Source of the DNA: a virus
Lineage: Duplodnaviria; Caudoviricetes
DNA: 64,000 nucleotides
Reading direction: 5' to 3' (one strand)
Virus record (IMG/VR): IMGVR_UViG_2930369814_000001
Coordinates: 22,768 to 86,767 of that record
A program made the translations under genes and the position numbers. Below are positions 1 to 64,000 of this stretch, in pieces (position 1 is the stretch's first letter; each line of letters begins with the position of its first letter). The notes beneath the pieces are model-generated. The model was not told where the DNA came from, did not search any database, and saw nothing but the letters and a program-made list of their open reading frames with translations.

Positions 1-148
1 GCGAGGCGATGTGGCGGCCGATGATCCGGCCGATCTCCTCGCCAACCGCATCCGCGGCAGGCACCAGCTGCCGCTGCAGCCGGCGCGTGATGCCCTGAGC
101 GTTGGGCAGAACATCAACTTCGACGGAGCCGACAGAAATAGCAGGCAC
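1..148 (-). CDS. Tape measure protein, N-terminus (runs off window)
   Basis: AGGAGG RBS then GTG; reads MPAISVGSVEVDVLPNAQG...; directly follows the tail assembly chaperones. Confidence 0.75.
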   Translation of the reverse strand, partial: MPAISVGSVEVDVLPNAQGITRRLQRQLVPAADAVGEEIGRIIGRHIAS

Positions 149-169
149 CGGGAGCCTCCTCCCAGCGCC

Positions 170-625
170 CTACGCGGCGCCCCCTTGCAGCAGTTGCAGC
201 AGCCGGTCGGCGGACTTCTCCGTGAGCTGCGCCTTCTTCTTCCGCGGCCCGGCACCAGGCCGGCGCATCGGCTCAGGCGGATCTGGTCGTTTCGACTTCT
301 TGTCGGTGTTGAGGCAGATCAGCGTCCACTCCATGCGCCGGATGGCGTCCACGGCGGCGGCGAGGAGCTGTTCCTGCTGTGACCAGGGAGCCTTCTCCGG
401 TTCGCCCTTGTCCGCCTGGGCGGTGATCTGCTCGGGGGTGAGGCCGTTGCGGAGGGCGGTCATGGTGTGCGACTCGGGCGGCAGATGCTCGATGAACACC
501 CGCAGCCACCTCCACGACCGCTTGCCGGTGAGGACGTCGGCGATGTCGTAGTGCCGGTCGATGAGGTCGGCTTCTACCGCCTCCGGGTGGGCCTGCCAGA
601 TCGCGACCGTCCCCCGGACTTTCCC
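170..625 (-). CDS. Tail assembly chaperone, frameshifted C-terminal extension (gpGT-like; fusion spans 170..1008)
   Basis: The -1 frame after G GGA AAG reads GKVRGTVAIWQAHPEAVEADL...LRVFIEHLPPES. Confidence 0.8.
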   Translation of the reverse strand, partial: GKVRGTVAIWQAHPEAVEADLIDRHYDIADVLTGKRSWRWLRVFIEHLPPESHTMTALRNGLTPEQITAQADKGEPEKAPWSQQEQLLAAAVDAIRRMEWTLICLNTDKKSKRPDPPEPMRRPGAGPRKKKAQLTEKSADRLLQLLQGGAA

Positions 626-1008
626 AGCGGCTCTCCGGACTTGGCGCTGGCGTCCGCGACGAAGTCGAGCCACTCCTCCAGCATCGGGTCGACTTCGAGG
701 TAGTACTCGTAGTCGTCCGGGTGCAGCACCTTCTCCGCGAAGGTGTCGATCTGCCCGGCGTTCAGAGCGCGCTGCCAGGAGGTGCGCCACATCGATGGTG
801 GCACGACCAGAACCTCCTGGCCGCACAGTTCCGCGGTGACGTAGCCGTCGGCTTCGATCTCCTGCGCTTCGGCGGCCGACACCTCGACGTCGTCGACCTC
901 CGGCTCCACATCCGGCTCGACCGCCCGCCGGGTGGCGGGACGGGATGCGGCACGGGCCGCCGTGCGCGGCTTCCTGCTGGTGCTGGGGTTCTTGCTCGTG
1001 GTGGCCAC
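574..1008 (-). CDS. Tail assembly chaperone (gpG-like)
   Basis: 144 aa ORF between major tail and tape measure; slippery site near its end. Confidence 0.8.
   Translation of the reverse strand: MATTSKNPSTSRKPRTAARAASRPATRRAVEPDVEPEVDDVEVSAAEAQEIEADGYVTAELCGQEVLVVPPSMWRTSWQRALNAGQIDTFAEKVLHPDDYEYYLEVDPMLEEWLDFVADASAKSGEPLGKSGGRSRSGRPTRRR
619..625 (-). other. Programmed -1 frameshift slippery heptamer GGGAAAG
   Basis: In-frame G GGA AAG, same heptamer as lambda G/T; the -1 frame is open to 170. Confidence 0.85.
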
Positions 1009-1103
1009 GGCGCGGGCTCCTTCTTCTCACAGGGCGCGGGCATGGAAAGTGGTGAGGTGGGCGGGCCGGGCCCGCGCCGACGGTGATCGGCCCGCCCACC
1101 AGC

Positions 1104-1691
1104 TCAGGACCCGGTGTACGCCTCGGTCTCCGGCACCCGGTCGAAGTGGTACACGGTGAAGCCGGCCGAGTCCGGATAGCAGGTGATCGTCCACTCGTAG
1201 CCGGCGACCTCATCCTGCTTGTGCGTCACATCGGAACGCTCGGTGATCTCCGCCTCGGGGCAGTAGAAGCCCCGCTGGAAGTTGTCGCCGTCCAGGACGA
1301 CGAACCAGAACGCCCGCCGGTCCGGCGACGGCGACGCGGTCTCCGCGAACGAGGTGAGACCCGCCGTCGGCGTCAGATCGGCCGTGTCCAGCCGGTACTG
1401 CAGGGCCTGCACCGTCGTCCGCCCCGTCTCCCACACCGTCAGCCCGAACGTCCGCAGCGACGATGTGATCGCGGTCCTGATCGGCGCCGTCAGACCCCAC
1501 GGCGTGAACGACTCCGAGTCCTCCTCGAAGCCCTGCACCAGACCGTCGTCCGAGATCGCGCCCAGCGGCAGCCACGGAGCCAGCGGCTGGATCGCCGGAT
1601 CACCCGGCGACGTCGTACCCAGCGGAGCCGTCCAGCCGGCGCCGTTGGCGCCGACCTCCAGCAGATCCGCAGCGCGGGTGATGTTGACCAT
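1104..1691 (-). CDS. Major tail (tube) protein
   Basis: LGAISDDGL, FTPWG, EITERSDVTHKQDE..GYEWTITCYPD motifs; position. Confidence 0.85.
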   Translation of the reverse strand: MVNITRAADLLEVGANGAGWTAPLGTTSPGDPAIQPLAPWLPLGAISDDGLVQGFEEDSESFTPWGLTAPIRTAITSSLRTFGLTVWETGRTTVQALQYRLDTADLTPTAGLTSFAETASPSPDRRAFWFVVLDGDNFQRGFYCPEAEITERSDVTHKQDEVAGYEWTITCYPDSAGFTVYHFDRVPETEAYTGS

Positions 1692-1764
1692 GATGTCTCC
1701 AGACATGCGTGAAGCCCGCGCACGGGCGGGAACGGAAAGGGCCTGGCGCGGGCCGAACAGCCGG

Positions 1765-2157
1765 TCAGGAAACCGGGTGACAGAAGATCTCGAAGGTTCC
1801 GCCCACGCGACGCAGGGCGGTGTTCTCGTAGGGGCGTGCGGCGGGCAAGGTGACGACACCGGCGCGGCCGATGGTCAGGGTGCTGGTGGTCGAGCCTCGC
1901 AGGTCCCGCTCCGCCCAGGCCACGACCTCGCGGGCCAGGTCGAACGCCTGCTGTCGGGTGGCCGCGTACACGTCGATATCGACGAGCATCCGCGCCAGCC
2001 TGCTCGCGGCGAGCTCACCGGCCGGGACCTGCGTGATCTGGATCGTCGGCAGTTCCTCGAGCAGGTTGTTGTCCAGCTCGTCCCGGACCACCGCGTCCGG
2101 CCATCGGGCCTGAGCGCGCGGGATCAGTTCGCCCTCGATGTCGACGACGACGGTCAC
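1765..2157 (-). CDS. Tail terminator/completion protein
   Basis: VDIDVYAATRQQAFDLA motif; directly upstream of the tail tube gene. Confidence 0.7.
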   Translation of the reverse strand: MTVVVDIEGELIPRAQARWPDAVVRDELDNNLLEELPTIQITQVPAGELAASRLARMLVDIDVYAATRQQAFDLAREVVAWAERDLRGSTTSTLTIGRAGVVTLPAARPYENTALRRVGGTFEIFCHPVS

Positions 2158-2483
2158 TGGTTCCGCCCGCCGATCTGTGCGGCCCGCAGCAGCACGTGGT
2201 GGGCGGGCACCTTTTCGGTGCCGTACTCCACCCAGCGGGCGTAGTAGGCGGTGTTGCGGACGTAGCCGACAGCGCGGTCTCGGCGTCGGCCGCCGCGGCG
2301 AGTGCTGTCCGTCTCCCACGACTCCTTGTAGTGCCCTGGGTTGGGGCTGCGCTGATCGACTGGGGAGAGGGCGACGGCGACGCTCTTGATGACCTCGGCT
2401 CGGCGCCTCATCTCGGCTTCCATGCCGGGCATGCGCAGCATCTGCCCGATGCCCTTCCGCTTCGGCTTGAACCTGGCAGCCAC
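2154..2483 (-). CDS. HK97 gp10-like neck protein
   Basis: SPVD...GHYKESW...YARWVEYGT motif. Confidence 0.8.
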   Translation of the reverse strand: MAARFKPKRKGIGQMLRMPGMEAEMRRRAEVIKSVAVALSPVDQRSPNPGHYKESWETDSTRRGGRRRDRAVGYVRNTAYYARWVEYGTEKVPAHHVLLRAAQIGGRNQ

Positions 2484-2498
2484 GAGTACCTCCCTTGG

Positions 2499-2870
2499 TC
2501 AGCCGGTGACGCGGTCGGCGGCGAACTGGACGACACCGCGGGTGCCGGTGAACGGGCTACGCCCCCAGTCGCCGGGCTCGCCGGTTATGTCGCAGTCGAC
2601 GCCGCGGATGCGGGCCTTGTCCGTGGTGCGGAGCGGCATGCCGGGCTGGTCGGCGGGGGCGTACACGGTCCAGCCGACGATGACCGTGTCCCGCTGCTGC
2701 TGCTGTTCGCCGCCCACCTGCGGCGTCTCCGCCCTGGGGGCGACCACGCAGCCCGGGATGTCGAATGACTCGTCGGGTCCAGGCAGCGGCTGGCCGCGAG
2801 GGCCGCGGCCCGGCGACGGGCCGGTGCGGACGATCCGCACAGTCTCCCCGAAGGGGTACGGGGCGGGCAT
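2499..2870 (-). CDS. Head-to-tail stopper/head closure protein
   Basis: GETVRIVR..GCVVAP..TVYAP..ITGEPGDW; synteny. Confidence 0.7.
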   Translation of the reverse strand: MPAPYPFGETVRIVRTGPSPGRGPRGQPLPGPDESFDIPGCVVAPRAETPQVGGEQQQQRDTVIVGWTVYAPADQPGMPLRTTDKARIRGVDCDITGEPGDWGRSPFTGTRGVVQFAADRVTG

Positions 2871-3283
2871 CAGCTGTACCCCCAGCCCGGTTCGAACTCG
2901 TCAGCGAAGCCCAGGTCGTCGACAGGCCACGTCGGCGACGGATCCGCATCCGCCGGGGTCGGGTCGATCGTGAACGCCCCACCGCGGCCAGCCAGCGACT
3001 TCAACGCCGACTTGTCGGCCTTCGTCAGATACAGGCCGCCAGAACCCTGGGGTCGCTGCACCGACATCGGGCCGATCGTCTCGTAAGACACCTGCTGCGG
3101 GTTGACATAGGCGCGGCCTGCCACCGACAGGACGACCGCCTCAGCACCCTCAGGGAGAGGCTTCACGATCGTCTGGCAGAGAGCAATCGCCGACGTGATC
3201 AGCAGGTCAGCACGTGCACCGTCGATCTCGCCCAGCCCCAAATACAGGCTGAGCTGCTCGGCGGTTGGAGGGACGAATGCCAT
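2870..3283 (-). CDS. Head-tail adaptor (Gp19/Gp15/Gp42-like)
   Basis: RAYVNPQQVSYETIGP...GGLYLTKAD; RBS before ATG at 3283. Confidence 0.75.
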   Translation of the reverse strand: MAFVPPTAEQLSLYLGLGEIDGARADLLITSAIALCQTIVKPLPEGAEAVVLSVAGRAYVNPQQVSYETIGPMSVQRPQGSGGLYLTKADKSALKSLAGRGGAFTIDPTPADADPSPTWPVDDLGFADEFEPGWGYS

Positions 3284-3293
3284 GACGCCCTCC

Positions 3294-4322
3294 TCAGGCC
3301 AGAGACTCCACAGCCGCACACCACGCCGCCAGATCAGCGGCCGGATCCAGCTCCGCAGACCGAGCCTTCGCCCGCTTCGACGCCAGCCGGTACTCGGCAG
3401 CCGACAGCAGCCTCCGCAGGACCGCCTCGTAGCCGTCCACATCGTTGCGGTCGACAAAGACCCCGGCCTCACCGAGCGACTCGCATAGGCCCGGCGTCGG
3501 GTGAGCCAGGACGGGGATACCGCTGGCGAGCGCCTCCACCCCGGCCCGGCCCCACGACTCGTAGGACGACGGCATCAGCAGCACCCGAGTCCGGGCATAC
3601 ACCCGCTGCCGCATGTCCTCGCCGCGGACGTGGTCGACGATCTCCACATTGGGCAGGTCGGGCAGGATCTGTTGCCCGTAGGCGCCCCTCACTGCGATGA
3701 ACTGCTGGTCCGGCATTCGGCGGGCCAGCGCGTCGAGCACCTTGCCGCCCTTCTCCGGGTTGCAGTTGATCAGCGTGACGGCCTTGCCGGGCTTCGTCGC
3801 GTACTCGTCGGCGAACACCGGAGGCCGCACGATCAGCGACTCGGTGGGCCGGATGGCCTTCGGGTACTCGGCGAAGAACAGCTCCGCCTCCCGCTCCATC
3901 CACTGGCTGTTGTAGACCGCCAGCGTGGTCCCGCCTGCCGCAGCGTCCCGGAACGTCGGCCGGTGCGTGTTGTGGCACACCACGACCAGCGGCTTGCCGT
4001 AGCCCCGGGCCAGGGACGCCGTCGACGACACCGTCTCCAGATGCGCCAGCAGCACATCCGCGCGGCGCACCGCCGACGGAAAGTCCAGGCGGGACTCCAG
4101 CGGCACCACCTTGATGCCGCGGTACTCGTACTCCTCGTGGGCCTTGCCGTAGCGGGACAGCCACACCTGCACGTCGTGGCCACGCTCCACCAGCGGCCGA
4201 AGCATGCTGGCGAGCATGTGCTCGGCACCCGCATTGTGCTCCGGCGGAAACGCATGGAAGCGGGCCACCACCCGCAGCGGCTTGGCGGTCCCGCCCGGCG
4301 CGGAAGCCGGGACCGCCCCCAT
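3294..4322 (-). CDS. Glycosyltransferase, GT4/GT-B fold
   Basis: HNAGAE N-terminal motif, PEKGG, LMPSSYESWGRAGVEALASGIPV signature. Confidence 0.9.
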   Translation of the reverse strand: MGAVPASAPGGTAKPLRVVARFHAFPPEHNAGAEHMLASMLRPLVERGHDVQVWLSRYGKAHEEYEYRGIKVVPLESRLDFPSAVRRADVLLAHLETVSSTASLARGYGKPLVVVCHNTHRPTFRDAAAGGTTLAVYNSQWMEREAELFFAEYPKAIRPTESLIVRPPVFADEYATKPGKAVTLINCNPEKGGKVLDALARRMPDQQFIAVRGAYGQQILPDLPNVEIVDHVRGEDMRQRVYARTRVLLMPSSYESWGRAGVEALASGIPVLAHPTPGLCESLGEAGVFVDRNDVDGYEAVLRRLLSAAEYRLASKRAKARSAELDPAADLAAWCAAVESLA

Positions 4323-5275
4323 CAGGAACCGCTCGCAGAGCCCTGGAACTTGACGAACGCGTCGACGTCGCCCATGACGAAGCCGTAGTACGCCTCCGCC
4401 AGCAGCAGCACCAGGTTCTCCTGGAACGCCGAGTGCACGCCGCCGTCCTCGTCAACGTAGGTGGCCTGGTCGGAGACACGGACCGTGATGTCCATGCCCA
4501 CGCCGTAAGCCGCCTGCGACCAGTCGCCGCCGATCGCCCGCAGGCCCGTGTCCGTCGACGCGGACTGGCGGCGCTGCTTGCCCGACACGCTGCGGGAGTA
4601 GGCGAGCGGCTCGCCGATCAGCGTGCCGGCCGCCGCCATGTCCGTGCCCGGCGTCTGCGTGTCCACCAGGATCGGACGGCCCGTGGTGTCGGTGGCCAGG
4701 AGCAGCTTCGGCTTCAGCCGGTGGTCGGCGACGGTGCCGGTGTAGTCCCAGTCGCCGTCGATAACCTGCTCCATGCCGGTGACCAGGTCGGCCCAGATGC
4801 CGCCCTGGGCCTGCGTCGCGTCGCCCAGCGTCACCGCGTTGGTGGTGGCCGCCAGGTACTCGGAGAAGGGACCAGTGGCGCCCTTCATCGTCTTGCCGTG
4901 GATCGCCGCGTGGTCGAAGGCCCGGGCGAACGCGGTCGGCAGATCCTTCTGCAGCTGCTGGTAGAGGCCCGCCGTGTTCGTCCGGGCGACCTCCATCGCC
5001 ACCGGGATGAGCACGGCCAGCTTCTTCGCCTGCATCTGCTTGACGTCGACGCCACCGGTCGACAGGGGCTTCTTCGCCGCCTGCCCGACCCAGTCGGCGG
5101 TCGGCACGTCCATCGGGATCGGCACCGACGTGGTCGCGTCCAGCGACAGCGGCGCCCGCCGGGCGAGCGCCATGACCGCAGACGCCTCGACCGACTTCTC
5201 GAAGATCGGGGCGGTGATGGTCCGCGGCAGAAGTTCACCGGGGACGCTGCTGGTGGTGATGGGGGCCGTAGCCAT
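4322..5275 (-). CDS. Major capsid protein (HK97 fold)
   Basis: ADWVGQ, KKLAVLIPVA, FARAFDHAAIHG, IGGDWS, SAFQENLVLLLAE. Confidence 0.92.
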   Translation of the reverse strand: MATAPITTSSVPGELLPRTITAPIFEKSVEASAVMALARRAPLSLDATTSVPIPMDVPTADWVGQAAKKPLSTGGVDVKQMQAKKLAVLIPVAMEVARTNTAGLYQQLQKDLPTAFARAFDHAAIHGKTMKGATGPFSEYLAATTNAVTLGDATQAQGGIWADLVTGMEQVIDGDWDYTGTVADHRLKPKLLLATDTTGRPILVDTQTPGTDMAAAGTLIGEPLAYSRSVSGKQRRQSASTDTGLRAIGGDWSQAAYGVGMDITVRVSDQATYVDEDGGVHSAFQENLVLLLAEAYYGFVMGDVDAFVKFQGSASGS

Positions 5276-5286
5276 GATGTCCTCTT

Positions 5287-5931
5287 TCAGCGGCCAGGAA
5301 GCCGCGAACTCAGCCACCCGGCGAACTCATCCGCCGGGTTGGGGGCCTGCTTCTTGTTGGCACCGGATGCCTGTGTGCGGTCCGGTGCGGGACGCCGCGG
5401 GCCCTCCTGGGGCTGGGTCTTCGCCCAGTGCGGCTTGCGCTCGAGGAGCGCGTCGAGGTCCGCCTTGATGGCCGCCTCGTCGATGTCGCCGTCAGAGTCG
5501 ATGTACGAGTCGAGATCCAGCGCGCCAACCGCGTCCTCCGGGTCCGCGAACCCGGGCATGGCCAGCGCCTGAACCTGGGAGCGGACCAGCTTCTGACGCG
5601 TCTTCGCGATCTGATCCCGCGCACGCTGCAGCTGGTCGTTGAGCCGCTCGGACTCCGACTTCTCGGCGTCCTTGATGCGCTGCAGCTCCTCGGCCGCCGG
5701 CTCCAGCTCCTTCAGGCGCTTGCGGAGGTTCGCGGCCTCGCTGTTCTTCTTCCGCAGCTCGGCCTCGAACTTCTTCCGGTCGAACGGCTCCTCGCGGCTG
5801 CCGGTGTCCGCCTCCGGGGCGGTCTCCTGCTGCTCGGTACCGTCCGTCGCATCGGTGGCCGTCGCGTCGACGGTCTCCTCGGCGCCGGAGTCGGTCTGCT
5901 GCTCGCTGGTCTGCTCGGTCTCTTCGGGCAT
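5287..5931 (-). CDS. Capsid scaffolding protein
   Basis: Acidic N-terminus, coiled coil, GFADPEDA and LLERKPHWA; upstream of the capsid gene. Confidence 0.8.
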   Translation of the reverse strand: MPEETEQTSEQQTDSGAEETVDATATDATDGTEQQETAPEADTGSREEPFDRKKFEAELRKKNSEAANLRKRLKELEPAAEELQRIKDAEKSESERLNDQLQRARDQIAKTRQKLVRSQVQALAMPGFADPEDAVGALDLDSYIDSDGDIDEAAIKADLDALLERKPHWAKTQPQEGPRRPAPDRTQASGANKKQAPNPADEFAGWLSSRLPGR

Positions 5932-5991
5932 GACGAATCGGCCCTCCAGGGGCTGGTGAAAAGGGAATGGCCGCCACCAGGGCGGCCAGGG

Positions 5992-6765
5992 TCAGAACGC
6001 TCCAGGGAGCGGGTTCGGGTCGTGCTCGGCCAGCGCCCGCCGGAACCGGGCAAGCTGGCTGCCGGAATGGCCCGCGGCGTACTCCTGATACAACCGCGCC
6101 CACTCCGCCGCCTGCGGGGACAGTTCGAAGCGCTGCCCCCGGAAAACGGGAGTTGCCGCACAGTGGCAGCCGTCGTGGGCTCGGAAGCCCACCGTGTCCC
6201 GCTTAAACACAGCCCCGCGCGCTGCGAGCAAACGACAAAAGGCGCATGCACCGAGCGCCGCCGTTCGCGCCCACGCTGTCGCCTGCGGGTCCTGCCGCAC
6301 CGCTTCCAAGACGGTGCTACGGCCAGTGTCTGCGACCAGCTTCTGGGCGACAGCCTCAGCCTTCTTCGCCGCCTGCTCCAGGCGGACGTCGAGAGGTTGA
6401 GACTGGGCTTCGGTGGCCACGTCGGGTTCGCGTTCCCACACGTCCTTGGTCGCCCACCGCAGGCTGGCTTCGGTCTTCCCCTCTGGAGGCGGGTCGGTAA
6501 CCGATGCAGTGAACACGCCGGGTACACCGGCCGCGTCCCGCTGAGCGTCGTAGAACTCGGCACCCAGCGCGGCGGAGGCGAAGGAGTACTGATCGATGAC
6601 TGCCTGCATGGCCGCCAGCCAATCCGGCATCGACTGCCGCAGCCGCGAAGGCATGATCAGCCGTCGGAGTCCGCGGATGTCGCGCACCAGCAGTCGAGTC
6701 AAGCCGATCTGGGCCGAGCGGTACCGGCTGGCGTCGCGGCCCCCGTCAGAGACCGTCGTCGCCAC
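5992..6765 (-). CDS. Minor capsid/MuF-like head morphogenesis protein
   Basis: WAR...ACAFCRLLAARG and AHDGCHC motifs. Confidence 0.75.
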   Translation of the reverse strand: MATTVSDGGRDASRYRSAQIGLTRLLVRDIRGLRRLIMPSRLRQSMPDWLAAMQAVIDQYSFASAALGAEFYDAQRDAAGVPGVFTASVTDPPPEGKTEASLRWATKDVWEREPDVATEAQSQPLDVRLEQAAKKAEAVAQKLVADTGRSTVLEAVRQDPQATAWARTAALGACAFCRLLAARGAVFKRDTVGFRAHDGCHCAATPVFRGQRFELSPQAAEWARLYQEYAAGHSGSQLARFRRALAEHDPNPLPGAF

Positions 6766-8206
6766 CGGTCACCTCCACGGCGTCCGGCAGCCCATCCGGC
6801 CCGTTCACTGCGGCGAGACGGTCCAGAATCGACCGGCCGGCGGTAGCAGCGCTCGACCGGCGCCGGTCCGCAGCAATCCGCTGCCGTTGTGGCTCCGTGA
6901 ACCCGGCCATCTCCAGCGTGACGTCGGAGTCGGCGGGCAGCACCCCGGCCTGAACGAGTTTGACTGTGGCGTCCACCTGTGCGGCCACCGTCGGCGTTGC
7001 CGGGTTCCGCCACACCGTTTCGATCCGCCGAGCCTTGTCCGGCGGTTCGCCGTCGCGGATCCACAGGGCGAGCCGCATCGCCTGCTGCCACCCGGCACCG
7101 AACCGGCGGATGCGGCGTTCGGCCTTCTTCACCTGCCGGTTGTCGGCGAACCGGATCGCGTCTGCGGAGGCGGGGTTGTCGCTGCTGTAGCCGAGAACGT
7201 GCGGGGCGACCGACATCTGCGACGCCATGATCCGCGCATACAAGTCGATGATCTTCGTCATGCCGGACGGATCATGGGCCGGAAACTGGCCTACCGTCGG
7301 GATCTCCCCGTTCTCGTCCCGCTCCAGGCCCAGCATGCGGCCGATGTAGGTCTGCCAGGCGTCCAGGGCATTGCCTTCGGCGTCCTGAAACGCCGACTCC
7401 GACGCACCCAAGATGTAGCGCTGCGGGGCGCCGAAGAACTCGGCTGCCACCTCCATGCCCATCAGCCGTCGGCACGCCGCATCCGTGATCGACATGACCT
7501 CAGGCGTGATCTCCGACTTGCCGACCCGGTCCGCGGTCCGCTGCCGGTTCGCCAACCGCACCACCGGCACGACACCGAGTTTGTGCTCGTCCCGGTCGAC
7601 GACCTCCCAGCCGCCGGACTCCGACGGCAGGCACATCACCGTCTGATCCGGCAGATACAGGACCAGCATCCGTTCCTCGGGCCCCGCCTCGATGAAGCTG
7701 TCAGCGGCGCACTCGCGGAGCGCCGCGGTGCCCATGCGCATGCGGGCATCCCACATCAGCGTCATGTCCAACGGCGACTCGGCGGTGATCAGCGGCGGGC
7801 AGTCGTCCGCGCCGCAGCCACCCGAACCGACCGCCAGGTACTCCCGGCCGTACACAAACGCGTCCAGGTGAGCGAGGCTCGACTCGTCGAACAGGTCGTT
7901 CGCCTCTGCGATCTCCGTCAACTCGCTGGAATCGGAACCGTCCGCCCACCGGAACGCCTCCAAATCCAGGCGCTCCTCCAGGCTTTCGACCCCGACCCGA
8001 GGCCAGCCGATCACCGTATGCAGGCCCTTGAGCTGCGGCGGAATCGAGATACCCAGGTCCCGGATCAACTGCTCGCCGTTGAAGTAGGCATCCCTCAACT
8101 GCAGCGCCCACCGGTCCCGCAGCAAGTCGGCCCGCAGCAGGTTGATCAGCGCATGCTCCTCGTCCGACAGATACACCAGCGGCAGCTCGGGGATGGAGAG
8201 GGTCAT
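6746..8206 (-). CDS. Portal protein (SPP1 gp6-like)
   Basis: GWPRVGVESLEERL, HKLGVVPVVRLAN, GKSEIT, AEFFGAPQRYILG, NPASADA. Confidence 0.92.
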   Translation of the reverse strand: MTLSIPELPLVYLSDEEHALINLLRADLLRDRWALQLRDAYFNGEQLIRDLGISIPPQLKGLHTVIGWPRVGVESLEERLDLEAFRWADGSDSSELTEIAEANDLFDESSLAHLDAFVYGREYLAVGSGGCGADDCPPLITAESPLDMTLMWDARMRMGTAALRECAADSFIEAGPEERMLVLYLPDQTVMCLPSESGGWEVVDRDEHKLGVVPVVRLANRQRTADRVGKSEITPEVMSITDAACRRLMGMEVAAEFFGAPQRYILGASESAFQDAEGNALDAWQTYIGRMLGLERDENGEIPTVGQFPAHDPSGMTKIIDLYARIMASQMSVAPHVLGYSSDNPASADAIRFADNRQVKKAERRIRRFGAGWQQAMRLALWIRDGEPPDKARRIETVWRNPATPTVAAQVDATVKLVQAGVLPADSDVTLEMAGFTEPQRQRIAADRRRSSAATAGRSILDRLAAVNGPDGLPDAVEVTGGDDGL

Positions 8207-9948
8207 CGCAGCACCACCACCCTCCCCTTGCCCGGCGACTTCTTCTTGGCACGCTTCGGCGAGTTGAGGATCATCCTGCGCAGCATCCGCGCCCCAACCA
8301 TGCACACCGCCAAGTCGATCTTCCGGGCAGACTCACGGTGCTCCTTGCCGATCGTCACGCCCCACCGGTTCGTCCGACGACGGGCGTTGATCACGTGCGT
8401 GCGGAGCGTCTTGTGCCCGTCGTGCGTCAGAGTCCGCTCCAGGACGTCGGCGTGCGTGCGCTTCACAGCCTCCGTGAACGTCTCCTGATTCCGGGGGTCA
8501 CGCATGTCCCAGCGCACCGCATGCGCCTTCGGGCCCGACAGCACCGACCGCAAAGCCAGCTTCCGGCCCCACTTCTGACCCCACAGGTCGATGAAGGCGT
8601 CCCAGTACATCTCGCCGTCATCGTCATCCTGACCAGAGCCCGGGTCAGCGAAGAACGCCAACACCCGAAACCGGGCGAACGCGTTCTCCACCACGCCGTG
8701 CACCTCGTCCCGAGGCACCCGATACGGCACGAAGCCAGGCGTGTTCGGCGCCGGCCAGTTCGCCGGCTTCTGCCACACCCCCAGCGCGGTCACGAAACCG
8801 TCCGACATGCGGCACGCGCACAGCCCAGTGGCGTCATCGCTCTTGGAGCCGTCAAAGAACAGCACGATCTCGTTGCCGTCCTCGAGCTGGAGGTCGTCGC
8901 GCTTACAGGCGTCCCACTCATAGCGGGCCATCCACGCATCCTCAGCCGCGACGATCTGGTTGTACCAGAACCGCCGCGATCGAGACGGAGGGTTCCGCGG
9001 GTCCAGGATCGACGCCTTCAGCCGGCCAATGTCCAGCCATGCCGAATCCCCGCGCACTGCCCGCAAGGTCGGCTCGATCCACGCTTCCGTCAGCTTCGCC
9101 TCCGGTGGAGCCTCCAGCGTGTCGTAGAAAAGGCCTGTGTCGACGGCCCGTCCAGCCTCCGCCGCCTCGTAGGCGTCGCGGGTGCGCTCGGCCACCGAGT
9201 CCTCGCCCGGCTCGAACGCGTTCGTATCCGCCAACGTCCTCGACTGGCCGTCCGCCGACTTGGTGGCGTTGCGCTCGATCACGGCCGCCATCTCGTGGCC
9301 CGAGTTCGACTCCAGCCAGTGATGCGTCTCCCCCATGTAGGTGGCCGTCGGCCGCCCACCTTCCAAAGCGCGAGGAGACGACGTCACGGCCTCGATCCGG
9401 GCCCGGCCCTTGTCGGCGTAGATGATCTCCTTGCCGAGGTCGATGCGGTACTCCTCGATCGCCCGCTTCGAGAACAGGCTCGGGAACAGCGTCATCGTGT
9501 TCCGAGTCTGATCCTGGCTGACTGCGGCCATCTGAACCCAGGCAGCCGGATGCTGCACGCCGAGCGGCTGCCCCGGCGGGACACCCCACTCGTTGCCCTC
9601 GTCGGCCACTTCGCCGAAGCGGCACGGGCCGACGAACTCAAACGCCCCCCACGTCGCCTTCAACGGATCCTTGCCGTGGCCCTTCAACCTCTGGAGCACA
9701 CCGTCCCGCCACAGAAACCGGTTCGTCTCCGGATCCATCGCGTACCACCACAAGGTCAGGCGCGCCTGCTCCGGCGTGTACTGCCACGCCTTCCCGACGT
9801 AGTGCTGCAGGTACGTCTTGGTCCAGGCGAGGCACTGCCAGCCCAGCGTGTACTCGGGCAGCACGAACTTGCCGTCCGGACCGCGCTTCCACGTCGGGCC
9901 GAGGGTGAAGGGTTCGACGACGTCGGGGACCTGCTCGTCAGTCTCCAT
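8203..9948 (-). CDS. terL: Terminase large subunit
   Basis: RLKGHGKDP Walker A, AAVSQDQT, EGGRPT, FDGSKSDDATG, KIDLAV. Confidence 0.95.
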   Translation of the reverse strand: METDEQVPDVVEPFTLGPTWKRGPDGKFVLPEYTLGWQCLAWTKTYLQHYVGKAWQYTPEQARLTLWWYAMDPETNRFLWRDGVLQRLKGHGKDPLKATWGAFEFVGPCRFGEVADEGNEWGVPPGQPLGVQHPAAWVQMAAVSQDQTRNTMTLFPSLFSKRAIEEYRIDLGKEIIYADKGRARIEAVTSSPRALEGGRPTATYMGETHHWLESNSGHEMAAVIERNATKSADGQSRTLADTNAFEPGEDSVAERTRDAYEAAEAGRAVDTGLFYDTLEAPPEAKLTEAWIEPTLRAVRGDSAWLDIGRLKASILDPRNPPSRSRRFWYNQIVAAEDAWMARYEWDACKRDDLQLEDGNEIVLFFDGSKSDDATGLCACRMSDGFVTALGVWQKPANWPAPNTPGFVPYRVPRDEVHGVVENAFARFRVLAFFADPGSGQDDDDGEMYWDAFIDLWGQKWGRKLALRSVLSGPKAHAVRWDMRDPRNQETFTEAVKRTHADVLERTLTHDGHKTLRTHVINARRRTNRWGVTIGKEHRESARKIDLAVCMVGARMLRRMILNSPKRAKKKSPGKGRVVVLR

Positions 9949-10189
9949 CGCCGCGACGGTCGTACAGCGGGGAGCGCCGCTTCAGGTCGTTGCGCAGCAG
10001 GCATGCCTCGATGTCGCCGCGGTCCGGCCGGTCGAAGAAGCCCCGCAGCCGGACCACGGCGAAGTCACGGAGGCCCTCAATCCGCCTCAGCGAGCCGGCG
10101 TACAGGCACTGCTGCTGCGGGATGCCTTGAAGCCGGGCCCACGCCTGCGCCTCGTCCTGACTGCCCGCACAGACGACGTACTTGATCAC
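9938..10189 (-). CDS. Hypothetical protein between terS and terL
   Basis: Compact ORF filling the gap; start uncertain. Confidence 0.55.
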   Translation of the reverse strand: MIKYVVCAGSQDEAQAWARLQGIPQQQCLYAGSLRRIEGLRDFAVVRLRGFFDRPDRGDIEACLLRNDLKRRSPLYDRRGDGD

Positions 10190-10190
10190 G

Positions 10191-10628
10191 TCAGCCCCCT
10201 GCGATGTCACGGTAGGAGTCCAGAGGGCTCACCGACGCCAACTGCAGGCCAGCGGGCTTCTTCCGCTCCAGCTCCATACGGGCCCGACGCCGGTCTCCCT
10301 CCGTCGTCAGCAGCGACGACATCACCGAGTTCAAGGCCGCCACCAGTTGCCCATTCGGGCCGCGCTCCGACAGCAGCACCTTCGACATCAGGTCCGCGGC
10401 ATACCGGGCCACAGCCCAGTCCGACGGCTCGTAAAAGGCCGCCTGGCCCGACTCCCGCAAGGACAGGTACCAGTCTGCAGCGATCGAATGCCACAGCGGA
10501 TCCGGTTCGGGAAGGTCAGGCATGCCTTCCGGCGCCCCCGCAGGGGCTTGGATGAGAGCCGGCCCGTCGCCCTTGTTGACGCGACGACGTTCCTCGCTCC
10601 GCTTGGGAATGGGTCCACGAGTGCCCAC
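10191..10628 (-). CDS. terS: Terminase small subunit
   Basis: GTRGPIPKRSEERRR, WYLSLRESGQAAFYEPSDW, LLTTEGDRRR. Confidence 0.85.
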   Translation of the reverse strand: MGTRGPIPKRSEERRRVNKGDGPALIQAPAGAPEGMPDLPEPDPLWHSIAADWYLSLRESGQAAFYEPSDWAVARYAADLMSKVLLSERGPNGQLVAALNSVMSSLLTTEGDRRRARMELERKKPAGLQLASVSPLDSYRDIAGG

Positions 10629-10734
10629 GACGACCTCCAGGGTCAGAGCGCGCCACCGGGGCGCACGGGCAGATGAAGGAACCCGCAGCGAGGGCGCCAC
10701 CAGGACGCCCCGGAGGTTCCACGAACTAGCAGGT

Positions 10735-10975
10735 AGGGCCTAGGAAACCCGTAGGCAGGGCCAGGTGCTATACGGCCCCGATCCGGGAAGATCGTCGGGA
10801 GGGGTGATCATCCCCGGGTTGGATCATGGCCTGCGTGATCTTGAAACGCCCTTTTGGATCATGAGATTTGGGGTCTTGGTGATCTTGCCGCCCTTGATCA
10901 ACAGGGCTCGGATCGACCTGCTTGATCTTGATTCTGTCGCAGCTCGCGATCACCATCACGACGCTGACGATCACC
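10735..10975. other. Putative packaging (cos/pac) region with GATC array
   Basis: Apparently non-coding gap upstream of terS containing 12 GATC. Confidence 0.5.
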
Positions 10976-11064
10976 GTGACCGCGTCGCCGTGCCTCGCCC
11001 CATGCCTGCCTGCCCTGCCCCGTCGGCCGGCCTGGTGGGCTGGCACCGTCGGGTGGGCGGCCGG

Positions 11065-11238
11065 CTAGGGGCTGGCGTGCTCCTGGCCGTCGAGGGAGTG
11101 GTGCACCAGCAGCCACCCGACCGACCCGTCGGCCTGGGTGACTGGTCTGGTCTCCGGTCCGCACACGCACTCGACCTCGGCCGTGCTGGTGTCGTGGTCG
11201 ACCTGGTCACCGATCGGCGTGACGTGCAGCGTGGTCAC
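11065..11238 (-). CDS. Small phage protein
   Basis: CVCGP...LLVHHSLDG; start overlaps upstream stop. Confidence 0.6.
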   Translation of the reverse strand: MTTLHVTPIGDQVDHDTSTAEVECVCGPETRPVTQADGSVGWLLVHHSLDGQEHASP

Positions 11239-11468
11239 CGTCGTCGGCCGACGTTGGCCCGGCTGCCGGTGTACACGCCGGTGTTGCGGCGGTGGAGGAG
11301 TTGGCAGTAGCCGCGCGCCCTTGCTCCCATGTACTTGGAGAGCTGCCTGTTGCACCTGGTCCAGTCGCCTGGTGTGCCCCAGCGGATCTTGGCGGCGCCT
11401 GGGCCGCTGGTCCAGTACCGGCGGAGGGTCTCGGCGTTGCCGCGCCGGCCACGTCCCTTGGATGCCAC
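11235..11468 (-). CDS. Small basic protein (YWT..G.GAAKIRWGTPGD motif)
   Basis: Motif recalled from actinophage head-region proteins. Confidence 0.65.
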   Translation of the reverse strand: MASKGRGRRGNAETLRRYWTSGPGAAKIRWGTPGDWTRCNRQLSKYMGARARGYCQLLHRRNTGVYTGSRANVGRRR

Positions 11469-11474
11469 AGGTCA

Positions 11475-11693
11475 TCACTCCTTCTGCGGCGCGGGTTCCT
11501 GGTCGTGAGGCTCCTGTTCTTCGTCTACCCGCTGGATCTGTGCACCGAGCGCGGCGGGGATGGCGAGGCAGATGCCGTGCTGGTCGGTGAAGATGGCCCA
11601 TCCGTCGGCGACGGTGAGAGCGAGGTGGTCGTCTTCTACGAGGACGTCGTCTTTGCGCTGCTCGCGCGGATGGACGATCAGGTATGCGGGCAT
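11475..11693 (-). CDS. Hypothetical protein
   Basis: Compact ORF in operon. Confidence 0.6.
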   Translation of the reverse strand: MPAYLIVHPREQRKDDVLVEDDHLALTVADGWAIFTDQHGICLAIPAALGAQIQRVDEEQEPHDQEPAPQKE

Positions 11694-11923
11694 GCCGTGG
11701 TCTCGCTGTCGACGCGGTAGGCGTCGTGCCCTTCATCGGGTGTGAGGCCCATGAGTGCGCCGAGCTGCGAGACTCCGTGGGTGATCGGGGTGATGGCGAG
11801 GTCGATGGGTCGGGCGAGGAAGACGTGCTTCTTCTGTGCGCTCCACAGGATCTCGGTCAGGGCGGCGGTCTTCGGGTCCTGGCCGTGCGGGACGCGAACG
11901 TAGGTTGTGAGCATGGCGGTCAC
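11678..11923 (-). CDS. Hypothetical protein
   Basis: Overlaps the HNH stop codon. Confidence 0.55.
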   Translation of the reverse strand: MTAMLTTYVRVPHGQDPKTAALTEILWSAQKKHVFLARPIDLAITPITHGVSQLGALMGLTPDEGHDAYRVDSETTACPHT

Positions 11924-12213
11924 CTCATTCCGGGGTGGGCTTCGGGCGGGCGTTTCCGTCCGGGCCGGGGGTTGGCGCGCTGGGCGTCGTTCCCTTCCCG
12001 ACTGCTTTTTTGATCATGACAGGGTCCACAGACGCCCTGAAGATCCGCAGGTCCGTTCCTGTCAGCCATGGCCACGATGTGGTCGCAGTGCGTGGACGGG
12101 CGGACGCCGCAGAGAACGCACGTACTGTCCCGGGCCAAAATCTCGGCACGGATGCGGTCCCAGCCTCTGGGCAGCCTCGCCTTCCGCCCCGAGTTCGACC
12201 AGCCGCCGCTCAC
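11920..12213 (-). CDS. HNH endonuclease (packaging-associated)
   Basis: ILARDSTCVLC...CDHI...LQGVCGPCHDQKS. Confidence 0.9.
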   Translation of the reverse strand: MSGGWSNSGRKARLPRGWDRIRAEILARDSTCVLCGVRPSTHCDHIVAMADRNGPADLQGVCGPCHDQKSSREGNDAQRANPRPGRKRPPEAHPGMR

Positions 12214-12479
12214 GAGTACGTGAGGGTGGCGAGTTCCATGCCACCCCCGTCGTAGTAGGTTGCGCTGCGGATGTGCGCGGGTCGGTCGGCGGTGAGTGTG
12301 AGGTCGGCCTCCATGGTGCGAGCATCGCCAGGTGCTCCCGGGATGTCGGCGCTCAGCACGACGGTGCCCTCGTTGTCGAGGTTGAGGGGCTTGTCGATGT
12401 CGGTGCCGCCGAGCTCGCGCAGGGCCGTCTCATAGAACGGCACCAGGAACTCGGCGACGCGAATGCTGACCTTGGCCAT
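12210..12479 (-). CDS. Hypothetical protein (possible paralog of 13292..13576)
   Basis: Coupled ORF; GAPGDARTME motif. Confidence 0.6.
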   Translation of the reverse strand: MAKVSIRVAEFLVPFYETALRELGGTDIDKPLNLDNEGTVVLSADIPGAPGDARTMEADLTLTADRPAHIRSATYYDGGGMELATLTYS

Positions 12480-12685
12480 CACGCCTCCTCGGGGCTGCGT
12501 TCGGTGTTGCTGCTGGGTGACCAGCCTGCGAAGCCGGCGCGTCGGTCGGTGGGGCTGCCTGCGATGGCGGCGTCGTAGAGGCGGATGGCGGTTTCTTCGG
12601 CTCGCCGGAGTGCGTCGTCTGCGCCTGTGATCTCGACGGTGACGTCGCGGATGCCGTCGGACAGCTTCACCGTGACGTCAGGCAT
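12479..12685 (-). CDS. Hypothetical protein
   Basis: Coupled ORF. Confidence 0.6.
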   Translation of the reverse strand: MPDVTVKLSDGIRDVTVEITGADDALRRAEETAIRLYDAAIAGSPTDRRAGFAGWSPSSNTERSPEEA

Positions 12686-13292
12686 CGGTGGCGGGTCCGG
12701 TCTCGCCTGCCTCGGTGGGCTGTGGCGGGTAGGTGGAGCGCTTGGCGGCCCGCATGGCGGAGGCGTAGCCGTTCAGGTATTCCGCCGGGGGGAAGGGCTG
12801 TTTGGCGTCGATGGCCTCGGGCTGTTCGGGCAGGCGCCGGACCTGTTCCAGCGTCTCGGCTTGCGCGTCGCGCTGTGTGCGTATGCCGCGTGCGGCGTTG
12901 AGGATGTCGTCCCAGTCGCGGAGCCGGTCCATGCCGAGCGCGTCGGTGAGGGCGGTCTTCTGTTCCTTGGAGACGCGCTTCCGGATGGCTTCGGCTTCTT
13001 CGCTGTGCCTGGCCTGCTGACGGAGTACTTCCATCTCGTCGACCGGGGTTCGCGTCGCTTCCGCTTCGCGGAGGTAGCCGCTGGTGTCGTTGGCGGGGAT
13101 GTCGATGGTGTCTTCGAAGACGAGGACGGCGCGGGCGCCGATCCGCTCCAGGAGATCGTCGGGGGTGCCGAGGTCGCGGCGGAGGGCGTCGAATCCGGCT
13201 TCGTCGGTGGGCACCTGGTCTACGACGAGGACGAATGGCGGCCGGTCGTCGTTGCTGCCTTCGGGGAGTTCGAGGATCTGCAGGCGGGCCAT
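12678..13292 (-). CDS. Hypothetical protein
   Basis: MARLQILELPEG...PPFVLVVD; coupled ORF. Confidence 0.7.
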   Translation of the reverse strand: MARLQILELPEGSNDDRPPFVLVVDQVPTDEAGFDALRRDLGTPDDLLERIGARAVLVFEDTIDIPANDTSGYLREAEATRTPVDEMEVLRQQARHSEEAEAIRKRVSKEQKTALTDALGMDRLRDWDDILNAARGIRTQRDAQAETLEQVRRLPEQPEAIDAKQPFPPAEYLNGYASAMRAAKRSTYPPQPTEAGETGPATDA

Positions 13293-13576
13293 CAGCCGGT
13301 CACCGCCTTGCGGAAGGGAACGATGGGCGCGAGGAAGATTCCGTGTTCGTCCCAGTAGTGGATTCCACTGATCTTGGGCTGCCCGTCGACGAGTTGCAGG
13401 GTCACTTCCATAGTCTTGGCCTGGTCGGGTGCGCCGTTCATCTGCATGTCGAGGATGGTGACGCCCATCGCCGTGGGGCTGGGTCGGCGTCCGACCTCGT
13501 GACCGTTGAGCATTGATCGGATCGCTTCGAAGTCGTCGAGCATCTCGTTCGCGATGTGCATTTCGACGGTGGCCAT
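13292..13576 (-). CDS. Hypothetical protein
   Basis: TGATG coupling at both ends. Confidence 0.65.
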   Translation of the reverse strand: MATVEMHIANEMLDDFEAIRSMLNGHEVGRRPSPTAMGVTILDMQMNGAPDQAKTMEVTLQLVDGQPKISGIHYWDEHGIFLAPIVPFRKAVTG

Positions 13577-13836
13577 CAGTCGGTCACCGCCTCGTAGGTG
13601 GCGGCGAAGACGTCGTCTCGGCAGGGGTAGAACTCGCTCTGCACGCCCTTGATGATCCAGTCTCCGTACTGGAACTGGACCCAGGTGTCGTGAAGTCGGT
13701 CGTAGACGTGGAAGTCACGGTCGACGTCGTTGAGCTTGACGAGCCCGTTGGTGAAGTCGATCAGTGTCCGCATGGGCACGTCCTCGGTCCACTGCACGGC
13801 CTCGATCTCGACGGGGCGCTTGCGGTAGCGGGCCAT
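13576..13836 (-). CDS. Conserved phage protein (YRKRPVEIEAVQW...GDWII...FYPC)
   Basis: Recognisable widespread phage motif. Confidence 0.8.
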   Translation of the reverse strand: MARYRKRPVEIEAVQWTEDVPMRTLIDFTNGLVKLNDVDRDFHVYDRLHDTWVQFQYGDWIIKGVQSEFYPCRDDVFAATYEAVTD

Positions 13837-14018
13837 CAGATGCTCACCGCCTTGGCGTCCGTCTGCAGGACGATGCTGCGGACGTTGATGGCGGGGATGT
13901 AGGCGGCTGCGGATCCGTCTCCGACCCAGGCGATGTACTGGCTGCCGGAGGGTTCGAGGTTGGCGGCCGTGATGGTTTCGGCTTCGCCGTCGAGGTAGGT
14001 GACGAGGTACTGGGCCAT
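13836..14018 (-). CDS. Hypothetical protein (array gene)
   Basis: Preceded by GGAGCCCGCGCC-ATG. Confidence 0.7.
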   Translation of the reverse strand: MAQYLVTYLDGEAETITAANLEPSGSQYIAWVGDGSAAAYIPAINVRSIVLQTDAKAVSI

Positions 14019-14043
14019 GGCGCGGGCTCCTGTGGGGTGGTGG

Positions 14044-14430
14044 TCAGGGTTTCCAGCGGGGTCCGCGTAGTGCGGCGGGCACGTCGCTGGTGGTGATGGG
14101 TGGGGTGGCGCGGATGTCGCTGAGGCCGAGGCGTCGGCCGTCGCGCGGCTGCGGTTCAGGCGGCTGTGACTGATCGAGGCTGGCGAGGATCTCGTCGGTC
14201 ATGCTGTGGGCGTGGGCGAGGTCGAGGAGTTCGGGGCAGTCACTCAGCCGAGTGTCGAGGTCGGGGCCGCAGCCTTCGCACCAGTGGCTGTTGGGCCAAG
14301 CCTGGTGCCGGGCGAGGATGCGCCGGTCGGCTTCGCAGCGGCGGAGTAGCGGCGTCGGGTCGCCCAGCATTGCCCGGCCTTCGCTCTCGGTCTCGTCGAC
14401 TTGCTGGGTGATCCAGGCGTGGAGATCCAT
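14044..14430 (-). CDS. DUF6221-like hypothetical protein (array gene)
   Basis: MDLHAWI...LLRRCEADRRILARH; junction motif. Confidence 0.65.
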   Translation of the reverse strand: MDLHAWITQQVDETESEGRAMLGDPTPLLRRCEADRRILARHQAWPNSHWCEGCGPDLDTRLSDCPELLDLAHAHSMTDEILASLDQSQPPEPQPRDGRRLGLSDIRATPPITTSDVPAALRGPRWKP

Positions 14431-14447
14431 GGCGCGGGCTCCGTGGG

Positions 14448-14705
14448 TCAGGTCACTGAGGCATGGCGGGCGATACGGCGGAGAGCACCCCAGCGGGTGA
14501 ACGTGTAGCCAAATCCGCAGCCCTCTGTGTGGGGTGTGCCGTTGCGGCCGTCGTACACGCCGGGACGTTGGGTGACGCGAGGCTCGTAGGTGCTCACGTC
14601 CCAGCGCCAGCGGAGCAGGCGGTGGAGACGGTGGCAGGTGGGCGCGCGACGGATCCGAAGTAGGCGGATCTCGTGCACGAGTTCGGGGTACCGGTCTGCG
14701 GCCAT
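14448..14705 (-). CDS. Hypothetical protein (array gene)
   Basis: Junction motif before ATG. Confidence 0.65.
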   Translation of the reverse strand: MAADRYPELVHEIRLLRIRRAPTCHRLHRLLRWRWDVSTYEPRVTQRPGVYDGRNGTPHTEGCGFGYTFTRWGALRRIARHASVT

Positions 14706-14727
14706 GGCGCGGGCTCCGGGGTGGGGT

Positions 14728-14967
14728 TCAGCGGTGGGTGAGCAGGAAGATGGTGCGCTTGCCGAGGCAGAGGCCGATCTCCCAGCTGCTGTTGTCGCGG
14801 GCGACGTGGACGGGCGTGAGGTGCAGCTGCCACAGCCAGCGGCTGCGCCAGTAGGTGCGGTAGCCGAACGGCTGGACGTGCCCGGTCTTGAGGGCCTTCC
14901 AGTGCCACGGCTTCTCCCCGCGCCAAACGGTCTTGATGAGGCGGGTGCTGTCGGCAGTCGTACTCAT
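14728..14967 (-). CDS. Hypothetical Trp-rich protein
   Basis: Coupled ORF with GGAG RBS. Confidence 0.6.
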   Translation of the reverse strand: MSTTADSTRLIKTVWRGEKPWHWKALKTGHVQPFGYRTYWRSRWLWQLHLTPVHVARDNSSWEIGLCLGKRTIFLLTHR

Positions 14968-15326
14968 GTCGGCTCCGGGGTGGCGATGCCGAGCGGTCCG
15001 GTGATCTCGTACTGGTCGAGCTGCGACAGGGCGTGGCCAAGTAGTCCACGCAGGAGGGCCCGCTCACGGGCGCTGTCGGGAATGCCGCCGGGCTGGTCGA
15101 CGACGCTGAACGTCTGCCCGTCGGACCACGCGTAGGTGAGCGCGGTCGGCTTCTGCTTGAACCGCTTCATCTGCTCGGCCGCGTACTCGTCGAGGATGCG
15201 CATCAGCTCTTCGCCGTCGATGGTGTGGCAGAGGGAGCAGGTGCGGACGGAGGCGCTGGCGTGGGCGGGCTTGTTGTACTCCCATGCGTGCTCGCACGGG
15301 TTGGGCATGGCGGTGTTCTCGGCCAT
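14964..15326 (-). CDS. Hypothetical protein, CxH/CxxC N-terminus (array gene)
   Basis: Junction motif before ATG. Confidence 0.65.
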   Translation of the reverse strand: MAENTAMPNPCEHAWEYNKPAHASASVRTCSLCHTIDGEELMRILDEYAAEQMKRFKQKPTALTYAWSDGQTFSVVDQPGGIPDSARERALLRGLLGHALSQLDQYEITGPLGIATPEPT

Positions 15327-15347
15327 GGCGCGGGCTCCGGGGTGGGG

Positions 15348-15659
15348 TTAGAGGTCGTCTTCGGCTGCGATGACGACGCGGCGGGCGAGGAGCGTGACGG
15401 TGACGTAGACGAGGCTGCGGTCTTCGATCTCGACGTCGTGCACCTTGACCGGGTGCTCGGCGGAGGCCAGGAGCGCCTGCCCGTTGATGCGGATCTCGTC
15501 GGGGACGACGATGCTGCCGCCGGTGGTGTCGTCGGTGGCGCGTCCGCGTTCGATGATCTCGATGACGGCACCGCGCGCGGGCCATGGACCGTGGTCGGTG
15601 GCGTCGGCGGGGTCGTTGAGGGTGGAGCCGAGGGTGACGGTCTGCTTGTTGTCGGCCAT
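15348..15659 (-). CDS. Hypothetical protein (array gene)
   Basis: Variant junction motif. Confidence 0.65.
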   Translation of the reverse strand: MADNKQTVTLGSTLNDPADATDHGPWPARGAVIEIIERGRATDDTTGGSIVVPDEIRINGQALLASAEHPVKVHDVEIEDRSLVYVTVTLLARRVVIAAEDDL

Positions 15660-15680
15660 GGGCGCGGGCCTTCCGTGGGG

Positions 15681-15863
15681 TCAGTGCAGGTGGATGCGGC
15701 GCACGAGAAACCCACTCCAGGTGCGGATCTCCTCGGTGCTGCCGTCGCAGTCCTTGATCAGGCAGACGGGCGGGCCGGGGTAGACGGCAGGTTCCGGCTC
15801 GGGCTGGCCGATGCCCAGATCGCGTTCGAGGTCCGCGATCCGCTGGTAGTCCGGAGCAGGCAT
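15681..15863 (-). CDS. Hypothetical protein
   Basis: CCCCACGGAGAG upstream of ATG. Confidence 0.55.
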   Translation of the reverse strand: MPAPDYQRIADLERDLGIGQPEPEPAVYPGPPVCLIKDCDGSTEEIRTWSGFLVRRIHLH

Positions 15864-15879
15864 AGTGCTCTCCGTGGGG

Positions 15880-16152
15880 TCAGGTGGCGTTGAGCTGCTG
15901 GGTCAGCGCGAGCATGTGTTCCAGGTGCTGCTCTCGTTCCTGTGCGCTGCGGCGGCAACGGTCGAGGAGGGCGTCCGTCAGGTAGCTGACGGCGCGGCCG
16001 TTGCTGTCGACGAAGCAGTAGCCGTCGTGGTGCCCGTCGCGCTCCGCTGAGGTAGCGCCCTTAGCCAGGAGGATCGGCATCCCGTCGTATCGGACGAGGA
16101 GCCCACGCTGCCGCTGCTGGAAGCTCAGGTGCGTGATGTCGAGGTCAGCCAC
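15880..16152 (-). CDS. Hypothetical protein
   Basis: GTG overlapping the methyltransferase end. Confidence 0.5.
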   Translation of the reverse strand: MADLDITHLSFQQRQRGLLVRYDGMPILLAKGATSAERDGHHDGYCFVDSNGRAVSYLTDALLDRCRRSAQEREQHLEHMLALTQQLNAT

Positions 16153-16684
16153 GGTTCCACCACCAGCACCCGAGCGTCGAGCCCTTGTAGCTCTCGACCC
16201 GACCGCCGAGTCCAGCCATAACGGCGTCCATGTCGTCCGCGTCCCACTGGTGGAGGTGGGCTTCGTGCGGGTTGCCGTCGACCTCACCCTGCGGGCTGTC
16301 GACGATGGGCACGGAGACGAGGATGTTCCAGGCTCCGGCGGCCACGGTGCGCTCCAGGAGGGCCACGGCGTCGTCGCGCTCGACGTGCTCCAGGACGTCA
16401 CCGAAGATCACGAGGTCGCGGTGGAACAGGTGGTCTGCCGACTCGCGGACGTCCTCGACGTGGATCTCGTCGTACATCCGCCGCGTCTTCGTCGACTTCA
16501 GCTTGAAGCGCTGGATGTACGGTCGATGCGCTTCGATGCCGGTCCACCACACGCCTTCGTGCACGGGCCGGAACAGCTTGGCGTAGGTGCCTTCGCCAGG
16601 CCCGACGTCGGTGACCGTGTTGGGCAGGTGGTGGCGGAACCAGGTGAGGGACCAGTCCTTGCCCTCAGCGTCGGATGTGGGCAT
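16145..16684 (-). CDS. Class I SAM-dependent methyltransferase (not DNA-MTase-like)
   Basis: VTDVGPGEG motif I; DLVIFGDVLEHV. Confidence 0.85.
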   Translation of the reverse strand: MPTSDAEGKDWSLTWFRHHLPNTVTDVGPGEGTYAKLFRPVHEGVWWTGIEAHRPYIQRFKLKSTKTRRMYDEIHVEDVRESADHLFHRDLVIFGDVLEHVERDDAVALLERTVAAGAWNILVSVPIVDSPQGEVDGNPHEAHLHQWDADDMDAVMAGLGGRVESYKGSTLGCWWWNRG

Positions 16685-16694
16685 GACGGGTCTC

Positions 16695-18566
16695 CTAGCT
16701 GACGAGGTTCTGGCCGGGGGCGGTGACGCCGGTGGCGCCGGTCCAGTCGAGGATCTGCCGGGTGCCGACCAGGTTGTAGGCGGTTCCGGACGGCCACGAC
16801 GAGCCGGTCAGATCGTTGTTGAGGATCAGGGCGTCGGTGGCTGAGGCGGTGACGTCGAGCCCCCACGTGGCTGTGACGCCGTTGCGGAGGATGGTGTTGC
16901 TGATGATCCGCGGCCGGACGGTGCTGGATGTGGCGCGGATGCCGGAGCCGGCAGCGCCGACGATCCGGTTCGTGGCGACCGTGACGTTGGAGCCGCCGCT
17001 GACGAGGATGCCGTGACTGGACGACCCGTCGACGACGTTGGTGGTGACGTGGCCGCCCGTGCACGTGTCCACGCCGATGCTCGTGCCGCCGGAGCTGGCG
17101 CACTGGTTGCCGGTGATGAGCGGCGCCGCACAGTTGATCGCATAGATGCTCGACGACGTACACGCACTGATCTTGTTTTCGGCGATCTGCGGCTGGTCGG
17201 CCTGCGACACGTAAATGCCGGTGGTGGCCGATCCGGTGACCCGGTTCCCGATGAAGGACACGCCAGCGGGTCGCGCGGTGGCGAAGCCGACGACCCGCAG
17301 CGGCGATGATCCTCCGGCCGTTCCGAGGATGTTGCCTCGGACGGTGACGTCCTGGCAGATGTTGGTGTAGCCGGCGGCTGCCGGGTCGGGCCCGGTGACG
17401 ATGATTCCGGCACCCTCTGTGCCTGTCACCACGTTGTCGGCGATGACCGCGTTCTTCCAGGCGTAGGCGCGGACGCCCTCCTGCAACGTGGTTTCGATGC
17501 GGTTGCCGAGGATCTGTACGCCGTCGCACCAGGTGGTGGCGTTGTAGCTGGAGTGGGATCCGATGGCGCGGCCGAAGCCGCCGAGGCGGGCGGAGGCGCC
17601 GAACGAGCAGCCTTGGACGAGGATGTTGCGGCAGCCGGTGCCGTCGAAGGCGCCGTTGATGCCAGACCCGGACACGGCGAAGTCGAGCTGGATCGCCTCA
17701 CGGAAGCTGCTGGACTGGTCGACGGTGTTGTCGCGGAAGCCCTCGAACCGGCAGTTCAGAATGCGCACGTTCTGGCTGGCAACAAGGTCGATGCCGTGCC
17801 CGCTCGACACGTTCCGGATCGTCACGTCGCGGAAGATGACGTCGCTGTTGTGGCCGCACAGGAAGCCGTTGACGATGCTGGTCGCCGTACCGGTGGAACC
17901 GTCGGAGGCGTTGACGTCCCAGATGCCGCCGCAGATCCGGATGCGGGAGTGCCCGGTGTAGCCGGTGAACGCGGTGTCCGTCTCGCGGTACAGCTTGGCC
18001 AGGCCCCGGTTGGCGATGCCCTTGATCGTCGCCCCGTAGGCGACGACGGTGACCCCGGTGAGGATGTGCAGGTGGTCGGAGATGCCGTAGGTGCGGCCGG
18101 GCGGCAGGTAGACGATGCCCCCGCCGGCTTCGTGGGCGGCGCCGATTGCTGCTTCGATGGCGGGCAGGTCGTCGGCGAGGCCGTTGCCGACGGCGTTGTA
18201 GGGGCCGTGGGTGACGTCGTAGACGCCGGTGAGGCCGCCGCCGCTGGAGGCGCCGCCGTGGGTGTGGTCGGCGCGGGCCGCCGCGGGGCTGACGCCGGGC
18301 AGCGCGTTCTGGGTGATGTCGCGGATGGCGGTGTCGTCGAACGGCACTGCGGTGAGGAGTGCGGTCGTGTCGGCGATGCCGTGAACGTCGTGGGTGCTGG
18401 CCTGGTGCGCGGCGAGGCCGGCGGCTGTGGCGAGGCCGGTGATGCTGCCTGTCTGTCCGTTGACGGAGGAGACGAGCCCGGCGGCGACTTCGATGACACG
18501 GGATGGGGTGCCGCCGGTGACGTTGACGGTGTCGGCGGGCTTCTCGCCGATGACCCGGATTCTCAC
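16695..18566 (-). CDS. Right-handed parallel beta-helix (pectate lyase-like) tailspike/depolymerase
   Basis: YNAVGNGLADDLPAIEAAI...GGGIVYLPPG followed by PbH1-type repeats. Confidence 0.85.
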   Translation of the reverse strand: MRIRVIGEKPADTVNVTGGTPSRVIEVAAGLVSSVNGQTGSITGLATAAGLAAHQASTHDVHGIADTTALLTAVPFDDTAIRDITQNALPGVSPAAARADHTHGGASSGGGLTGVYDVTHGPYNAVGNGLADDLPAIEAAIGAAHEAGGGIVYLPPGRTYGISDHLHILTGVTVVAYGATIKGIANRGLAKLYRETDTAFTGYTGHSRIRICGGIWDVNASDGSTGTATSIVNGFLCGHNSDVIFRDVTIRNVSSGHGIDLVASQNVRILNCRFEGFRDNTVDQSSSFREAIQLDFAVSGSGINGAFDGTGCRNILVQGCSFGASARLGGFGRAIGSHSSYNATTWCDGVQILGNRIETTLQEGVRAYAWKNAVIADNVVTGTEGAGIIVTGPDPAAAGYTNICQDVTVRGNILGTAGGSSPLRVVGFATARPAGVSFIGNRVTGSATTGIYVSQADQPQIAENKISACTSSSIYAINCAAPLITGNQCASSGGTSIGVDTCTGGHVTTNVVDGSSSHGILVSGGSNVTVATNRIVGAAGSGIRATSSTVRPRIISNTILRNGVTATWGLDVTASATDALILNNDLTGSSWPSGTAYNLVGTRQILDWTGATGVTAPGQNLVS

Positions 18567-19675
18567 CTGGTCACCTCCGGGGAGACGATCGCCCTCCCGT
18601 TGAGGATCCGCACCACGGTGGAGCCCTGGACGACTTCGAGGTCCCAGCGGCCGTTGCGGGTGAGGGTGGCGGTCGCGGTGGCGGGGATGGCCAGCCGGAT
18701 GGATCCGCCGGTGGTGGTGAGGTAGTCGGTGAGGTCGAGGAGGAGCGGGGCGGTGGGGGTGGCGTCGGACCGGATTTGTGCGCGGGCGGTCCAGCCGTCC
18801 CAGGTGAAGTCGGGGTCGTCGTCGACGGTGTACGTCTGGACGAAGGTGGCGCCTTGTTCGATGTACAGGTCCCAGTCTCCCGCGGCCAAGGCTGCCACCT
18901 CCGGGAGGTTGGTTCCGTCGGCGTCCGCGGCTAGTTCGGTGCTGGCGGTGAGGCTGGCGTCGGCGTGGGCGGTGAGGGCGGCGTCGGCGTCGAGGCTGGT
19001 GTCGGCGGTAAGCGCGGCGAGGGCTGCGGCACCAAGGCGGGGCGCTGCGGTGAGGGTGCTGCCGACGGTGAGCGCTGTGGCCGCGGTCCATACGGCGCCG
19101 TCGGACAGGGTGTTGACATTGTCGTACTCGGCGTAGTCGGTGACGCCCGCGTCGCGGTAGCCGTACAGGTCGAGGGCGCAGGTGTCGACGGCCGCGGTGA
19201 CCCAGGCGGGGGTGGCGAGCGTGCGACGGTTGGTCCACGTCGATCCGTCGGGGCTGGTGTCCCAGTAGATGTTGGTGCCGTCTTCGCGGAGCCGCAGCCA
19301 CAGGTGATCGGTGGCCGAGTAGGTGATCTCTACGGCTGTGGGGTCGTAGTAGTCGGTGTTGGCTTGCATGCGGAGCATGCCGGTCACCAGGTTGATTTTG
19401 AAGCCGAGGGCGGTGCCGTCGACAGCGGAGGTGACCATGAAGTGCACGCCGACGTCGGTGCCGGTCGACACGGCGGGCAGGGTGGGGATTTTCAGGTAGA
19501 CGGTGGCGCCGGCCAGTGTCCAGGCCCGCCCGGTCTGGAATCCGGCGTAGGCGCCCGCGACGAGGGGGACGCGGGCGCGGCCGGCGGCGATGCTGACACC
19601 ACCGTAGGAGTCGCCCCAGTTGGCGCTGATGATTCCGCTGTTGAAGTTGTCGACGAGTGTGCTGAGGCTGGGCAT
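18563..19675 (-). CDS. Putative virion/fibre adaptor protein
   Basis: Beta-rich N-terminus, Ala-rich linker, C-terminal DLYIEQGATF...WTARAQIR...GRWDLEV domain. Confidence 0.6.
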   Translation of the reverse strand: MPSLSTLVDNFNSGIISANWGDSYGGVSIAAGRARVPLVAGAYAGFQTGRAWTLAGATVYLKIPTLPAVSTGTDVGVHFMVTSAVDGTALGFKINLVTGMLRMQANTDYYDPTAVEITYSATDHLWLRLREDGTNIYWDTSPDGSTWTNRRTLATPAWVTAAVDTCALDLYGYRDAGVTDYAEYDNVNTLSDGAVWTAATALTVGSTLTAAPRLGAAALAALTADTSLDADAALTAHADASLTASTELAADADGTNLPEVAALAAGDWDLYIEQGATFVQTYTVDDDPDFTWDGWTARAQIRSDATPTAPLLLDLTDYLTTTGGSIRLAIPATATATLTRNGRWDLEVVQGSTVVRILNGRAIVSPEVTR

Positions 19676-19686
19676 GCCCGCCCCCT

Positions 19687-20073
19687 CTACGCGATCGACA
19701 GGGTGAGCGCTCCGGCGGGAAGTTTCAGCTCGTCACCTGCGGCGACGGTGCGGGTGGCGGACAGCGGCCCGTACCAGAGGCGGACGGGGCTGCCTGCGGA
19801 GTCCCACACTTCGACGCCGACGACGGTGGCGGCGGGCATGCTGGCCCAGGTGAGGTCGGCGCTGTTGCTGGTGGCGCCGTTGACGGCGGCGGCCACGGAC
19901 AGGTTCTGCCGGGTGTAGGACCCGCCGGCGACTTCGGTGCCTGCGGTGGCGTCGTCGCCGTTGGCGGTGACGAGGGCGACTTTGAGCGGTGTGGTGGGCC
20001 GGGTGGGGGTGCCGACGCCGAGGATCCAGTCGAGGGCAAGGTTTTCGGCTGTGTTCGCAAGGTTGTCGGCCAC
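19687..20073 (-). CDS. Small phage tail fibre-like protein
   Basis: ENLALDW, GTEVAGGSYTRQ, NSADLTW, WYGPLS motifs. Confidence 0.7.
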   Translation of the reverse strand: MADNLANTAENLALDWILGVGTPTRPTTPLKVALVTANGDDATAGTEVAGGSYTRQNLSVAAAVNGATSNSADLTWASMPAATVVGVEVWDSAGSPVRLWYGPLSATRTVAAGDELKLPAGALTLSIA

Positions 20074-20189
20074 GCGGCCTCCTTCGCTTGGGCGCCGCGT
20101 GGCGCGTGGTTGGGGTGTCCCGCCGCCTGGACGGGGGGTGTCGGGCGGCGGGACTCGGGGCGGTGACCGTGCCGCCCCGGCTTTGGGGT

Positions 20190-21095
20190 CTAGCGCTTCC
20201 AGGCGTAGACCTTCTCGCCACCGATCATCGGGGCGCCCTCGGGGCCCTTGATGTGCGGTGCGATCCACACTGGTCGGTGGACTTGCCGGGCCGGGTACCA
20301 CTGCTGGCGCCAGTGGCCGCGCACGATCCACTGGTGATGGAACTCGCGGGAGCCGTCGCCAGAGCCACTGTGGGCGGGACGGCGAAGCTCGATCACGCGA
20401 ACGGGACTGGGCTCGCGACCTACGCGTCGCAGGCGTTTCGCCGACGCTCGAGTCGGCTCCGTCTCATCCGTTCGCGCGAGCGTCTGCTGCATGAGTAGCC
20501 ATGTCGCCCTGAGGGCAGGAGCCAGCCCTTCGAGGAAGCCGTCGCTGTCCGGGGATGCTCCGTCATTCTCCCCGAACTCCCACGCGAACTCTGCGCCGAA
20601 GCCGTAGATGAGTCGCGGTTCCGTCCAGGGACGCCGACTCTTGGTCCGCTTGGCTATGTGCGGCGCCGCCTCGTCGCGAGCGAGGTAGACGGTGCCGTAG
20701 ATGCCGTTCCCATTCGGCGGCATGGGGCCCCAACAGACTGCCTTCACCCCGCAAGGTGCGCCGGGAAACGGCACTACGTGAGGCGGCGTCTCAAAGAGCA
20801 TCAGCCCGCATCGGGAGGGCACATCCTCGGCCTGCAAGGCAAATCCCGGTACAGACCGTGCGGCAGCGCGGGCCAAGCTCCCCATGTCCGATGAGACGTA
20901 GTACAGCTCTGCGCTGTCAAGGCGGTCTGCCTCGAGAGCTCGCAGAGTCGCCTGGTCGCGCCCGGCAGGTCCGAAGCACCAGTCCCACAACTTCTGGTCG
21001 ACTCCACTGGCCCACATCTCTGCGGCATAGGTTGAGTTGATCCACTCCACGACGTCAGCGCGCAGCTCGGGTAGGTCGACGGGCCGGATATCCAT
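20190..21095 (-). CDS. Conserved phage protein with C-terminal WIVRGHWR motif
   Basis: HQWIVRGHWRQQWYP...VWIAPHIKGP; GGAG RBS. Confidence 0.75.
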   Translation of the reverse strand: MDIRPVDLPELRADVVEWINSTYAAEMWASGVDQKLWDWCFGPAGRDQATLRALEADRLDSAELYYVSSDMGSLARAAARSVPGFALQAEDVPSRCGLMLFETPPHVVPFPGAPCGVKAVCWGPMPPNGNGIYGTVYLARDEAAPHIAKRTKSRRPWTEPRLIYGFGAEFAWEFGENDGASPDSDGFLEGLAPALRATWLLMQQTLARTDETEPTRASAKRLRRVGREPSPVRVIELRRPAHSGSGDGSREFHHQWIVRGHWRQQWYPARQVHRPVWIAPHIKGPEGAPMIGGEKVYAWKR

Positions 21096-21280
21096 GTCGT
21101 CTCCAGGGAACGCGGAAGCCCGGCGCCTGGAACGCCGGGCTTCCTTCCCGCAGTAGCTAGCTGCGGGCGTTGATGGGGTTGTTGTCCGCCCGGCCACCCC
21201 ACAGAGGCCGGGCGGACATGGGGGCCGAGCGCTGGGGGCGCTGCAAGGCCCAACCCTGCGGGAGCCGTCACGCAGGGAGA

Positions 21281-21526
21281 TCAGGCGGCGAGTAAGGGTG
21301 CCGTTTCGATGATGGGCGGGGTGGGTCCGGGTTCGAGCAGTTCGCGGGTGTCGGCGTCGCGGCGGGCTTCGGGGAGTTCGGCGAGGTCGTAGAGGACGCC
21401 GTTGCGGCGCCGGGCGCGGTCGCCGTGGCGGGTGAGTCGTCCTTCGGCTGCCCATCGTCGGATGGTGGTGGCGGGGCGGCCGGTCCAGTAGACGGCGAGG
21501 TCTTCGGTGACGAGCTGCGGGGGCAT
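21281..21526 (-). CDS. Small HTH DNA-binding protein
   Basis: TGRPATTIRRWAAEGRL...LYDLAEL. Confidence 0.7.
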   Translation of the reverse strand: MPPQLVTEDLAVYWTGRPATTIRRWAAEGRLTRHGDRARRRNGVLYDLAELPEARRDADTRELLEPGPTPPIIETAPLLAA

Positions 21527-21599
21527 TCGACCACCCCCTAAACGTGAGAAAGGGCCGCCTGTAGCGGCCCTCCAGACACAGCGAGATCGATTGGAGCAG

Positions 21600-21629
21600 A
21601 CGATACGCTCAGACCTGATCAGATAGCAA
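21600..21629 (-). promoter_or_regulatory. Candidate sigma70-type promoter
   Basis: TTGCTA-N18-TATCGT on minus strand in an intergenic gap. Confidence 0.3.
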
Positions 21630-21649
21630 CCCCTGTTGCCGAAACGGCA

Positions 21650-21979
21650 TCAGGGGGCGACTGTGATCTGTTCGCCGTCCCACAGCAGCGTCTCCCCGAC
21701 GCGAGCAAGGATGGCGGGTTCCCCGTCTCGCTGCACGACCCACCCGCCGACTCCGGCGACAGCCCGGTAGCCGTGTTGGCGGCACCAGCGGTCGGGGATG
21801 TCGAGGAGCATCGACATGGTGAGGGTGAGGCGTGCCGGGTTGGCTGCGGCCCGGTTGCACGCCATGCGCCGGAAGAGGTCGGCCGTTCCTTGGAGTGCCC
21901 ACCGGGTCCGCTGCGGCGTTCGGAAGCGGTGGGCTTCCTCCTCGTAGGCACGGGCCAAGTCGATCAGGGTTCCGCTCAC
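21650..21979 (-). CDS. Hypothetical protein
   Basis: Coupled ORF. Confidence 0.55.
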   Translation of the reverse strand: MSGTLIDLARAYEEEAHRFRTPQRTRWALQGTADLFRRMACNRAAANPARLTLTMSMLLDIPDRWCRQHGYRAVAGVGGWVVQRDGEPAILARVGETLLWDGEQITVAP

Positions 21980-22205
21980 GGTGTCTCCTGGGTGGCTGCG
22001 ATGGCGCGGAATTCAAGCGTGTCGGCTTCGATGTCGATGGCGGCCCCGGCGGTGTGAAGGTCGCAGTCGGGGTCGTCGGCAAGGTTCCGGCAGGACGTGG
22101 CGATGGCCCGCAGGAGGATCGTGACGACTTCGCACGACAGGTAGGGCTGGCCGTCGTTCGCGGTCACGATCGGCAGACTGTCCGCCGCATGCGGCAGCGG
22201 GGCAG

Positions 22206-22523
22206 TCACTTCGTGTCCATGAGGCGCCGCCACCATGGCCGCCTTGGGGCGTGGGCTACCGGCTCGCGGAGCAGGTGGCTGGCAATGGGCCACTGGGGGT
22301 AGCCGCGATGCTCACAGGGGTAGAAGGTGACGATCCATACGCCTTGGACTTCGTCGAACTCCCACACAGCATCGTCTGGCGCTGGGTACGAGTGCAGAGG
22401 GCAGGTGCCTACAAGGGGCTTGCCCTGCGCCTGCGCGAGTTCGAGGTTACGGGTCTTCTCGATGCCCATCGGGAAGGTCGGCGGGCAGCCGTATGGACGG
22501 CGCAAGATGCGTCTGGGTGTCAC
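22206..22523 (-). CDS. Hypothetical protein
   Basis: Coupled to upstream stop. Confidence 0.45.
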   Translation of the reverse strand: MTPRRILRRPYGCPPTFPMGIEKTRNLELAQAQGKPLVGTCPLHSYPAPDDAVWEFDEVQGVWIVTFYPCEHRGYPQWPIASHLLREPVAHAPRRPWWRRLMDTK

Positions 22524-23248
22524 GCCGCCACCTCATGCTCCTGCTCGTTCCGCTGCTGCTCGGTCACAGCGTCCTGCGCGGCGCGGAGTTCCCGCCATTC
22601 CCCGAGCGTCTCCCACCGTGTCCCGCAGCCTGCGCATCGGACGCGGTGGCTGGCGGCGGTCGCGGTCAACGGCGTCGCGCAGTGGCCGTCGTCGACGCGT
22701 ACCGGGCACAGGCCGATTTTGACCCGGCCGGGGCGGCGATCACCGTCGACGATCGCCTTGCACTCGGCGTGCAGACGCCTCAGGTCGTCGATATCCTGCC
22801 CCACCTCCTCGTAAGAGCTGCACGCCCACAGGAGGTTGTTGCCGAGGAACCCGGCCAGCTCCGGTACCGCCTGCGCCGGGGAACCACGCCACGGGGCAAC
22901 CGTCCAGCCGAGCGCGACCCGCCACGCATCCTCAATCGCCGACAGCCGCGCGGCGACACCGCCAGGCCCGACCAACGCGAGGACTTCCAAGCGGGGCGGG
23001 ATCGGCGGCGTCTTGCTGCCGGTACTCCCGGATCCGCCGGGCCGGCGCGCACCCCGCATCAGCATCGCGGTGGTGTCGAGCTGGCGGAACAGGGCGGGCA
23101 GTTCGGCTATCCGCTGCCCGGTCTGGTCTTCGCAGGGGCGGCAGGCCCAGCGGCCGGTCTCGTTGGCCCAAAGCTGACGGCCGCAGTTCGGGGTGACACA
23201 GGTCGGCCACGAATACTCGTCGAGGTCGGTGGTGGGGTTGTCGTGCAC
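22520..23248 (-). CDS. Zn-finger protein, putative late transcription regulator
   Basis: Multiple Cys pairs at both ends (IGLCP...VRCAGCGTRW); position ahead of the late region. Confidence 0.6.
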   Translation of the reverse strand: MHDNPTTDLDEYSWPTCVTPNCGRQLWANETGRWACRPCEDQTGQRIAELPALFRQLDTTAMLMRGARRPGGSGSTGSKTPPIPPRLEVLALVGPGGVAARLSAIEDAWRVALGWTVAPWRGSPAQAVPELAGFLGNNLLWACSSYEEVGQDIDDLRRLHAECKAIVDGDRRPGRVKIGLCPVRVDDGHCATPLTATAASHRVRCAGCGTRWETLGEWRELRAAQDAVTEQQRNEQEHEVAA

Positions 23249-23345
23249 GGCAGGCTCCTCATGGCGCGGGAAGCAGGGTGATGCTTGAGCCAATGATGGC
23301 GCATGAGGTTGACAGACTGGTCCGTTGGCACAGTCGGGCATGCGT

Positions 23346-23376
23346 GAGGGCCCGCACTGGTCTAGTGCGGGCCCTC
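23346..23376. terminator. Stem-loop terminator
   Basis: GAGGGCCCGCACT...AGTGCGGGCCCTC. Confidence 0.6.
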
Positions 23377-23386
23377 GGCGGGGCGG

Positions 23387-26300
23387 TCACTTCTCTATGG
23401 CGGGCGATTCTCCAGCTCCCTCGCAGCGTTGTCCGCGCCGGGGGTCGACGATGCTGGTGCGGACGTTGCCGTGGTGGCCGATCTTGCCGGTTATGGTCAG
23501 GCTGATCGTGCGGCGGCAGACGGGGCAGGTTCCGTGCGGCGGCATGGTCGCTCCTCACTTCTCGGTGACGCGGTCGGCGGCCGTCACAGCGCGGGCGAGT
23601 GCCAGCGCGTCCTTGATTGTGCTCGGCTCGTCTCCGACCGCCCTGGCGTACACAGCAGAAGAACGCAGCAGCTTCGCCACCGCCTGGCCAAGCTCGGGGC
23701 TGATCGTGTCACTGTCGAGTTGGAGGGTCGCAGCGGCGCCGTCGGCCAACTCCTGCGACACCTGCTCCTTGTGACTCCTGGTTTGCATGGTCGGTCCTCA
23801 CTTCTCGGTGGCGCGGTCGCCTCGGATGATGGCGAGGCAGTCCGTGCACCAGCGCTCTCCCGGCTTGTCCAGTCGCAGCGGCACATCCTGCTTGGGTCCC
23901 GGTGCGACGATGCCCTCCGTGTCGCTGCACGCGATGGAGTGGAAGTCGCATTGTCCGTCGCAGCGGCCGACGGACTTGTGCCAGACCAGGACCGTATTGC
24001 CGCCCTCGGTCCGGACTCGCTCCTGTGTTGCCAGCATGGTCGATCTCCTCAATTCGTGTCTGCGTGCGTGATGCCGATGGCGGCGATGTCGCCCCGGCTG
24101 AGCTGGTACCGGCATCCGTCGGCCTCGGCGGTGATCCCACCAGCACCCGCTTCGGTGATCTCGTAGACGCGGGTCTGGTTCCAGCGCAGCCCCGCGCGCG
24201 GGAACCGCACCCGGTCCCCCGCCTCGTACCGCTGGCCGCCGATCTCGAACACGGGCTCAGCGTCCCCGGCCTCGGCATGCTCGGTCCAGTACTGGCGGTC
24301 GGCTGCTGCCGCCTCGGCCGGGGACTCCTCCCACCAATCAGCAGCCGCCACGGCGGTCACGGTGTCATCTCCGCAAGCCTCCGCAGCATGGCCGTCTGGT
24401 CACCGCTACTGGTGACCCAGGCACCGCCAGGCCCGTAGGCGGTGGTCCGGCTGGGCAGGTGCCGCTGGTTGTGCCCGTCGGGCGGGATCAGCAGCGAGCC
24501 CCGGAACGCGGCGTCGTCCGGCTGCGTGCCCTTGTAGAGGCAGAGCCGGAGGGCGCCGAGACGATCGACGCCGAGGACCAGGACGTGCCCGGCCGGGGTT
24601 GTGGAGTCGGCACCGGTCCAGCGGACGTTCAGGTCGGCAAGCTTGATCGCGGTCACGACGGCTCCTGCGGGATGTCGGATGCGTGGACGGTTTCGAAGTG
24701 CCACCAGCGTCCGCCTTCCCACTGCATGACCTTCGCCGTGTCGGCACCGGCCCGAAGCGCGGTCCGCACGTGCTCGAACGCCTTGGCCTCGCTGGTGTGC
24801 TCGGTCTCGGCAAGCTGGATACCGCCCTGGGTGAGGATCACCCGCCACGGCTTACGCGGCTTCACGGTCATCGGTTCTCCTTGGTGGCGTGCTCGGCGTT
24901 CTTCCGGTCGGCGATCGTCTGGGCGCCCCGGCGGGTGAAGCACGCTTCCGCCGGGGACTCCTCCCACCAGTCGGCAGCCGTCACGGCAGTCACGACGGCT
25001 CCTTCCTGGTCACCCAGCGCTGCCATGCGGCGAGCCCGGCGATGGCGGCCTTCTCGCGGGTAAGTTCGGGGCGGTTGAGTGTCCGGGCGCCGTCGGCCAG
25101 CCACCACGTCCACCCGTTACGCCCGGTGCGGGACACGCCGCCGTAGGAGGGCTCGATAACGAGCAGTCGACGGTCACCCGAGACGACGTACCAGCGGCGC
25201 GTCTCGGACCAGGTAGGAGCCTTCACAATCTCGGCGGCCTCGACGATGGCGCGGGCTGCTGTCGCGGACAGGCGGCGGGGCATCAGTCGTCGTCCTGCAC
25301 GTAGGCGTTGACGGCCTTGTCCCGGGCTGCCCTGTCACGGAAGCCCTCCACCCTCACGTCACCTTCGGTGTACAGGGCGAGGCCATACAGGCTGCGCTCG
25401 TCGTCGTTGAAGTGGGCAACGACCTGGTAGGGCCAGTCTCCGAGGAGACGCCCGTCGGCCTTTCCAGCGACCTCATGCCAGCCCGTGCCCTCGCTGCGCA
25501 TGCGCTCGATCCAGTCGTAGCCGCTGTCGCACGTCTCGGTGTCGGGCAGTTCGGGCAGCAGGTCGACGGCTACGGCTTCGTACATCTCCTCGGGGGTCAC
25601 TGGATTGCCTCCCGGGCGTCGGCGGCGGCGCGTGCGTTGTCGGCGGCGTAGCGGCGGTGGGCGGCGGCGGCATTGGGCTGGCCGGCGGTGTCGGCTTCCG
25701 TCGCGGCTTCCAGGCGCAGGGCGGCGGCCTTCTCATACATGGCGATCATCTGCTGACGGTCGGCGTGGTTAAGCATTGATGGCTCCTATCGGATCAGGGT
25801 TGGGATGTCGGCCCACCGCACGGTGAGCCCCGGCCGCGGGTGCAGGTCAGAAGAACTCACCGTCGTACAGCTCGTAGCCCTCGGCGTCGACGATCTCGCC
25901 CGGTCGGGTGGCGCCGCGGATGCCGAATCGGGCCTTACGCGGCCAGCCGCGCGCATCGGTGCGCTCGACGATGGTCATGCCCATCTCCTGTGCGCTGACC
26001 TCGTAGCCAGACTCGGCGCGGATCGTGACGTCGAGCCGGAACAGGAGCTCCTTCCAGGCCGCGAAGCTGGTCAGGCCCAGGTCGGGGTGAGCCCGCAGCA
26101 GGAAGCGGTGCACCGAGGCGCGCTGGCCGATGTGAATGCCCTCTCCACTCGCCTCCCCACCGGGAAAGGGGCCGAAGGCGTAGTAGTTGGTGGACATGTG
26201 ATCTCTCCTATCGATGGAGGTCGGGCAGGTTGCGCCAGCGGACGACGAGCCCGGGGTTGTGTGCGGCGAGGGTCTTGTTGGCGACCCGGAGTCGGGCTTC

Positions 26301-26483
26301 GAGGAGCTGCCGGGCTTCGGCGTACTGGGGGCCGCGGCAGGCGGCGTACAGGCGGGCCGCCTCCGCAGCATCCGCCACCGCCGCTTGGACCCGGGCCGGA
26401 AGCTGGCGGCCAGCGAGCAGGGCCACCGCGTCCGGTACCGGAACCTCGACCTGCACCCTTGCGATCACCTCAACCACCTCCAT
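23387..26483 (-). other. Operon of about 12 small hypothetical genes (23387-23545, 23555-23788, 23798-24037, 24049-24360, 24357-24656, 24653-24871, 24868-24993, 24990-25283, 25283-25600, 25597-25776, 25847-26197, 26208-26483)
   Basis: Tightly coupled ORFs with GGAG RBSs; some starts approximate. Confidence 0.65.
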
Positions 26484-26486
26484 GCT

Positions 26487-26565
26487 GTCTATTTTCTAGA
26501 CAACAGCATGACAGCGAACGGCGCCACCGTCTACGACTTAGACAGAAGTCGTCTAGGAAACAGAC
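26487..26565. promoter_or_regulatory. Triple operator GTCTA-N5-(T/C)AGAC in divergent promoter region
   Basis: Copies at 26487, 26529, 26551. Confidence 0.7.
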
Positions 26566-26589
26566 AGCAGCCGTGAGACCATCCACCAC

Positions 26590-26820
26590 ATGACCGATTG
26601 GGAGAAGCAGCTCGGCAAGCGGGCAGCAGCAGTTGAGCGCGCCAAAGCCGCACTCAACGCCGACATTGCAGCAGCACGCCTCGACGGTCACTCATTCCGC
26701 GAAATCGGCGGCTGGGCAGACGTCAACCACGAACGGGCCCGCACCATCTGCATCCGCATCAACGGCGACTCCCGCACGCGCGAAGAGCAGGGCCCAGCAG
26801 CAACCGAGGAACCCCAGTGA
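26590..26820 (+). CDS. Small HTH regulator
   Basis: ARLDGHSFREIGGWADVNHERAR. Confidence 0.75.
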   Translation: MTDWEKQLGKRAAAVERAKAALNADIAAARLDGHSFREIGGWADVNHERARTICIRINGDSRTREEQGPAATEEPQ

Positions 26821-27007
26821 CCGCGATCTACCTCCCCGACTCCGGCAGCCTCCCGCCATGGGTGGGCATCGTGGTCGCCGTGGTGGTGGTGCCGCTACTC
26901 GCCTACCGGGCCTACCGGCTGTGGCGGGCATGGCGACGACGCCGATAGCCGCACGCAATGAAGGCCCCGCACCGGAGCGATCCGGGCGGGGCCTTCATTG
27001 CGTGCGG

Positions 27008-27394
27008 CTACGGTCCGGTCGACGCGGCCGCGGACTCCATCGCCTCACGTATCGCGTCCTCGAACACCTTCTCCGCCTCCGGGCTATCGAGGTACGCCTC
27101 CATGACCTCGCCCGCGATCCGCTCCATCGTCGCCTTGTCGAGCCCGTAACAGGCGACCGGCGCAGGCAGGGACTCACCGTCGGGGCCATCGGCCGTGGCC
27201 TTCGCCATGTTCTCTCGGAGCCCGTCCCGGCACGCGGTCTCACTCGCGACCGGCTCACCCCCGTCATCCAGGAGGACGGCGAGGCCACCGCCGACAGCGA
27301 ACGCCGCGAGGGCGGCGCCAACCGTCCAGGCGGCGAACCGGCCCCAGCGCGGCCGAGCCGGCGGCGGCGGTGGGTAGGCGGGCGGCTGACTCAT
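27008..27394 (-). CDS. Membrane-anchored protein
   Basis: Pro-rich N-terminus, one TM helix, two Cys. Confidence 0.65.
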   Translation of the reverse strand: MSQPPAYPPPPPARPRWGRFAAWTVGAALAAFAVGGGLAVLLDDGGEPVASETACRDGLRENMAKATADGPDGESLPAPVACYGLDKATMERIAGEVMEAYLDSPEAEKVFEDAIREAMESAAASTGP

Positions 27395-27528
27395 GGTTCC
27401 CCCAGGGGCTTGGCGCGTGGATGAATGATGGCCGCTTGTGGAGGCGGCGCGAAGGCGGAGTCACTGTTCCGTAACCCGAATCGGCGGAACCACCGTCGCC
27501 GGACTGACGGGCGGGGCAGACTGCTGCC

Positions 27529-27720
27529 ATGGCGATCCGGGTGAGCGTCCAGGCCGACAACGAGGACGAGTGCGTCGAAGGCCTCGCCCGCCTGGTCGAC
27601 GCCGGGTTCCAGCCGGTGATGATGCCCCGGTACATGACGGACGGCCGATGGATGGCGCGCGCAGTACCCACGGCGAAGGCCCCGGCCACTGACGACCGGG
27701 GCCCTGCCGTAGCCGGTTGA
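27529..27720 (+). CDS. Hypothetical protein
   Basis: MAIRVSVQAD...GRWMARA. Confidence 0.55.
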   Translation: MAIRVSVQADNEDECVEGLARLVDAGFQPVMMPRYMTDGRWMARAVPTAKAPATDDRGPAVAG

Positions 27721-30549
27721 TCAGGCGACCATGTCCCGGTATTCGTCGGCCATCTCCGGCACGATCTTCAGCAGGACAGCGGCGCGACGTAGCAGCCTGC
27801 CCTTTGCCCCGCGGTCGGTCTCGGCCGCGCCTTCGAGGAGCAGAGTGCTGGCGGCCTCCAGGTCGTCGGATCCGGTGATGCCCGACTTGTCGCAGCGGTC
27901 GCCAGCGTAGGCCAGCTGCCGGGTGAAGTCGGCGAGGCCGATGGCCGGGGTGGGCTCGTCGGCGATGTAGGCGACAGCAGCCGCGTGCTCGCAGATGAGA
28001 CTGTCGACGGTGATCGTGCTGGTGGGCATCGGCGTCACCGGCCTGCGTTGTTGACGAGCCATTGCCCGTACCGGCGGTCGGCCTCGGCGCTCAGCTCGTG
28101 CATGTTGCAGCCGGCGGCCTTGGCCTTGTCGATGGCGGGCACGACCTTGCGGTGTGCGGGGTCGTTGGTGCGTCCGGCACGGTCGGCTTTCTGCGAGGCG
28201 ATGATCGCCTGTATCGCGGCCTCACGGGCCTGTGCGGCGTTCGACATGCGGGTCTCCTGGGTGGTGGTCAGCCGCGGCGGGGGTAGCCGTGGCCGGTGGG
28301 CGGATAGGTGTGGGGTCGCCTGCGACGCCGAAGAGGATGACTTCTTCGAAGTCGGGGTCGTGGTATTGGGCGCCCGCCTCCGTCGTCGAAGGCGGCGTCT
28401 ACCGCGTCGAGGAGGGCGTGGGTGCGGCGCTTGTCGTCGTCTGCGGTCTCGCGGCGGAAGCTCACGGGCGCTTCCCGATGGCGCTGGGCTGGGACACGGG
28501 CTCTCCTATCGGGTGGGCACGTGCTTCTGGTTGGGGTGTGGGTATGGGGCTCAGCACTCGTGGAGCGAGTAGCTGACGAGGACGACATCCTTGGCGGACA
28601 CCTTGAAATCGTGTGCCGCTCGGGTGCGGAGTTCTTCGAGCAGGAGCCCCACGGTGGCTCCGCGCGGCGGCACGTAGGCACCGGTGTGCGTCCTGCCTTC
28701 GTTGTAGCCGGACTTCGCCGGTCCCTTGATGAACGTGGCCGAGTACTGGTATCGCGCCGCGGTGAGCGGCGTGCTGAGGTTGCCGTAGTCGGGCATGGGT
28801 TCTCCTATCGGTGGTTGGTGTGGGCGTGGTGGGTGGCGCGGTCGAAGGCGGCGAGGACGGGCCCGACGCTGGTCTGCTGGGCGTTCCACGACGGGATCGT
28901 CTCGGCGTGGGCGAACTCGCCCTGGATGGCGTCGAGGAGTGCGACGCACGCGTCGTGGGCGAGGTCCCGGTCGCCGCGAGCTTCGAGCCGGATCGCCCGG
29001 ATCGGGCAGACAGCGCCCGCCTCGTCGAACACCGCGTCCCGGCACCAGCCGTCGGTCTCGATCCGCAGCCGCGCCCGGTACAGCAGGTCGGCGAGCGGCG
29101 TCCGGTACGGGCTGGGTGCGGCGGCCGGCGCGGGCAGGGGCGCCTCCACGATGTGCGGGATGGGGTCGGCGCCGGGCAGGTGCGCCGTGTTCACCTCGAA
29201 CGCGACCGCGGCCTGGTCCAGGCGGACCGTCATCGCCGCGTCGACCAGGGCCAGTCGGGCGTCCAGGTCGAGGACGGGCGAGACGGCGGCCCGGGCGCGG
29301 AGGGCGGTACTCATGATCGCGCCTTGCCGTTGTCGCACTTCTCGGGGCAGCGCACCCGGCGCTGAACACCGCCGAACGCGGTGAACAGGACGCCGTTGCC
29401 GGTGCAGCACCAGCACAGGCCGCGGGCTTGGGCCTGCTCGGGTGAGAGGCTGCCGTTCTGCGCCTCCCACTCCTGGTCGGTCATCTTTCGGGGCATGATG
29501 AAGGTCTCCTCGTCGATCTTCTTGGTGGGCGTGGGGACCGGGGCGCCCCTGGTCGCTGCCAGGCATTCGAGGGGCGCCCCGGGCGTAGCTACAGGTCTTC
29601 GCCGAAGCGGACAGTCATCGTGGCTTCGAGGAGTTCGGCGGCCTCGCTGCCGTCGGTGGTGCGAGTGTCGAAGCGGGCCGTGACCTCACGGATGATCCGG
29701 TCGGTGGTCTTGCGGTCGCCGCGCTTCTTCGCTGCGACATAGTCCTTCACGGACTGGTGGGTGTACTGCACGGTGATCTCCTTCGGTTGGGATGGGTCAG
29801 CAGTCGGGGCAGGCGTCGTCGCCGGTGCACTGGTCGGCGTGGCGGCAGTCGTCGTTGCAGTACGGCCAGCCGCCCGGGGCGCCGCAGAGGCGGCACTCGT
29901 TCTCCATACCGGGACTCCTTGATCAGTCGGTGATGTCGAAGACGAGGCCGCTGGGCGCGATGGTGACCGTGGCGCCGCAGTCGCAGGTGTAGTCGCGGTA
30001 TCCGCGGTCCCGATCCTTGCCGGTCATGTCCTCGCCGCAGCAGACGGGGATGTCGTCGCGATCGGTGTCGGCGCCGATGCTGAGTTCGTAGCCGTAGCTG
30101 GTGGTGGGCACTGGTTCTCCTTCGGTTGGGGTGGGTCAGACGCGCCAGATGCCGGGGCGCCGCCGGGTGCGCGGGTTCGAGGTCTGCCGGGCCTGCTTCT
30201 CCAGGCCGCGCAGCTCGTCCTCATCGAGCAGGCCCTCGTAGTCGTCGGAGCCGAGGGGGCCGGCGACCTGGGGGGCGCGGTCGCCGATGTAGCGGGCACC
30301 CCGGGGTGGCTCGGTGTAGACGGTGCCGCAGTTGCTCAGCAGGCTGGTCGGCGAGTAGTGGCCGGTGGTCCAGTTGGCGCTGCCCCAGGAGCGGTCGTTG
30401 AAGGTGTGCGCGTTGTAGACACGCTCGGATCCGAGGCCCCAGTCGCGGCCTTCGGCGACCGTGTACACGGTGGTGCCCTTGCCATGCCGGTTCAGGTAGC
30501 GGGTGAGGTCCCTGGCGCCCTTCTTCGTGGGCTCGAACGTCTCAGACAT
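27721..30549 (-). other. Small-gene operon downstream of traB (27721-28029, 28035-28247, 28551-28796, 29311-29496, 29589-29771, 29797-29907, 29923-30111, 30136-30549)
   Basis: Compact ORFs with strong RBSs, several Cys-rich. Confidence 0.6.
28805..29314 (-). CDS. DUF6197-like protein
   Basis: IETDGWCR...CPIRAI...IPSWN motif. Confidence 0.6.
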   Translation of the reverse strand: MSTALRARAAVSPVLDLDARLALVDAAMTVRLDQAAVAFEVNTAHLPGADPIPHIVEAPLPAPAAAPSPYRTPLADLLYRARLRIETDGWCRDAVFDEAGAVCPIRAIRLEARGDRDLAHDACVALLDAIQGEFAHAETIPSWNAQQTSVGPVLAAFDRATHHAHTNHR

Positions 30550-30729
30550 GGGTTGATCTCCGTTTCTGGTTTGTGGTGGTTTACACCCAGACTGGTGCAC
30601 CTTTTGTGCGACTATGGGCGTCGGATGGCGGTCGGACACGGGGCGGGCCGTCCCTGGGTCCGGCCCGCCCTCCGTCCGCGCAATGACCAGCGGACTAAAG
30701 GGGGCGAATCACCCCCATGTCCGGGCTAT

Positions 30730-32925
30730 CTAGGCGCCTTCGAGGAACTGGAGGGCGTCGGCGATGGGTGCCCGGCGGTAGCCGTTCACCCGGCCGCGCC
30801 CCTCGATGACGACCTTCACAGTGGAACCAGCGCCCGCCGCACGCAGTAGCTCACCCAGTCGGTCCGCAGTCATGGACTCGCCGATGAGCTCGGCCATCTC
30901 GTCGAGCTGGGCCACGTCGCGGCCGAGGTCGTTCATGGCGATCAGGCAGCCCCGGCAGGCGTCCATCTGCATGCGCTGCTCGGGCGTCATCTGCAGGACG
31001 TTCCGGCCCGGCACGCCATCCCGCTTGGGTCCGCCGGCCACCGAGGACAGGCCGGTGGTGTTGAGGAGGTGCTTCTCGATCGGGTCGTCCCACTGCCCTG
31101 CCAGTCGTCCCGCGCCCTCGCGGATCTTCGCGGCCTTCTCCAGCAGCATCGTGATCTCGCCGCGCTCGTCCTCGTCCAGGTCGAACGATCGGGCGAGGTC
31201 GGTGACTCCGGCGAAGGGGTTGACGAGCCAGCCGAAGCCGGGCCGCGGCGGATCGAACTTGGAGGCGTCGCGCCCGGCGCTGGCCTGTCCGCCGCCGAGG
31301 ATCGCGTTGGACTGGGTGGCGTTCTCCACCCGCATCGCCCACCGGGCACCACAGTTCATGGCCAGGGCCTGCGGGATGACGTCCGCCTCCGGGTACTGGG
31401 TGATCAGCACCATGAGGATTCCGGCGCCCGCCGCGACCGCGGACAGTTCGATCAGCGCCTCCAGGATCTCGTCACGCAGCGGCTTCCCGGGCCGCGTGTA
31501 GGTGGCCAACTCATCGATGACCAGGAGTTCGATGCCGCCGATCTGCTCGATGACGGGTCCGACCAGCTTGGACTTGCCCAGTGCGCCCAGGTCCCGTTCA
31601 CGGCGATCCTTGTCCGCAAGGAGTGCCTGGAGCAGGGCCAAGAGCCGTTCGGGGTTGGGCTTGAAGTAGGTGGAGGCGACGCCCGTCTTGGCGTAGGGGT
31701 CCCACTCGCCGTTGTTCTTCCCGGCCACGATCCGCAGGTTGATCCGCGGGTCGAACGAGGTGCCGACGACCAGGTTGGACGCGCCGACGCCCTTGCCGGA
31801 GCGGGTCATGCCGGCGATGACGTAGGACTGGTTGTTGATCGCGAGGCGGATGGTGATGCCGCGCTTGTTCCAGGCGACGGGCACACCGTCCTTGAACGCG
31901 TCGAGCTGGGACGGCGCCTTGATCAGCGGGGAGGGCCGGGTGTCCTCGAACGCGTCCTGGTCGGTGAGCCACAGGGAGGCGCGGGCCTCCGTACCGGCCT
32001 TGGTCACGTCGACCATGGACACGTCCCGGCCGAGCGCCCCGGCGAGCTTGGGCAGCTTCTTCTTCAGCTCGGCGACGGTCGTCCGCGGCGGCAGGTCGAA
32101 GACAACGGTGGTGTTGCCGTCCTTCTCCCGCTGCGGCACGGCCAGGATCTGAATCTTCTCTTCGCCGCGGATCTCGCCGATCGCACGGAGGGCATCCTCC
32201 AACTGTTCGACGGTGAGAGCGGGCGGGGGCGGGGCGTTGAACTCACGCTGCCCCGGCTGGAACTCCTGCTTCGCCAGGTTGACCACCGCGGAGGCCAGCG
32301 GCTGCTCCCCCATGTTCGGGGCAGGTGCAGGCTGGCCTGCGTCGAAAGGGCGGGACACGAGGTACCAGCCGTAGCCGGCGGCGGTGCCCAGGGCAGCGAG
32401 GAGCATGGGCTGACCGGTGGCGGCCTGCTCGATGGTGGCGCCGAGGAGCGGCATGGCCGCAAGACCTCCCCCGGCGAGGACTGCGGCGCGGCCAGCCTTC
32501 TTGCCGCTGCGCGCGGCGTTGACCTCGCGGTCGGTGGGCGGCAGCACGATCGTGGTTTGCAGCGCCGCCAGCTTGGCTTCCTCTTGGGCGGCGCGCCCGC
32601 CGAGGCTGGACAGGGTGCCCGCGCTGACGTTGCCCTCGTTCTCGGCCTGCATCTTGGCGTGGGCGAGACGCCCGTGGGCTTCGGCGACGATCCGCTGCTG
32701 GTGGGCGACCTTCTCGGCGTGCTTGCGCTGCTTCTTGAGGGTGGCGGCCTGAATGATGTCGACCTGGTCCAGGTCGTTCCCGGCCAGCCAGTCCCGGGTG
32801 CGGGCGACGGCGTGCTTCCGCTGCTCGGCGAACGCGGCCTTCATCCGGGTGGTACGCGGGACGGTGGGCGGGTCAGTGGGCTTGGGCGGGATCTGCTGCT
32901 CGACGGGCTCGATCTCGGTGGCCAC
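30730..32925 (-). CDS. FtsK/SpoIIIE-family DNA translocase, TraB-like conjugative transfer protein
   Basis: Two TM segments, IAGMTRSGKG Walker A, LLVIDELATY Walker B, LITQYP, C-terminal wHTH-like region ending NGYRR. Confidence 0.85.
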   Translation of the reverse strand: MATEIEPVEQQIPPKPTDPPTVPRTTRMKAAFAEQRKHAVARTRDWLAGNDLDQVDIIQAATLKKQRKHAEKVAHQQRIVAEAHGRLAHAKMQAENEGNVSAGTLSSLGGRAAQEEAKLAALQTTIVLPPTDREVNAARSGKKAGRAAVLAGGGLAAMPLLGATIEQAATGQPMLLAALGTAAGYGWYLVSRPFDAGQPAPAPNMGEQPLASAVVNLAKQEFQPGQREFNAPPPPALTVEQLEDALRAIGEIRGEEKIQILAVPQREKDGNTTVVFDLPPRTTVAELKKKLPKLAGALGRDVSMVDVTKAGTEARASLWLTDQDAFEDTRPSPLIKAPSQLDAFKDGVPVAWNKRGITIRLAINNQSYVIAGMTRSGKGVGASNLVVGTSFDPRINLRIVAGKNNGEWDPYAKTGVASTYFKPNPERLLALLQALLADKDRRERDLGALGKSKLVGPVIEQIGGIELLVIDELATYTRPGKPLRDEILEALIELSAVAAGAGILMVLITQYPEADVIPQALAMNCGARWAMRVENATQSNAILGGGQASAGRDASKFDPPRPGFGWLVNPFAGVTDLARSFDLDEDERGEITMLLEKAAKIREGAGRLAGQWDDPIEKHLLNTTGLSSVAGGPKRDGVPGRNVLQMTPEQRMQMDACRGCLIAMNDLGRDVAQLDEMAELIGESMTADRLGELLRAAGAGSTVKVVIEGRGRVNGYRRAPIADALQFLEGA

Positions 32926-32986
32926 AGGGCCTGTCCTTCCAGATCGGGGGCGGGGCCCCGGTTGGGGCCCCGCGGGGTGGGGTGGC

Positions 32987-33457
32987 TTAGAGGCCGCCGA
33001 GGACGCCGCCGAGGGAGCCGACGACGGAGTTGGTGAGCTGGTCGCCCATCGCGCCGACGACCGTTCCGGCGAGAGCGATGCCGAGGAGGGACACGACGAC
33101 GGCGTCTCCGGCCTTCATGTGGCCTCCCTTGACGCGGAAGAACACGACGGTGCCGAGCAGCAGGATGGCGACGACACCGGCACCGATCGCGCCGCCAGAC
33201 GCCTGGGTCTGGTACTGCTGCTGCGTCCCGGCCGGCGCCTGCTGCTGCGGGTTGGTGAGCTGCGCGCCCGTCCCACCGTCGGGGGTCAACCCGTTGGTGA
33301 TGCCGTCGCTGCTGCCGGGTTCGGTGTCGGTGCGGGCGATGGCGAGGACGGTCGCCTCCTGCTCGACGGTGGCCGCGTCGGCGGTGGCGGCGGCTCCTCC
33401 AAGGAGGGCGACGGTGGCGGTCGTGGAGACGGCGATCCGGCGAAGCGTGGCGTTCAT
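32987..33457 (-). CDS. Secreted/membrane protein of the transfer module
   Basis: Signal-like N-terminus plus two C-terminal TM helices. Confidence 0.7.
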   Translation of the reverse strand: MNATLRRIAVSTTATVALLGGAAATADAATVEQEATVLAIARTDTEPGSSDGITNGLTPDGGTGAQLTNPQQQAPAGTQQQYQTQASGGAIGAGVVAILLLGTVVFFRVKGGHMKAGDAVVVSLLGIALAGTVVGAMGDQLTNSVVGSLGGVLGGL

Positions 33458-33481
33458 AGTTTGATCACTCCAGAGGGTGCG

Positions 33482-34804
33482 TTAGTTGGCAGTCGGGCTG
33501 GCGTTCTTGGCGGCGGACTCGGTCCGCTCGGTGCGTGCTTGCGCGCGGGCGATCGGGTGGTTCGGAGCGCTGTCGCCGGCCCGCCGGGTGGGCGGTGTGC
33601 CGCCGTTGTTTCGGCGCCCGTCGGGGGCGTTCGGGTCCTTCTTCGCGCGAGGGGGTCGTTGGGAATTGATCTGCGACAACGACCCGAGAACGGGGGCTTC
33701 GGTGACGGTCCGCATGTGGGCCTGCGCGGCGCGCGACTGGGCTTCGATTTCGGGGCGGATGCCGACCTTGGTGCAGCCCGTCACGAGAACCCACGCCTCG
33801 GCCCAGATCTGCTCCGTGACGTACTGCGAGCCGCGGGCGGAGCGGAGGGCGTCGGCGACCTCCCACACGTCGGGGTGCCGGTTCTTGCGATCGTCGTCGC
33901 GCCGCTTCTGATCCTCCGCGGCGCGGGCATCCGCCGCGGCCTTGTCGGCTGCAGCACGGGCGTCGGCGGCCTGCTTCTCGGCGCGCGCCTTCTCCCGCTC
34001 CTGCAGCTGCCGCTCCTGCTCCCGCTCGGCGGCGCGACGCTCCCGCCACGACGGGATGCCGTCGGCCTTCTGCGCGATGCCGTGCTCGTAGGCCATGAGG
34101 ACGATGGGCCCGCCGAGCGAGGCGATGGCCCCGATCAGTCCGGCGTTGAAACCGATGTGATCGTTGGTCAGCCCGCCGTGCAGGTTGATCGCGGCGGCGA
34201 TCGCCGCGGACAGCATGATGCCGATCCGGTACGGGGCGACATCCCGCCGGTGAGCGACTGCCCACGCGGCGCCGAACGCCAGCACCAGGGCGAGACCTTC
34301 GAGGAGGGCCGGCGCGGCGATGAGGAAGGGGCGCTCACGGTCCCAGAAGTGCATGAACTGCACGGGCGCGGCGATGATCAGACCGACGGCGTAGATGCCG
34401 CGGGCGCCCCACTTCCACCAGCGCTCGGACCGCTCCTGCTCGGCCAGCACCTGCGCCTCGGCGGCCTCCTCGTCGGCGGCAGCCTTCTCCGCCTTCTCCT
34501 TCTTGGCCTGCGACTCGGCGGCCTCCGCGGCCTTCTTCGCGACGTATGCCTTGTGGTCGGCCTGGTCCTTCTCCAGCCGCATGCGCTTGCGCTCGTTACT
34601 GATGCGCAGCTCTTCGGCCTGCTCGCTGGCGAGGATCTCGGCGGCCTTGGCGTCTCCCTCCGCCTTGATGCGGGCGGCTTCGGCTTCGGCTTCGGCGCGT
34701 TTCCTGATCGCCTCCGCCTCGGCCAGCGCCACCGGGTCGAACCGGGGCTCGGGCGAGGCAACGGCGCGGCCGTTGACCTGCTTCTCGACGGATACGGCGG
34801 TCAC
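33482..34804 (-). CDS. Spd-like (DUF2637/SpdB2-like) multi-TM coiled-coil protein
   Basis: Coiled coil, about 4 TM helices (APALLEGLAL, AAAINLHGG), coiled coil; upstream of traB. Confidence 0.6.
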   Translation of the reverse strand: MTAVSVEKQVNGRAVASPEPRFDPVALAEAEAIRKRAEAEAEAARIKAEGDAKAAEILASEQAEELRISNERKRMRLEKDQADHKAYVAKKAAEAAESQAKKEKAEKAAADEEAAEAQVLAEQERSERWWKWGARGIYAVGLIIAAPVQFMHFWDRERPFLIAAPALLEGLALVLAFGAAWAVAHRRDVAPYRIGIMLSAAIAAAINLHGGLTNDHIGFNAGLIGAIASLGGPIVLMAYEHGIAQKADGIPSWRERRAAEREQERQLQEREKARAEKQAADARAAADKAAADARAAEDQKRRDDDRKNRHPDVWEVADALRSARGSQYVTEQIWAEAWVLVTGCTKVGIRPEIEAQSRAAQAHMRTVTEAPVLGSLSQINSQRPPRAKKDPNAPDGRRNNGGTPPTRRAGDSAPNHPIARAQARTERTESAAKNASPTAN

Positions 34805-35000
34805 GGTGATCGGTGTCCTTCCAGATCGTTGGTGGAGGGTCGGGGTCAGCAGGCGGGGGTCTAGCGGGCGTGCCGGTCGAAGCGTGTTCGGGCGCGCGGC
34901 GGCCTGGTGGCTGCGATGACGAACGGTGTCAGGACGATCGCGATCACTGTCATGGCGACAGCGATGCAGCTCATGACGAGGTTGAAGTCGCTCACGGTGG

Positions 35001-35201
35001 TCAGTCCTCTCGGTTGCGGCGGCGGGTGGTGCGGTAGCCGAACGGGCCGGGCAGGTCGTAGCTGGTGGTGGTCTGGCCGGTGCTGGACCAGGTGCGTTTG
35101 GGCCCGCCCTTGGGGCCGACGGTGATCGACCAGGACCGGCGGTTGATGTTGATGCGGACGCCGGGCAGGATCCGGAAGCTCTTGCGAAACGTGATCGGCA
35201 T
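35001..35201 (-). CDS. DUF4236 domain protein
   Basis: ITFRKSFRILPGVRININRRSWSITVG...LPGPFGYR. Confidence 0.8.
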   Translation of the reverse strand: MPITFRKSFRILPGVRININRRSWSITVGPKGGPKRTWSSTGQTTTSYDLPGPFGYRTTRRRNRED

Positions 35202-35386
35202 CAGTCCTCCACGTCGATGAAGCGGAACGCGGCGAACGCGTGCGCCTGCGGGTCGGCGGTGGCGTTGACGATGCGGTCGGCCTCGTCGATGTCACCGCGG
35301 TTGACGGCGTCAGCGGCACGACGGGCCACAGCCAAGTCGACGGCGACAGTCGGGGCGGGCTTGGGGCGGCGGCGGAACAGGCTCAT
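35201..35386 (-). CDS. Hypothetical protein
   Basis: Coupled ORF. Confidence 0.6.
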   Translation of the reverse strand: MSLFRRRPKPAPTVAVDLAVARRAADAVNRGDIDEADRIVNATADPQAHAFAAFRFIDVED

Positions 35387-35422
35387 GTGGATGTCCTTCG
35401 CGGCTGGTCCGGGGCGGTGAGG

Positions 35423-35851
35423 TCAGACGGCGTCGGCAGCCGCGAGGGTGTCGGCCACGATCTGGCTGTGGTCGAAGGCGAGCGGCGGCAGGGCGTCCAG
35501 GGGCCACCACTCGGCACGCACGGCGTCGTCACCTGCCGTGATGGGCGTTCCGGGGATGACGAGCAGGTGGTAGGCGACGGTGACGTACCGACCGCGCGGG
35601 TCCCGGTCGGGCGCGTCGTACACGCCGACCTGGTCCAGTTCCGCCTCGGTCGCGTACAGGCCGGCCTCTTCGGCCAGCTCGCGGGCGGCGGCGGCGCGGG
35701 AGGTCTCGCCGGGGTCGACGTGCCCGCCAGGCAACGCCCACTTCCCCTTGTGCGGGTCCCAGCCGCGCTCGATCAGCAGGACGCGCCCGTCGGTGGTGGT
35801 GACGACGGTGTCGGCGGTGTAGCGGATGGTCTCGAACGTCTCGGCGCTCAT
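35423..35851 (-). CDS. Nudix hydrolase
   Basis: WALPGGHVDPGETSRAAAARELAEEAGL; DRDPRG; LAFDH. Confidence 0.92.
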   Translation of the reverse strand: MSAETFETIRYTADTVVTTTDGRVLLIERGWDPHKGKWALPGGHVDPGETSRAAAARELAEEAGLYATEAELDQVGVYDAPDRDPRGRYVTVAYHLLVIPGTPITAGDDAVRAEWWPLDALPPLAFDHSQIVADTLAAADAV

Positions 35852-35905
35852 ATCGGCCTCTCAGATTGGTGATCAGGCGCGGTGGGTGGTGTGCGCCCCG
35901 GCGGT

Positions 35906-36058
35906 CTAGGACTGCCTGTGGCATCCGCAGTGGCACGGAGCGCAGCAGCAGGGGGCCGAGGTCTTCTCGGCTTCCGCCTCGGCCAGCACCCTCCGCGCGA
36001 CCCCGGTCGCCACGAACAGGGCGCCGACGACGGCAATCGCCACCAGCAGGCCCCACAT
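35906..36058 (-). CDS. Small membrane protein with Cys/His tail
   Basis: Manual translation MWGLLVAIAVVGALFVATG...CCCAPCHCGCHRQS. Confidence 0.5.
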   Translation of the reverse strand: MWGLLVAIAVVGALFVATGVARRVLAEAEAEKTSAPCCCAPCHCGCHRQS

Positions 36059-37785
36059 CAGGCGGCGGCCGGGTAGTCGAAGCCGTCCAGCTCGGCAACC
36101 AGGTCGGCGTCCAGCCCGGCCGCGTAGTCACGGACGGCGGCCATCCGGGCCGAGTCGCCGGACTGGCGGGCATCGGCGTACTCGGCGAACAGATCGGCGA
36201 TCGACACGGTCAGCGCGTCGGCGACGCTGGTGACCGTGCGGGCCTTCAGCCCGATCTCGGTGGAACCCAAGTCGGCGGAGATCAGGAACGGAGACATCGG
36301 GATGGCCCTCTCAGGGTCAGCGGAACGTGGGATGGGGGTCAGGCGGTGGGGCGGGGCGCGCGGCGGCACTTGCCGGCGTGCCGTTCGGCAAGGCGGTGAG
36401 CGGCGGGCGGGTAGTAGGCGTGGCCGTCACCGAAGCCGCAGCCCGAACAGCGGACGCGGACGCACTCGCCGTCGTCCGTCAGGTCGACGTTGCCGCCGCC
36501 GACGGTCCGGTAGCGGGCGACAACACCCTCCGGCCAAGCGGACTGGGTGGAAGCAGGCATGGGGGTACTCCTCAGCTGGTCAGACAGGGCTCGGGTGGGA
36601 TGCCGCGGAGGCGGGACGGGGGTTGGACACCGCCCCCGCGGCGGCTTGGGGCCCTACTTGGGCCGGTTGGAGGACTGCCGGTTGGCGTCCTTGACCTTCT
36701 GGCGGAGCGCCTCGCGCTCGGCGTCCGTCACGACGCGTCCGGTACGGCGTGCAGGCGTCGGGTGCGGCCCGACGGCTGAGGCTTGGCCTGCGACAGGGGC
36801 GCCGCGGTGGCCGGGACGAACCAGTGGCTGATCCGCGTCTGGGTCTCTGGGTCGGTGAACGTGACCAGCAGCTTCGGCGACTCGCCGTCCCAGGCGGGCA
36901 GCCCGGCCACGATGCGCTCAGTCGTCGCCCGCAACAGCTCCCGACGCTCCCACTCCGTCACGACACACGCTCCGGCAGGTAGGCGCCGCCGTCACGGTGG
37001 GCGTAGGCGGTGATCGCGCCAGGCTCGTAGGGCTGACGGACGATCGCCATCAGGTCGTCCGGCCACCAGCCGAGGAACACCTCGTCGACCGCGGCCTCCA
37101 GCTCCAGGCTGGGATCCGGCCCGTTCACGACTCGACCCTCACGACCAGGAACCGGTCACTGTCGAGGTCCATCGTCACGGTGACGGACTGGCCCTGCGCC
37201 GTCAGCTCGGCCACCTTCTCCTCCGCCGGCCAGCTGCCGCGGGGACCGCCAGCCGGGAAGTCGGCAAGGATCTCGCGGGCGGTCACGACGCACCGCCGAT
37301 CAGGTCGAGCTGTCCGGCCGCCGTCAGAACGCGGACGGAGTCGGCCATCGTGTCCTGGGCCAGCGCGAGACTTTCGAACTCGGCGCCCGACATCGGACAC
37401 CCGAGACCGGTCAGCTCCTTGTAGCGGGCGGACGCCACCTCGTACCGGGTCACGGCACGCTGCACGTCGAAGGCAGCCATCACGCACCGCCGATCAGCTT
37501 GAGCTGGCCAGCCTTGGCGAGGACCGCGTGCGCGGCGGCCATGACGTCCTCGGCGTCGGCCAACGACCGGGCGTCCAAGTCCGACATGCGCCCGGACTCG
37601 GCAAGGCCGGCGAGCTGTGCGGCGTGCACGGCAGCCGTCTCGTACTCGGCGACCGCCTGCACCAGCGGGAAGTGCGGCAGGACGCGGGCCAGCGCGGCAG
37701 CCGACTTCGGCGGCAGCGGGGCGGTCGGCGTTGCGACCGCGTGGTCGGCGCGCTTCTGCGCACCGATAAGATCGGTGGTAGCCAA
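36058..37785 (-). other. Small genes at the head of the transfer operon (36058-36297, 36339-36560, 36728-36961, 37125-37286, 37283-37480, 37480-37785)
   Basis: Coupled ORFs. Confidence 0.6.
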
Positions 37786-37914
37786 CGTGGTCTCCTAGTC
37801 AGAACCTGTTGGTGAGGGCCGGCCTGCGAGGTGAGAGTCGCGGTGTCCGGCCCGTCTTCTTTTGTGCGCTGCCCGCGGACTGGGTCCGGTGAGAGTGGAC
37901 AACGGTGACGCCGT

Positions 37915-37935
37915 CTTCTAGGTGACACCTAGAAG
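37915..37935. promoter_or_regulatory. Palindromic operator CTTCTAGGTG-A-CACCTAGAAG
   Basis: Perfect 10-bp inverted repeat between divergent genes. Confidence 0.7.
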
Positions 37936-38038
37936 GCTTGGTAAGACCGTAGAGGGCTGCCGGTGACGAGTCAAGCGCCCAACACAACGTTTCTAGCTGA
38001 GGCTTGAGGGGGCGTCGGATCGCCCGTACTCTCGCTTC

Positions 38039-38293
38039 ATGGCCGACTCTCCCGACACTCCCTTCACCCGCTACGACGAGCAGCTCCGCGCGATCAGTGA
38101 CCTGGACGAGCGTTGGGCCAAGTACCTCGAGCTGGCCGAGCACCTCGACACCGAACTGGAACTGTGGCGACGCAGGCAGCGGCAGGAGATCGCCCTCGGC
38201 TACCGGGGCGAAGGGAAGACCTGGAAGGAGATCGGCAAGGCGATGGGAGACGTTTCGTTCCAACGTGCCTTCCAGTACGGCAAGGGCGAATGA
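38039..38293 (+). CDS. Small HTH repressor
   Basis: GKTWKEIGKAMGDVSFQRAFQY. Confidence 0.75.
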   Translation: MADSPDTPFTRYDEQLRAISDLDERWAKYLELAEHLDTELELWRRRQRQEIALGYRGEGKTWKEIGKAMGDVSFQRAFQYGKGE

Positions 38294-38442
38294 CCGGGGC
38301 TTCATGGGAGCAAGTCTTCGCGTGCGGGCACGCCCGGACCATGAAGATCCCATGCAGCACCATGCAGTGACCTGAAGCCGGACCTGCAGCCGCATGCAGG
38401 ACCGGCACGAGATGGACCACAAACGCGGCCAAGGAGCCGATA

Positions 38443-39081
38443 GTGGCAGACGTCCAACAGTGGACCGGGGAGAAAGCCGCCCGGCTCCAAGACGCATTCG
38501 AGATGACCCAGGAAGAGTTCGCGGGGAAGCTCGGGGTGTCGGTTCGCAGCGTCGCCTCATGGCGCGCGAACCCGCGAATGGTGCCCCAGCCGGACACGCA
38601 GCGAATCCTGGACACGACTTACAGAATGGCAGGTGATGCGGTGCGCCGGCGGTTCATCCATTTGTCGCGGATAGCGGCCCCCCAGCCGGAGGCGCAGGCC
38701 TTGCGGGTGGCGATCGCGGTGGTCCGCCGGGGAGGTGACGTGCTGCTCGTGTGCAGGCAGGACGGTGACGACATCGCCTGGCAGTTCCCGGCCGGCATCG
38801 TCAAGCCCGGCGGCAGCGCATCGAAGGTGGCGGTGCGGGAAACGCTGGACGAAACCGGCGTCCACTGCCTGGTCCGCGAACACCTGGGCGAACGCCTTCA
38901 CCCTGTGACACGCGCACTCTGCGACTACTTCATCTGCGACTACGTGCACGGCGAGGCGGTCAATGGGGATTCCTCCGAGAACGTCGCCGTGGCCTGGGCT
39001 CCGATAGCGGAACTCGCCCGATTCATCCCGACCGACCGCATCTACCCGCCGATCCTCAACGCCTTGGAGGCGACCGTATGA
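38443..39081 (+). CDS. XRE-family HTH-Nudix fusion
   Basis: MTQEEFAGKLGVSVRSVASW plus QFPAGIVKPGG...AVRETLDETGV. Confidence 0.85.
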   Translation: MADVQQWTGEKAARLQDAFEMTQEEFAGKLGVSVRSVASWRANPRMVPQPDTQRILDTTYRMAGDAVRRRFIHLSRIAAPQPEAQALRVAIAVVRRGGDVLLVCRQDGDDIAWQFPAGIVKPGGSASKVAVRETLDETGVHCLVREHLGERLHPVTRALCDYFICDYVHGEAVNGDSSENVAVAWAPIAELARFIPTDRIYPPILNALEATV

Positions 39082-39491
39082 CGACCGAGACCACCACAGA
39101 GAAGCCCGGCATCTCCGCCGCCATCATCGTCCAGGACGGCCGGGTGCTCATGGTCCGCCGCCGAATCTCCGAGGGCGAGCTGATGTGGCAGTTCCCCGCT
39201 GGCGCCATCGAGGACGGGGAGGCCGCAGAGGAGGCGGCGGTGCGCGAGACGGCCGAGGAGACCGGCCTGGTCGTCACCGCGGCAAAGCTGCTCGGCGAGC
39301 GCGTCCACCCGAAGACAGGCCGGCTGATGTCGTACACGGCGTGCGAGCCGGTGCAGGGCGAGGCCCGGGTCGCGGACGAGGACGAGCTGGACGCGGTCGC
39401 CTGGGTCGCCCACTCGGAGATCAGCGACTACGTGCCCTACGGACTGTTCGGGCCGGTACAGGAGTACCTCGACGACGTTCTGCCGCACTGA
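39078..39491 (+). CDS. Nudix hydrolase
   Basis: WQFPAGAIEDGEAAEEAAVRETAEETGL. Confidence 0.92.
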   Translation: MTTETTTEKPGISAAIIVQDGRVLMVRRRISEGELMWQFPAGAIEDGEAAEEAAVRETAEETGLVVTAAKLLGERVHPKTGRLMSYTACEPVQGEARVADEDELDAVAWVAHSEISDYVPYGLFGPVQEYLDDVLPH

Positions 39492-39652
39492 CGTGCACAT
39501 CGGTGCACATCGTTTGACTTGATCACGAGGGCAGCGAAAGCTTCTCTCCATGAACGCGAACGGCCGGGCGGTGGCGACCGCCCGGCCAGTTCGACCAGCG
39601 AGTGGCGACTCGCTGATCATCACCCGCTCCGTATCAGAGAGAAGGTTGCAAC

Positions 39653-39946
39653 ATGAGATTAGCGCCTCACCCCGGACCGCTCAACGCGGTACCGACCCCT
39701 GACCGCATCCTCAACGCCCCGCTCCCCCAGCTGCTGGCCGAGCACAACGTGGATGTGGTGGAGATCGAGGTCGCCCCCGGGTTCACTGGTGGCACGTTCC
39801 AGCGCCGGGACGGCAGCCTGCTGTTCGTCCGCCCGGCGGGCCGGCCGGTGGCGGAGTGGGAGATCACGGCGCGCGCCTTGCTGGGCCGGGCTCTGCGGGT
39901 GGCGCTGCCGCCCCTGCCCGCCCCGTTCGAGGTGACGGAGCTATAG
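39653..39946 (+). CDS. Hypothetical protein
   Basis: 97 aa ORF; TTA at codon 3. Confidence 0.6.
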   Translation: MRLAPHPGPLNAVPTPDRILNAPLPQLLAEHNVDVVEIEVAPGFTGGTFQRRDGSLLFVRPAGRPVAEWEITARALLGRALRVALPPLPAPFEVTEL

Positions 39947-40156
39947 GCGCGCCACGCCGTGGGCCCTGGTTGGCGTAATGCGGCCGGGGCCTACGTCTGT
40001 GACGGGATTGACGCCGCGACCTGGGCGTCTGCCGGTCCTCTTGCGGGTATCAGCAGGGTGGGCTTCACTCGGTCGGATGCTGTATTCGCGGGGCGCCCGG
40101 ACGACTGTCGGTGGGTGCTGCTTGACTGGCGGTCGGCTACAAGTTGGGGGTTCGCA

Positions 40157-40381
40157 ATGACGACGGTGATCCATAAGACGCCGGAGCAGTTACGGGCGCA
40201 GCGGGACAGGCTGCTGGCCGAGGTTGGCATGTCCTTCGAGCAGTTGCGGGACCGGGCCGAGGTGTACAGCTTGTCGATGGATGAGCTGGACGTGTGGCAC
40301 ACGATCGAGGGCATCGACTACCTTCTGGCTGGTGACCGAGGAGACGTCGAAGCTCGACGAGTTAGCGGCCGGGTTCGCTGA
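40157..40381 (+). CDS. Small protein, putative antitoxin
   Basis: GMSFEQLRDRAE...IEGIDYLL; overlaps the downstream gene. Confidence 0.6.
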   Translation: MTTVIHKTPEQLRAQRDRLLAEVGMSFEQLRDRAEVYSLSMDELDVWHTIEGIDYLLAGDRGDVEARRVSGRVR

Positions 40382-41069
40382 TGATCTGACTGCTCTGACG
40401 CGGGGTGTCCTAGGACAGGACACCCCGCCTTTTGCTGCCCTGAACTCGGGCAAGCGGGTGCGGGTCTCGCCGATAACAGCGGACGAGCGGGTTCTGAGTA
40501 TCCCGATCTCGATCGGCGGTGAGATCGTCCTCAGCCTGAAGGCGCTGTACTACTGCTGTTGGGATGGCAGCAGTACCTTCCTGGCCACGGATCAGGCGGA
40601 CTTTCATCTGCACTACAAAGGCGTCACCGACCCCTTGATCCGTTTCGAGTACGTTCGGGACAGCAGGGAGCCTCCGGGTGCCCATATCCAAGTGCATGCG
40701 CACCGGGACGAGATGGCGTACCTGCTCCGGTTGGCGGATGCGGGCCGACCGAAACAGGGCTTCAAGCGGCGGAAGCTCCCGCGACTGTCGGAGATGCATC
40801 TGCCGGTGGGCGGGCATCGGATGCGGCCGGCGCTCGAGGATGTCCTGTTGTTCATGAAGCGGGAGTTCGCGATCGATACGGTGCCAACGTGGCGTTCGGT
40901 GATCTCGGAGCGGTTGAAGGTCTGGCGTGAGATCCAGTTGATGTCGGCGGTTCGTGATGCTCCGGAGGCTGCGGCGGAGACGCTGCGGGCGATGGGGTAC
41001 ACGGTGCAGTCGCCGACAGTGGCGCGTCCTCGGGTCTCCCAGGACGACGTGAAGCTGTACTGGCCGTAG
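40332..41069 (+). CDS. Putative toxin/defence protein
   Basis: PLIRFEY...PGAHIQVHAH...MHLPVGGHRMRPALEDVL; function inferred. Confidence 0.55.
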   Translation: MTEETSKLDELAAGFADDLTALTRGVLGQDTPPFAALNSGKRVRVSPITADERVLSIPISIGGEIVLSLKALYYCCWDGSSTFLATDQADFHLHYKGVTDPLIRFEYVRDSREPPGAHIQVHAHRDEMAYLLRLADAGRPKQGFKRRKLPRLSEMHLPVGGHRMRPALEDVLLFMKREFAIDTVPTWRSVISERLKVWREIQLMSAVRDAPEAAAETLRAMGYTVQSPTVARPRVSQDDVKLYWP

Positions 41070-41222
41070 CCGCGGTACCACGCGAGGGCTCCACCCGTGC
41101 CGGGTGGGGCCCTTGTTGCTGCCGTTCTGTGGCCCCGCCCACACTGCCCGCATCCTGCTTGCCGTACTGCCCGGTGCCCCAGGAGCCTGCTGCCCCCACT
41201 ACGCCACATCCCGGGGGTCGCC

Positions 41223-41546
41223 GTGATCGCCTGCCCGTCGCCGAAGTGCCTGTCCCCGAACGTCGCCGATCTCCCGCACTACTGGCAGTCGCTACCCGCG
41301 GAGTCGCCACTGAAGGCGAAGTATGCGCCGCCGGCCCGGCCGAAGGTCTCGTACTGGGCGGCCCTGCTGGCGGTCGCCGTCGGGATCCTGGTCCTGACGG
41401 AGGGCGGCATCCTGCTCGGGCTGCTGATCGCAGCTGGCGGGGCGGGCTGGGGTGCGGTCGTGTACAAGGCTGTGCAGCTGGCGGAGGCGCAGCGGGCCGC
41501 GTGGGAGTCGTCGCACGTCTGCCTCGCCTGCACCGGCCGGTTCTGA
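41223..41546 (+). CDS. Two-TM membrane protein with terminal Cys pairs
   Basis: CPSPKC...TM-TM...CLAC. Confidence 0.65.
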   Translation: MIACPSPKCLSPNVADLPHYWQSLPAESPLKAKYAPPARPKVSYWAALLAVAVGILVLTEGGILLGLLIAAGGAGWGAVVYKAVQLAEAQRAAWESSHVCLACTGRF

Positions 41547-41591
41547 CCGCCTACCGGTTTTCACGCTGCGTAAGCAGTCGTCCGGTGATCT

Positions 41592-41630
41592 TGCAGAGAT
41601 AGTTACGCCCAAGATGTAACTATCTCTGCA
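41592..41630. repeat. Perfect 15-bp inverted repeat with 9-bp spacer
   Basis: TGCAGAGATAGTTAC-GCCCAAGAT-GTAACTATCTCTGCA. Confidence 0.9.
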
Positions 41631-41954
41631 CCAGCACCGTCGGCGACTACTCAGCGCGACGAAAGCCCCGCCGCCTCCAGAACGGAGGGGTGGGGCTTCG
41701 TGGCACCCCGCCTAGGGGGCGCGCCGGAACGCGCGGACGATGTCGGCTATGGCCCGCAGGCAGGCAGCAAGTCCATCCCGATCAGGCGCCTTGATCGTCG
41801 CAAGGCCGAGCCACAGAACGACCACGACGAGGACGGCCAGTGGGCCGGTTGCCAACAGCCACGCGCAGGTGATGACGGTTGGCGACGCGTTGACAATGTC
41901 GATCAAAGGGGTCTCCCTGGTTGTGCCCGTTGCAGCGGGTGTTGATGGATACAG

Positions 41955-41990
41955 AAGGCCCCCGCCGGCCGTCTGGCTGGCGGGGGCCTT
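41955..41990. terminator. Terminator hairpin at the end of the early operon
   Basis: AAGGCCCCCGCC...GGCGGGGGCCTT. Confidence 0.65.
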
Positions 41991-42058
41991 GGCTGCTTAG
42001 GGGCTAGCGAGTTGATCGCTTTGGTGGATTGTCGGGTGCGGGGTCCCACGGGAGCGGC

Positions 42059-42550
42059 TCACGGCTGCTCCTCGGGCTGGTGCTGGTCGGCGTGGAGGTG
42101 GGCGAGGGGGAAGCGTCCGCCGCAGCTGCACGGCGGGCCGGAGGCGGCGAGTTGCCGCCCGCACTGCGCGCCCTTCAACCATTCCCGCACGTCGGCGGGC
42201 CCGTCGAGTTCGGGCTGGAGTTCAGCGAGGACGGCTCGGGCGACCTTCCGGCGGGCGGTCAGTGGCAGCCACTCCCCCGTTTCCCGCAGGGCAGGCTGGA
42301 CGGCGTTGAAGGCGCGCGCCTCAAGCTGGGTCCACGGCTGGACGGTCGGCTCCGCGGCGACCCGAGTGGCTTCGGCGACGATCCTCTCGTTCGTCGTGGT
42401 CCGCTCGTGGCCGGGGCAGATCCACGGGTACGCCAGCATGTCGAAGCCCTGCTGAGCGCACAGGGCGCAGTCCTCCGCGTTGCCGGTGCAGCACCACGGC
42501 CCGTCGTCGGGGGCGGTATCCAGGTCTTCCAGCGTGGGGCGGTCGGTCAT
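42059..42550 (-). CDS. Hypothetical Cys-rich protein
   Basis: WCCTGNAEDCALC...WICPGH. Confidence 0.55.
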   Translation of the reverse strand: MTDRPTLEDLDTAPDDGPWCCTGNAEDCALCAQQGFDMLAYPWICPGHERTTTNERIVAEATRVAAEPTVQPWTQLEARAFNAVQPALRETGEWLPLTARRKVARAVLAELQPELDGPADVREWLKGAQCGRQLAASGPPCSCGGRFPLAHLHADQHQPEEQP

Positions 42551-42888
42551 GCGGCTTCCTTCCTCTGCTGTCGCCGCTCTGCCCGGTAGGCGCGTTCGCC
42601 TTCGGGGCAGCCTTGCGTGCAGGCCCACGGGTCTTCGCCGCGGCGGACGTGCGCGGTGAACCCGGCGTGGTCGCCGTGGCGTTCACGGCGAAGGATCCCG
42701 GCCAGGTGGGCCAGGTGCACGGCGTGGGCGATCGAGTTCGCATCGAACTTCCGCAGGACGCGTGCGCCGGTCGCACGGACGCTCAGTTCCGCGACTCCCC
42801 AGTCGCTCGCCAGTTGCCGGTAGGTCTCGCCGTTGGCGACTCGCCGCAGGAGTTCGAGCTGCCTCGGGCTGAGGGACGGCGCGTTCAC
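42547..42888 (-). CDS. LuxR-type HTH regulator
   Basis: LSPRQLELLRRVANGETYRQLA...AHAVHLA. Confidence 0.8.
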   Translation of the reverse strand: MNAPSLSPRQLELLRRVANGETYRQLASDWGVAELSVRATGARVLRKFDANSIAHAVHLAHLAGILRRERHGDHAGFTAHVRRGEDPWACTQGCPEGERAYRAERRQQRKEAA

Positions 42889-45800
42889 GACTGCCTCCGT
42901 CCTGCGATCCGCCCGCCGATCCCGGCCTTCAGTTGCCCGCCGGGTGTGAGGTGGCCGTCGGCGGTGGCGAGCATGATGAGCGCGCGTTCGAGGACGGCGG
43001 CCGGGTTTTGGCTGGGGTAGCAGCGGCGGAGGATCTGCCACACCCGCGCTGACGGCTGCACGGGCGGCAACGAGCGGCCGGTCACGACGCGGCCTGCTTC
43101 CTCGCGGCGGCTTCGAAGTCGGCCCGGTTGACGGGCTCTCCGTTGATCCAGTAGCGGGTTGCGGTGATCCGGCGGGCCTGCCAGGTGAACCAGGCCACGG
43201 ATCCGAGTGTGGCGGCGAGTGAGAGGCAGGCGAGAGCGGCGGGCCAGGTATTCACAGCTGGCCTCCCTTGCTCATGGTGTGGTCGGTCATGGTGCTGGCC
43301 TTTCTCGGGCCGCCGCCCCGAGGGTGGGCCGGCGGCGGGTGGGGGCTGGTTCAGGCGGTGCCGATGTAGCGGTAGCCGGTGCTGGTGGGGCGGAAGCGGT
43401 CGAGACGGATCCGGGACTGGCGCTTGCCGTCGTGGACGGTGGCGTGGGTTGCGTCGACAGCGGTGATGCGGACTTGGCGTCCGTAGCCGCGCTTGTCGTT
43501 GTCGGCCCAGATCTGACCGATGGCGGGGATGGGAGTCTCTGCGGTCACGGTGCGGTCCTTTCGGTGAGGTGGTCGGTGGCGAGCGGTATGTCGGTGATGG
43601 TGTGGAGCTGTACGGCGGTGAGGCCTTGGCCGCGGAGGTCGCGGAGCTGGGGATCGTCGGGGGTGGTGTCGTCGAGTTCCGGGTCGGTCCACAGCGGGTC
43701 GCAGAACGGGAGCGGATCGGCGGTCATCGCGGGGCCTGGAAGGTCCACCAGCCGTCGTAGCCGGGCGGTATGGCCGGATAGTTGGCCAGCATCGGCCGAA
43801 GGATCGCGAGGTGGCGCTCCTGCTGCTCGAGGGTGACGTTGCCCCAATAGGACTCGCCATCCCATCGGCCGTGGGTGTCGCCGCCGTACCGGCCGTCCTC
43901 GTGCTGCTCGAGGAAGTGGCGGCCGTCGGCCGGTTCGGGGTACTGGAGATCCCACAGGTCGCCGATGCAGGCGACGGTGACGCCGCGTCGACGACGGAAC
44001 CAGACGGCATCGATGCGCCCGCCGAAGTAGTAGTCGTTGCTGCCTTGCGGGGTTTCGGTTCGGCTACCGCGGAGGCTGGTGAGGTCGACGGCGTAGGGCT
44101 TGCGGCTGATGAGGAATCGGGTTTCGCGGATCACGGTCTGCTCCTGGTGATCGAAAGGCTTCTACGGCCCCTGAGAGCCGTCGGGAGGGGTTCCGGCGAC
44201 GCGAGAGTCGCCGGAGGGGGCGCCAGGCGCTACAGCGGGCGTCCAGCGCCCTGCACGGCGGTCACACGGGCCGGACTACGGCTGCGCCCCGTCCTGCCGC
44301 GTTCCACGGTGCTCGCTACATGCCACGCCTGCGTCGGGCAGCAGGAGACGCAGCTTGGGCCAGCGCGTAAAGCGGATCCCGCACCGGCAGCAGGTGTACA
44401 CGCGCCACGACTTGGGGCGTTCCAGGTCGACGGTGATGGTGTGGCAGTTGGGGCAGCGGTGCGGTTTGTCGAAGTTCCAGCGGACGGGTCGGCTCATCGC
44501 TGCGCCCCGTCCTGCCGCGCCCCGGCGACGGGCCCGTTGGGGCACTCGGGGAGGTGGCGGCCGGGGCCGGTGCGAAGAACCGCGCACGGGCACTCGGCGG
44601 CGGGCCGAAGCTTCCGCTCCAGTTCGAGGATCCGGGCGTCGGCGTTGCGCAGCTCGTAGTGCCAGTAGTCCCGGGCGTCCTTCGCGCGGGCGGTCCGGCC
44701 CCGGGCGCTGTGCCACGCCGTGCGGTAGCGGTCGCGCTGGCTGCGCAGTTCCCGGATCTCGGCGCCCATGCCGCTGATCACCTGGGCGGCTCGATTCGCG
44801 ACCGTGTCAACGGCGGCCTCGGTCTCGGTTGCTGCCGTCTCGTCGGCCGCACGACGCAGCTCGTTCGCCACGTCGGTCAGCTCCCGGACGGCGCGCGCTT
44901 CCTCACCGAAGTCGGAGCTGGCGAACGCGTCGATGCTGCTGGCCCGCTGGTCGAGGAGCGCAATCGCTTCACGGAGGGCGGCGGCCCGGATCTCGGTGTC
45001 GCCGCGAAGCTCGAACGTGCCGGTAGCGATCGGCTTGGTGACGATGCGGCGCAGCTCGGCGAGGGCGTCTTCCTCGTCGTCCGTGAAGTCGCTGCCGTCC
45101 GTGGCGACCTCTTCGTCCGCGAGGTCGAGGGCGTAGTCCAGCATCTTCCGCTCGGTCTCGCTCAAGGGGACGCTCGTGTCGGTGTCGTGGTTGGTGGTAG
45201 CGGGCAGCACAGCGGCGAGGACGGCGTCGGCGTGCCTCCGGTAGGTCTGCCAGAACGGATGGTCCATCGGCGGAACCTCGCTCGCCAGATCGGGGTGCAT
45301 CGACTTCGCCAGCGCCTCGGCGGCATGGTCGCGGAGCGCGGCCGGGTCCACGGTCTGTGTCCGGCTGGCCTCGTAGGCGGCCAGCAGCCCCTCCGGCGAG
45401 AAGCCGAGCGCCTGGCAGTACGAGAAGTCGAGCGCGTTCAGGAGCTGCTCACGGATCGGAGACTGGGCGACGGGCGGCAGCGGGGCGGGCGGCGTCACGG
45501 TCAGACGCGGGAACAGCCAGCGCGCGGCTGCCCGGTACTCAGCGCGGCGGCCATCGGAGAGCTCCTGCCACGTCGGGTGCTCGCCGTAGACGTGGGCGTC
45601 AGCAGCACACAGCATCCGCGCCCACACCTCGATGGCGGCGGTCGGCTCGGTGGTGGTCTGGTCGGTCATTGGGTTCCTCCGGGGCAGGACGGGATAGGAA
45701 AACTCGGGGCCAAGCCCGGCGTGTCAGCAGCACGCCGGACCGCTGCTGCGGCGGGGGTTTCGACACCACCGGTCCCCTACGCGGAGGCCGGTCGGATGGT

Positions 45801-47357
45801 GAACTCGCCGTAGCCGTCGCGGTGGATGACGTCGCCAATGCGGGCCTGGCCCTCGTCGTCGGCGTCGCCGAACACCAGGACGCGGCGGTCCCCAAGCGAC
45901 GGGCCACCACCCACCCAGTCGGCGATCTCGTCGAAGTTCTCAGCAGTGAGCGTCCGCTCCTCCGGCTTGTAGTCCAAGTGCGGCATCCCGGCCATGACCA
46001 TGGCGCCGCAGTAGCCGCACCGGTACTGGCCCATCGGGGCGCCGACGAGCTGCTGCGGCTCCCACGGCCAGGGGCAGCGCTCGCCGTTCTCGTTGAGCGG
46101 CGCCGTGATCGTCAGGTCCTCGCTGAGGTCGATGTTGGTGGCGTCGGCTGGGGCGATGTCGGTCCAGGAGCGGGTGGCGTTCACGTGGTTCCTCCGGGGC
46201 AGTTGCGGGTGGGGTGGGATTGCCGCATCGATCGGGCGGCGGCATGGGCCGGGCAGTCCGGGCGGATCCGGTCCGCCAAGACGAGGCCGCACGCCGCCTT
46301 CGGGCAGGGGCAGCCGGTTTCGAGGCGGGTGCCGGTGAAGTCACGGCCGACGTGATCGCCGGCCCACGGGTGGGTGGTGGTCATCGGGGGCTCCGAGGCG
46401 GGTAGGGTCCGGGACAGACCCGGGCGCGGTTCGAGCGCGCCCGGGTCGCCGCGTTCACGGGGTGGGGGTTTCGGTCTGGAACTCGATGACAACCTCGTCG
46501 TCCCGCACGTGGAAGCGGAGGGCGTCGTCGTGCAGCGGCTGCTCACGGTCGAGTCCGTGCGCCTCCCGGTACGCCAGTTCGGCGACCGCCCAGGCTTTGC
46601 CAATCTCAGCGGCGGCGGCACCCCACGGTTCGGCGGCCGGGACGATCCACCGGTGAATCCGGCGGGTGATCTTCTCGACGGTGAAGTCAGCCACGGTGGG
46701 TCTCCGTCCGCTGGACGCCATCGAGGCGGGCGACGGTGGGGCACGGCCACTCGTAGCGGTCCGGGCGCCAGGTCGGGCCGTCGCCGTCCTCGTTGACGCA
46801 GGAGGAGCAGACGAAGCCGAGGTGCTGCCGGGCGCACAGGTCTTCGAGGTCGTCACCCGACTCGCAGTGGTCGTCGTCGTAGCCGTCGCTGTTCGGGTCG
46901 CAGCCGCAGGTCTCGGCGAGCGGCAGGATTTCCTGCCGCTGGTGGTCCTCCAGCCGGACGATCAGCTCGGGGTGGTTCCGCTCAGCCCAGAACCGGATGC
47001 GGCTGGCGAATTCGGCGGCGGTCTCGTTGGCGAACGGAGTCATCGCCAGGGCGTTGCGGGTGAACCCTTCAGCCGCCTGGACGCGGCGTTCGAGCATCTC
47101 GTAGCCGATCCGGTTGAGGGCTTCGTGCATGGTCATCGGTTCTCCTTCGGGTTGGCTGGTCACAGCGACCAGAGGCTGGGCTGCATGGGCTTCAGGTCGA
47201 GGGCGGTCTGCCCGTCGCACTGGACGACTGCGGGTTCGGCCCCCCGGGCAGGCGCCGGACGGGCCGGGGACGGGTTGAGGCGGCGGAAACACACCGGGCC
47301 CAAACCCGACGGCGACGGGCGACGCAGACGGCGGCCACACGCTGTGCAGCGGGACAT
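42885..47357 (-). other. Early small/hypothetical genes (42885-43085, 43351-43548, 43545-43727, 43724-44134, 44276-44497, 44494-45669, 45777-46184, 46455-46694, 46687-47136, 47160-47357 DUF6011-like)
   Basis: Coupled ORFs; last has C..CGRRL...SGLGPVC. Confidence 0.6.
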
Positions 47358-48310
47358 CAGGCCGCCTCGGCGAGGTCCGCGTTCCGCTGGCCGACGCCGG
47401 CAGCCGCGCGGATGACGGCGTCGGCCAGCGGAACAGGCACGGCGTTGCCGACGGCCAGGTACTGCTGGCCCTGCCGGCCGTGGAACTCAAGGTCGGACCG
47501 GAAGCCCTGCAGGGCAGCGCATTCGGCGACAGTCGGCCGCAAGTGCGGAAGCCCGCGGTCGCGCCAGGCCGGGGTGCCGACGTGGCGTCTCATGGCCTGC
47601 CGGGTGCCGTTGCCGAAGGGCTCCGCTCCCCCGGTGTAAGTGCCGCCGCCGGTGACGGACGGGGCGGGACGCCGGGTGTAGCCCCAGCCGATGACGTCGG
47701 CCATGGCCACGTGCGGCGGCTGACCGAGGGCGCCGTGAGTCGGGGCGGGCAGGAGCGCCTCACGGGCCCTGGAGGCGACGAGGACGGCCCGCTTGCGGTT
47801 CTGGCCCAGCCCGTAGTCCGCAGCGTCCAGGACGCCCGCTTGGGCGCTGTAGCCCCACCGTTGGAGGATGCCGACGTACTGCTCCCAGACGGGCAGCACG
47901 GACGGCACCTGCTCCATGCAGATCCATTCGGGCATCAGGTCGTAGTGCCAGCGCATCGGCTCGGCGGTGAGGATCGACCGCTCGTCCCGGCAGGCGGCGC
48001 CGATCACTGCACGGGTGTCCTTGCCTCGGGACAGGTCTTCGATCGCCTGATGCACCAGCGGCAGATCGAGCAGGCCGAGCTTCTTCCCGGACTTGTTGAA
48101 GCCGGGGCACGGCGGGGAGTCGATCTTGCCGGTGGTGCGGCCCTTGAACGGCCACGTCGGATAGGCGGTCACGTCGCACTGGATGGTGGCGTGCCCGGCG
48201 CCCCGGCGGGTCTGACATGCCGCCGTGTTCAGCTCAAGGCCGATGTCGGACAGGCCGAGGCCGGCGAGAGCCTCCGTCCAGCCGATACCGGCAAACCCGT
48301 GGACGATCAT
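47357..48310 (-). CDS. DNA (cytosine-5) methyltransferase
   Basis: FAG motif I, SPPC motif IV, EQV, DAADYGLGQNRKR, ECAALQGF, VGNAVP. Confidence 0.92.
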   Translation of the reverse strand: MIVHGFAGIGWTEALAGLGLSDIGLELNTAACQTRRGAGHATIQCDVTAYPTWPFKGRTTGKIDSPPCPGFNKSGKKLGLLDLPLVHQAIEDLSRGKDTRAVIGAACRDERSILTAEPMRWHYDLMPEWICMEQVPSVLPVWEQYVGILQRWGYSAQAGVLDAADYGLGQNRKRAVLVASRAREALLPAPTHGALGQPPHVAMADVIGWGYTRRPAPSVTGGGTYTGGAEPFGNGTRQAMRRHVGTPAWRDRGLPHLRPTVAECAALQGFRSDLEFHGRQGQQYLAVGNAVPVPLADAVIRAAAGVGQRNADLAEAA

Positions 48311-48543
48311 GCGGCGGCCCTCCGGTGCTGGGCGGGCAGGTCGGCGTCGCAGTAGAAGCCGATGGTCAGGTGCATGCCGTGGTCCTCGACGACCTTCCAC
48401 ACGGCGGTGTCGGTGCAGGCGGGCCGGCCGTCCTCGGCGCGGAAGTGGTTGGTGGTGCAGTCCGCGAAGTCGCTGTAGTCGGGCAGCATCCAGCCGGCGC
48501 CACGATGGCGGACGTGGACGGTGGGCTTGCGGCGGCGGGTCAT
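48307..48543 (-). CDS. Hypothetical protein
   Basis: Coupled ORF. Confidence 0.55.
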   Translation of the reverse strand: MTRRRKPTVHVRHRGAGWMLPDYSDFADCTTNHFRAEDGRPACTDTAVWKVVEDHGMHLTIGFYCDADLPAQHRRAAA

Positions 48544-48818
48544 GCGGCGTCTCCGATCTGACGGTGGGTGGCGGTGCTGGTGGGGTTGCCGCCGCAGCGG
48601 GCGCAGGTGCAGGCATCCGGCGGCGGCGTCGGGCCGGTGGCAGCGGTGCCGAGCGGCCAGCCGCCGGTGTGGGCGATGCGGTAGCCGGCCGCCGGAACCG
48701 CGGTGAGGGCGGGCTTGGGCTTGGCGGGGGCGCGGCCGACGAGGGACAGCAAGTAGTCCTTGAGGTCGCCCTGTTCGCGGAGGGCGGCGATGTCTTCAGC
48801 GCTCAGTTCGGTGGTCAT
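48540..48818 (-). CDS. Hypothetical protein
   Basis: EDIAALREQGDL; coupled. Confidence 0.6.
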   Translation of the reverse strand: MTTELSAEDIAALREQGDLKDYLLSLVGRAPAKPKPALTAVPAAGYRIAHTGGWPLGTAATGPTPPPDACTCARCGGNPTSTATHRQIGDAA

Positions 48819-48820
48819 CT

Positions 48821-50185
48821 CTAGCCCTCCGCCATGTCCACGAACCGGGCGTAGTGGCCCTGGAAGGCGACGGTGATCGTCCCCATCGGTCCGCCTCGGT
48901 GCTTGCCGACGATCACGTCGGCTTCTCCTGCTCGAGGACTCTCCCGCTCGTACACGTCGGGCCGGTGCAGCAGGATGACGATGTCCGCGTCCTGCTCGAT
49001 CGCACCCGACTCACGCAGGTCGGACACGATCGGCACCTTGTCCTGCCGCTGCTCGGGGCCACGGTTGAGTTGCGCCAGCACGATGATCGTGATGCCGAAC
49101 TCCTTGGCCATCACCTTGAGGTTGCGGGAGATCATCGACACGGCGACCTGCCGGGACTCGGCCGGCGGCGCCTGCATCAGCTGCAGGTAGTCGACGATGA
49201 CGACCTTCAGGCCGAACGTGCGGACCAGGTTGCGGATCGCAGCCCGCAGGCTGGGCAGCGTCAGGTATGCGTTGTCGTCGATCTTCAGTGGGGCGGATGC
49301 CAACTCGGGGAGCCTCGCCGCGGCACGCGCGACGGCGGTGTCGTCGACGATGCCCTGCTTCACGTGGTGCAGGGCGATCTTCATTTCGCCGCACAGGATC
49401 GACGTCGCCAACTCCTCGTCACTCATCTCGAGCGACCAGATCGCCGTAGGAATCTCGTGCTTGATCGCGGCAGCGCGGGCGAAGCCGGCCGCGAGCGTCG
49501 TCTTGCCCATCGCCGGGCGGGCCGCGACCACCACCAGCTGACCAGGAGCCCAGCCGCCCGAGAGCGTGGCGTCGAGGTCGATGAACCCGGTCGGCACCCG
49601 GTCCTCGAGCGACGGCTTCGTCGTCGCCCGCTCGATCACGTCCGGGAGCAGCGCACCCAGGTCGACCATGTTCGACTGCCCCGCGGGCTTCGCCAGGTTG
49701 TCGATCTCCGCCTGGATCGCCGACAGCTCTACGTCCGGGTCGAACGCCGGGTTGCTGAACCGGACGTGCATGTTCGCGCTCAACGCCCGGCCGCGGGCGG
49801 CGATCGCACCGCGGGTAACCTCGGCAGCCCAGTGCGCGGCAGCACCCGGGTTCGCGGCCATGTACAGGTCGCCGAGCTCGTTCTCCGTGAACGGCCGGGT
49901 GATCATGCGGCCGTCCGCGTGCCACACCTGCAGCTTCCGGGCCACCGCCTGCCAGCGGATCGCCGAAGCGGGCAGCGTCGACGCCAGCTCCTCGACCGCG
50001 AACCAGATCATCCGGTACCGCTCGTCGCCGATGTCCGCAGGGTCGAAGCCCTGGCTGGCCATGTCGTCGACGCACGCCGGGTCGGCCATGGCGGTGGCGG
50101 CGAGGATCCGCTCTGCCTCCACGTTGCCGGCCGGGTTCAGGGCGGCGGCCTCGTCGGGGCTCCACACGTCGATGTCGGTGCTCAC
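48821..50185 (-). CDS. dnaB: Replicative helicase
   Basis: AARPAMGKTT, SLEMS, IVDYLQL, AQLNRG, SDLRESGAIEQDAD. Confidence 0.95.
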   Translation of the reverse strand: MSTDIDVWSPDEAAALNPAGNVEAERILAATAMADPACVDDMASQGFDPADIGDERYRMIWFAVEELASTLPASAIRWQAVARKLQVWHADGRMITRPFTENELGDLYMAANPGAAAHWAAEVTRGAIAARGRALSANMHVRFSNPAFDPDVELSAIQAEIDNLAKPAGQSNMVDLGALLPDVIERATTKPSLEDRVPTGFIDLDATLSGGWAPGQLVVVAARPAMGKTTLAAGFARAAAIKHEIPTAIWSLEMSDEELATSILCGEMKIALHHVKQGIVDDTAVARAAARLPELASAPLKIDDNAYLTLPSLRAAIRNLVRTFGLKVVIVDYLQLMQAPPAESRQVAVSMISRNLKVMAKEFGITIIVLAQLNRGPEQRQDKVPIVSDLRESGAIEQDADIVILLHRPDVYERESPRAGEADVIVGKHRGGPMGTITVAFQGHYARFVDMAEG

Positions 50186-50802
50186 GCGGCGGCCCCCTGA
50201 CGGCGGTCGCGGCCCTCGAGGAGGACGATGCTGTTGCCGCACATCTCCGCCAGGCGCGAGGCGACCCGCGGCCCCGTCACCTCCGACAGCTGGTTCGGCA
50301 GCACATCGCACGTGATGATCACCGGGCGGCGGCGGATGTACCGCTCGTCAAAGATCTCGAACAGCCGCTCCTGCGTCCACGTCGACGGGCGGGCCGCAGC
50401 CAGATCGTCGATAAACAGCAGATCGACCTTCTGCAGCTGCTTCGACAGCGTCCGCCCCTCCCCCTCCGGGGCGTCCGGGCGCAGTGCATCGAACAGCGCC
50501 GTCGACCGGAACGTCTTGATCACTGGCGAGCCCTGCCACGGCTGGCCCGGCCCGTACTGGGCCTCCAGCCAACGGCGGCACGTCTTCCACGCCGTGTGCG
50601 TCTTACCGACACCGATCGCGCCCGTCAGGAACAGGGACCGGCCACCCCAGCCGGCGATCCAGTCCTGCACCTGGGCGGGCAGGTCGATCGGTCGGCGGTA
50701 GATCTCCGGGGTCTCGTCGTCGAACCGGTTCAGCGCCACCGAGGTGCGCTCCAGAAGGAACGACTCGCGGGGGCTGAGCTCGTCAGCGGAACTGGAGGAC
50801 AC
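50182..50802 (-). CDS. DnaC/IstB-like helicase loader ATPase
   Basis: GAIGVGKT, LLFIDDL, IFDERY, RVASRL. Confidence 0.9.
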   Translation of the reverse strand: MSSSSADELSPRESFLLERTSVALNRFDDETPEIYRRPIDLPAQVQDWIAGWGGRSLFLTGAIGVGKTHTAWKTCRRWLEAQYGPGQPWQGSPVIKTFRSTALFDALRPDAPEGEGRTLSKQLQKVDLLFIDDLAAARPSTWTQERLFEIFDERYIRRRPVIITCDVLPNQLSEVTGPRVASRLAEMCGNSIVLLEGRDRRQGAAA

Positions 50803-51646
50803 TCTGCTTCTCCTCTGCGGTCATGCTGCTGGTGTCATGGGGTGCCGTCGGCGGGCCTTGCGGGGCGCGCTTGCGCTGCTGTGAGGCGGCCTGGCGGCGG
50901 AGGGTCTCGTACTTGGCCCGGAGCTTCCCGGGGCTGAGGATGTGGGCGTTCCAGAAGTCGTCGGCGTGGGCCCAGTCGATGGCGGCGATGGCCTGCTCGG
51001 GTGTTACGCCGTCGACGTCGATCAGCAGCCGGACGTCGTTGCGCCACGTCTTCGAGATCCGCTGCTTCTTGCCGCCGCCCTTCTCAATGACAGCGGCCAG
51101 GTGCTCACAGACGCGTTCGACGTCAGGGCGAGGAGGGGGTGCGTCGGAGGCGTCAGCCTTCGAATCCGCCTCTATTCCTTTTCCCTGCTCCCTGCTCCCT
51201 GCTCCCTGCTCAGGGGCGTCATCCTCCAGAGCGCTCTGGCGGTCCTCCGGAGCCTTTCGGTAATCCTCCGGAGAGTCGGAGAGGGCCTGGTCAGAGCGCG
51301 GCGAGACTTCCCAGGGGAGCGGGAAGCGCGGCTTCCGGGGGTGACTGACCTTCTGGTGCTCGTCCCAGCTGTTGACGAACACGAGAGTCCGTCCGGATGC
51401 CTCGTACAGGCTGACGAGACGTGCCTCGTGAAGCCTCTGGAGATCCTCACGAGTCCTCTGGAGGATGTCCGGAGTCTCTTCGAGGGGCCAGATTGCGGCA
51501 CGGATCAGACGCGGGTCAGCCGGCCCCACCCCGTTGTCGTCGACGTAGGTCCACAGGCCGATGAACGTCAGCCGTGCGGACAGGGGAAGGTCAGCGATCG
51601 TCAGGGAGGTGAAGAACTCCGGCTTGATCGAACGGATCCGGGCCAT
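50783..51646 (-). CDS. Phage replication initiator
   Basis: MARIRSIKPEFF...LFIGLW-like/DDNG; C-terminal FWNAHILSPGKLR. Confidence 0.85.
   Translation of the reverse strand: MARIRSIKPEFFTSLTIADLPLSARLTFIGLWTYVDDNGVGPADPRLIRAAIWPLEETPDILQRTREDLQRLHEARLVSLYEASGRTLVFVNSWDEHQKVSHPRKPRFPLPWEVSPRSDQALSDSPEDYRKAPEDRQSALEDDAPEQGAGSREQGKGIEADSKADASDAPPPRPDVERVCEHLAAVIEKGGGKKQRISKTWRNDVRLLIDVDGVTPEQAIAAIDWAHADDFWNAHILSPGKLRAKYETLRRQAASQQRKRAPQGPPTAPHDTSSMTAEEKQSVLQFR
51183..51210. repeat. Tandem heptamer (CCCTGCT)x4, possible origin element
   Basis: Exact tandem repeat within the initiator linker. Confidence 0.7.
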
Positions 51647-52980
51647 CAGTTGCCACCGCCCAGAGGTGCCGCCGCAGCCTCGAATACGGAGAGGTGCCGC
51701 GTCAGGTTGGTGGACAGATCGGGGTCCTTGTAGCTGCCGGCTGCTGCCGCCGCTTCATACACGTCGGCGAGGAGGAAATCGCCGTCGCTTGCGATCCGCT
51801 GCAGGCCGGTGAAGAACGCACCCTGCTCCTCCACGGTCGGATCGACCATGTCGGTCGCCATAAAGGCGGTACGCCAGATGTCGGAAGCGCGCGACTGCCA
51901 GGCGCTGACACCCGCATTGGCGAGTTCTTCGTCGGAAAGCCCCAGGTAGAGGCGCGCGGACTTCCCGTTCCCGGCGTGGCTTGCTGCCCGAATCAGGCGT
52001 CCGACGTACACCCCTGCCTCAAGGTGCGTGTCGATCTGCTTGCGGACCCAGTCTCGCTGCTTCTCAGTCGGATCGCCGACATAGGTGCCCCAGCGGTTGT
52101 TGGGGTCTTCGCTCGGCACAAAGGTGGTGGGCCAAGCGGCAATCCAGGCGCGCCACACGCTGTCTCGATCCATCTCACGGAGAGCGGTGGCGATGTCGTG
52201 GATACCGAAGTAGGTGGCGTGCTGTGCCGCCCCGAGGACTCGTTCGGGTGCTTCGAGTTCCCGGCCCGACAGCCTGGTCAGGCTGTTGCGGAACTCGGCG
52301 GCCTGGTCGGCGGTTGGTCGTTCCTCGTTGTCGACGAGACCGCAGTACCAGATCGTGTAGGCCGCTTCGATCACCGCCGCCCGGACATCGAGGTTGGCCG
52401 GTACAGGCTTGGCGCCGACGAGGCGGCCGGCTTCCTCCTGAAGCTCTGTGACCCTGTTCCAGGCGATGCCGCAGCAGTACTTGAACTTGTTGACTCGGAG
52501 AACCTTCTCGTTGCCCATCGAGGCGTCGACGATGTCCGCCCAGGTCCAGGCGGGAAGCCCTGCGATCCGGAAGCGCTCGAGGCTGGACTTCCAATCCCCG
52601 GGCAGTTCCACGGGCTTCCGGGCTTCGCCCTTGCCTGCGCCCCACCGGTTCCATTCGGTCAGGAAGGCGTCGCGGTACTCCAGCTTGGGCGTCTCCTGCT
52701 CGAGGAGGTGGTCCGCGGCCTGCTTCATGGCGTCGGCCCACCGGAGGGCGTCGTCGCTGACGTTGGCGACGACTGCGGAGTCGACGGTGGCGCTGCTCTT
52801 GCCGCTGTTGCAGGGCTCGCAGGCGGTCACCAGGTTGTCGGGTGTGTCGGTGCCGCCGAGCGCGACGGGGGTGACGTGATCGACGCGCAGCGGGACGTCC
52901 GGGGCGGACGCGCCGCAGTAGCGGCAGGTGTGGTTGTCCCTGCGGAGGATCTCGTAGCGGAGTCGCTTGGAGACGGCCAT
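51646..52980 (-). CDS. HNH endonuclease with long C-terminal extension
   Basis: LRYEILRRDNHTCRYCG...DHVTP..LGG..NLVTACEPCNSGK. Confidence 0.88.
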   Translation of the reverse strand: MAVSKRLRYEILRRDNHTCRYCGASAPDVPLRVDHVTPVALGGTDTPDNLVTACEPCNSGKSSATVDSAVVANVSDDALRWADAMKQAADHLLEQETPKLEYRDAFLTEWNRWGAGKGEARKPVELPGDWKSSLERFRIAGLPAWTWADIVDASMGNEKVLRVNKFKYCCGIAWNRVTELQEEAGRLVGAKPVPANLDVRAAVIEAAYTIWYCGLVDNEERPTADQAAEFRNSLTRLSGRELEAPERVLGAAQHATYFGIHDIATALREMDRDSVWRAWIAAWPTTFVPSEDPNNRWGTYVGDPTEKQRDWVRKQIDTHLEAGVYVGRLIRAASHAGNGKSARLYLGLSDEELANAGVSAWQSRASDIWRTAFMATDMVDPTVEEQGAFFTGLQRIASDGDFLLADVYEAAAAAGSYKDPDLSTNLTRHLSVFEAAAAPLGGGN

Positions 52981-53096
52981 GGGTTCTTCTTTCGGAGAGT
53001 GCTGGTAGGGGGCTTTTGGGCGCACGGAACCAAGCCCTTAGGGCGGCTTGTTTGAGCGCTTCGGTGCCGCCTTGGCACCCTTGAACCGTACAGCAG

Positions 53097-53110
53097 GGTG
53101 ACCGGTCACC
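53097..53110. promoter_or_regulatory. 14-bp palindrome GGTGACCGGTCACC
   Basis: Lies in the divergent gap between the replication operon and the RHH gene. Confidence 0.5.
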
Positions 53111-53193
53111 AGTAGGTCATTAGAGAGCCAACCTGTAACAGCTTTGTACGCGGGGAGGTGCCTAGTCATTGCACGGTCAGCTACGCTGTGCTC

Positions 53194-53391
53194 ATGACGA
53201 CGAAGGGGACCCCCGGCCGCGTAGTTCGCATCGACGACGAGACGTGGGCTGCATACGGGGAGCTGTGCGCAGAGGAAGGCACGTCGCGGGCCGATGACCT
53301 GCGGCGACACGCGCACGCCCGCGTCCAGGCATGGCGGAAGAAGCAGGCCATCCAGCGCCGGCTGAACAAGATGAACGCGTCCGACGACTAG
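53194..53391 (+). CDS. Ribbon-helix-helix DNA-binding protein
   Basis: TPGRVVRIDDETW...GTSRADDLR. Confidence 0.75.
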   Translation: MTTKGTPGRVVRIDDETWAAYGELCAEEGTSRADDLRRHAHARVQAWRKKQAIQRRLNKMNASDD

Positions 53392-53603
53392 CACTGGCCT
53401 CTCCTCTCGGTCGTCCTCCGGGCCCCGCTTCCGCGGGGCCTTTGTCGTGTGCGGCTGGTGAGGTGCCACTGGTTGCAGGTGGGGCACCGGTAGATGCGCT
53501 CCTCGCGTCGCTGCTCACGGGTGCGCCGTCGTTGGGCGGCAGCAAGTGCCTTGCGGGCCGCGGCCTTGGTGGGGTGCGGGATCTTCCCGGTGAGGCAGGT
53601 CAT
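53388..53603 (-). CDS. Small Zn-binding protein
   Basis: CLTGK...IYRCPTCNQWHLTS. Confidence 0.7.
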   Translation of the reverse strand: MTCLTGKIPHPTKAAARKALAAAQRRRTREQRREERIYRCPTCNQWHLTSRTRQRPRGSGARRTTERRGQC

Positions 53604-53902
53604 CGGCCTGCCTTCTTCCGGCTCTTCGGGTGCAGGGCGACGGGCTTCCATCCGTTGTCGCGCCAGGCGGTGACGGTGGAGTGGTCGGCGCGGATTCGCC
53701 GGCCGATGGCGGACGGCCCGTAGCCGCGGTCGTGGAGGAGCCGCGCCGTGTACAGCTGTTCGGCTGGGGTGAGGGTGACGGGCTGCCCGTTGAGGGCGTA
53801 CTCGACGGCAATAAGGTCGATGTCGCCGTTCTCGTCGTAGGTGTGGGTGGTGGAGGCGTGCAGGTAGGGGCTGCGGTCGGCCCCAATGCGGGTGGCGATC
53901 AT
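53600..53902 (-). CDS. HTH protein
   Basis: IDLIAVEYAL...LTPAE...IGRRI...TVTAWR. Confidence 0.65.
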   Translation of the reverse strand: MIATRIGADRSPYLHASTTHTYDENGDIDLIAVEYALNGQPVTLTPAEQLYTARLLHDRGYGPSAIGRRIRADHSTVTAWRDNGWKPVALHPKSRKKAGR

Positions 53903-54744
53903 GCGGCCACCTCCACCGCGTACTGGGGGTGGTCGCGGAAGGCGTGGTCGATGTACGCCTTGGACACGCCGAGGCGGGCGGCGGCGCTGGCCCGGTCGAG
54001 GCCGCTGGTGCGCATCACCCAGTTGGCGTTTTCGGCGACGGCGGCACGCTTGGTGCCGACTTCGCCGACTGCCGGGGTGAAGTCCGGGTCGTCGAACGCT
54101 TCGTCGTCCCAGTAGACGGTGCCCACCCAGCCTTTGGAGGCGGCCCGGCTGCGGGTGCGTTCGGCGATGTGGGGTGCGATGCCGTGGTCTTCGGGCTTGA
54201 GGCCGTCGAGTTCGGTGTACAGCTTGGTGACGTAGCCGGCGACCCAGCGGCGGACGGTCACGGTCTCTGCCTGGTTTTGCAGGTAGACGATGAACTGTTT
54301 GTGCCGGCCGCAGCGGTGGGCGAGTTCGGTTGCGGTCCAGCCGTCGGCGGCCAGGGCGCGCAGTCGGCGCACGGTGCCGAGGCCGGAGGTTTGGCTGCCG
54401 GATCCGGGGAGGTCGGTGTCGGTGGCTTTGAGGGCGAGGACGCGGGTTTCGGTGGAGCGGTGGATGCTGCCTTCGTTGCGGACGATGCGGTAGAGCACGT
54501 TTTCGCTGATGAGTGCGTCGGCCATGATCTGGCGGTCGGGCATGCCGGCGTCGCGGAGGCGGGTGACGTGTCGGGCGGCCCGGTGGGTGGTGGTGAGGAG
54601 TCCGCGTCCGGTGGCGCGGAGGTAGCGTCCGCGGCGGACTTCTGCGGTGACGCCGTCGGTGCACTGGCGGCACCTGCATCCGCGGCGGTAGCGGCGGGGG
54701 TCTCCGTGGTCGAAGGCTTCGGCGGGGATGGCGGGGCGGCCCAT
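53899..54744 (-). CDS. Multi-HTH DNA-binding protein
   Basis: HG...YRRGCRC..C; GTVRRLRALAADGW; terminal AARLGVS. Confidence 0.7.
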   Translation of the reverse strand: MGRPAIPAEAFDHGDPRRYRRGCRCRQCTDGVTAEVRRGRYLRATGRGLLTTTHRAARHVTRLRDAGMPDRQIMADALISENVLYRIVRNEGSIHRSTETRVLALKATDTDLPGSGSQTSGLGTVRRLRALAADGWTATELAHRCGRHKQFIVYLQNQAETVTVRRWVAGYVTKLYTELDGLKPEDHGIAPHIAERTRSRAASKGWVGTVYWDDEAFDDPDFTPAVGEVGTKRAAVAENANWVMRTSGLDRASAAARLGVSKAYIDHAFRDHPQYAVEVAA

Positions 54745-55110
54745 CACTTCTCCTTCCGGGTGCTGGTGTTCCAGATGGCGGTGCAGGTGTGGAGTGCGTC
54801 CTGGTCGGTGCCGGGCTGGGTGTCGGGGGCGGCGTGTGCCTGGCTGCGGGTGACGGTTTCGCGGGCTGCGGCGATGCGGTCGAGGGTGCGCCAGGTGCCG
54901 CGCCATACGAGGCGGACGCCGACGGCGAGGATCAGGCCGGGCCCGTAGGTGGCGAGCTGGGTGTCGAGCCACGTGTAGGCGTTGATGACGGTGTCGAGCT
55001 GGCCGGCGGTCACGGCTGCCTCCGGTCGCGGCGGGCCATGACGGCGGCGGTGACGGCGATGATGCTGAGGACGAGGCCGGTGATGCCGCAGGCGAGGTAG
55101 AAGGTCTGCA

Positions 55111-55482
55111 TCACGCTGCCGCCTTCCTGGCCTGTGCGGCGCGGCGTTGGGCGGCTATCCGGCGGCCCTGGTGGGTGAGGGTCCAGACGCCGATCCGGTG
55201 GCCGTGGGTGTTGGTCTGGGTGGAGGGCACGGTGCGGCCGGTGTGCTGGATGATCCCGCCGGTGCGCAGCGAGTTGATGGCGGCGCCGAGGAAGCCGTGG
55301 CCCAGCTCGGGCAGCACGTCCCGGAGGTCGTTGCAACTGAAGTCGTCGTGGCGCTGGCCGAAGTGGAAGACTGCCTGCTCGACGAGGAACTGGTCCCAGG
55401 AGGACTGGTCGGCGATCTCCTCGAGGAGGAAGTCCTTCTCGGCGGAGGCGAGTCGTTCAGCGGGTGTGAGCTTGCGGGCCAT
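55111..55482 (-). CDS. Hypothetical protein (wHTH-like)
   Basis: FSCNDLRDVLP...THGHRIGVW. Confidence 0.65.
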   Translation of the reverse strand: MARKLTPAERLASAEKDFLLEEIADQSSWDQFLVEQAVFHFGQRHDDFSCNDLRDVLPELGHGFLGAAINSLRTGGIIQHTGRTVPSTQTNTHGHRIGVWTLTHQGRRIAAQRRAAQARKAAA

Positions 55483-55509
55483 AGTCGGCTCCCTCGGTGT
55501 GTGGTGTGC

Positions 55510-55637
<128 letters not shown>

Positions 55638-55680
55638 GACACTGGGGTTATGGGGCGTGAGGGCCTGGATGTTTGGTTGG

Positions 55681-56496
55681 CTAGTCGACGAGTTCGCCCT
55701 CGACGGGCTCGCTGTCGTCTGCGGGGTCGGCTTCGTCGAGGGCGGTGGGCTGCGGCATTGCCGGGGTGCCGGCGGTGGGGGGTGCGGTCAGTTCGCCGGC
55801 GACTTCGGCCTGGGCGCGGAGCTGCTCGCGCATGTACTCAGCGGAGGTCGGCACCCACTTCGCGAGCTGGCGGACCGCGGACTTGAGCCACATGGCTTCT
55901 TCGTTGGTGTTCCACGGGCTGTACTCGGAGTTCTTGGAGTCGGACTTGGCGCGGATCTCCATGACGCGCCGGTGGTTGAGGACGACGACCTTGGAGACGG
56001 CGCCGTCCTTCATGACGGCGTAGGCGTACACGCCGACGAGGGGGCCGCGGTCGTTGCCGAACCAGTCGATCTCGTGGACGGGCCGGTCGTCACGGCCGGG
56101 CACGTAGCGGAAGGTGTCGTTCTGGCGGACGGCTTCGACGATGACGGTGGAGACGGCGCCGGCGCGGTAGATGAGTTCGACGATGCCCTGGTAGCCGACG
56201 ATGCCCTGGATGAGCTTGCGCCCGCCCTTCTTGCGGGGGACGAGGTAGAACTGCTCGGTGCCGGGTTCGAGGCCGAGGCGGGCGGCGGTCTTCAGTTCGC
56301 GGAGGAAGACGCCCACGTCGTTCTGGGCGGCCTGGGTGAGGTCGGCGTTGCCGCGGATGGCGCCGATGGCGAGGCGGATCCACTGGTCGGCGTTGACGTG
56401 GGAGGGCACGAGGGCCGCGTACTCGTCGCGGTAGACCTCGATCTGGGCGGCGGGCCCGTTGTCGCGGGTGGCGATGGCGTTGCTGATCTGGCTCAT
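55681..56496 (-). CDS. recT: RecT-family ssDNA annealing protein
   Basis: ARLGLEPG, YLVP, IVGYQGIVELIYRAG, PW...EAMWLKSAVRQL. Confidence 0.92.
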   Translation of the reverse strand: MSQISNAIATRDNGPAAQIEVYRDEYAALVPSHVNADQWIRLAIGAIRGNADLTQAAQNDVGVFLRELKTAARLGLEPGTEQFYLVPRKKGGRKLIQGIVGYQGIVELIYRAGAVSTVIVEAVRQNDTFRYVPGRDDRPVHEIDWFGNDRGPLVGVYAYAVMKDGAVSKVVVLNHRRVMEIRAKSDSKNSEYSPWNTNEEAMWLKSAVRQLAKWVPTSAEYMREQLRAQAEVAGELTAPPTAGTPAMPQPTALDEADPADDSEPVEGELVD

Positions 56497-57431
56497 CAGG
56501 CGGCTTCCTTCTGCTTGTAGGGGTTGAGGGATTTGGTGGTGCCGTCGAGCTTGGGGATGCGGTAGGCGATGCGGCGTCCGTCGCAGACGGCGCGGCGGCC
56601 AGTGCCGATCAGGTCGAGGACGACGGACTTGGCGGCGGTGAGCTCGGCTGCGGCGGTCTTGGCTTCGGCCTGCGCGTTCTCGTAGCGGGCGGCGGCTTCG
56701 GCGGCGATTTCGACGTCGACGTCGTCGAAGCCGTCTGGCTGGACGCGGATGGTCTTGTACGTGTCGTCGGCGCTGTCGATCGGCGGGCGAACGCCGTCGC
56801 GGACTTCGTTGAGGAACTGTTCGGCGGCGTTGCGGAGGGTCTTCGCTTCGCCTTCGTCGTACTCGACGGTGTACTCGCGGTAGTCGTGGCCGGAGATCAG
56901 CACGGCGAAGTCGGTGCGGCGGACGCCAAGGGTGTCCATCTGCCACATGACCTGGCAGCGGTACCAGATCGGCACCCCGTCTTCGGCGCCGTCCGGGCCC
57001 CACTCGTCGCCCATCGGTGACGTCTTGACCTCCAGCAGTCCGGCCGCCTGGCCGGGCAGGTCGAACTCGCCGGCGGGCTGCGGGTAGATGAGCCGGTCTG
57101 GGGTGGCCCGCTGCCACTGCCGCTCCCGGTGCCTCCACGTGCCGGCGGGGGCCGCGATGAACCCGGGGCGCTCGTCCTGCCACTTCTGGGCGACCGCGTC
57201 CTCAAGCCGGTTGCCCCACTCGATTGCGGGGGTCATCTCGAAGGGGGCGGCGCGCAGTCCGGCCTTCTTGTGCCAGAGGGTGAAGCGGCTCATCCACGGC
57301 GAGAGGCCGACGACGGCTGCGATCTCGGTGGCGGTGATGGCGAGTCCGGCGCGGGCGGCGTCCCAGTCCGGTGTGCCGGGGGTGAGGTGGCCCAGCAGGA
57401 TGCCGTCCGGAGCCGCGGTCTCGGCGGTCAC
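56496..57431 (-). CDS. YqaJ-like viral recombinase exonuclease
   Basis: ITATEIAAVVGLSPW, WGNRLE, ATPDR, LLEVKT, YRCQVMWQM. Confidence 0.92.
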   Translation of the reverse strand: MTAETAAPDGILLGHLTPGTPDWDAARAGLAITATEIAAVVGLSPWMSRFTLWHKKAGLRAAPFEMTPAIEWGNRLEDAVAQKWQDERPGFIAAPAGTWRHRERQWQRATPDRLIYPQPAGEFDLPGQAAGLLEVKTSPMGDEWGPDGAEDGVPIWYRCQVMWQMDTLGVRRTDFAVLISGHDYREYTVEYDEGEAKTLRNAAEQFLNEVRDGVRPPIDSADDTYKTIRVQPDGFDDVDVEIAAEAAARYENAQAEAKTAAAELTAAKSVVLDLIGTGRRAVCDGRRIAYRIPKLDGTTKSLNPYKQKEAA

Positions 57432-57679
57432 GCGGCCACCTCGCCGCGCAGGATCCGCTGGAGGGTGGCGATGCCTTCCTCGTCGTACTTGGCGAGGGTG
57501 ATGGCGGCGCCGTAGTCGGGGAAGGTGGCGGTGAGTTTGGTCCGGTGGATCATGTCGGCGCGGTCGATGAGGCTGATCAGGGATGCGGTCCAGTCGCCGG
57601 CCGGGTAGCCGCCGCGCCCGTAGTGGTTGAGGACGTGTGCGGCGACTTCGGCGGGAATGCTGGGGTTTGTGGTGCTCAT
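57428..57679 (-). CDS. Hypothetical protein
   Basis: Coupled ORF with RBS. Confidence 0.65.
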   Translation of the reverse strand: MSTTNPSIPAEVAAHVLNHYGRGGYPAGDWTASLISLIDRADMIHRTKLTATFPDYGAAITLAKYDEEGIATLQRILRGEVAA

Positions 57680-57802
57680 GTGGCCCTCTCTTGGGTGTGC
57701 GAGGTGGTGGCCGACGCCCCGGGAGGGGGAGGTCCGGGGCGCCGGCCTGGGATGCCGCGGAGCGTGGGGGTCGCCCGGCGCGGCCGGTATGGGGTTGTGG
57801 GG

Positions 57803-58930
57803 CTACTTGAGGCGGACGGGCATGCACACGGCCCGGTACTGGTCGGTGGTGGCGCCGTCGTTGTCGACGGGCTGGATGAGCACCGGCTTGTTGGGGGTGG
57901 TGAACCAGATCTGCACGGCGCCGGTGATGGGGGCGAGGAGGGAGCCGAGGAACCCGGGCCGGTAGCCGGCCGTGAACCCGTCCAGGTCGACGGTTTCGGC
58001 GTCGATGCGGGAGGCGCCCTTGGAGCCCTCCGCGCCGCCCGCCACGGTGACCTGGTCGCGGCCGAAGGTGAGGGTGATCGCCTGCTCGGGCTTGTCGTTG
58101 ACGAGTGCGGCCCGCTGCACGGCTTCCAGCAGTTCGGCGGCGTCGCCGCGCATCCAGCCAACGGCTTTGCCCGGGTCGGGGAAGAAGCCTTCAATGTTCG
58201 GGAAGGGGGCGGCGACGGTACGGCTGGCGACGGTCAGCGTGTCGCTGGCCAAGCCCGCCACGGTGATGTCGTTGGTGAAGGAGACCCGCACCGGTCCGCC
58301 AGTCAGCTGCTTGACAGTGGCGGCCAGGTGGGCGGCGGGCACCAGCAGTTCGCCGCCGCTGTCGCCGTCGGGGGTCCACGGGACGCGGTGCCGGACGATC
58401 CGGTACCGGTCCGACGCGGACACGGTGAGGTGATCGCCGTCGGCGGCGACGTGCACTCCCCGGAAGCCTTCGAGGTTGCCGACGGCCTCCTTCTCCGGCA
58501 TGGCCGCGGATGCGGCGTGCACCACCGCGGCGGCCAGCTTGTCCCCGTCCACGGTGCCCGCGGCGGCCGGGGCCTCAGGCAACGCCGGGTAGTCGCGGCG
58601 GCTCATCGTCGGCAGGGTGAAGGTGGTGCCGGGCGCCGACACCGTCAGCTCCCGCTCATCCACCACCACATCGACGGGCCCGGCGGGCATCGCGGCGGTG
58701 ACGTCTGCGAGCAGCCGGCCGGACACGAGCACGTGCCCGGTCTCCAGCACGTCGGCGGCCAACGTGGCGCGGGTGGCGGTCTCGTAGTCGAACCCGGACA
58801 GGGTCACCGAGTCGCCGTCGGTTTCCAGCAGCAGGCCGCCGAGGACGGGTTGCAGCGGGTTGTTGGGGAGCCGGCGGTGCGCGGCACGTGCCGCGCCCGC
58901 CAGCGTCTTCTGGTCGATGCGGATCTTCAT
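57803..58930 (-). CDS. dnaN: DNA polymerase III beta sliding clamp (phage-encoded)
   Basis: PVLGGLLL, SGFDYE, LVSGRLLADV, DYPALP, ASDRYRI, MPVRL. Confidence 0.9.
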   Translation of the reverse strand: MKIRIDQKTLAGAARAAHRRLPNNPLQPVLGGLLLETDGDSVTLSGFDYETATRATLAADVLETGHVLVSGRLLADVTAAMPAGPVDVVVDERELTVSAPGTTFTLPTMSRRDYPALPEAPAAAGTVDGDKLAAAVVHAASAAMPEKEAVGNLEGFRGVHVAADGDHLTVSASDRYRIVRHRVPWTPDGDSGGELLVPAAHLAATVKQLTGGPVRVSFTNDITVAGLASDTLTVASRTVAAPFPNIEGFFPDPGKAVGWMRGDAAELLEAVQRAALVNDKPEQAITLTFGRDQVTVAGGAEGSKGASRIDAETVDLDGFTAGYRPGFLGSLLAPITGAVQIWFTTPNKPVLIQPVDNDGATTDQYRAVCMPVRLK

Positions 58931-59175
58931 CAGGCGGCCTGCGCCGTCTCGACGGCCGACTCGGTCTCGGCGGTGTCGTCAGCGGTGTTACGGGGCTCCG
59001 GCTGGGCGTAGCCCTTGGTCTGCAGGGCGGACAGCGGAAACAGGGTGTCCTGGACCATGGGAGTTCTTCCTTCTGTGGGATGCTGGTTGCGGATCCCCGG
59101 GCGATTGGTGCGCTCGGGGGTTCTTGCTTGGTGCGCCGCCCGGCCGAACCTGTTGTCGGCCGGCGAGGCGGCGGT

Positions 59176-62100
59176 CTAGGCGGGTTCGGCTTCGCCGATC
59201 CACTGGCGGGCGATGTGGCCGCTGTGGCTGCGATAGACAGGACGGCCGTTGTCTCGGTCGACGACCCAGTAGCGATGCTGGGTGCGCAAGGGGCCGGTGT
59301 CTAGGACGTAGTGCTGGCCCTGGTCTCGGTCAGCCCGGCGACGGATGCGGTTGACGTGGATGCATAGCCGTCCGCCGGAGTGGTCGCGGTACCATCCCTT
59401 CAGTCCGTGTGCTGTGGCGTACAGGTTGAGGCGTGCTGCATGCCACGGCCGGTCTTCGGCCGGTGCGTGTTCTTCGGCGGCGGCCAGCAGTGACAGCACG
59501 GCTGCTTCCCGGCATGAGTGCCACTGGCGGATGCCGACACCGGTCGCTTCGCAGGCTGTGGCCTGGGTGGCGAACTTCCGGGCCGTGTGCCGCTTCAGCG
59601 CGGTTTCGTACAAGTCGTAGGCCGCCAGTCGAGGCTCCATGACGTCCGGCCGTACCGGTTCGGGTCCGTCGGGCATGGTCGACAGATCGCCGAGGAGAAG
59701 CCGGGTCGGGGCTGTCGGCTGGCGGGGCAGGGTGAGTGCGGCGCGGGCGTCTGCGAGGAATGCGGTGGCCTCTGGATCTGCGGGGGCGAGCTCCAGCATC
59801 ACGCCACCTCGCTGTCTCGGACGGCCCAGGTGGGCGGGACCCGGCCGGGGTCGGTGGTGGCGAAGGGCGCCTGGTGCAGCGGTACCGGCTTGATGCAGTG
59901 GCGGCGGATCTCGGCGATCGACATCTCCTGCGTCTTGGTGGCCGCCGACTCGGCGAGGGAGACGACGGCGAGTCGGCGTTCGAGGGCAGCGATGGTCTGG
60001 TCACGGAGTTCGACGGCGGCCTCGGCCTGGGCAAGCTCGGTCTCGGCGAGCTCCCGCCGCTGCCGCTCCTGTTCGAGGGCGGCGTTGGTGGTGACGACGT
60101 CGTTCATGAGGATCGCGAAGAAGTCGTCGGCGGCGGCCTGCCGGTTCATGACCTTCGCCATGTCGTGGCGAAGGTCGGAGTTGACGGCCTCCAACTCGGC
60201 GACCTTGTCGACGGCGCGGCGGCTGCCGGTGCCCTTCAGGCGCGGAATCAGGTTCAGGCTCACAGCCCCTCCAGTGCGTTCTTCTCGGCTTTGGCGGCGG
60301 CCAGCTGCTGTTCGAGGCTGGTGATGCGCCGGTTGAGGCGGGCGATGGCGGCGAGCGCCTCGGTGTCGGTGGCCGGCTCCTGGACTGCGGTGGTGAGGCG
60401 CGCGTCGAATGCTGCGTAGTCCTCGTAGAACCCGCCGTCGACGGACGCCTTGAAGTCCGGGTCGACGTCGAGGTGGAGGGCTTTGCGGAGGCCGGGGATG
60501 ATGACGGGGTCGGCGTCGCCGGGCATCGGCGGCAGGTTGAGGGTGGTCATGCCGCGGTCTCCTGGTCGTGGGTGCGGAGCCACTGGCGGCGCTGCTGGTA
60601 GTGGGCGTGGACGCGTTCGATGCGCTCGACGTACTCGGTGGTCGTCCACGGCTTCACGCCGCGGGCTCGGCGGGCCATCTCGTCGTCGATGCGGGCGATG
60701 GCGTCCTGCTCCAGGTCGGCCAGCGGCCGGGGCTCGATTGCGGTCGCCATGTCAGGCCACCTCCCTCTGGGCTTCGATGGCGTCACGCACGACGCGGATG
60801 GGGACTCGGAATCGGCGGGCGACCTTCATGGCGGGGCTGTGGGTCTCACCGTTGCGGTAGTCGTGGCGCCGCTTCTCGCCCTTCCAGGCCAGGTAGATGC
60901 GCCGCTCGCGGGTCTGTGTCATCTCAGGCCACCTCGCGGAGCAGCCGGGCCCGCTGGTTAGCGGCGGCCTGGGCGGTGAGGGTGGCGAGCTTGTCGAGGG
61001 CGTCCTGGCTGGACAGGCTGAGGGCGATCTGGATGCGGTTGCCGAGGTCGAGGAACTGGTGGCCGTCGACCTCGTCCAGCGCGATGGCGTCCGGGTTGCT
61101 GGTGAGGGCGATCGTCTGATTGAGGACGGTCGTCGGCTGGTCCATCACGCCTCCACGGGGTGGGTCGGGCAGGGGGTCGATGTAGCGGGTGTCGAGGCCG
61201 CAGCGGATGCCGTCGACGTGGACGACGGCGAGGCCGTGCTGCACCTGGACGGCGCGGGTGCGGGTGCGGGTGATCCGCGGCGGGTCCTGGCGGGTGTTCG
61301 GGAACACCCGGACCGGAGTCCGCACCGGGTACATGCGGTTGAAGGTGTCGGCGTCCATCAGGCACCGTCCTTGGGCGGCTCGACGCCGTCGTACTCGTGG
61401 CGCCACTGGTTGATGCCGACGACGGCCGGGGTGTGGCCCCAGCTGTCGATGTGCCAGCCCATGGCAAGCCGCTCCCCGGTCTGCGGGTGGGTGGTGACCG
61501 TGACGCACTGGAAGTCGGAGCCATTGCGGTGTGTGTAGGAGTGGCCCGGCTCGAAGAACTTGGCGGGCAGCATCCGCAGGTTGTCCGGGCGGATCGCGCC
61601 CCGGTCAGCCTTCGAGGCGAGCAGCTCGACGGGTGTGTCCTCGCGGGCCTTCTTCGTCAGCCAGGCGACGACGTCCGCCTTGGGCAGGAGGTCGGCCTCG
61701 GCGAGGATCTCGTCGCGATAGGCGTCGAGCGTCGTGTCGAGCATGTTCTCGGGCAGGACCGACGGCGTTCCGGCGTAGGCGTACAGCTTGTCGCGGGCGC
61801 TCATGACGTCACCTCGGATCCCTCGGCTGCCTGGTCAGCGCGCTTCTCCAGGGCTTCGGCCGCGTCCTCCAGGCCGTGCATGTAGCCGTTGAGGTACTCC
61901 CGGGAGTACTCGCCGTCCGACGGGCGACTCTCCATGCCCTCGACGGCCTTCGATGCCTCGGTGAAGACGCTGGAGCGGAAGGCTCGCGGCTGGGTGAACG
62001 GGTCGTCCGCGTGCGGCATCGCCTGGTGGTAGAGCCACTGGGCGCCCAGCGCGTCGGCACCGGGGTCGTCCGAGTCGAAAATGAACGACGACAGCGAACG

Positions 62101-62789
62101 GCCAGCGGCTGCCAAGGCGTTCTCCAGCTCGGCGATACGGGCCGCCTGCCGCTTCTGCACCGTCTCGGCGGTGTGCTGCGGGGTGAAGACCTGGGTGCCG
62201 TACTTGGTGGCGGTGGCGCACGGCCAGCCGGTGACGACGCCCTCTTCCCAGCAGACCGCGCACAGCCACGAGTTCGGCTTGCCCGAGTCGTCGAAGACGG
62301 GGACGTGGAAGCGGGCCGGGAGCTTCGCGTTCTCCTCCAGGGAGAACCCGGCGAGGATCTCGTAGTGCGGGTGGTCCGGGGCCTGGAGGAGCGTGGCGCG
62401 CTGGGCGCAGCCCTCGTGCTCCACCGGCTTCCCGGCCTCGGCCAGGCTGCGGCAGGTGCCGCACGCGGACGGATCGGCTTGGGTGCTGCCCTTGGCGAGG
62501 AAATCGGCGCGGGTCTTGACCCAGAACGGGTCGAGATCGGAGTCGCTCATCGGGCACCGCCGGACAGGTCGTCGATCAGCGAGCGGAGACGGTCGAGCGT
62601 CCAGTCGACGCCCTCGGAGAAGTCCTCGCTGCGGTCGGGGTTGACCGCCTCGATCGTGTCCACGATCGTGCGCAGCTTCTCGGCGAGGAAGGCGTCCAAC
62701 TTCCCCTGCGGGTCGCTGTAGCGGTCGAGCAGGGCCAGCAGGCGGTAATGCGCGCTGCCGGGCGGCGGGGTCTGAGATGATCGAGGCAC
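59176..62789 (-). other. Early hypothetical genes (59176-59802, 59799-60263, 60260-60550, 60547-60750, 60924-61146, 61146-61358, 61358-61804, 61801-62550, 62547-62789)
   Basis: Translationally coupled ORFs, several ending EVA/ETAA over the next RBS. Confidence 0.65.
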
Positions 62790-62873
62790 GTGAAGCCCCT
62801 TTCGTTGCGTGCTCTGGATGGGGTGGATCGGAGGTCGCCTCGTAGCCGCGGGGCGGCCTCTTTGCGTTGCCGG

Positions 62874-63152
62874 TCAGGCGGCGGCGCGGGCGGGCCGGCG
62901 CCGCATGTTGCGGGCAGGGAGCCTGACCAGCCGCGTGGCCTCGTGGTAGGCGTCGAGGTCAGCGCGGGAAACGGTGATCGTCCCGCCCTCTACGGCCTGA
63001 CTGCACGGGAGGAGGCCGGCGCGGATGCGCCGCCGAACGGTGTCGACGCTGACGCCGAGGATCCAGGCGACTTCGCGCAGGTCGAAGAAGGGCGCATTGA
63101 GGTCCCTGGGCTGCGTGGGGGTCCGCTGGGACTGCTTGGTGGGCACGGTCAC
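62874..63152 (-). CDS. Excisionase-like HTH protein
   Basis: FDLREVAWILGVSVDTVRRRIRAGLL. Confidence 0.8.
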   Translation of the reverse strand: MTVPTKQSQRTPTQPRDLNAPFFDLREVAWILGVSVDTVRRRIRAGLLPCSQAVEGGTITVSRADLDAYHEATRLVRLPARNMRRRPARAAA

Positions 63153-63394
63153 TTCCTTTCTGGGGGGTCCTGGGGGGTGCGGAGGAGTTCGTTCTCGTTC
63201 GCGTCCAGGGCGGCTCTGAGCGCCTGGTAGTGGCCAGGTCTCATGCGGGTTCGGACGCCGCGTTCGAGCTTTCGGAGGTAGCTGGCGGTTATGCCTGCTT
63301 CCTCTGCGAGCTGCTGGACTTCCATCCCCGCTTGCATGCGCTTGGTGCAGATAGCCAGCCCGTCCACCTCAAAGGTGGTTGGGGTTTGTGCCAT
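63149..63394 (-). CDS. Cro-like XRE regulator
   Basis: QQLAEEAGITASYLRKLERG; divergent from the repressor. Confidence 0.85.
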   Translation of the reverse strand: MAQTPTTFEVDGLAICTKRMQAGMEVQQLAEEAGITASYLRKLERGVRTRMRPGHYQALRAALDANENELLRTPQDPPERK

Positions 63395-63399
63395 ACCCA

Positions 63400-63535
63400 G
63401 AAGTTAGCCTTAGTTGCCCCGCCTGTCTAGGCGTGAGTGAGCATCAGTTGCCCTTATGTAGGCAACAGGCAGCCCTACATACCCCGTGAGCTGGGAGGAT
63501 TCATGGGTGAGATTGGGCCTAACTGACCCCTAGTC
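63400..63535. promoter_or_regulatory. Lysis/lysogeny switch region
   Basis: AGTTGCCC at 63412 and 63446; inverted GGCAAC at 63461. Confidence 0.55.
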
Positions 63536-63571
63536 CTGGCTGGTCCCCGCCAGTCCTGCCAAGATGGCCCC

Positions 63572-64000
63572 ATGCCAAGCGCCGAGAACCGCGACTACGA
63601 AAGGCTGGCGACCATCGCCAGACGCCGCCGAGCCGAGCTCGGCCTGGCCATGAACGACGCCAACGCCAAAGCGGCAGGCACCTCCAAGGGCACCTGGCAA
63701 CGCGTCGAGAAGGGCCTACACCTCCGGGAGACCAACTACGTCAAGATCGACGGCCTGCTGCAGTGGGCGCCGGGCAGCTGCTTGCGGATTCTTGAGGGCG
63801 GCGAACCGATCCCTGTCGGCGACATCACCGAGGCGCCGGACGTCCAGAAGTCACCCATGCCGCGGGACATCATCGACAAGCAGGCCCTCGATACCGTCCA
63901 ACTGGCTCTGATTGCCACGGCGAAGGGAACACCGGCCGAGGAGATCCGAGCTATGAGCGAGCGAGTGGTACAGGAACTCCGCGAACGGGGTCTGATCTAG
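63572..64000 (+). CDS. CI-like immunity repressor
   Basis: RRRAELGL...AAGTSKGTWQRVEKG...LQWAPGS. Confidence 0.8.
   Translation: MPSAENRDYERLATIARRRRAELGLAMNDANAKAAGTSKGTWQRVEKGLHLRETNYVKIDGLLQWAPGSCLRILEGGEPIPVGDITEAPDVQKSPMPRDIIDKQALDTVQLALIATAKGTPAEEIRAMSERVVQELRERGLI

Follow-up and report, generated by a model that had tools for sequence, protein, structure and literature searches.

Elements of the AICE group, such as those of the pSAM2, SLP1 and pMEA300 type, measure 9–24 kb. In the passages of the literature cited here they are defined by int, rep and tra genes (PMC3218068) and are described as chromosomally integrated elements that encode a translocase (TraB/Tra) as well as Spd-like and Nudix (Pif-like) proteins (PMC3218068; PMC2440964), Pif being a Nudix immunity factor (PMC3218068). 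A gene combining HTH and Nudix domains is present on a Streptomyces ICE, according to the relevant part of PMC9513070. For the TraB-clt-Spd systems of plasmids such as pSVH1, pSG5 and pZL1, the cited sections of PMC4447253 describe clt regions as direct 8-bp repeats that are bound by TraB, and SpdB2 as a pore-forming spreading protein. The same sections mention SpdB2 homologues on the actinophages phiC31 and VWB (refs 34 and 35 therein), which, as Thoma et al. (2015) put it, might help phage DNA to spread. A transfer locus has also been characterised on pZL12 (portions cited of PMC3583192 and PMC4487206), which these sources treat as an autonomous circular plasmid with ParAB.

The window analysed here is a stretch of 64,000 nucleotides from the 86.8-kb phage record IMGVR_UViG_2930369814_000001 (positions 22,768–86,767), in which a sequence-only reading had noticed a plasmid/AICE-type TraB conjugation module between the replication and late regions. 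That observation was confirmed, and the interpretation given to it, that the module belongs to the phage and could move its DNA between hyphae, is supported. Judged by its genes, the host element is a temperate tailed Streptomyces phage: genes for TerS, TerL, portal, MCP, tail tube and tape measure are all in the record, the replication genes (DnaB, DnaC-like, beta clamp, RecT/YqaJ) are of phage type, and virion and other phage functions take up about 40 kb. The record is collinear over its whole length with an element in genome G015, which has host metabolic genes on its flanks and is chromosomally integrated, unlike pZL12. The latter is reportedly a Streptomyces plasmid-phage (pZL12/phiZL12), said to have been described by Zhong et al. 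in 2010 (J Bacteriol 192:3747).

The locus has several features in common with the plasmid systems. Its TraB homologue is full-length and comprises a putative membrane region, an FtsK-type motor and a winged helix at the C-terminus; an SpdB2/DUF2637-like gene and a small ORF are found just upstream of traB; the operon begins with small ORFs next to a divergent regulator region; and repeats follow traB directly, as in pSVH1. The locus differs from the plasmid systems in lying in a tailed-phage genome without plasmid Rep, in having Nudix and DUF4236 genes inside the operon, and in lacking a GntR-type TraR/KorA beside it; the only GntR gene of the record is at record position 1–246. TraB identity to pSVH1 is only about 29%. 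With AICEs the element shares chromosomal integration, as seen in the G015 relative, a TraB-type translocase, an Spd-like protein and Nudix (Pif-like) genes. It differs from them in its size, in its phage-type replication genes, RepSA, RepAM and Prim-Pol being absent, and in its virion genes.

The TraB-like translocase

The gene earlier described as encoding a membrane-anchored FtsK ATPase with a wHTH-like C-terminus specifies a 731-aa protein that, on comparison with plasmid proteins, is a full-length TraB-family dsDNA translocase. An HMM derived exclusively from plasmid TraBs (eight, including those of pSVH1, pSG5 and pZL1) matched residues 122–725 with 413.7 bits, whereas in FtsK and EccC of a Streptomyces genome only the ATPase core was matched (HMM positions ~385–597). 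The Walker A variant GKG is common to the 731-aa protein and the plasmid TraB consensus. In an IQ-TREE phylogeny (231 ATPase columns, 38 rows; FtsK, EccC and a 657-aa paralogue included, TcpA left out) all TraB-like rows formed a single clade (98/97) apart from these three, with pSVH1 and pSG5 as its first branches and the 731-aa protein inside a 100/100 clade of 24 rows. The ATPase thus groups with TraB, as had been supposed. By tblastn, identity was 28.9% with pSVH1 TraB (E 2e-20) and 42.6% with pZL1 TraB (E 5e-73); 67 plasmid records were matched, 58 of them from Streptomyces, as against only five weak matches, covering 11% of the query, among 50,697 phage records.

Membership of the wider FtsK family was borne out by matches to phrog_1358 (FtsK/SpoIIIE, 3.3e-28) and to a PDB FtsK (1.2e-4), the latter alignment spanning Walker A (GMTRSGKG) and Walker B (LLVIDE). 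The AF2 model (pLDDT 86.6) shares its motor fold with FtsK (Foldseek 1.8e-14) and with TcpA, the pCW3 coupling protein (8.3e-14), whereas sequence similarity to FtsK is confined to the ATPase core. The protein missed the thresholds of Pfam FtsK_SpoIIIE (14.2 bits, cut-off 24) and NCBIfam plasmid_TraB (24.5 against 800); the proven TraB of pSVH1, with 41 bits, likewise falls below the latter. For residues 636–731, AF2 gave an H-b-H-H-b-b topology (pLDDT 84.7) and the top Foldseek matches were nearly all winged-helix (best E only 0.057), in agreement with the wHTH-like region noted before. The membrane anchoring ascribed to the ATPase is weakly supported: near the N-terminus there is one marginal hydrophobic stretch (residues 147–165), and the helices at 132–190 have low pLDDT.

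Neighbouring genes and cis elements

Plasmid tra loci are arranged as regulator, small ORFs (2–6 of which open the operon), DUF2637/SpdB2, small ORF(s), TraB and then proteins of ~170 aa, and the order in the window is identical (Table 1). GC3 frame analysis assigned nearly all window genes to the minus strand, in line with the leftward operon proposed; base composition is homogeneous across the window. The multi-TM coiled-coil protein was recovered as described, with three hydrophobic segments. In tblastn this 440-aa protein matched plasmid DUF2637 genes upstream of traB in CP108486 (1.7e-8), CP075612 (1.6e-5), CP042280 (2.5e-5), CP107769 (4.5e-5) and pZL1 (0.006), and in BLASTP the pZL1 DUF2637 protein (3e-5) and pSVH1 SpdB2 (0.046). 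Pfam DUF2637 itself was not matched; three close homologues bear this name in UniRef. The small membrane protein, the DUF4236 protein and the Nudix hydrolase of the operon also hold. In pSVH1, pSG5 and pZL1 small ORFs separate spdB2 from traB, and the gene for the small membrane protein occupies the corresponding position. The comparison gave no counterparts of spdB3, spd79 or the spd genes farther downstream, and the 167-aa ORF downstream of traB had no Pfam, PHROG or NCBIfam match.

The operon had been drawn as reaching to 26208, but its left edge has to be moved, as a perfect hairpin (26946–27010) is probably the terminator at its end; the gene at 26208–26483 would thus be a separate unit. 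At the other edge, the palindrome reported at the operon head is present, and its core TCTAGGTGNCACCTAGA occurs once in the window at up to three mismatches (0.08 expected). The divergent ORF exists, but the HTH attributed to its 84-aa product was not found as a family match in Pfam, PHROG or NCBIfam. The divergent genes (38039–39491) are candidate regulator/immunity genes. By analogy with Pif, the operon Nudix gene is a Pif-like candidate, and such a function may extend to all three Nudix genes of the module region, near which two DNA methylases are also encoded. In keeping with the earlier statement that the module has no Rep, integrase or att site of its own, the ORFs scanned at 20–45 kb of the window included neither gene, and no att was found next to the module.

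Table 1 Features of the TraB module region (window coordinates)
Feature	Position	Strand	Basis or remarks
Inverted repeat	26946..27010	.	Perfect; 25-nt arms, 15-nt loop; pair 100% complementary
Distal part of leftward unit	27008..30111	-	DUF6197 protein and small ORFs
Distal small ORFs	29589-29771, 29923-30111, 27721-28062, 27008-27394	-	ORFs
DUF6197 protein	28805-29566	-	PF19698 7.4e-18
Gene downstream of traB	30136..30549	-	Longest ORF 167 aa from GTG 30639; likely start ATG 30549 behind GGAG
clt-like repeat region (candidate)	30550..30729	-	Directly after traB stop; repeat counts, inverted repeat
CGGAC cores, five	30633, 30658, 30674, 30691, 30719	-	Repeat count
18-nt inverted repeat in clt-like region	30633-30678		Hairpin search
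traB-like gene	30730..32925	-	731-aa FtsK-type dsDNA translocase (predicted), C-terminal winged helix; HMM, tree, tblastn, AF2, Foldseek
Small membrane protein, 156 aa	32987..33457	-	Signal-like N-terminus and two TM segments (hydropathy); between SpdB2-like gene and traB
SpdB2/DUF2637-like protein, 440 aa	33482..34804	-	Charged coiled-coil ends, central 3-4 hydrophobic/TM segments; hydropathy, tblastn/BLASTP
DUF4236 small protein	35001..35201	-	PF14020 7.8e-16
Nudix hydrolase within leftward operon	35423..35851	-	PF00293 6.9e-25
Small leader ORFs at operon head	35906..37785	-	GC3-supported; no known families
Leader ORFs named	36058-36369, 36728-36961, 36958-37128, 37283-37483, 37480-37785 and others	-	GC3
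Perfect 21-bp palindrome CTTCTAGGTGACACCTAGAAG	37914..37934	.	In divergent intergenic region 37786-38038; candidate operator
Divergent 84-aa ORF	38039-38293	+	No family
HTH_3+Nudix fusion	38443-39081	+	Pfam
Nudix gene after fusion	39078-39491	+	Pfam

The repeat array behind traB is clt-like and a candidate docking site for TraB. In the window it is degenerate: five CGGAC were counted against 1.06 expected (P 0.005), with only one exact CCCGGAC (P 0.077). In the 250 bp after traB of 23 related loci, CCCGGAC occurs 75 times against 2.2 expected, and in pSVH1 five of the seven GACCCGGA copies lie directly after traB, as in the window. In three loci the wing residues of the C-terminal winged helix of TraB deviate, and so does the repeat word (RTT with TAGGAC, R-G with CCGGAA, QVR with GGTGGA), whereas the sisters of these loci in the tree have RVN and CCGGAC; the co-variation consists of these three contrasts only. 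The array had been missed by the sequence-only reading and adds support to the identification of a TraB module.

Recurrence in related phages

Related elements were surveyed as 23 non-redundant loci, all of which contain TraB by construction. Full-length ORFs are kept throughout (62–98% identity), with neighbours in fixed order. The SpdB2-like gene is directly upstream of traB in 19 loci, and the 167-aa gene directly downstream in 14; a DUF6197 gene occurs in 15 and the 156-aa membrane gene, at the equivalent position, in 13. Less frequent are the divergent Nudix gene (10/23) and HTH-Nudix fusion (9/23), the leader ORFs at 37283–37483 (8/23) and 36058–36369 (7/23), the operon Nudix gene (6/23) and DUF4236 (only 2/23). 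Of 10 IMG/VR records, 7 contained a TerL relative, and in three of five genomes one lay within ~20 kb of traB. In related (pro)phages the module lies between early and late genes, and in two genomes (G001 and G004) it is next to unrelated virion modules. Since TraB and the SpdB2-like gene recur together in 19 of the 23 loci beside different virion modules, the module appears to belong to the phage core rather than to a nested AICE and is no one-off insertion, in agreement with the earlier inference that it is part of the phage.

Alternative explanations and proposed mechanism

Family membership, gene order, cis repeats with their co-variation, conservation in related phages and phage context are established. 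We consider it probable that the region is a Streptomyces-type TraB/Spd/clt dsDNA translocation module and an inherited, integral part of a temperate tailed Streptomyces phage lineage. TraB and the SpdB2-like protein could instead have a vertical role as a segregation and spreading device which, following infection or while the element is in a plasmid-like state, brings the DNA of the phage or prophage to the hyphal compartments and spores of a single mycelium and does not carry it from one mycelium to another. Such a role would fit with the intramycelial spreading that pSVH1 TraB and Spd proteins also drive, and the ORFs scanned in the record include no ParAB. The 88-kb circular plasmid CP108705, whose ParAB, type III PKS and phage operon lead us to regard it as pZL12/pSLE1-like, has virion genes in common with the record yet gave no TraB-HMM match. 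An exclusively vertical role is nevertheless unlikely: the integrated relative in G015 does not need partition, Pif-like Nudix genes make most sense with transfer between cells, and plasmid TraB carries out intermycelial transfer too, according to the cited section of PMC4447253. We find it quite improbable that the element has ceased to function as a phage, or does so only to a minor degree, and is instead a large integrative conjugative element with retained phage-derived structural genes, which in fact transfers by TraB. The close TraB relatives are indeed all proviruses, genome loci or metagenome contigs, and the records, of 57–87 kb, carry much accessory cargo (Ku, TROVE, methylases); among the 50,697 phage records no sequenced isolate carries a close TraB relative, so that virion production by such elements is only presumed. 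Against a conjugative element, the head, tail and packaging genes are intact ORFs with 45–88% aa to relatives (family and relatives searches, which identified no lysin), structural modules evolve as intact mosaics, and a 62,809-bp contig has 123-bp terminal repeats and a CheckV completeness of 100. This contig encodes TraB (69%) together with a virion module (59–80% aa from TerS to tail tube, 40% for the tape measure).

Very little speaks for a recent nested insertion, in which a decaying AICE or plasmid transfer remnant would be passive cargo without function for the phage. The nearest non-phage relatives are plasmid genes (e.g. CP042280, 55–60%) and CP108705 does without the module, but the composition is uniform, no int, rep or att belonging to the module was found next to it, its ORFs are full-length in fixed order, the cis repeats are retained and co-vary with TraB, and the phage-borne traB genes form their own 100/100 clade. 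Equally slight is the chance that the motor serves superinfection exclusion, defence or host takeover, e.g. by expelling or blocking incoming DNA. The PHROG category of phrog_1358 ('moron, auxiliary metabolic gene and host takeover') and the nearby Nudix and methylase genes could be read in this way, but homology to transfer proteins over the full length, a partner of SpdB2 type and a docking array linked to the gene itself are hallmarks of a system that moves the element's own DNA.

If the region is indeed a translocation module of the phage, the 21-bp palindrome would be the site at which a regulator from the divergent genes, namely the HTH_3-Nudix fusion, the 84-aa protein or both, represses the leftward operon. 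Upon de-repression, and provided that the prophage exists as a circle, either excised or replicating, TraB would form a hexameric membrane pore and bind, through its C-terminal winged helix, to the CGGAC-type repeats that follow traB. The analysis revealed neither att sites nor an excised circle of the element. TraB would then pump the unprocessed dsDNA circle into a neighbouring hypha or across septal cross-walls, while the SpdB2-like pore protein and small membrane proteins may aid spreading within the recipient mycelium, and the Nudix proteins, like pSAM2 Pif, may block redundant transfer between lysogens. By means of a plasmid DNA-pumping gene set the phage may thus spread from hypha to hypha without virus particles, which, if true, gives it two routes, virions and capsid-free transfer. 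The idea is less new than the sequence-only reading implied, with the pZL12 transfer locus and the actinophage SpdB2 homologues as precedents. Like phiC31 and VWB, the element is a temperate Streptomyces phage with a gene for a plasmid-type spreading protein; the reports on those two phages, as cited, concern SpdB2 alone, whereas the window has a TraB motor and a clt-like array too.

The TraB-family ATPase

The sequence-only reading had placed the 731-aa FtsK-type ATPase of the module in the TraB group, and this placement is borne out by a profile HMM built from eight plasmid TraB sequences only. With 413.7 bits, HMM positions 171-768 matched residues 122-725 of the window TraB, which is nearly the full length and includes both the membrane region and the C-terminus of the protein. 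FtsK and EccC paralogues from one Streptomyces genome match the same HMM at positions 385-597 only, corresponding to the ATPase core. When this core was used for an IQ-TREE phylogeny (38 rows, 231 columns, the outgroup taken from one genome, with TcpA and SffA not sampled by name), all TraB-like rows fell in one clade (98/97), apart from the FtsK/EccC paralogues. The subclade that contains the window TraB (support 100/100) has 24 rows, namely 22 virus-record or genome-locus rows, the plasmid CP042280 and the genome locus L053.

The Walker motifs, GMTRSGKG and LLVIDE, align to FtsK 2IUU in a PDB search (1.2e-4), and residues G377, K378 and E472 show no variation in 76 homologues. The protein matches phrog_1358 (FtsK/SpoIIIE-like) at 3.3e-28, and Pfam gave no match at E <= 0.01. 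Its scores with Pfam FtsK_SpoIIIE PF01580 (14.2 bits against a cut-off of 24; pZL1 TraB 23.5) and with NCBIfam NF041214 plasmid_TraB (24.5 bits against a cut-off of 800; pSVH1 TraB 41, pSG5 32.8) are uninformative, because plasmid TraB proteins miss these cut-offs as well, among them the experimentally studied one of pSVH1 in the case of NF041214. By tblastn, the window TraB matched 67 plasmid records, 58 of them from Streptomyces, with pZL1 at 42.6% identity (5e-73), pSVH1 TraB at 28.9% (2e-20) and pSG5 also among the matches. A search of 50,697 phage records gave five matches only, each over 11% of the query. Judged by these similarities, the kin of the window ATPase are plasmid genes and not phage genes.

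An AlphaFold2 model based on the 76 homologues (pLDDT 86.6) retrieved the FtsK motor (1.8e-14) and TcpA (8e-14) in a Foldseek search. The wHTH-like region proposed earlier for the C-terminus is also recovered in the modeled structure: the last 96 residues (636-731) have the topology H-b-H-H-b-b with a pLDDT of 84.7, and the top Foldseek neighbours of this domain are nearly all winged-helix proteins, yet with E values of only 0.057-0.3. The domain can be aligned to the C-terminus of plasmid TraB proteins.

Operon layout and neighbouring genes

In plasmids, the tra locus consists of a divergent GntR gene, two to six small ORFs, a DUF2637/SpdB2 gene (409-533 aa), one to three small ORFs, traB, and genes for proteins of about 170-200 aa, and the gene order in the window is that of such a plasmid transfer locus. 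Directly upstream of traB lies the gene for an SpdB2-like protein of 440 aa, which has charged repeats or coiled coil at both ends and a central block of hydrophobic segments (residues 158-185, 194-212 and 217-239); SpdB2 is described with about four TM helices in PMC4447253. A tblastn comparison with the DUF2637 genes that precede traB matched five plasmids (E 1.7e-8 to 0.006), and pairwise E values were 3e-5 to the pZL1 DUF2637 protein and 0.046 to pSVH1 SpdB2. Pfam DUF2637 (PF10935) at E <= 5 was matched neither by the SpdB2-like protein nor by pSVH1 SpdB2 itself.

The DUF4236 protein and the Nudix gene reported earlier for the module were both recovered, the former by a family match and the latter as one of three Nudix genes detected by Pfam. 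The proposal that the operon is headed by a divergent HTH gene with a palindromic operator held in part: a perfect 21-bp palindrome is present in the divergent promoter region (37914-37934), but the divergent ORF of 84 aa matched no family. The other divergent gene encodes an HTH_3-Nudix fusion. An adjacent divergent GntR-type TraR/KorA gene, as in Kil-Kor pairing, was not found, the sole GntR gene being located at record position 1-246.

The leftward unit, which extends from about 37785 to 27008, probably ends with the perfect 25-nt hairpin found at 26946-27010. Just past this putative terminator, at 26483-26569 and upstream of the gene at 26208-26483, there is a TCTAG-rich 22-nt inverted repeat (86% complementary) that may be a second operator. 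Within the operon, the ribosome-binding regions of two small genes that are neighbours (29589-29771 and 29923-30111) lie in the two copies of a 24-nt direct repeat (96%; 29777-29800 and 30116-30139).

Repeats downstream of traB

Alignment of the 160 bp following the traB stop codon in the window and 22 relatives revealed arrays of CCCGGAC(A/G), present in both orientations. In the 250 bp after traB, the word CCCGGAC occurs 75 times in the non-redundant set of 23 loci, whereas the remainder of each locus predicts a count of 2.2, and at least three copies are found in 16 loci. The array of the window is degenerate: the core CGGAC is present five times at 30633-30723, with 1.06 copies expected (P 0.005), and the full CCCGGAC just once. 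That of its closest relative is degenerate too. As a control, five of the seven GACCCGGA copies of pSVH1 were found within about 110 bp after its traB, and other plasmids carry repeated words of their own at the same place. In the window, GACCCGGA occurs eight times (6.6 expected) with no cluster, and a search for exact and one-mismatch 8-mer clusters over the whole record gave none near traB. A literature search with GACCCGGA returned matches to primers only. Since clt is described in PMC4447253 as direct 8-bp repeats that are recognised by the cognate TraB, the arrays after traB are consistent with clt sites.

The repeat word appears to vary together with residues in the wing of the TraB winged helix. 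In 19 loci the wing sequence RVN is accompanied by C(C)GGAC repeats, and deviating combinations are RTT with TAGGAC (L040), R-G with CCGGAA (L015) and QVR with GGTGGA (L012), the tree sisters of these three loci retaining RVN and CCGGAC. These independent contrasts, three and thus few, are suggestive of co-variation. If the transfer kit works, the pairs RVN/CCGGAC, RTT/TAGGAC and R-G/CCGGAA offer a natural system in which to study how specifically TraB recognises clt.

The phage genome and the state of the element

The window, positions 22768-86767 of a virus record of 86,767 bp, has a G+C content of about 70%, and GC3 frame analysis places nearly all genes on the minus strand. When 148 ORFs of the window and a further 19 from the rest of the record were scanned with Pfam and PHROG, they showed the layout of a temperate siphovirus, which reads leftward from early genes through the module to the late genes (see table). 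The hallmarks of tailed temperate phages (TerS, TerL, portal, major capsid, tail tube and tape measure) are all present by Pfam.

Features of the phage genome in leftward order (window positions)
Feature	Position	Region
HTH regulators	62874-63394	early
Beta clamp	57803-58930	early
YqaJ exonuclease	56496-57827	early
RecT	55681-56496	early
HNH (listed between RecT and DnaC-like)		early
DnaC-like	50182-50802	early
DnaB	48821-50311	early
C5 methylase		early
SpdB2-like protein	33482-34804 (-)	module
156-aa protein	32987-33457 (-)	module
TraB	30730-32925 (-)	module
TerS	10191-10700	late
TerL	8203-9948	late
Portal		late
MCP	4322-5317	late
Tail tube	1104-1859	late
Tape measure, minor tail proteins, tyrosine integrase, TROVE, Ku, GntR gene		left of window in record

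Evidence on the state of the element comes from a relative genome, G015, in which C10:163814-248776 is collinear with record positions 331-86765. There, the element is flanked on the left by genes for transketolase, G6PD, PGI and a TetR protein, and on the right by genes for an MFS transporter, a beta-lactamase-family protein and GTP cyclohydrolase II. Together with the presence of an identical TraB protein on a 414,375-bp contig, these host flanks indicate that, in this relative at least, the element is integrated as a prophage of about 87 kb. The same linear order and flanks led us to reject the possibility that the record, which starts with an ATG and ends with a stop codon, is a rotated circle or circular plasmid. 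Several relatives reside on contigs of 83-94 kb, so that an extrachromosomal state is conceivable. A phage-plasmid of the pZL12 or P1 type has partition or replication genes and is extrachromosomal, whereas the ORFs scanned in the record gave neither ParA nor ParB, and the relative is integrated.

An AICE, in turn, combines contiguous int, rep and tra genes in a small element bounded by att sites, and the module of the window is not built in this way. No AICE-type rep gene (RepSA, RepAM or Prim-Pol) was detected among the 148 and 19 ORFs scanned. The tyrosine integrase (record 8920-10026) is located some 43 kb from the module; G015 lacks this gene and carries a small serine recombinase instead. 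A search for att repeats of at least 18 nt gave none, either when the left 16 kb of the record were compared with everything beyond 40 kb or when the two flanks of the G015 element were compared with each other. The earlier statement that no rep, int or att of its own accompanies the module thus agrees with these searches.

Distribution in relatives

At E <= 1e-3, 355 relatives were found, the best 120 of which are at least 67% identical, and the lineage is widespread in Streptomyces genomes. Of ten IMG/VR records with a relative (seven proviruses, one with terminal repeats and two linear), seven also have a TerL relative. All of the 23 loci contain TraB by construction; the SpdB2-like gene occurs in 19 of them, and the genes for the 156-aa, 167-aa and DUF6197 proteins occur in 13, 14 and 15, respectively. 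Another relative is G008, a contig of 62,809 bp that has a terminal repeat of 123 bp, which carries a TraB of 69% identity, an SpdB2-like gene, an HTH-Nudix/Nudix pair, DnaB and DnaC, and of which the virion module is 59-80% identical (aa) to that of the window from TerS to tail tube, with 40% for the tape measure.

Virion genes differ among other relatives. In G001 the early region and module are 93% identical to those of the window, next to different virion genes. Homologues of tail genes are present in G001 as well, and G004 has different head genes. When G001, G002, G005, CP042280 and pZL1 were searched with PF05065 (capsid) and PF20441 (TerL-nuclease), only G002 matched, which has an HK97-type capsid. 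The distance between the TerL gene and traB, examined in five genomes, is about 18-20 kb in three; in one the TerL gene is on another contig, and in one it was not found with the window query. This recurrence beside differing virion genes, without rep, int or att of its own, points to a mosaic but stably inherited phage module. In a PhiNon1-like region of Nonomuraea with a TerL of 39% identity, the 50 kb examined gave no match to the TraB HMM.

The virion module of the window is found in its entirety (45-88% aa) in CP108705, a circular Streptomyces plasmid of 88 kb. This plasmid carries ParAB, ERF, a type III PKS gene and, in place of TraB, a 717-aa P-loop protein (GAQGSGKT) that has no similarity to TraB. 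From the ParAB and type III PKS genes and the phage operon, we take it to be a pZL12/pSLE1-like plasmid, and the comparison suggests that integrating phages and phage-plasmids exchange modules.

Possible role of the module

Mobile elements are usually classed by their route of transfer, which is either by virions or by conjugation. In the accessible portions of reviews on plasmid mobility and phage-plasmids (PMC12282955, PMC7969092), the two routes are taken as alternatives, CONJscan-type searches seek a mating-pair-formation apparatus and a relaxase, and no mention of TraB-bearing phages was found. AICE surveys demand int, rep and tra, with prophages as confounders, according to PMC3218068. 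A literature search on TraB, prophages and Streptomyces found no paper describing a TraB-bearing prophage.

The view that the TraB-type module is part of the phage is supported in silico by protein family, gene order and recurrence in phage relatives. The phage TraB module is not a categorically new system, and we consider it somewhat probable that it serves to transfer or spread the phage circle without capsids. More tentatively, and with slightly less than an even chance in our estimation, this lineage of temperate tailed Streptomyces phages would move its genome as naked dsDNA by its own complete TraB-SpdB2-clt machine, alongside infection by virions; the DNA would pass via septal cross-walls and into neighbouring hyphae, by analogy to plant-virus movement proteins, and clt-like words in the host chromosome could cause host DNA to be mobilised too. 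At the sequence level, this is a case of a tailed phage lineage that retains a full actinomycete dsDNA-transfer kit, putative docking site included. If the kit works, it would change the view of prophage spread and of chromosome mobilisation in antibiotic-producing streptomycetes, as well as of host range, since no receptor would be needed.

Other features of the prophage

The intergenic tract at 55508-55643, between the gene at 55111-55482 and recT, consists nearly entirely of G and C runs over about 136 nt and contains G10C10 palindromes twice. Its length is unreliable, because a contig of sequencing run X1, which may derive from the source sample, spans this place with 47 nt, and the tract may in part be an assembly artefact. 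The gene at 50783-51646 contains, a short distance upstream of the genes for DnaC-like and DnaB, four tandem copies of the 7-bp word AGCAGGG (51182-51210), which could be origin iterons within an initiator gene. The stretch 16695-19675, upstream of the terminase genes and distant from the other tail genes, has a tail-fibre-like ORF and the gene for an 868-aa beta-helix protein that resembles tail spikes (phrog_2234, 1.9e-66). Between the major capsid and head-tail connector genes lies a family-4 glycosyltransferase gene (3294-4322), and its conservation at the same place in relatives (57-70% aa) suggests that virion proteins are glycosylated.

In the left arm of the prophage, the divergent genes 1320-1571 (-) and 1685-1966 (+, weak HTH) are separated by an operator-like array of about 60 bp (record 1613-1673). 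It holds all five copies in the record of GGTACCCA, which forms the core of the palindrome GTGGGTACCCAC. A Ku-domain protein (PF02735, 1.5e-42) is encoded at record 4494-5786, and a TROVE/Ro60-like gene at 6790-8469 is followed by an RNA at 8491-8595. This RNA, next to the integrase, was called tRNA-Val(cac) by ARAGORN; we rejected this assignment since Rfam gave no tRNA match and instead a match to YrlA (Y RNA-like; 42.3 bits, E 5.9e-8, under the gathering score of 69), so that it is not an attB remnant. With the TROVE gene and the YrlA RNA, the prophage seems to carry an Rsr-Y RNA pair, which is kept in G015 with 79% nucleotide identity.
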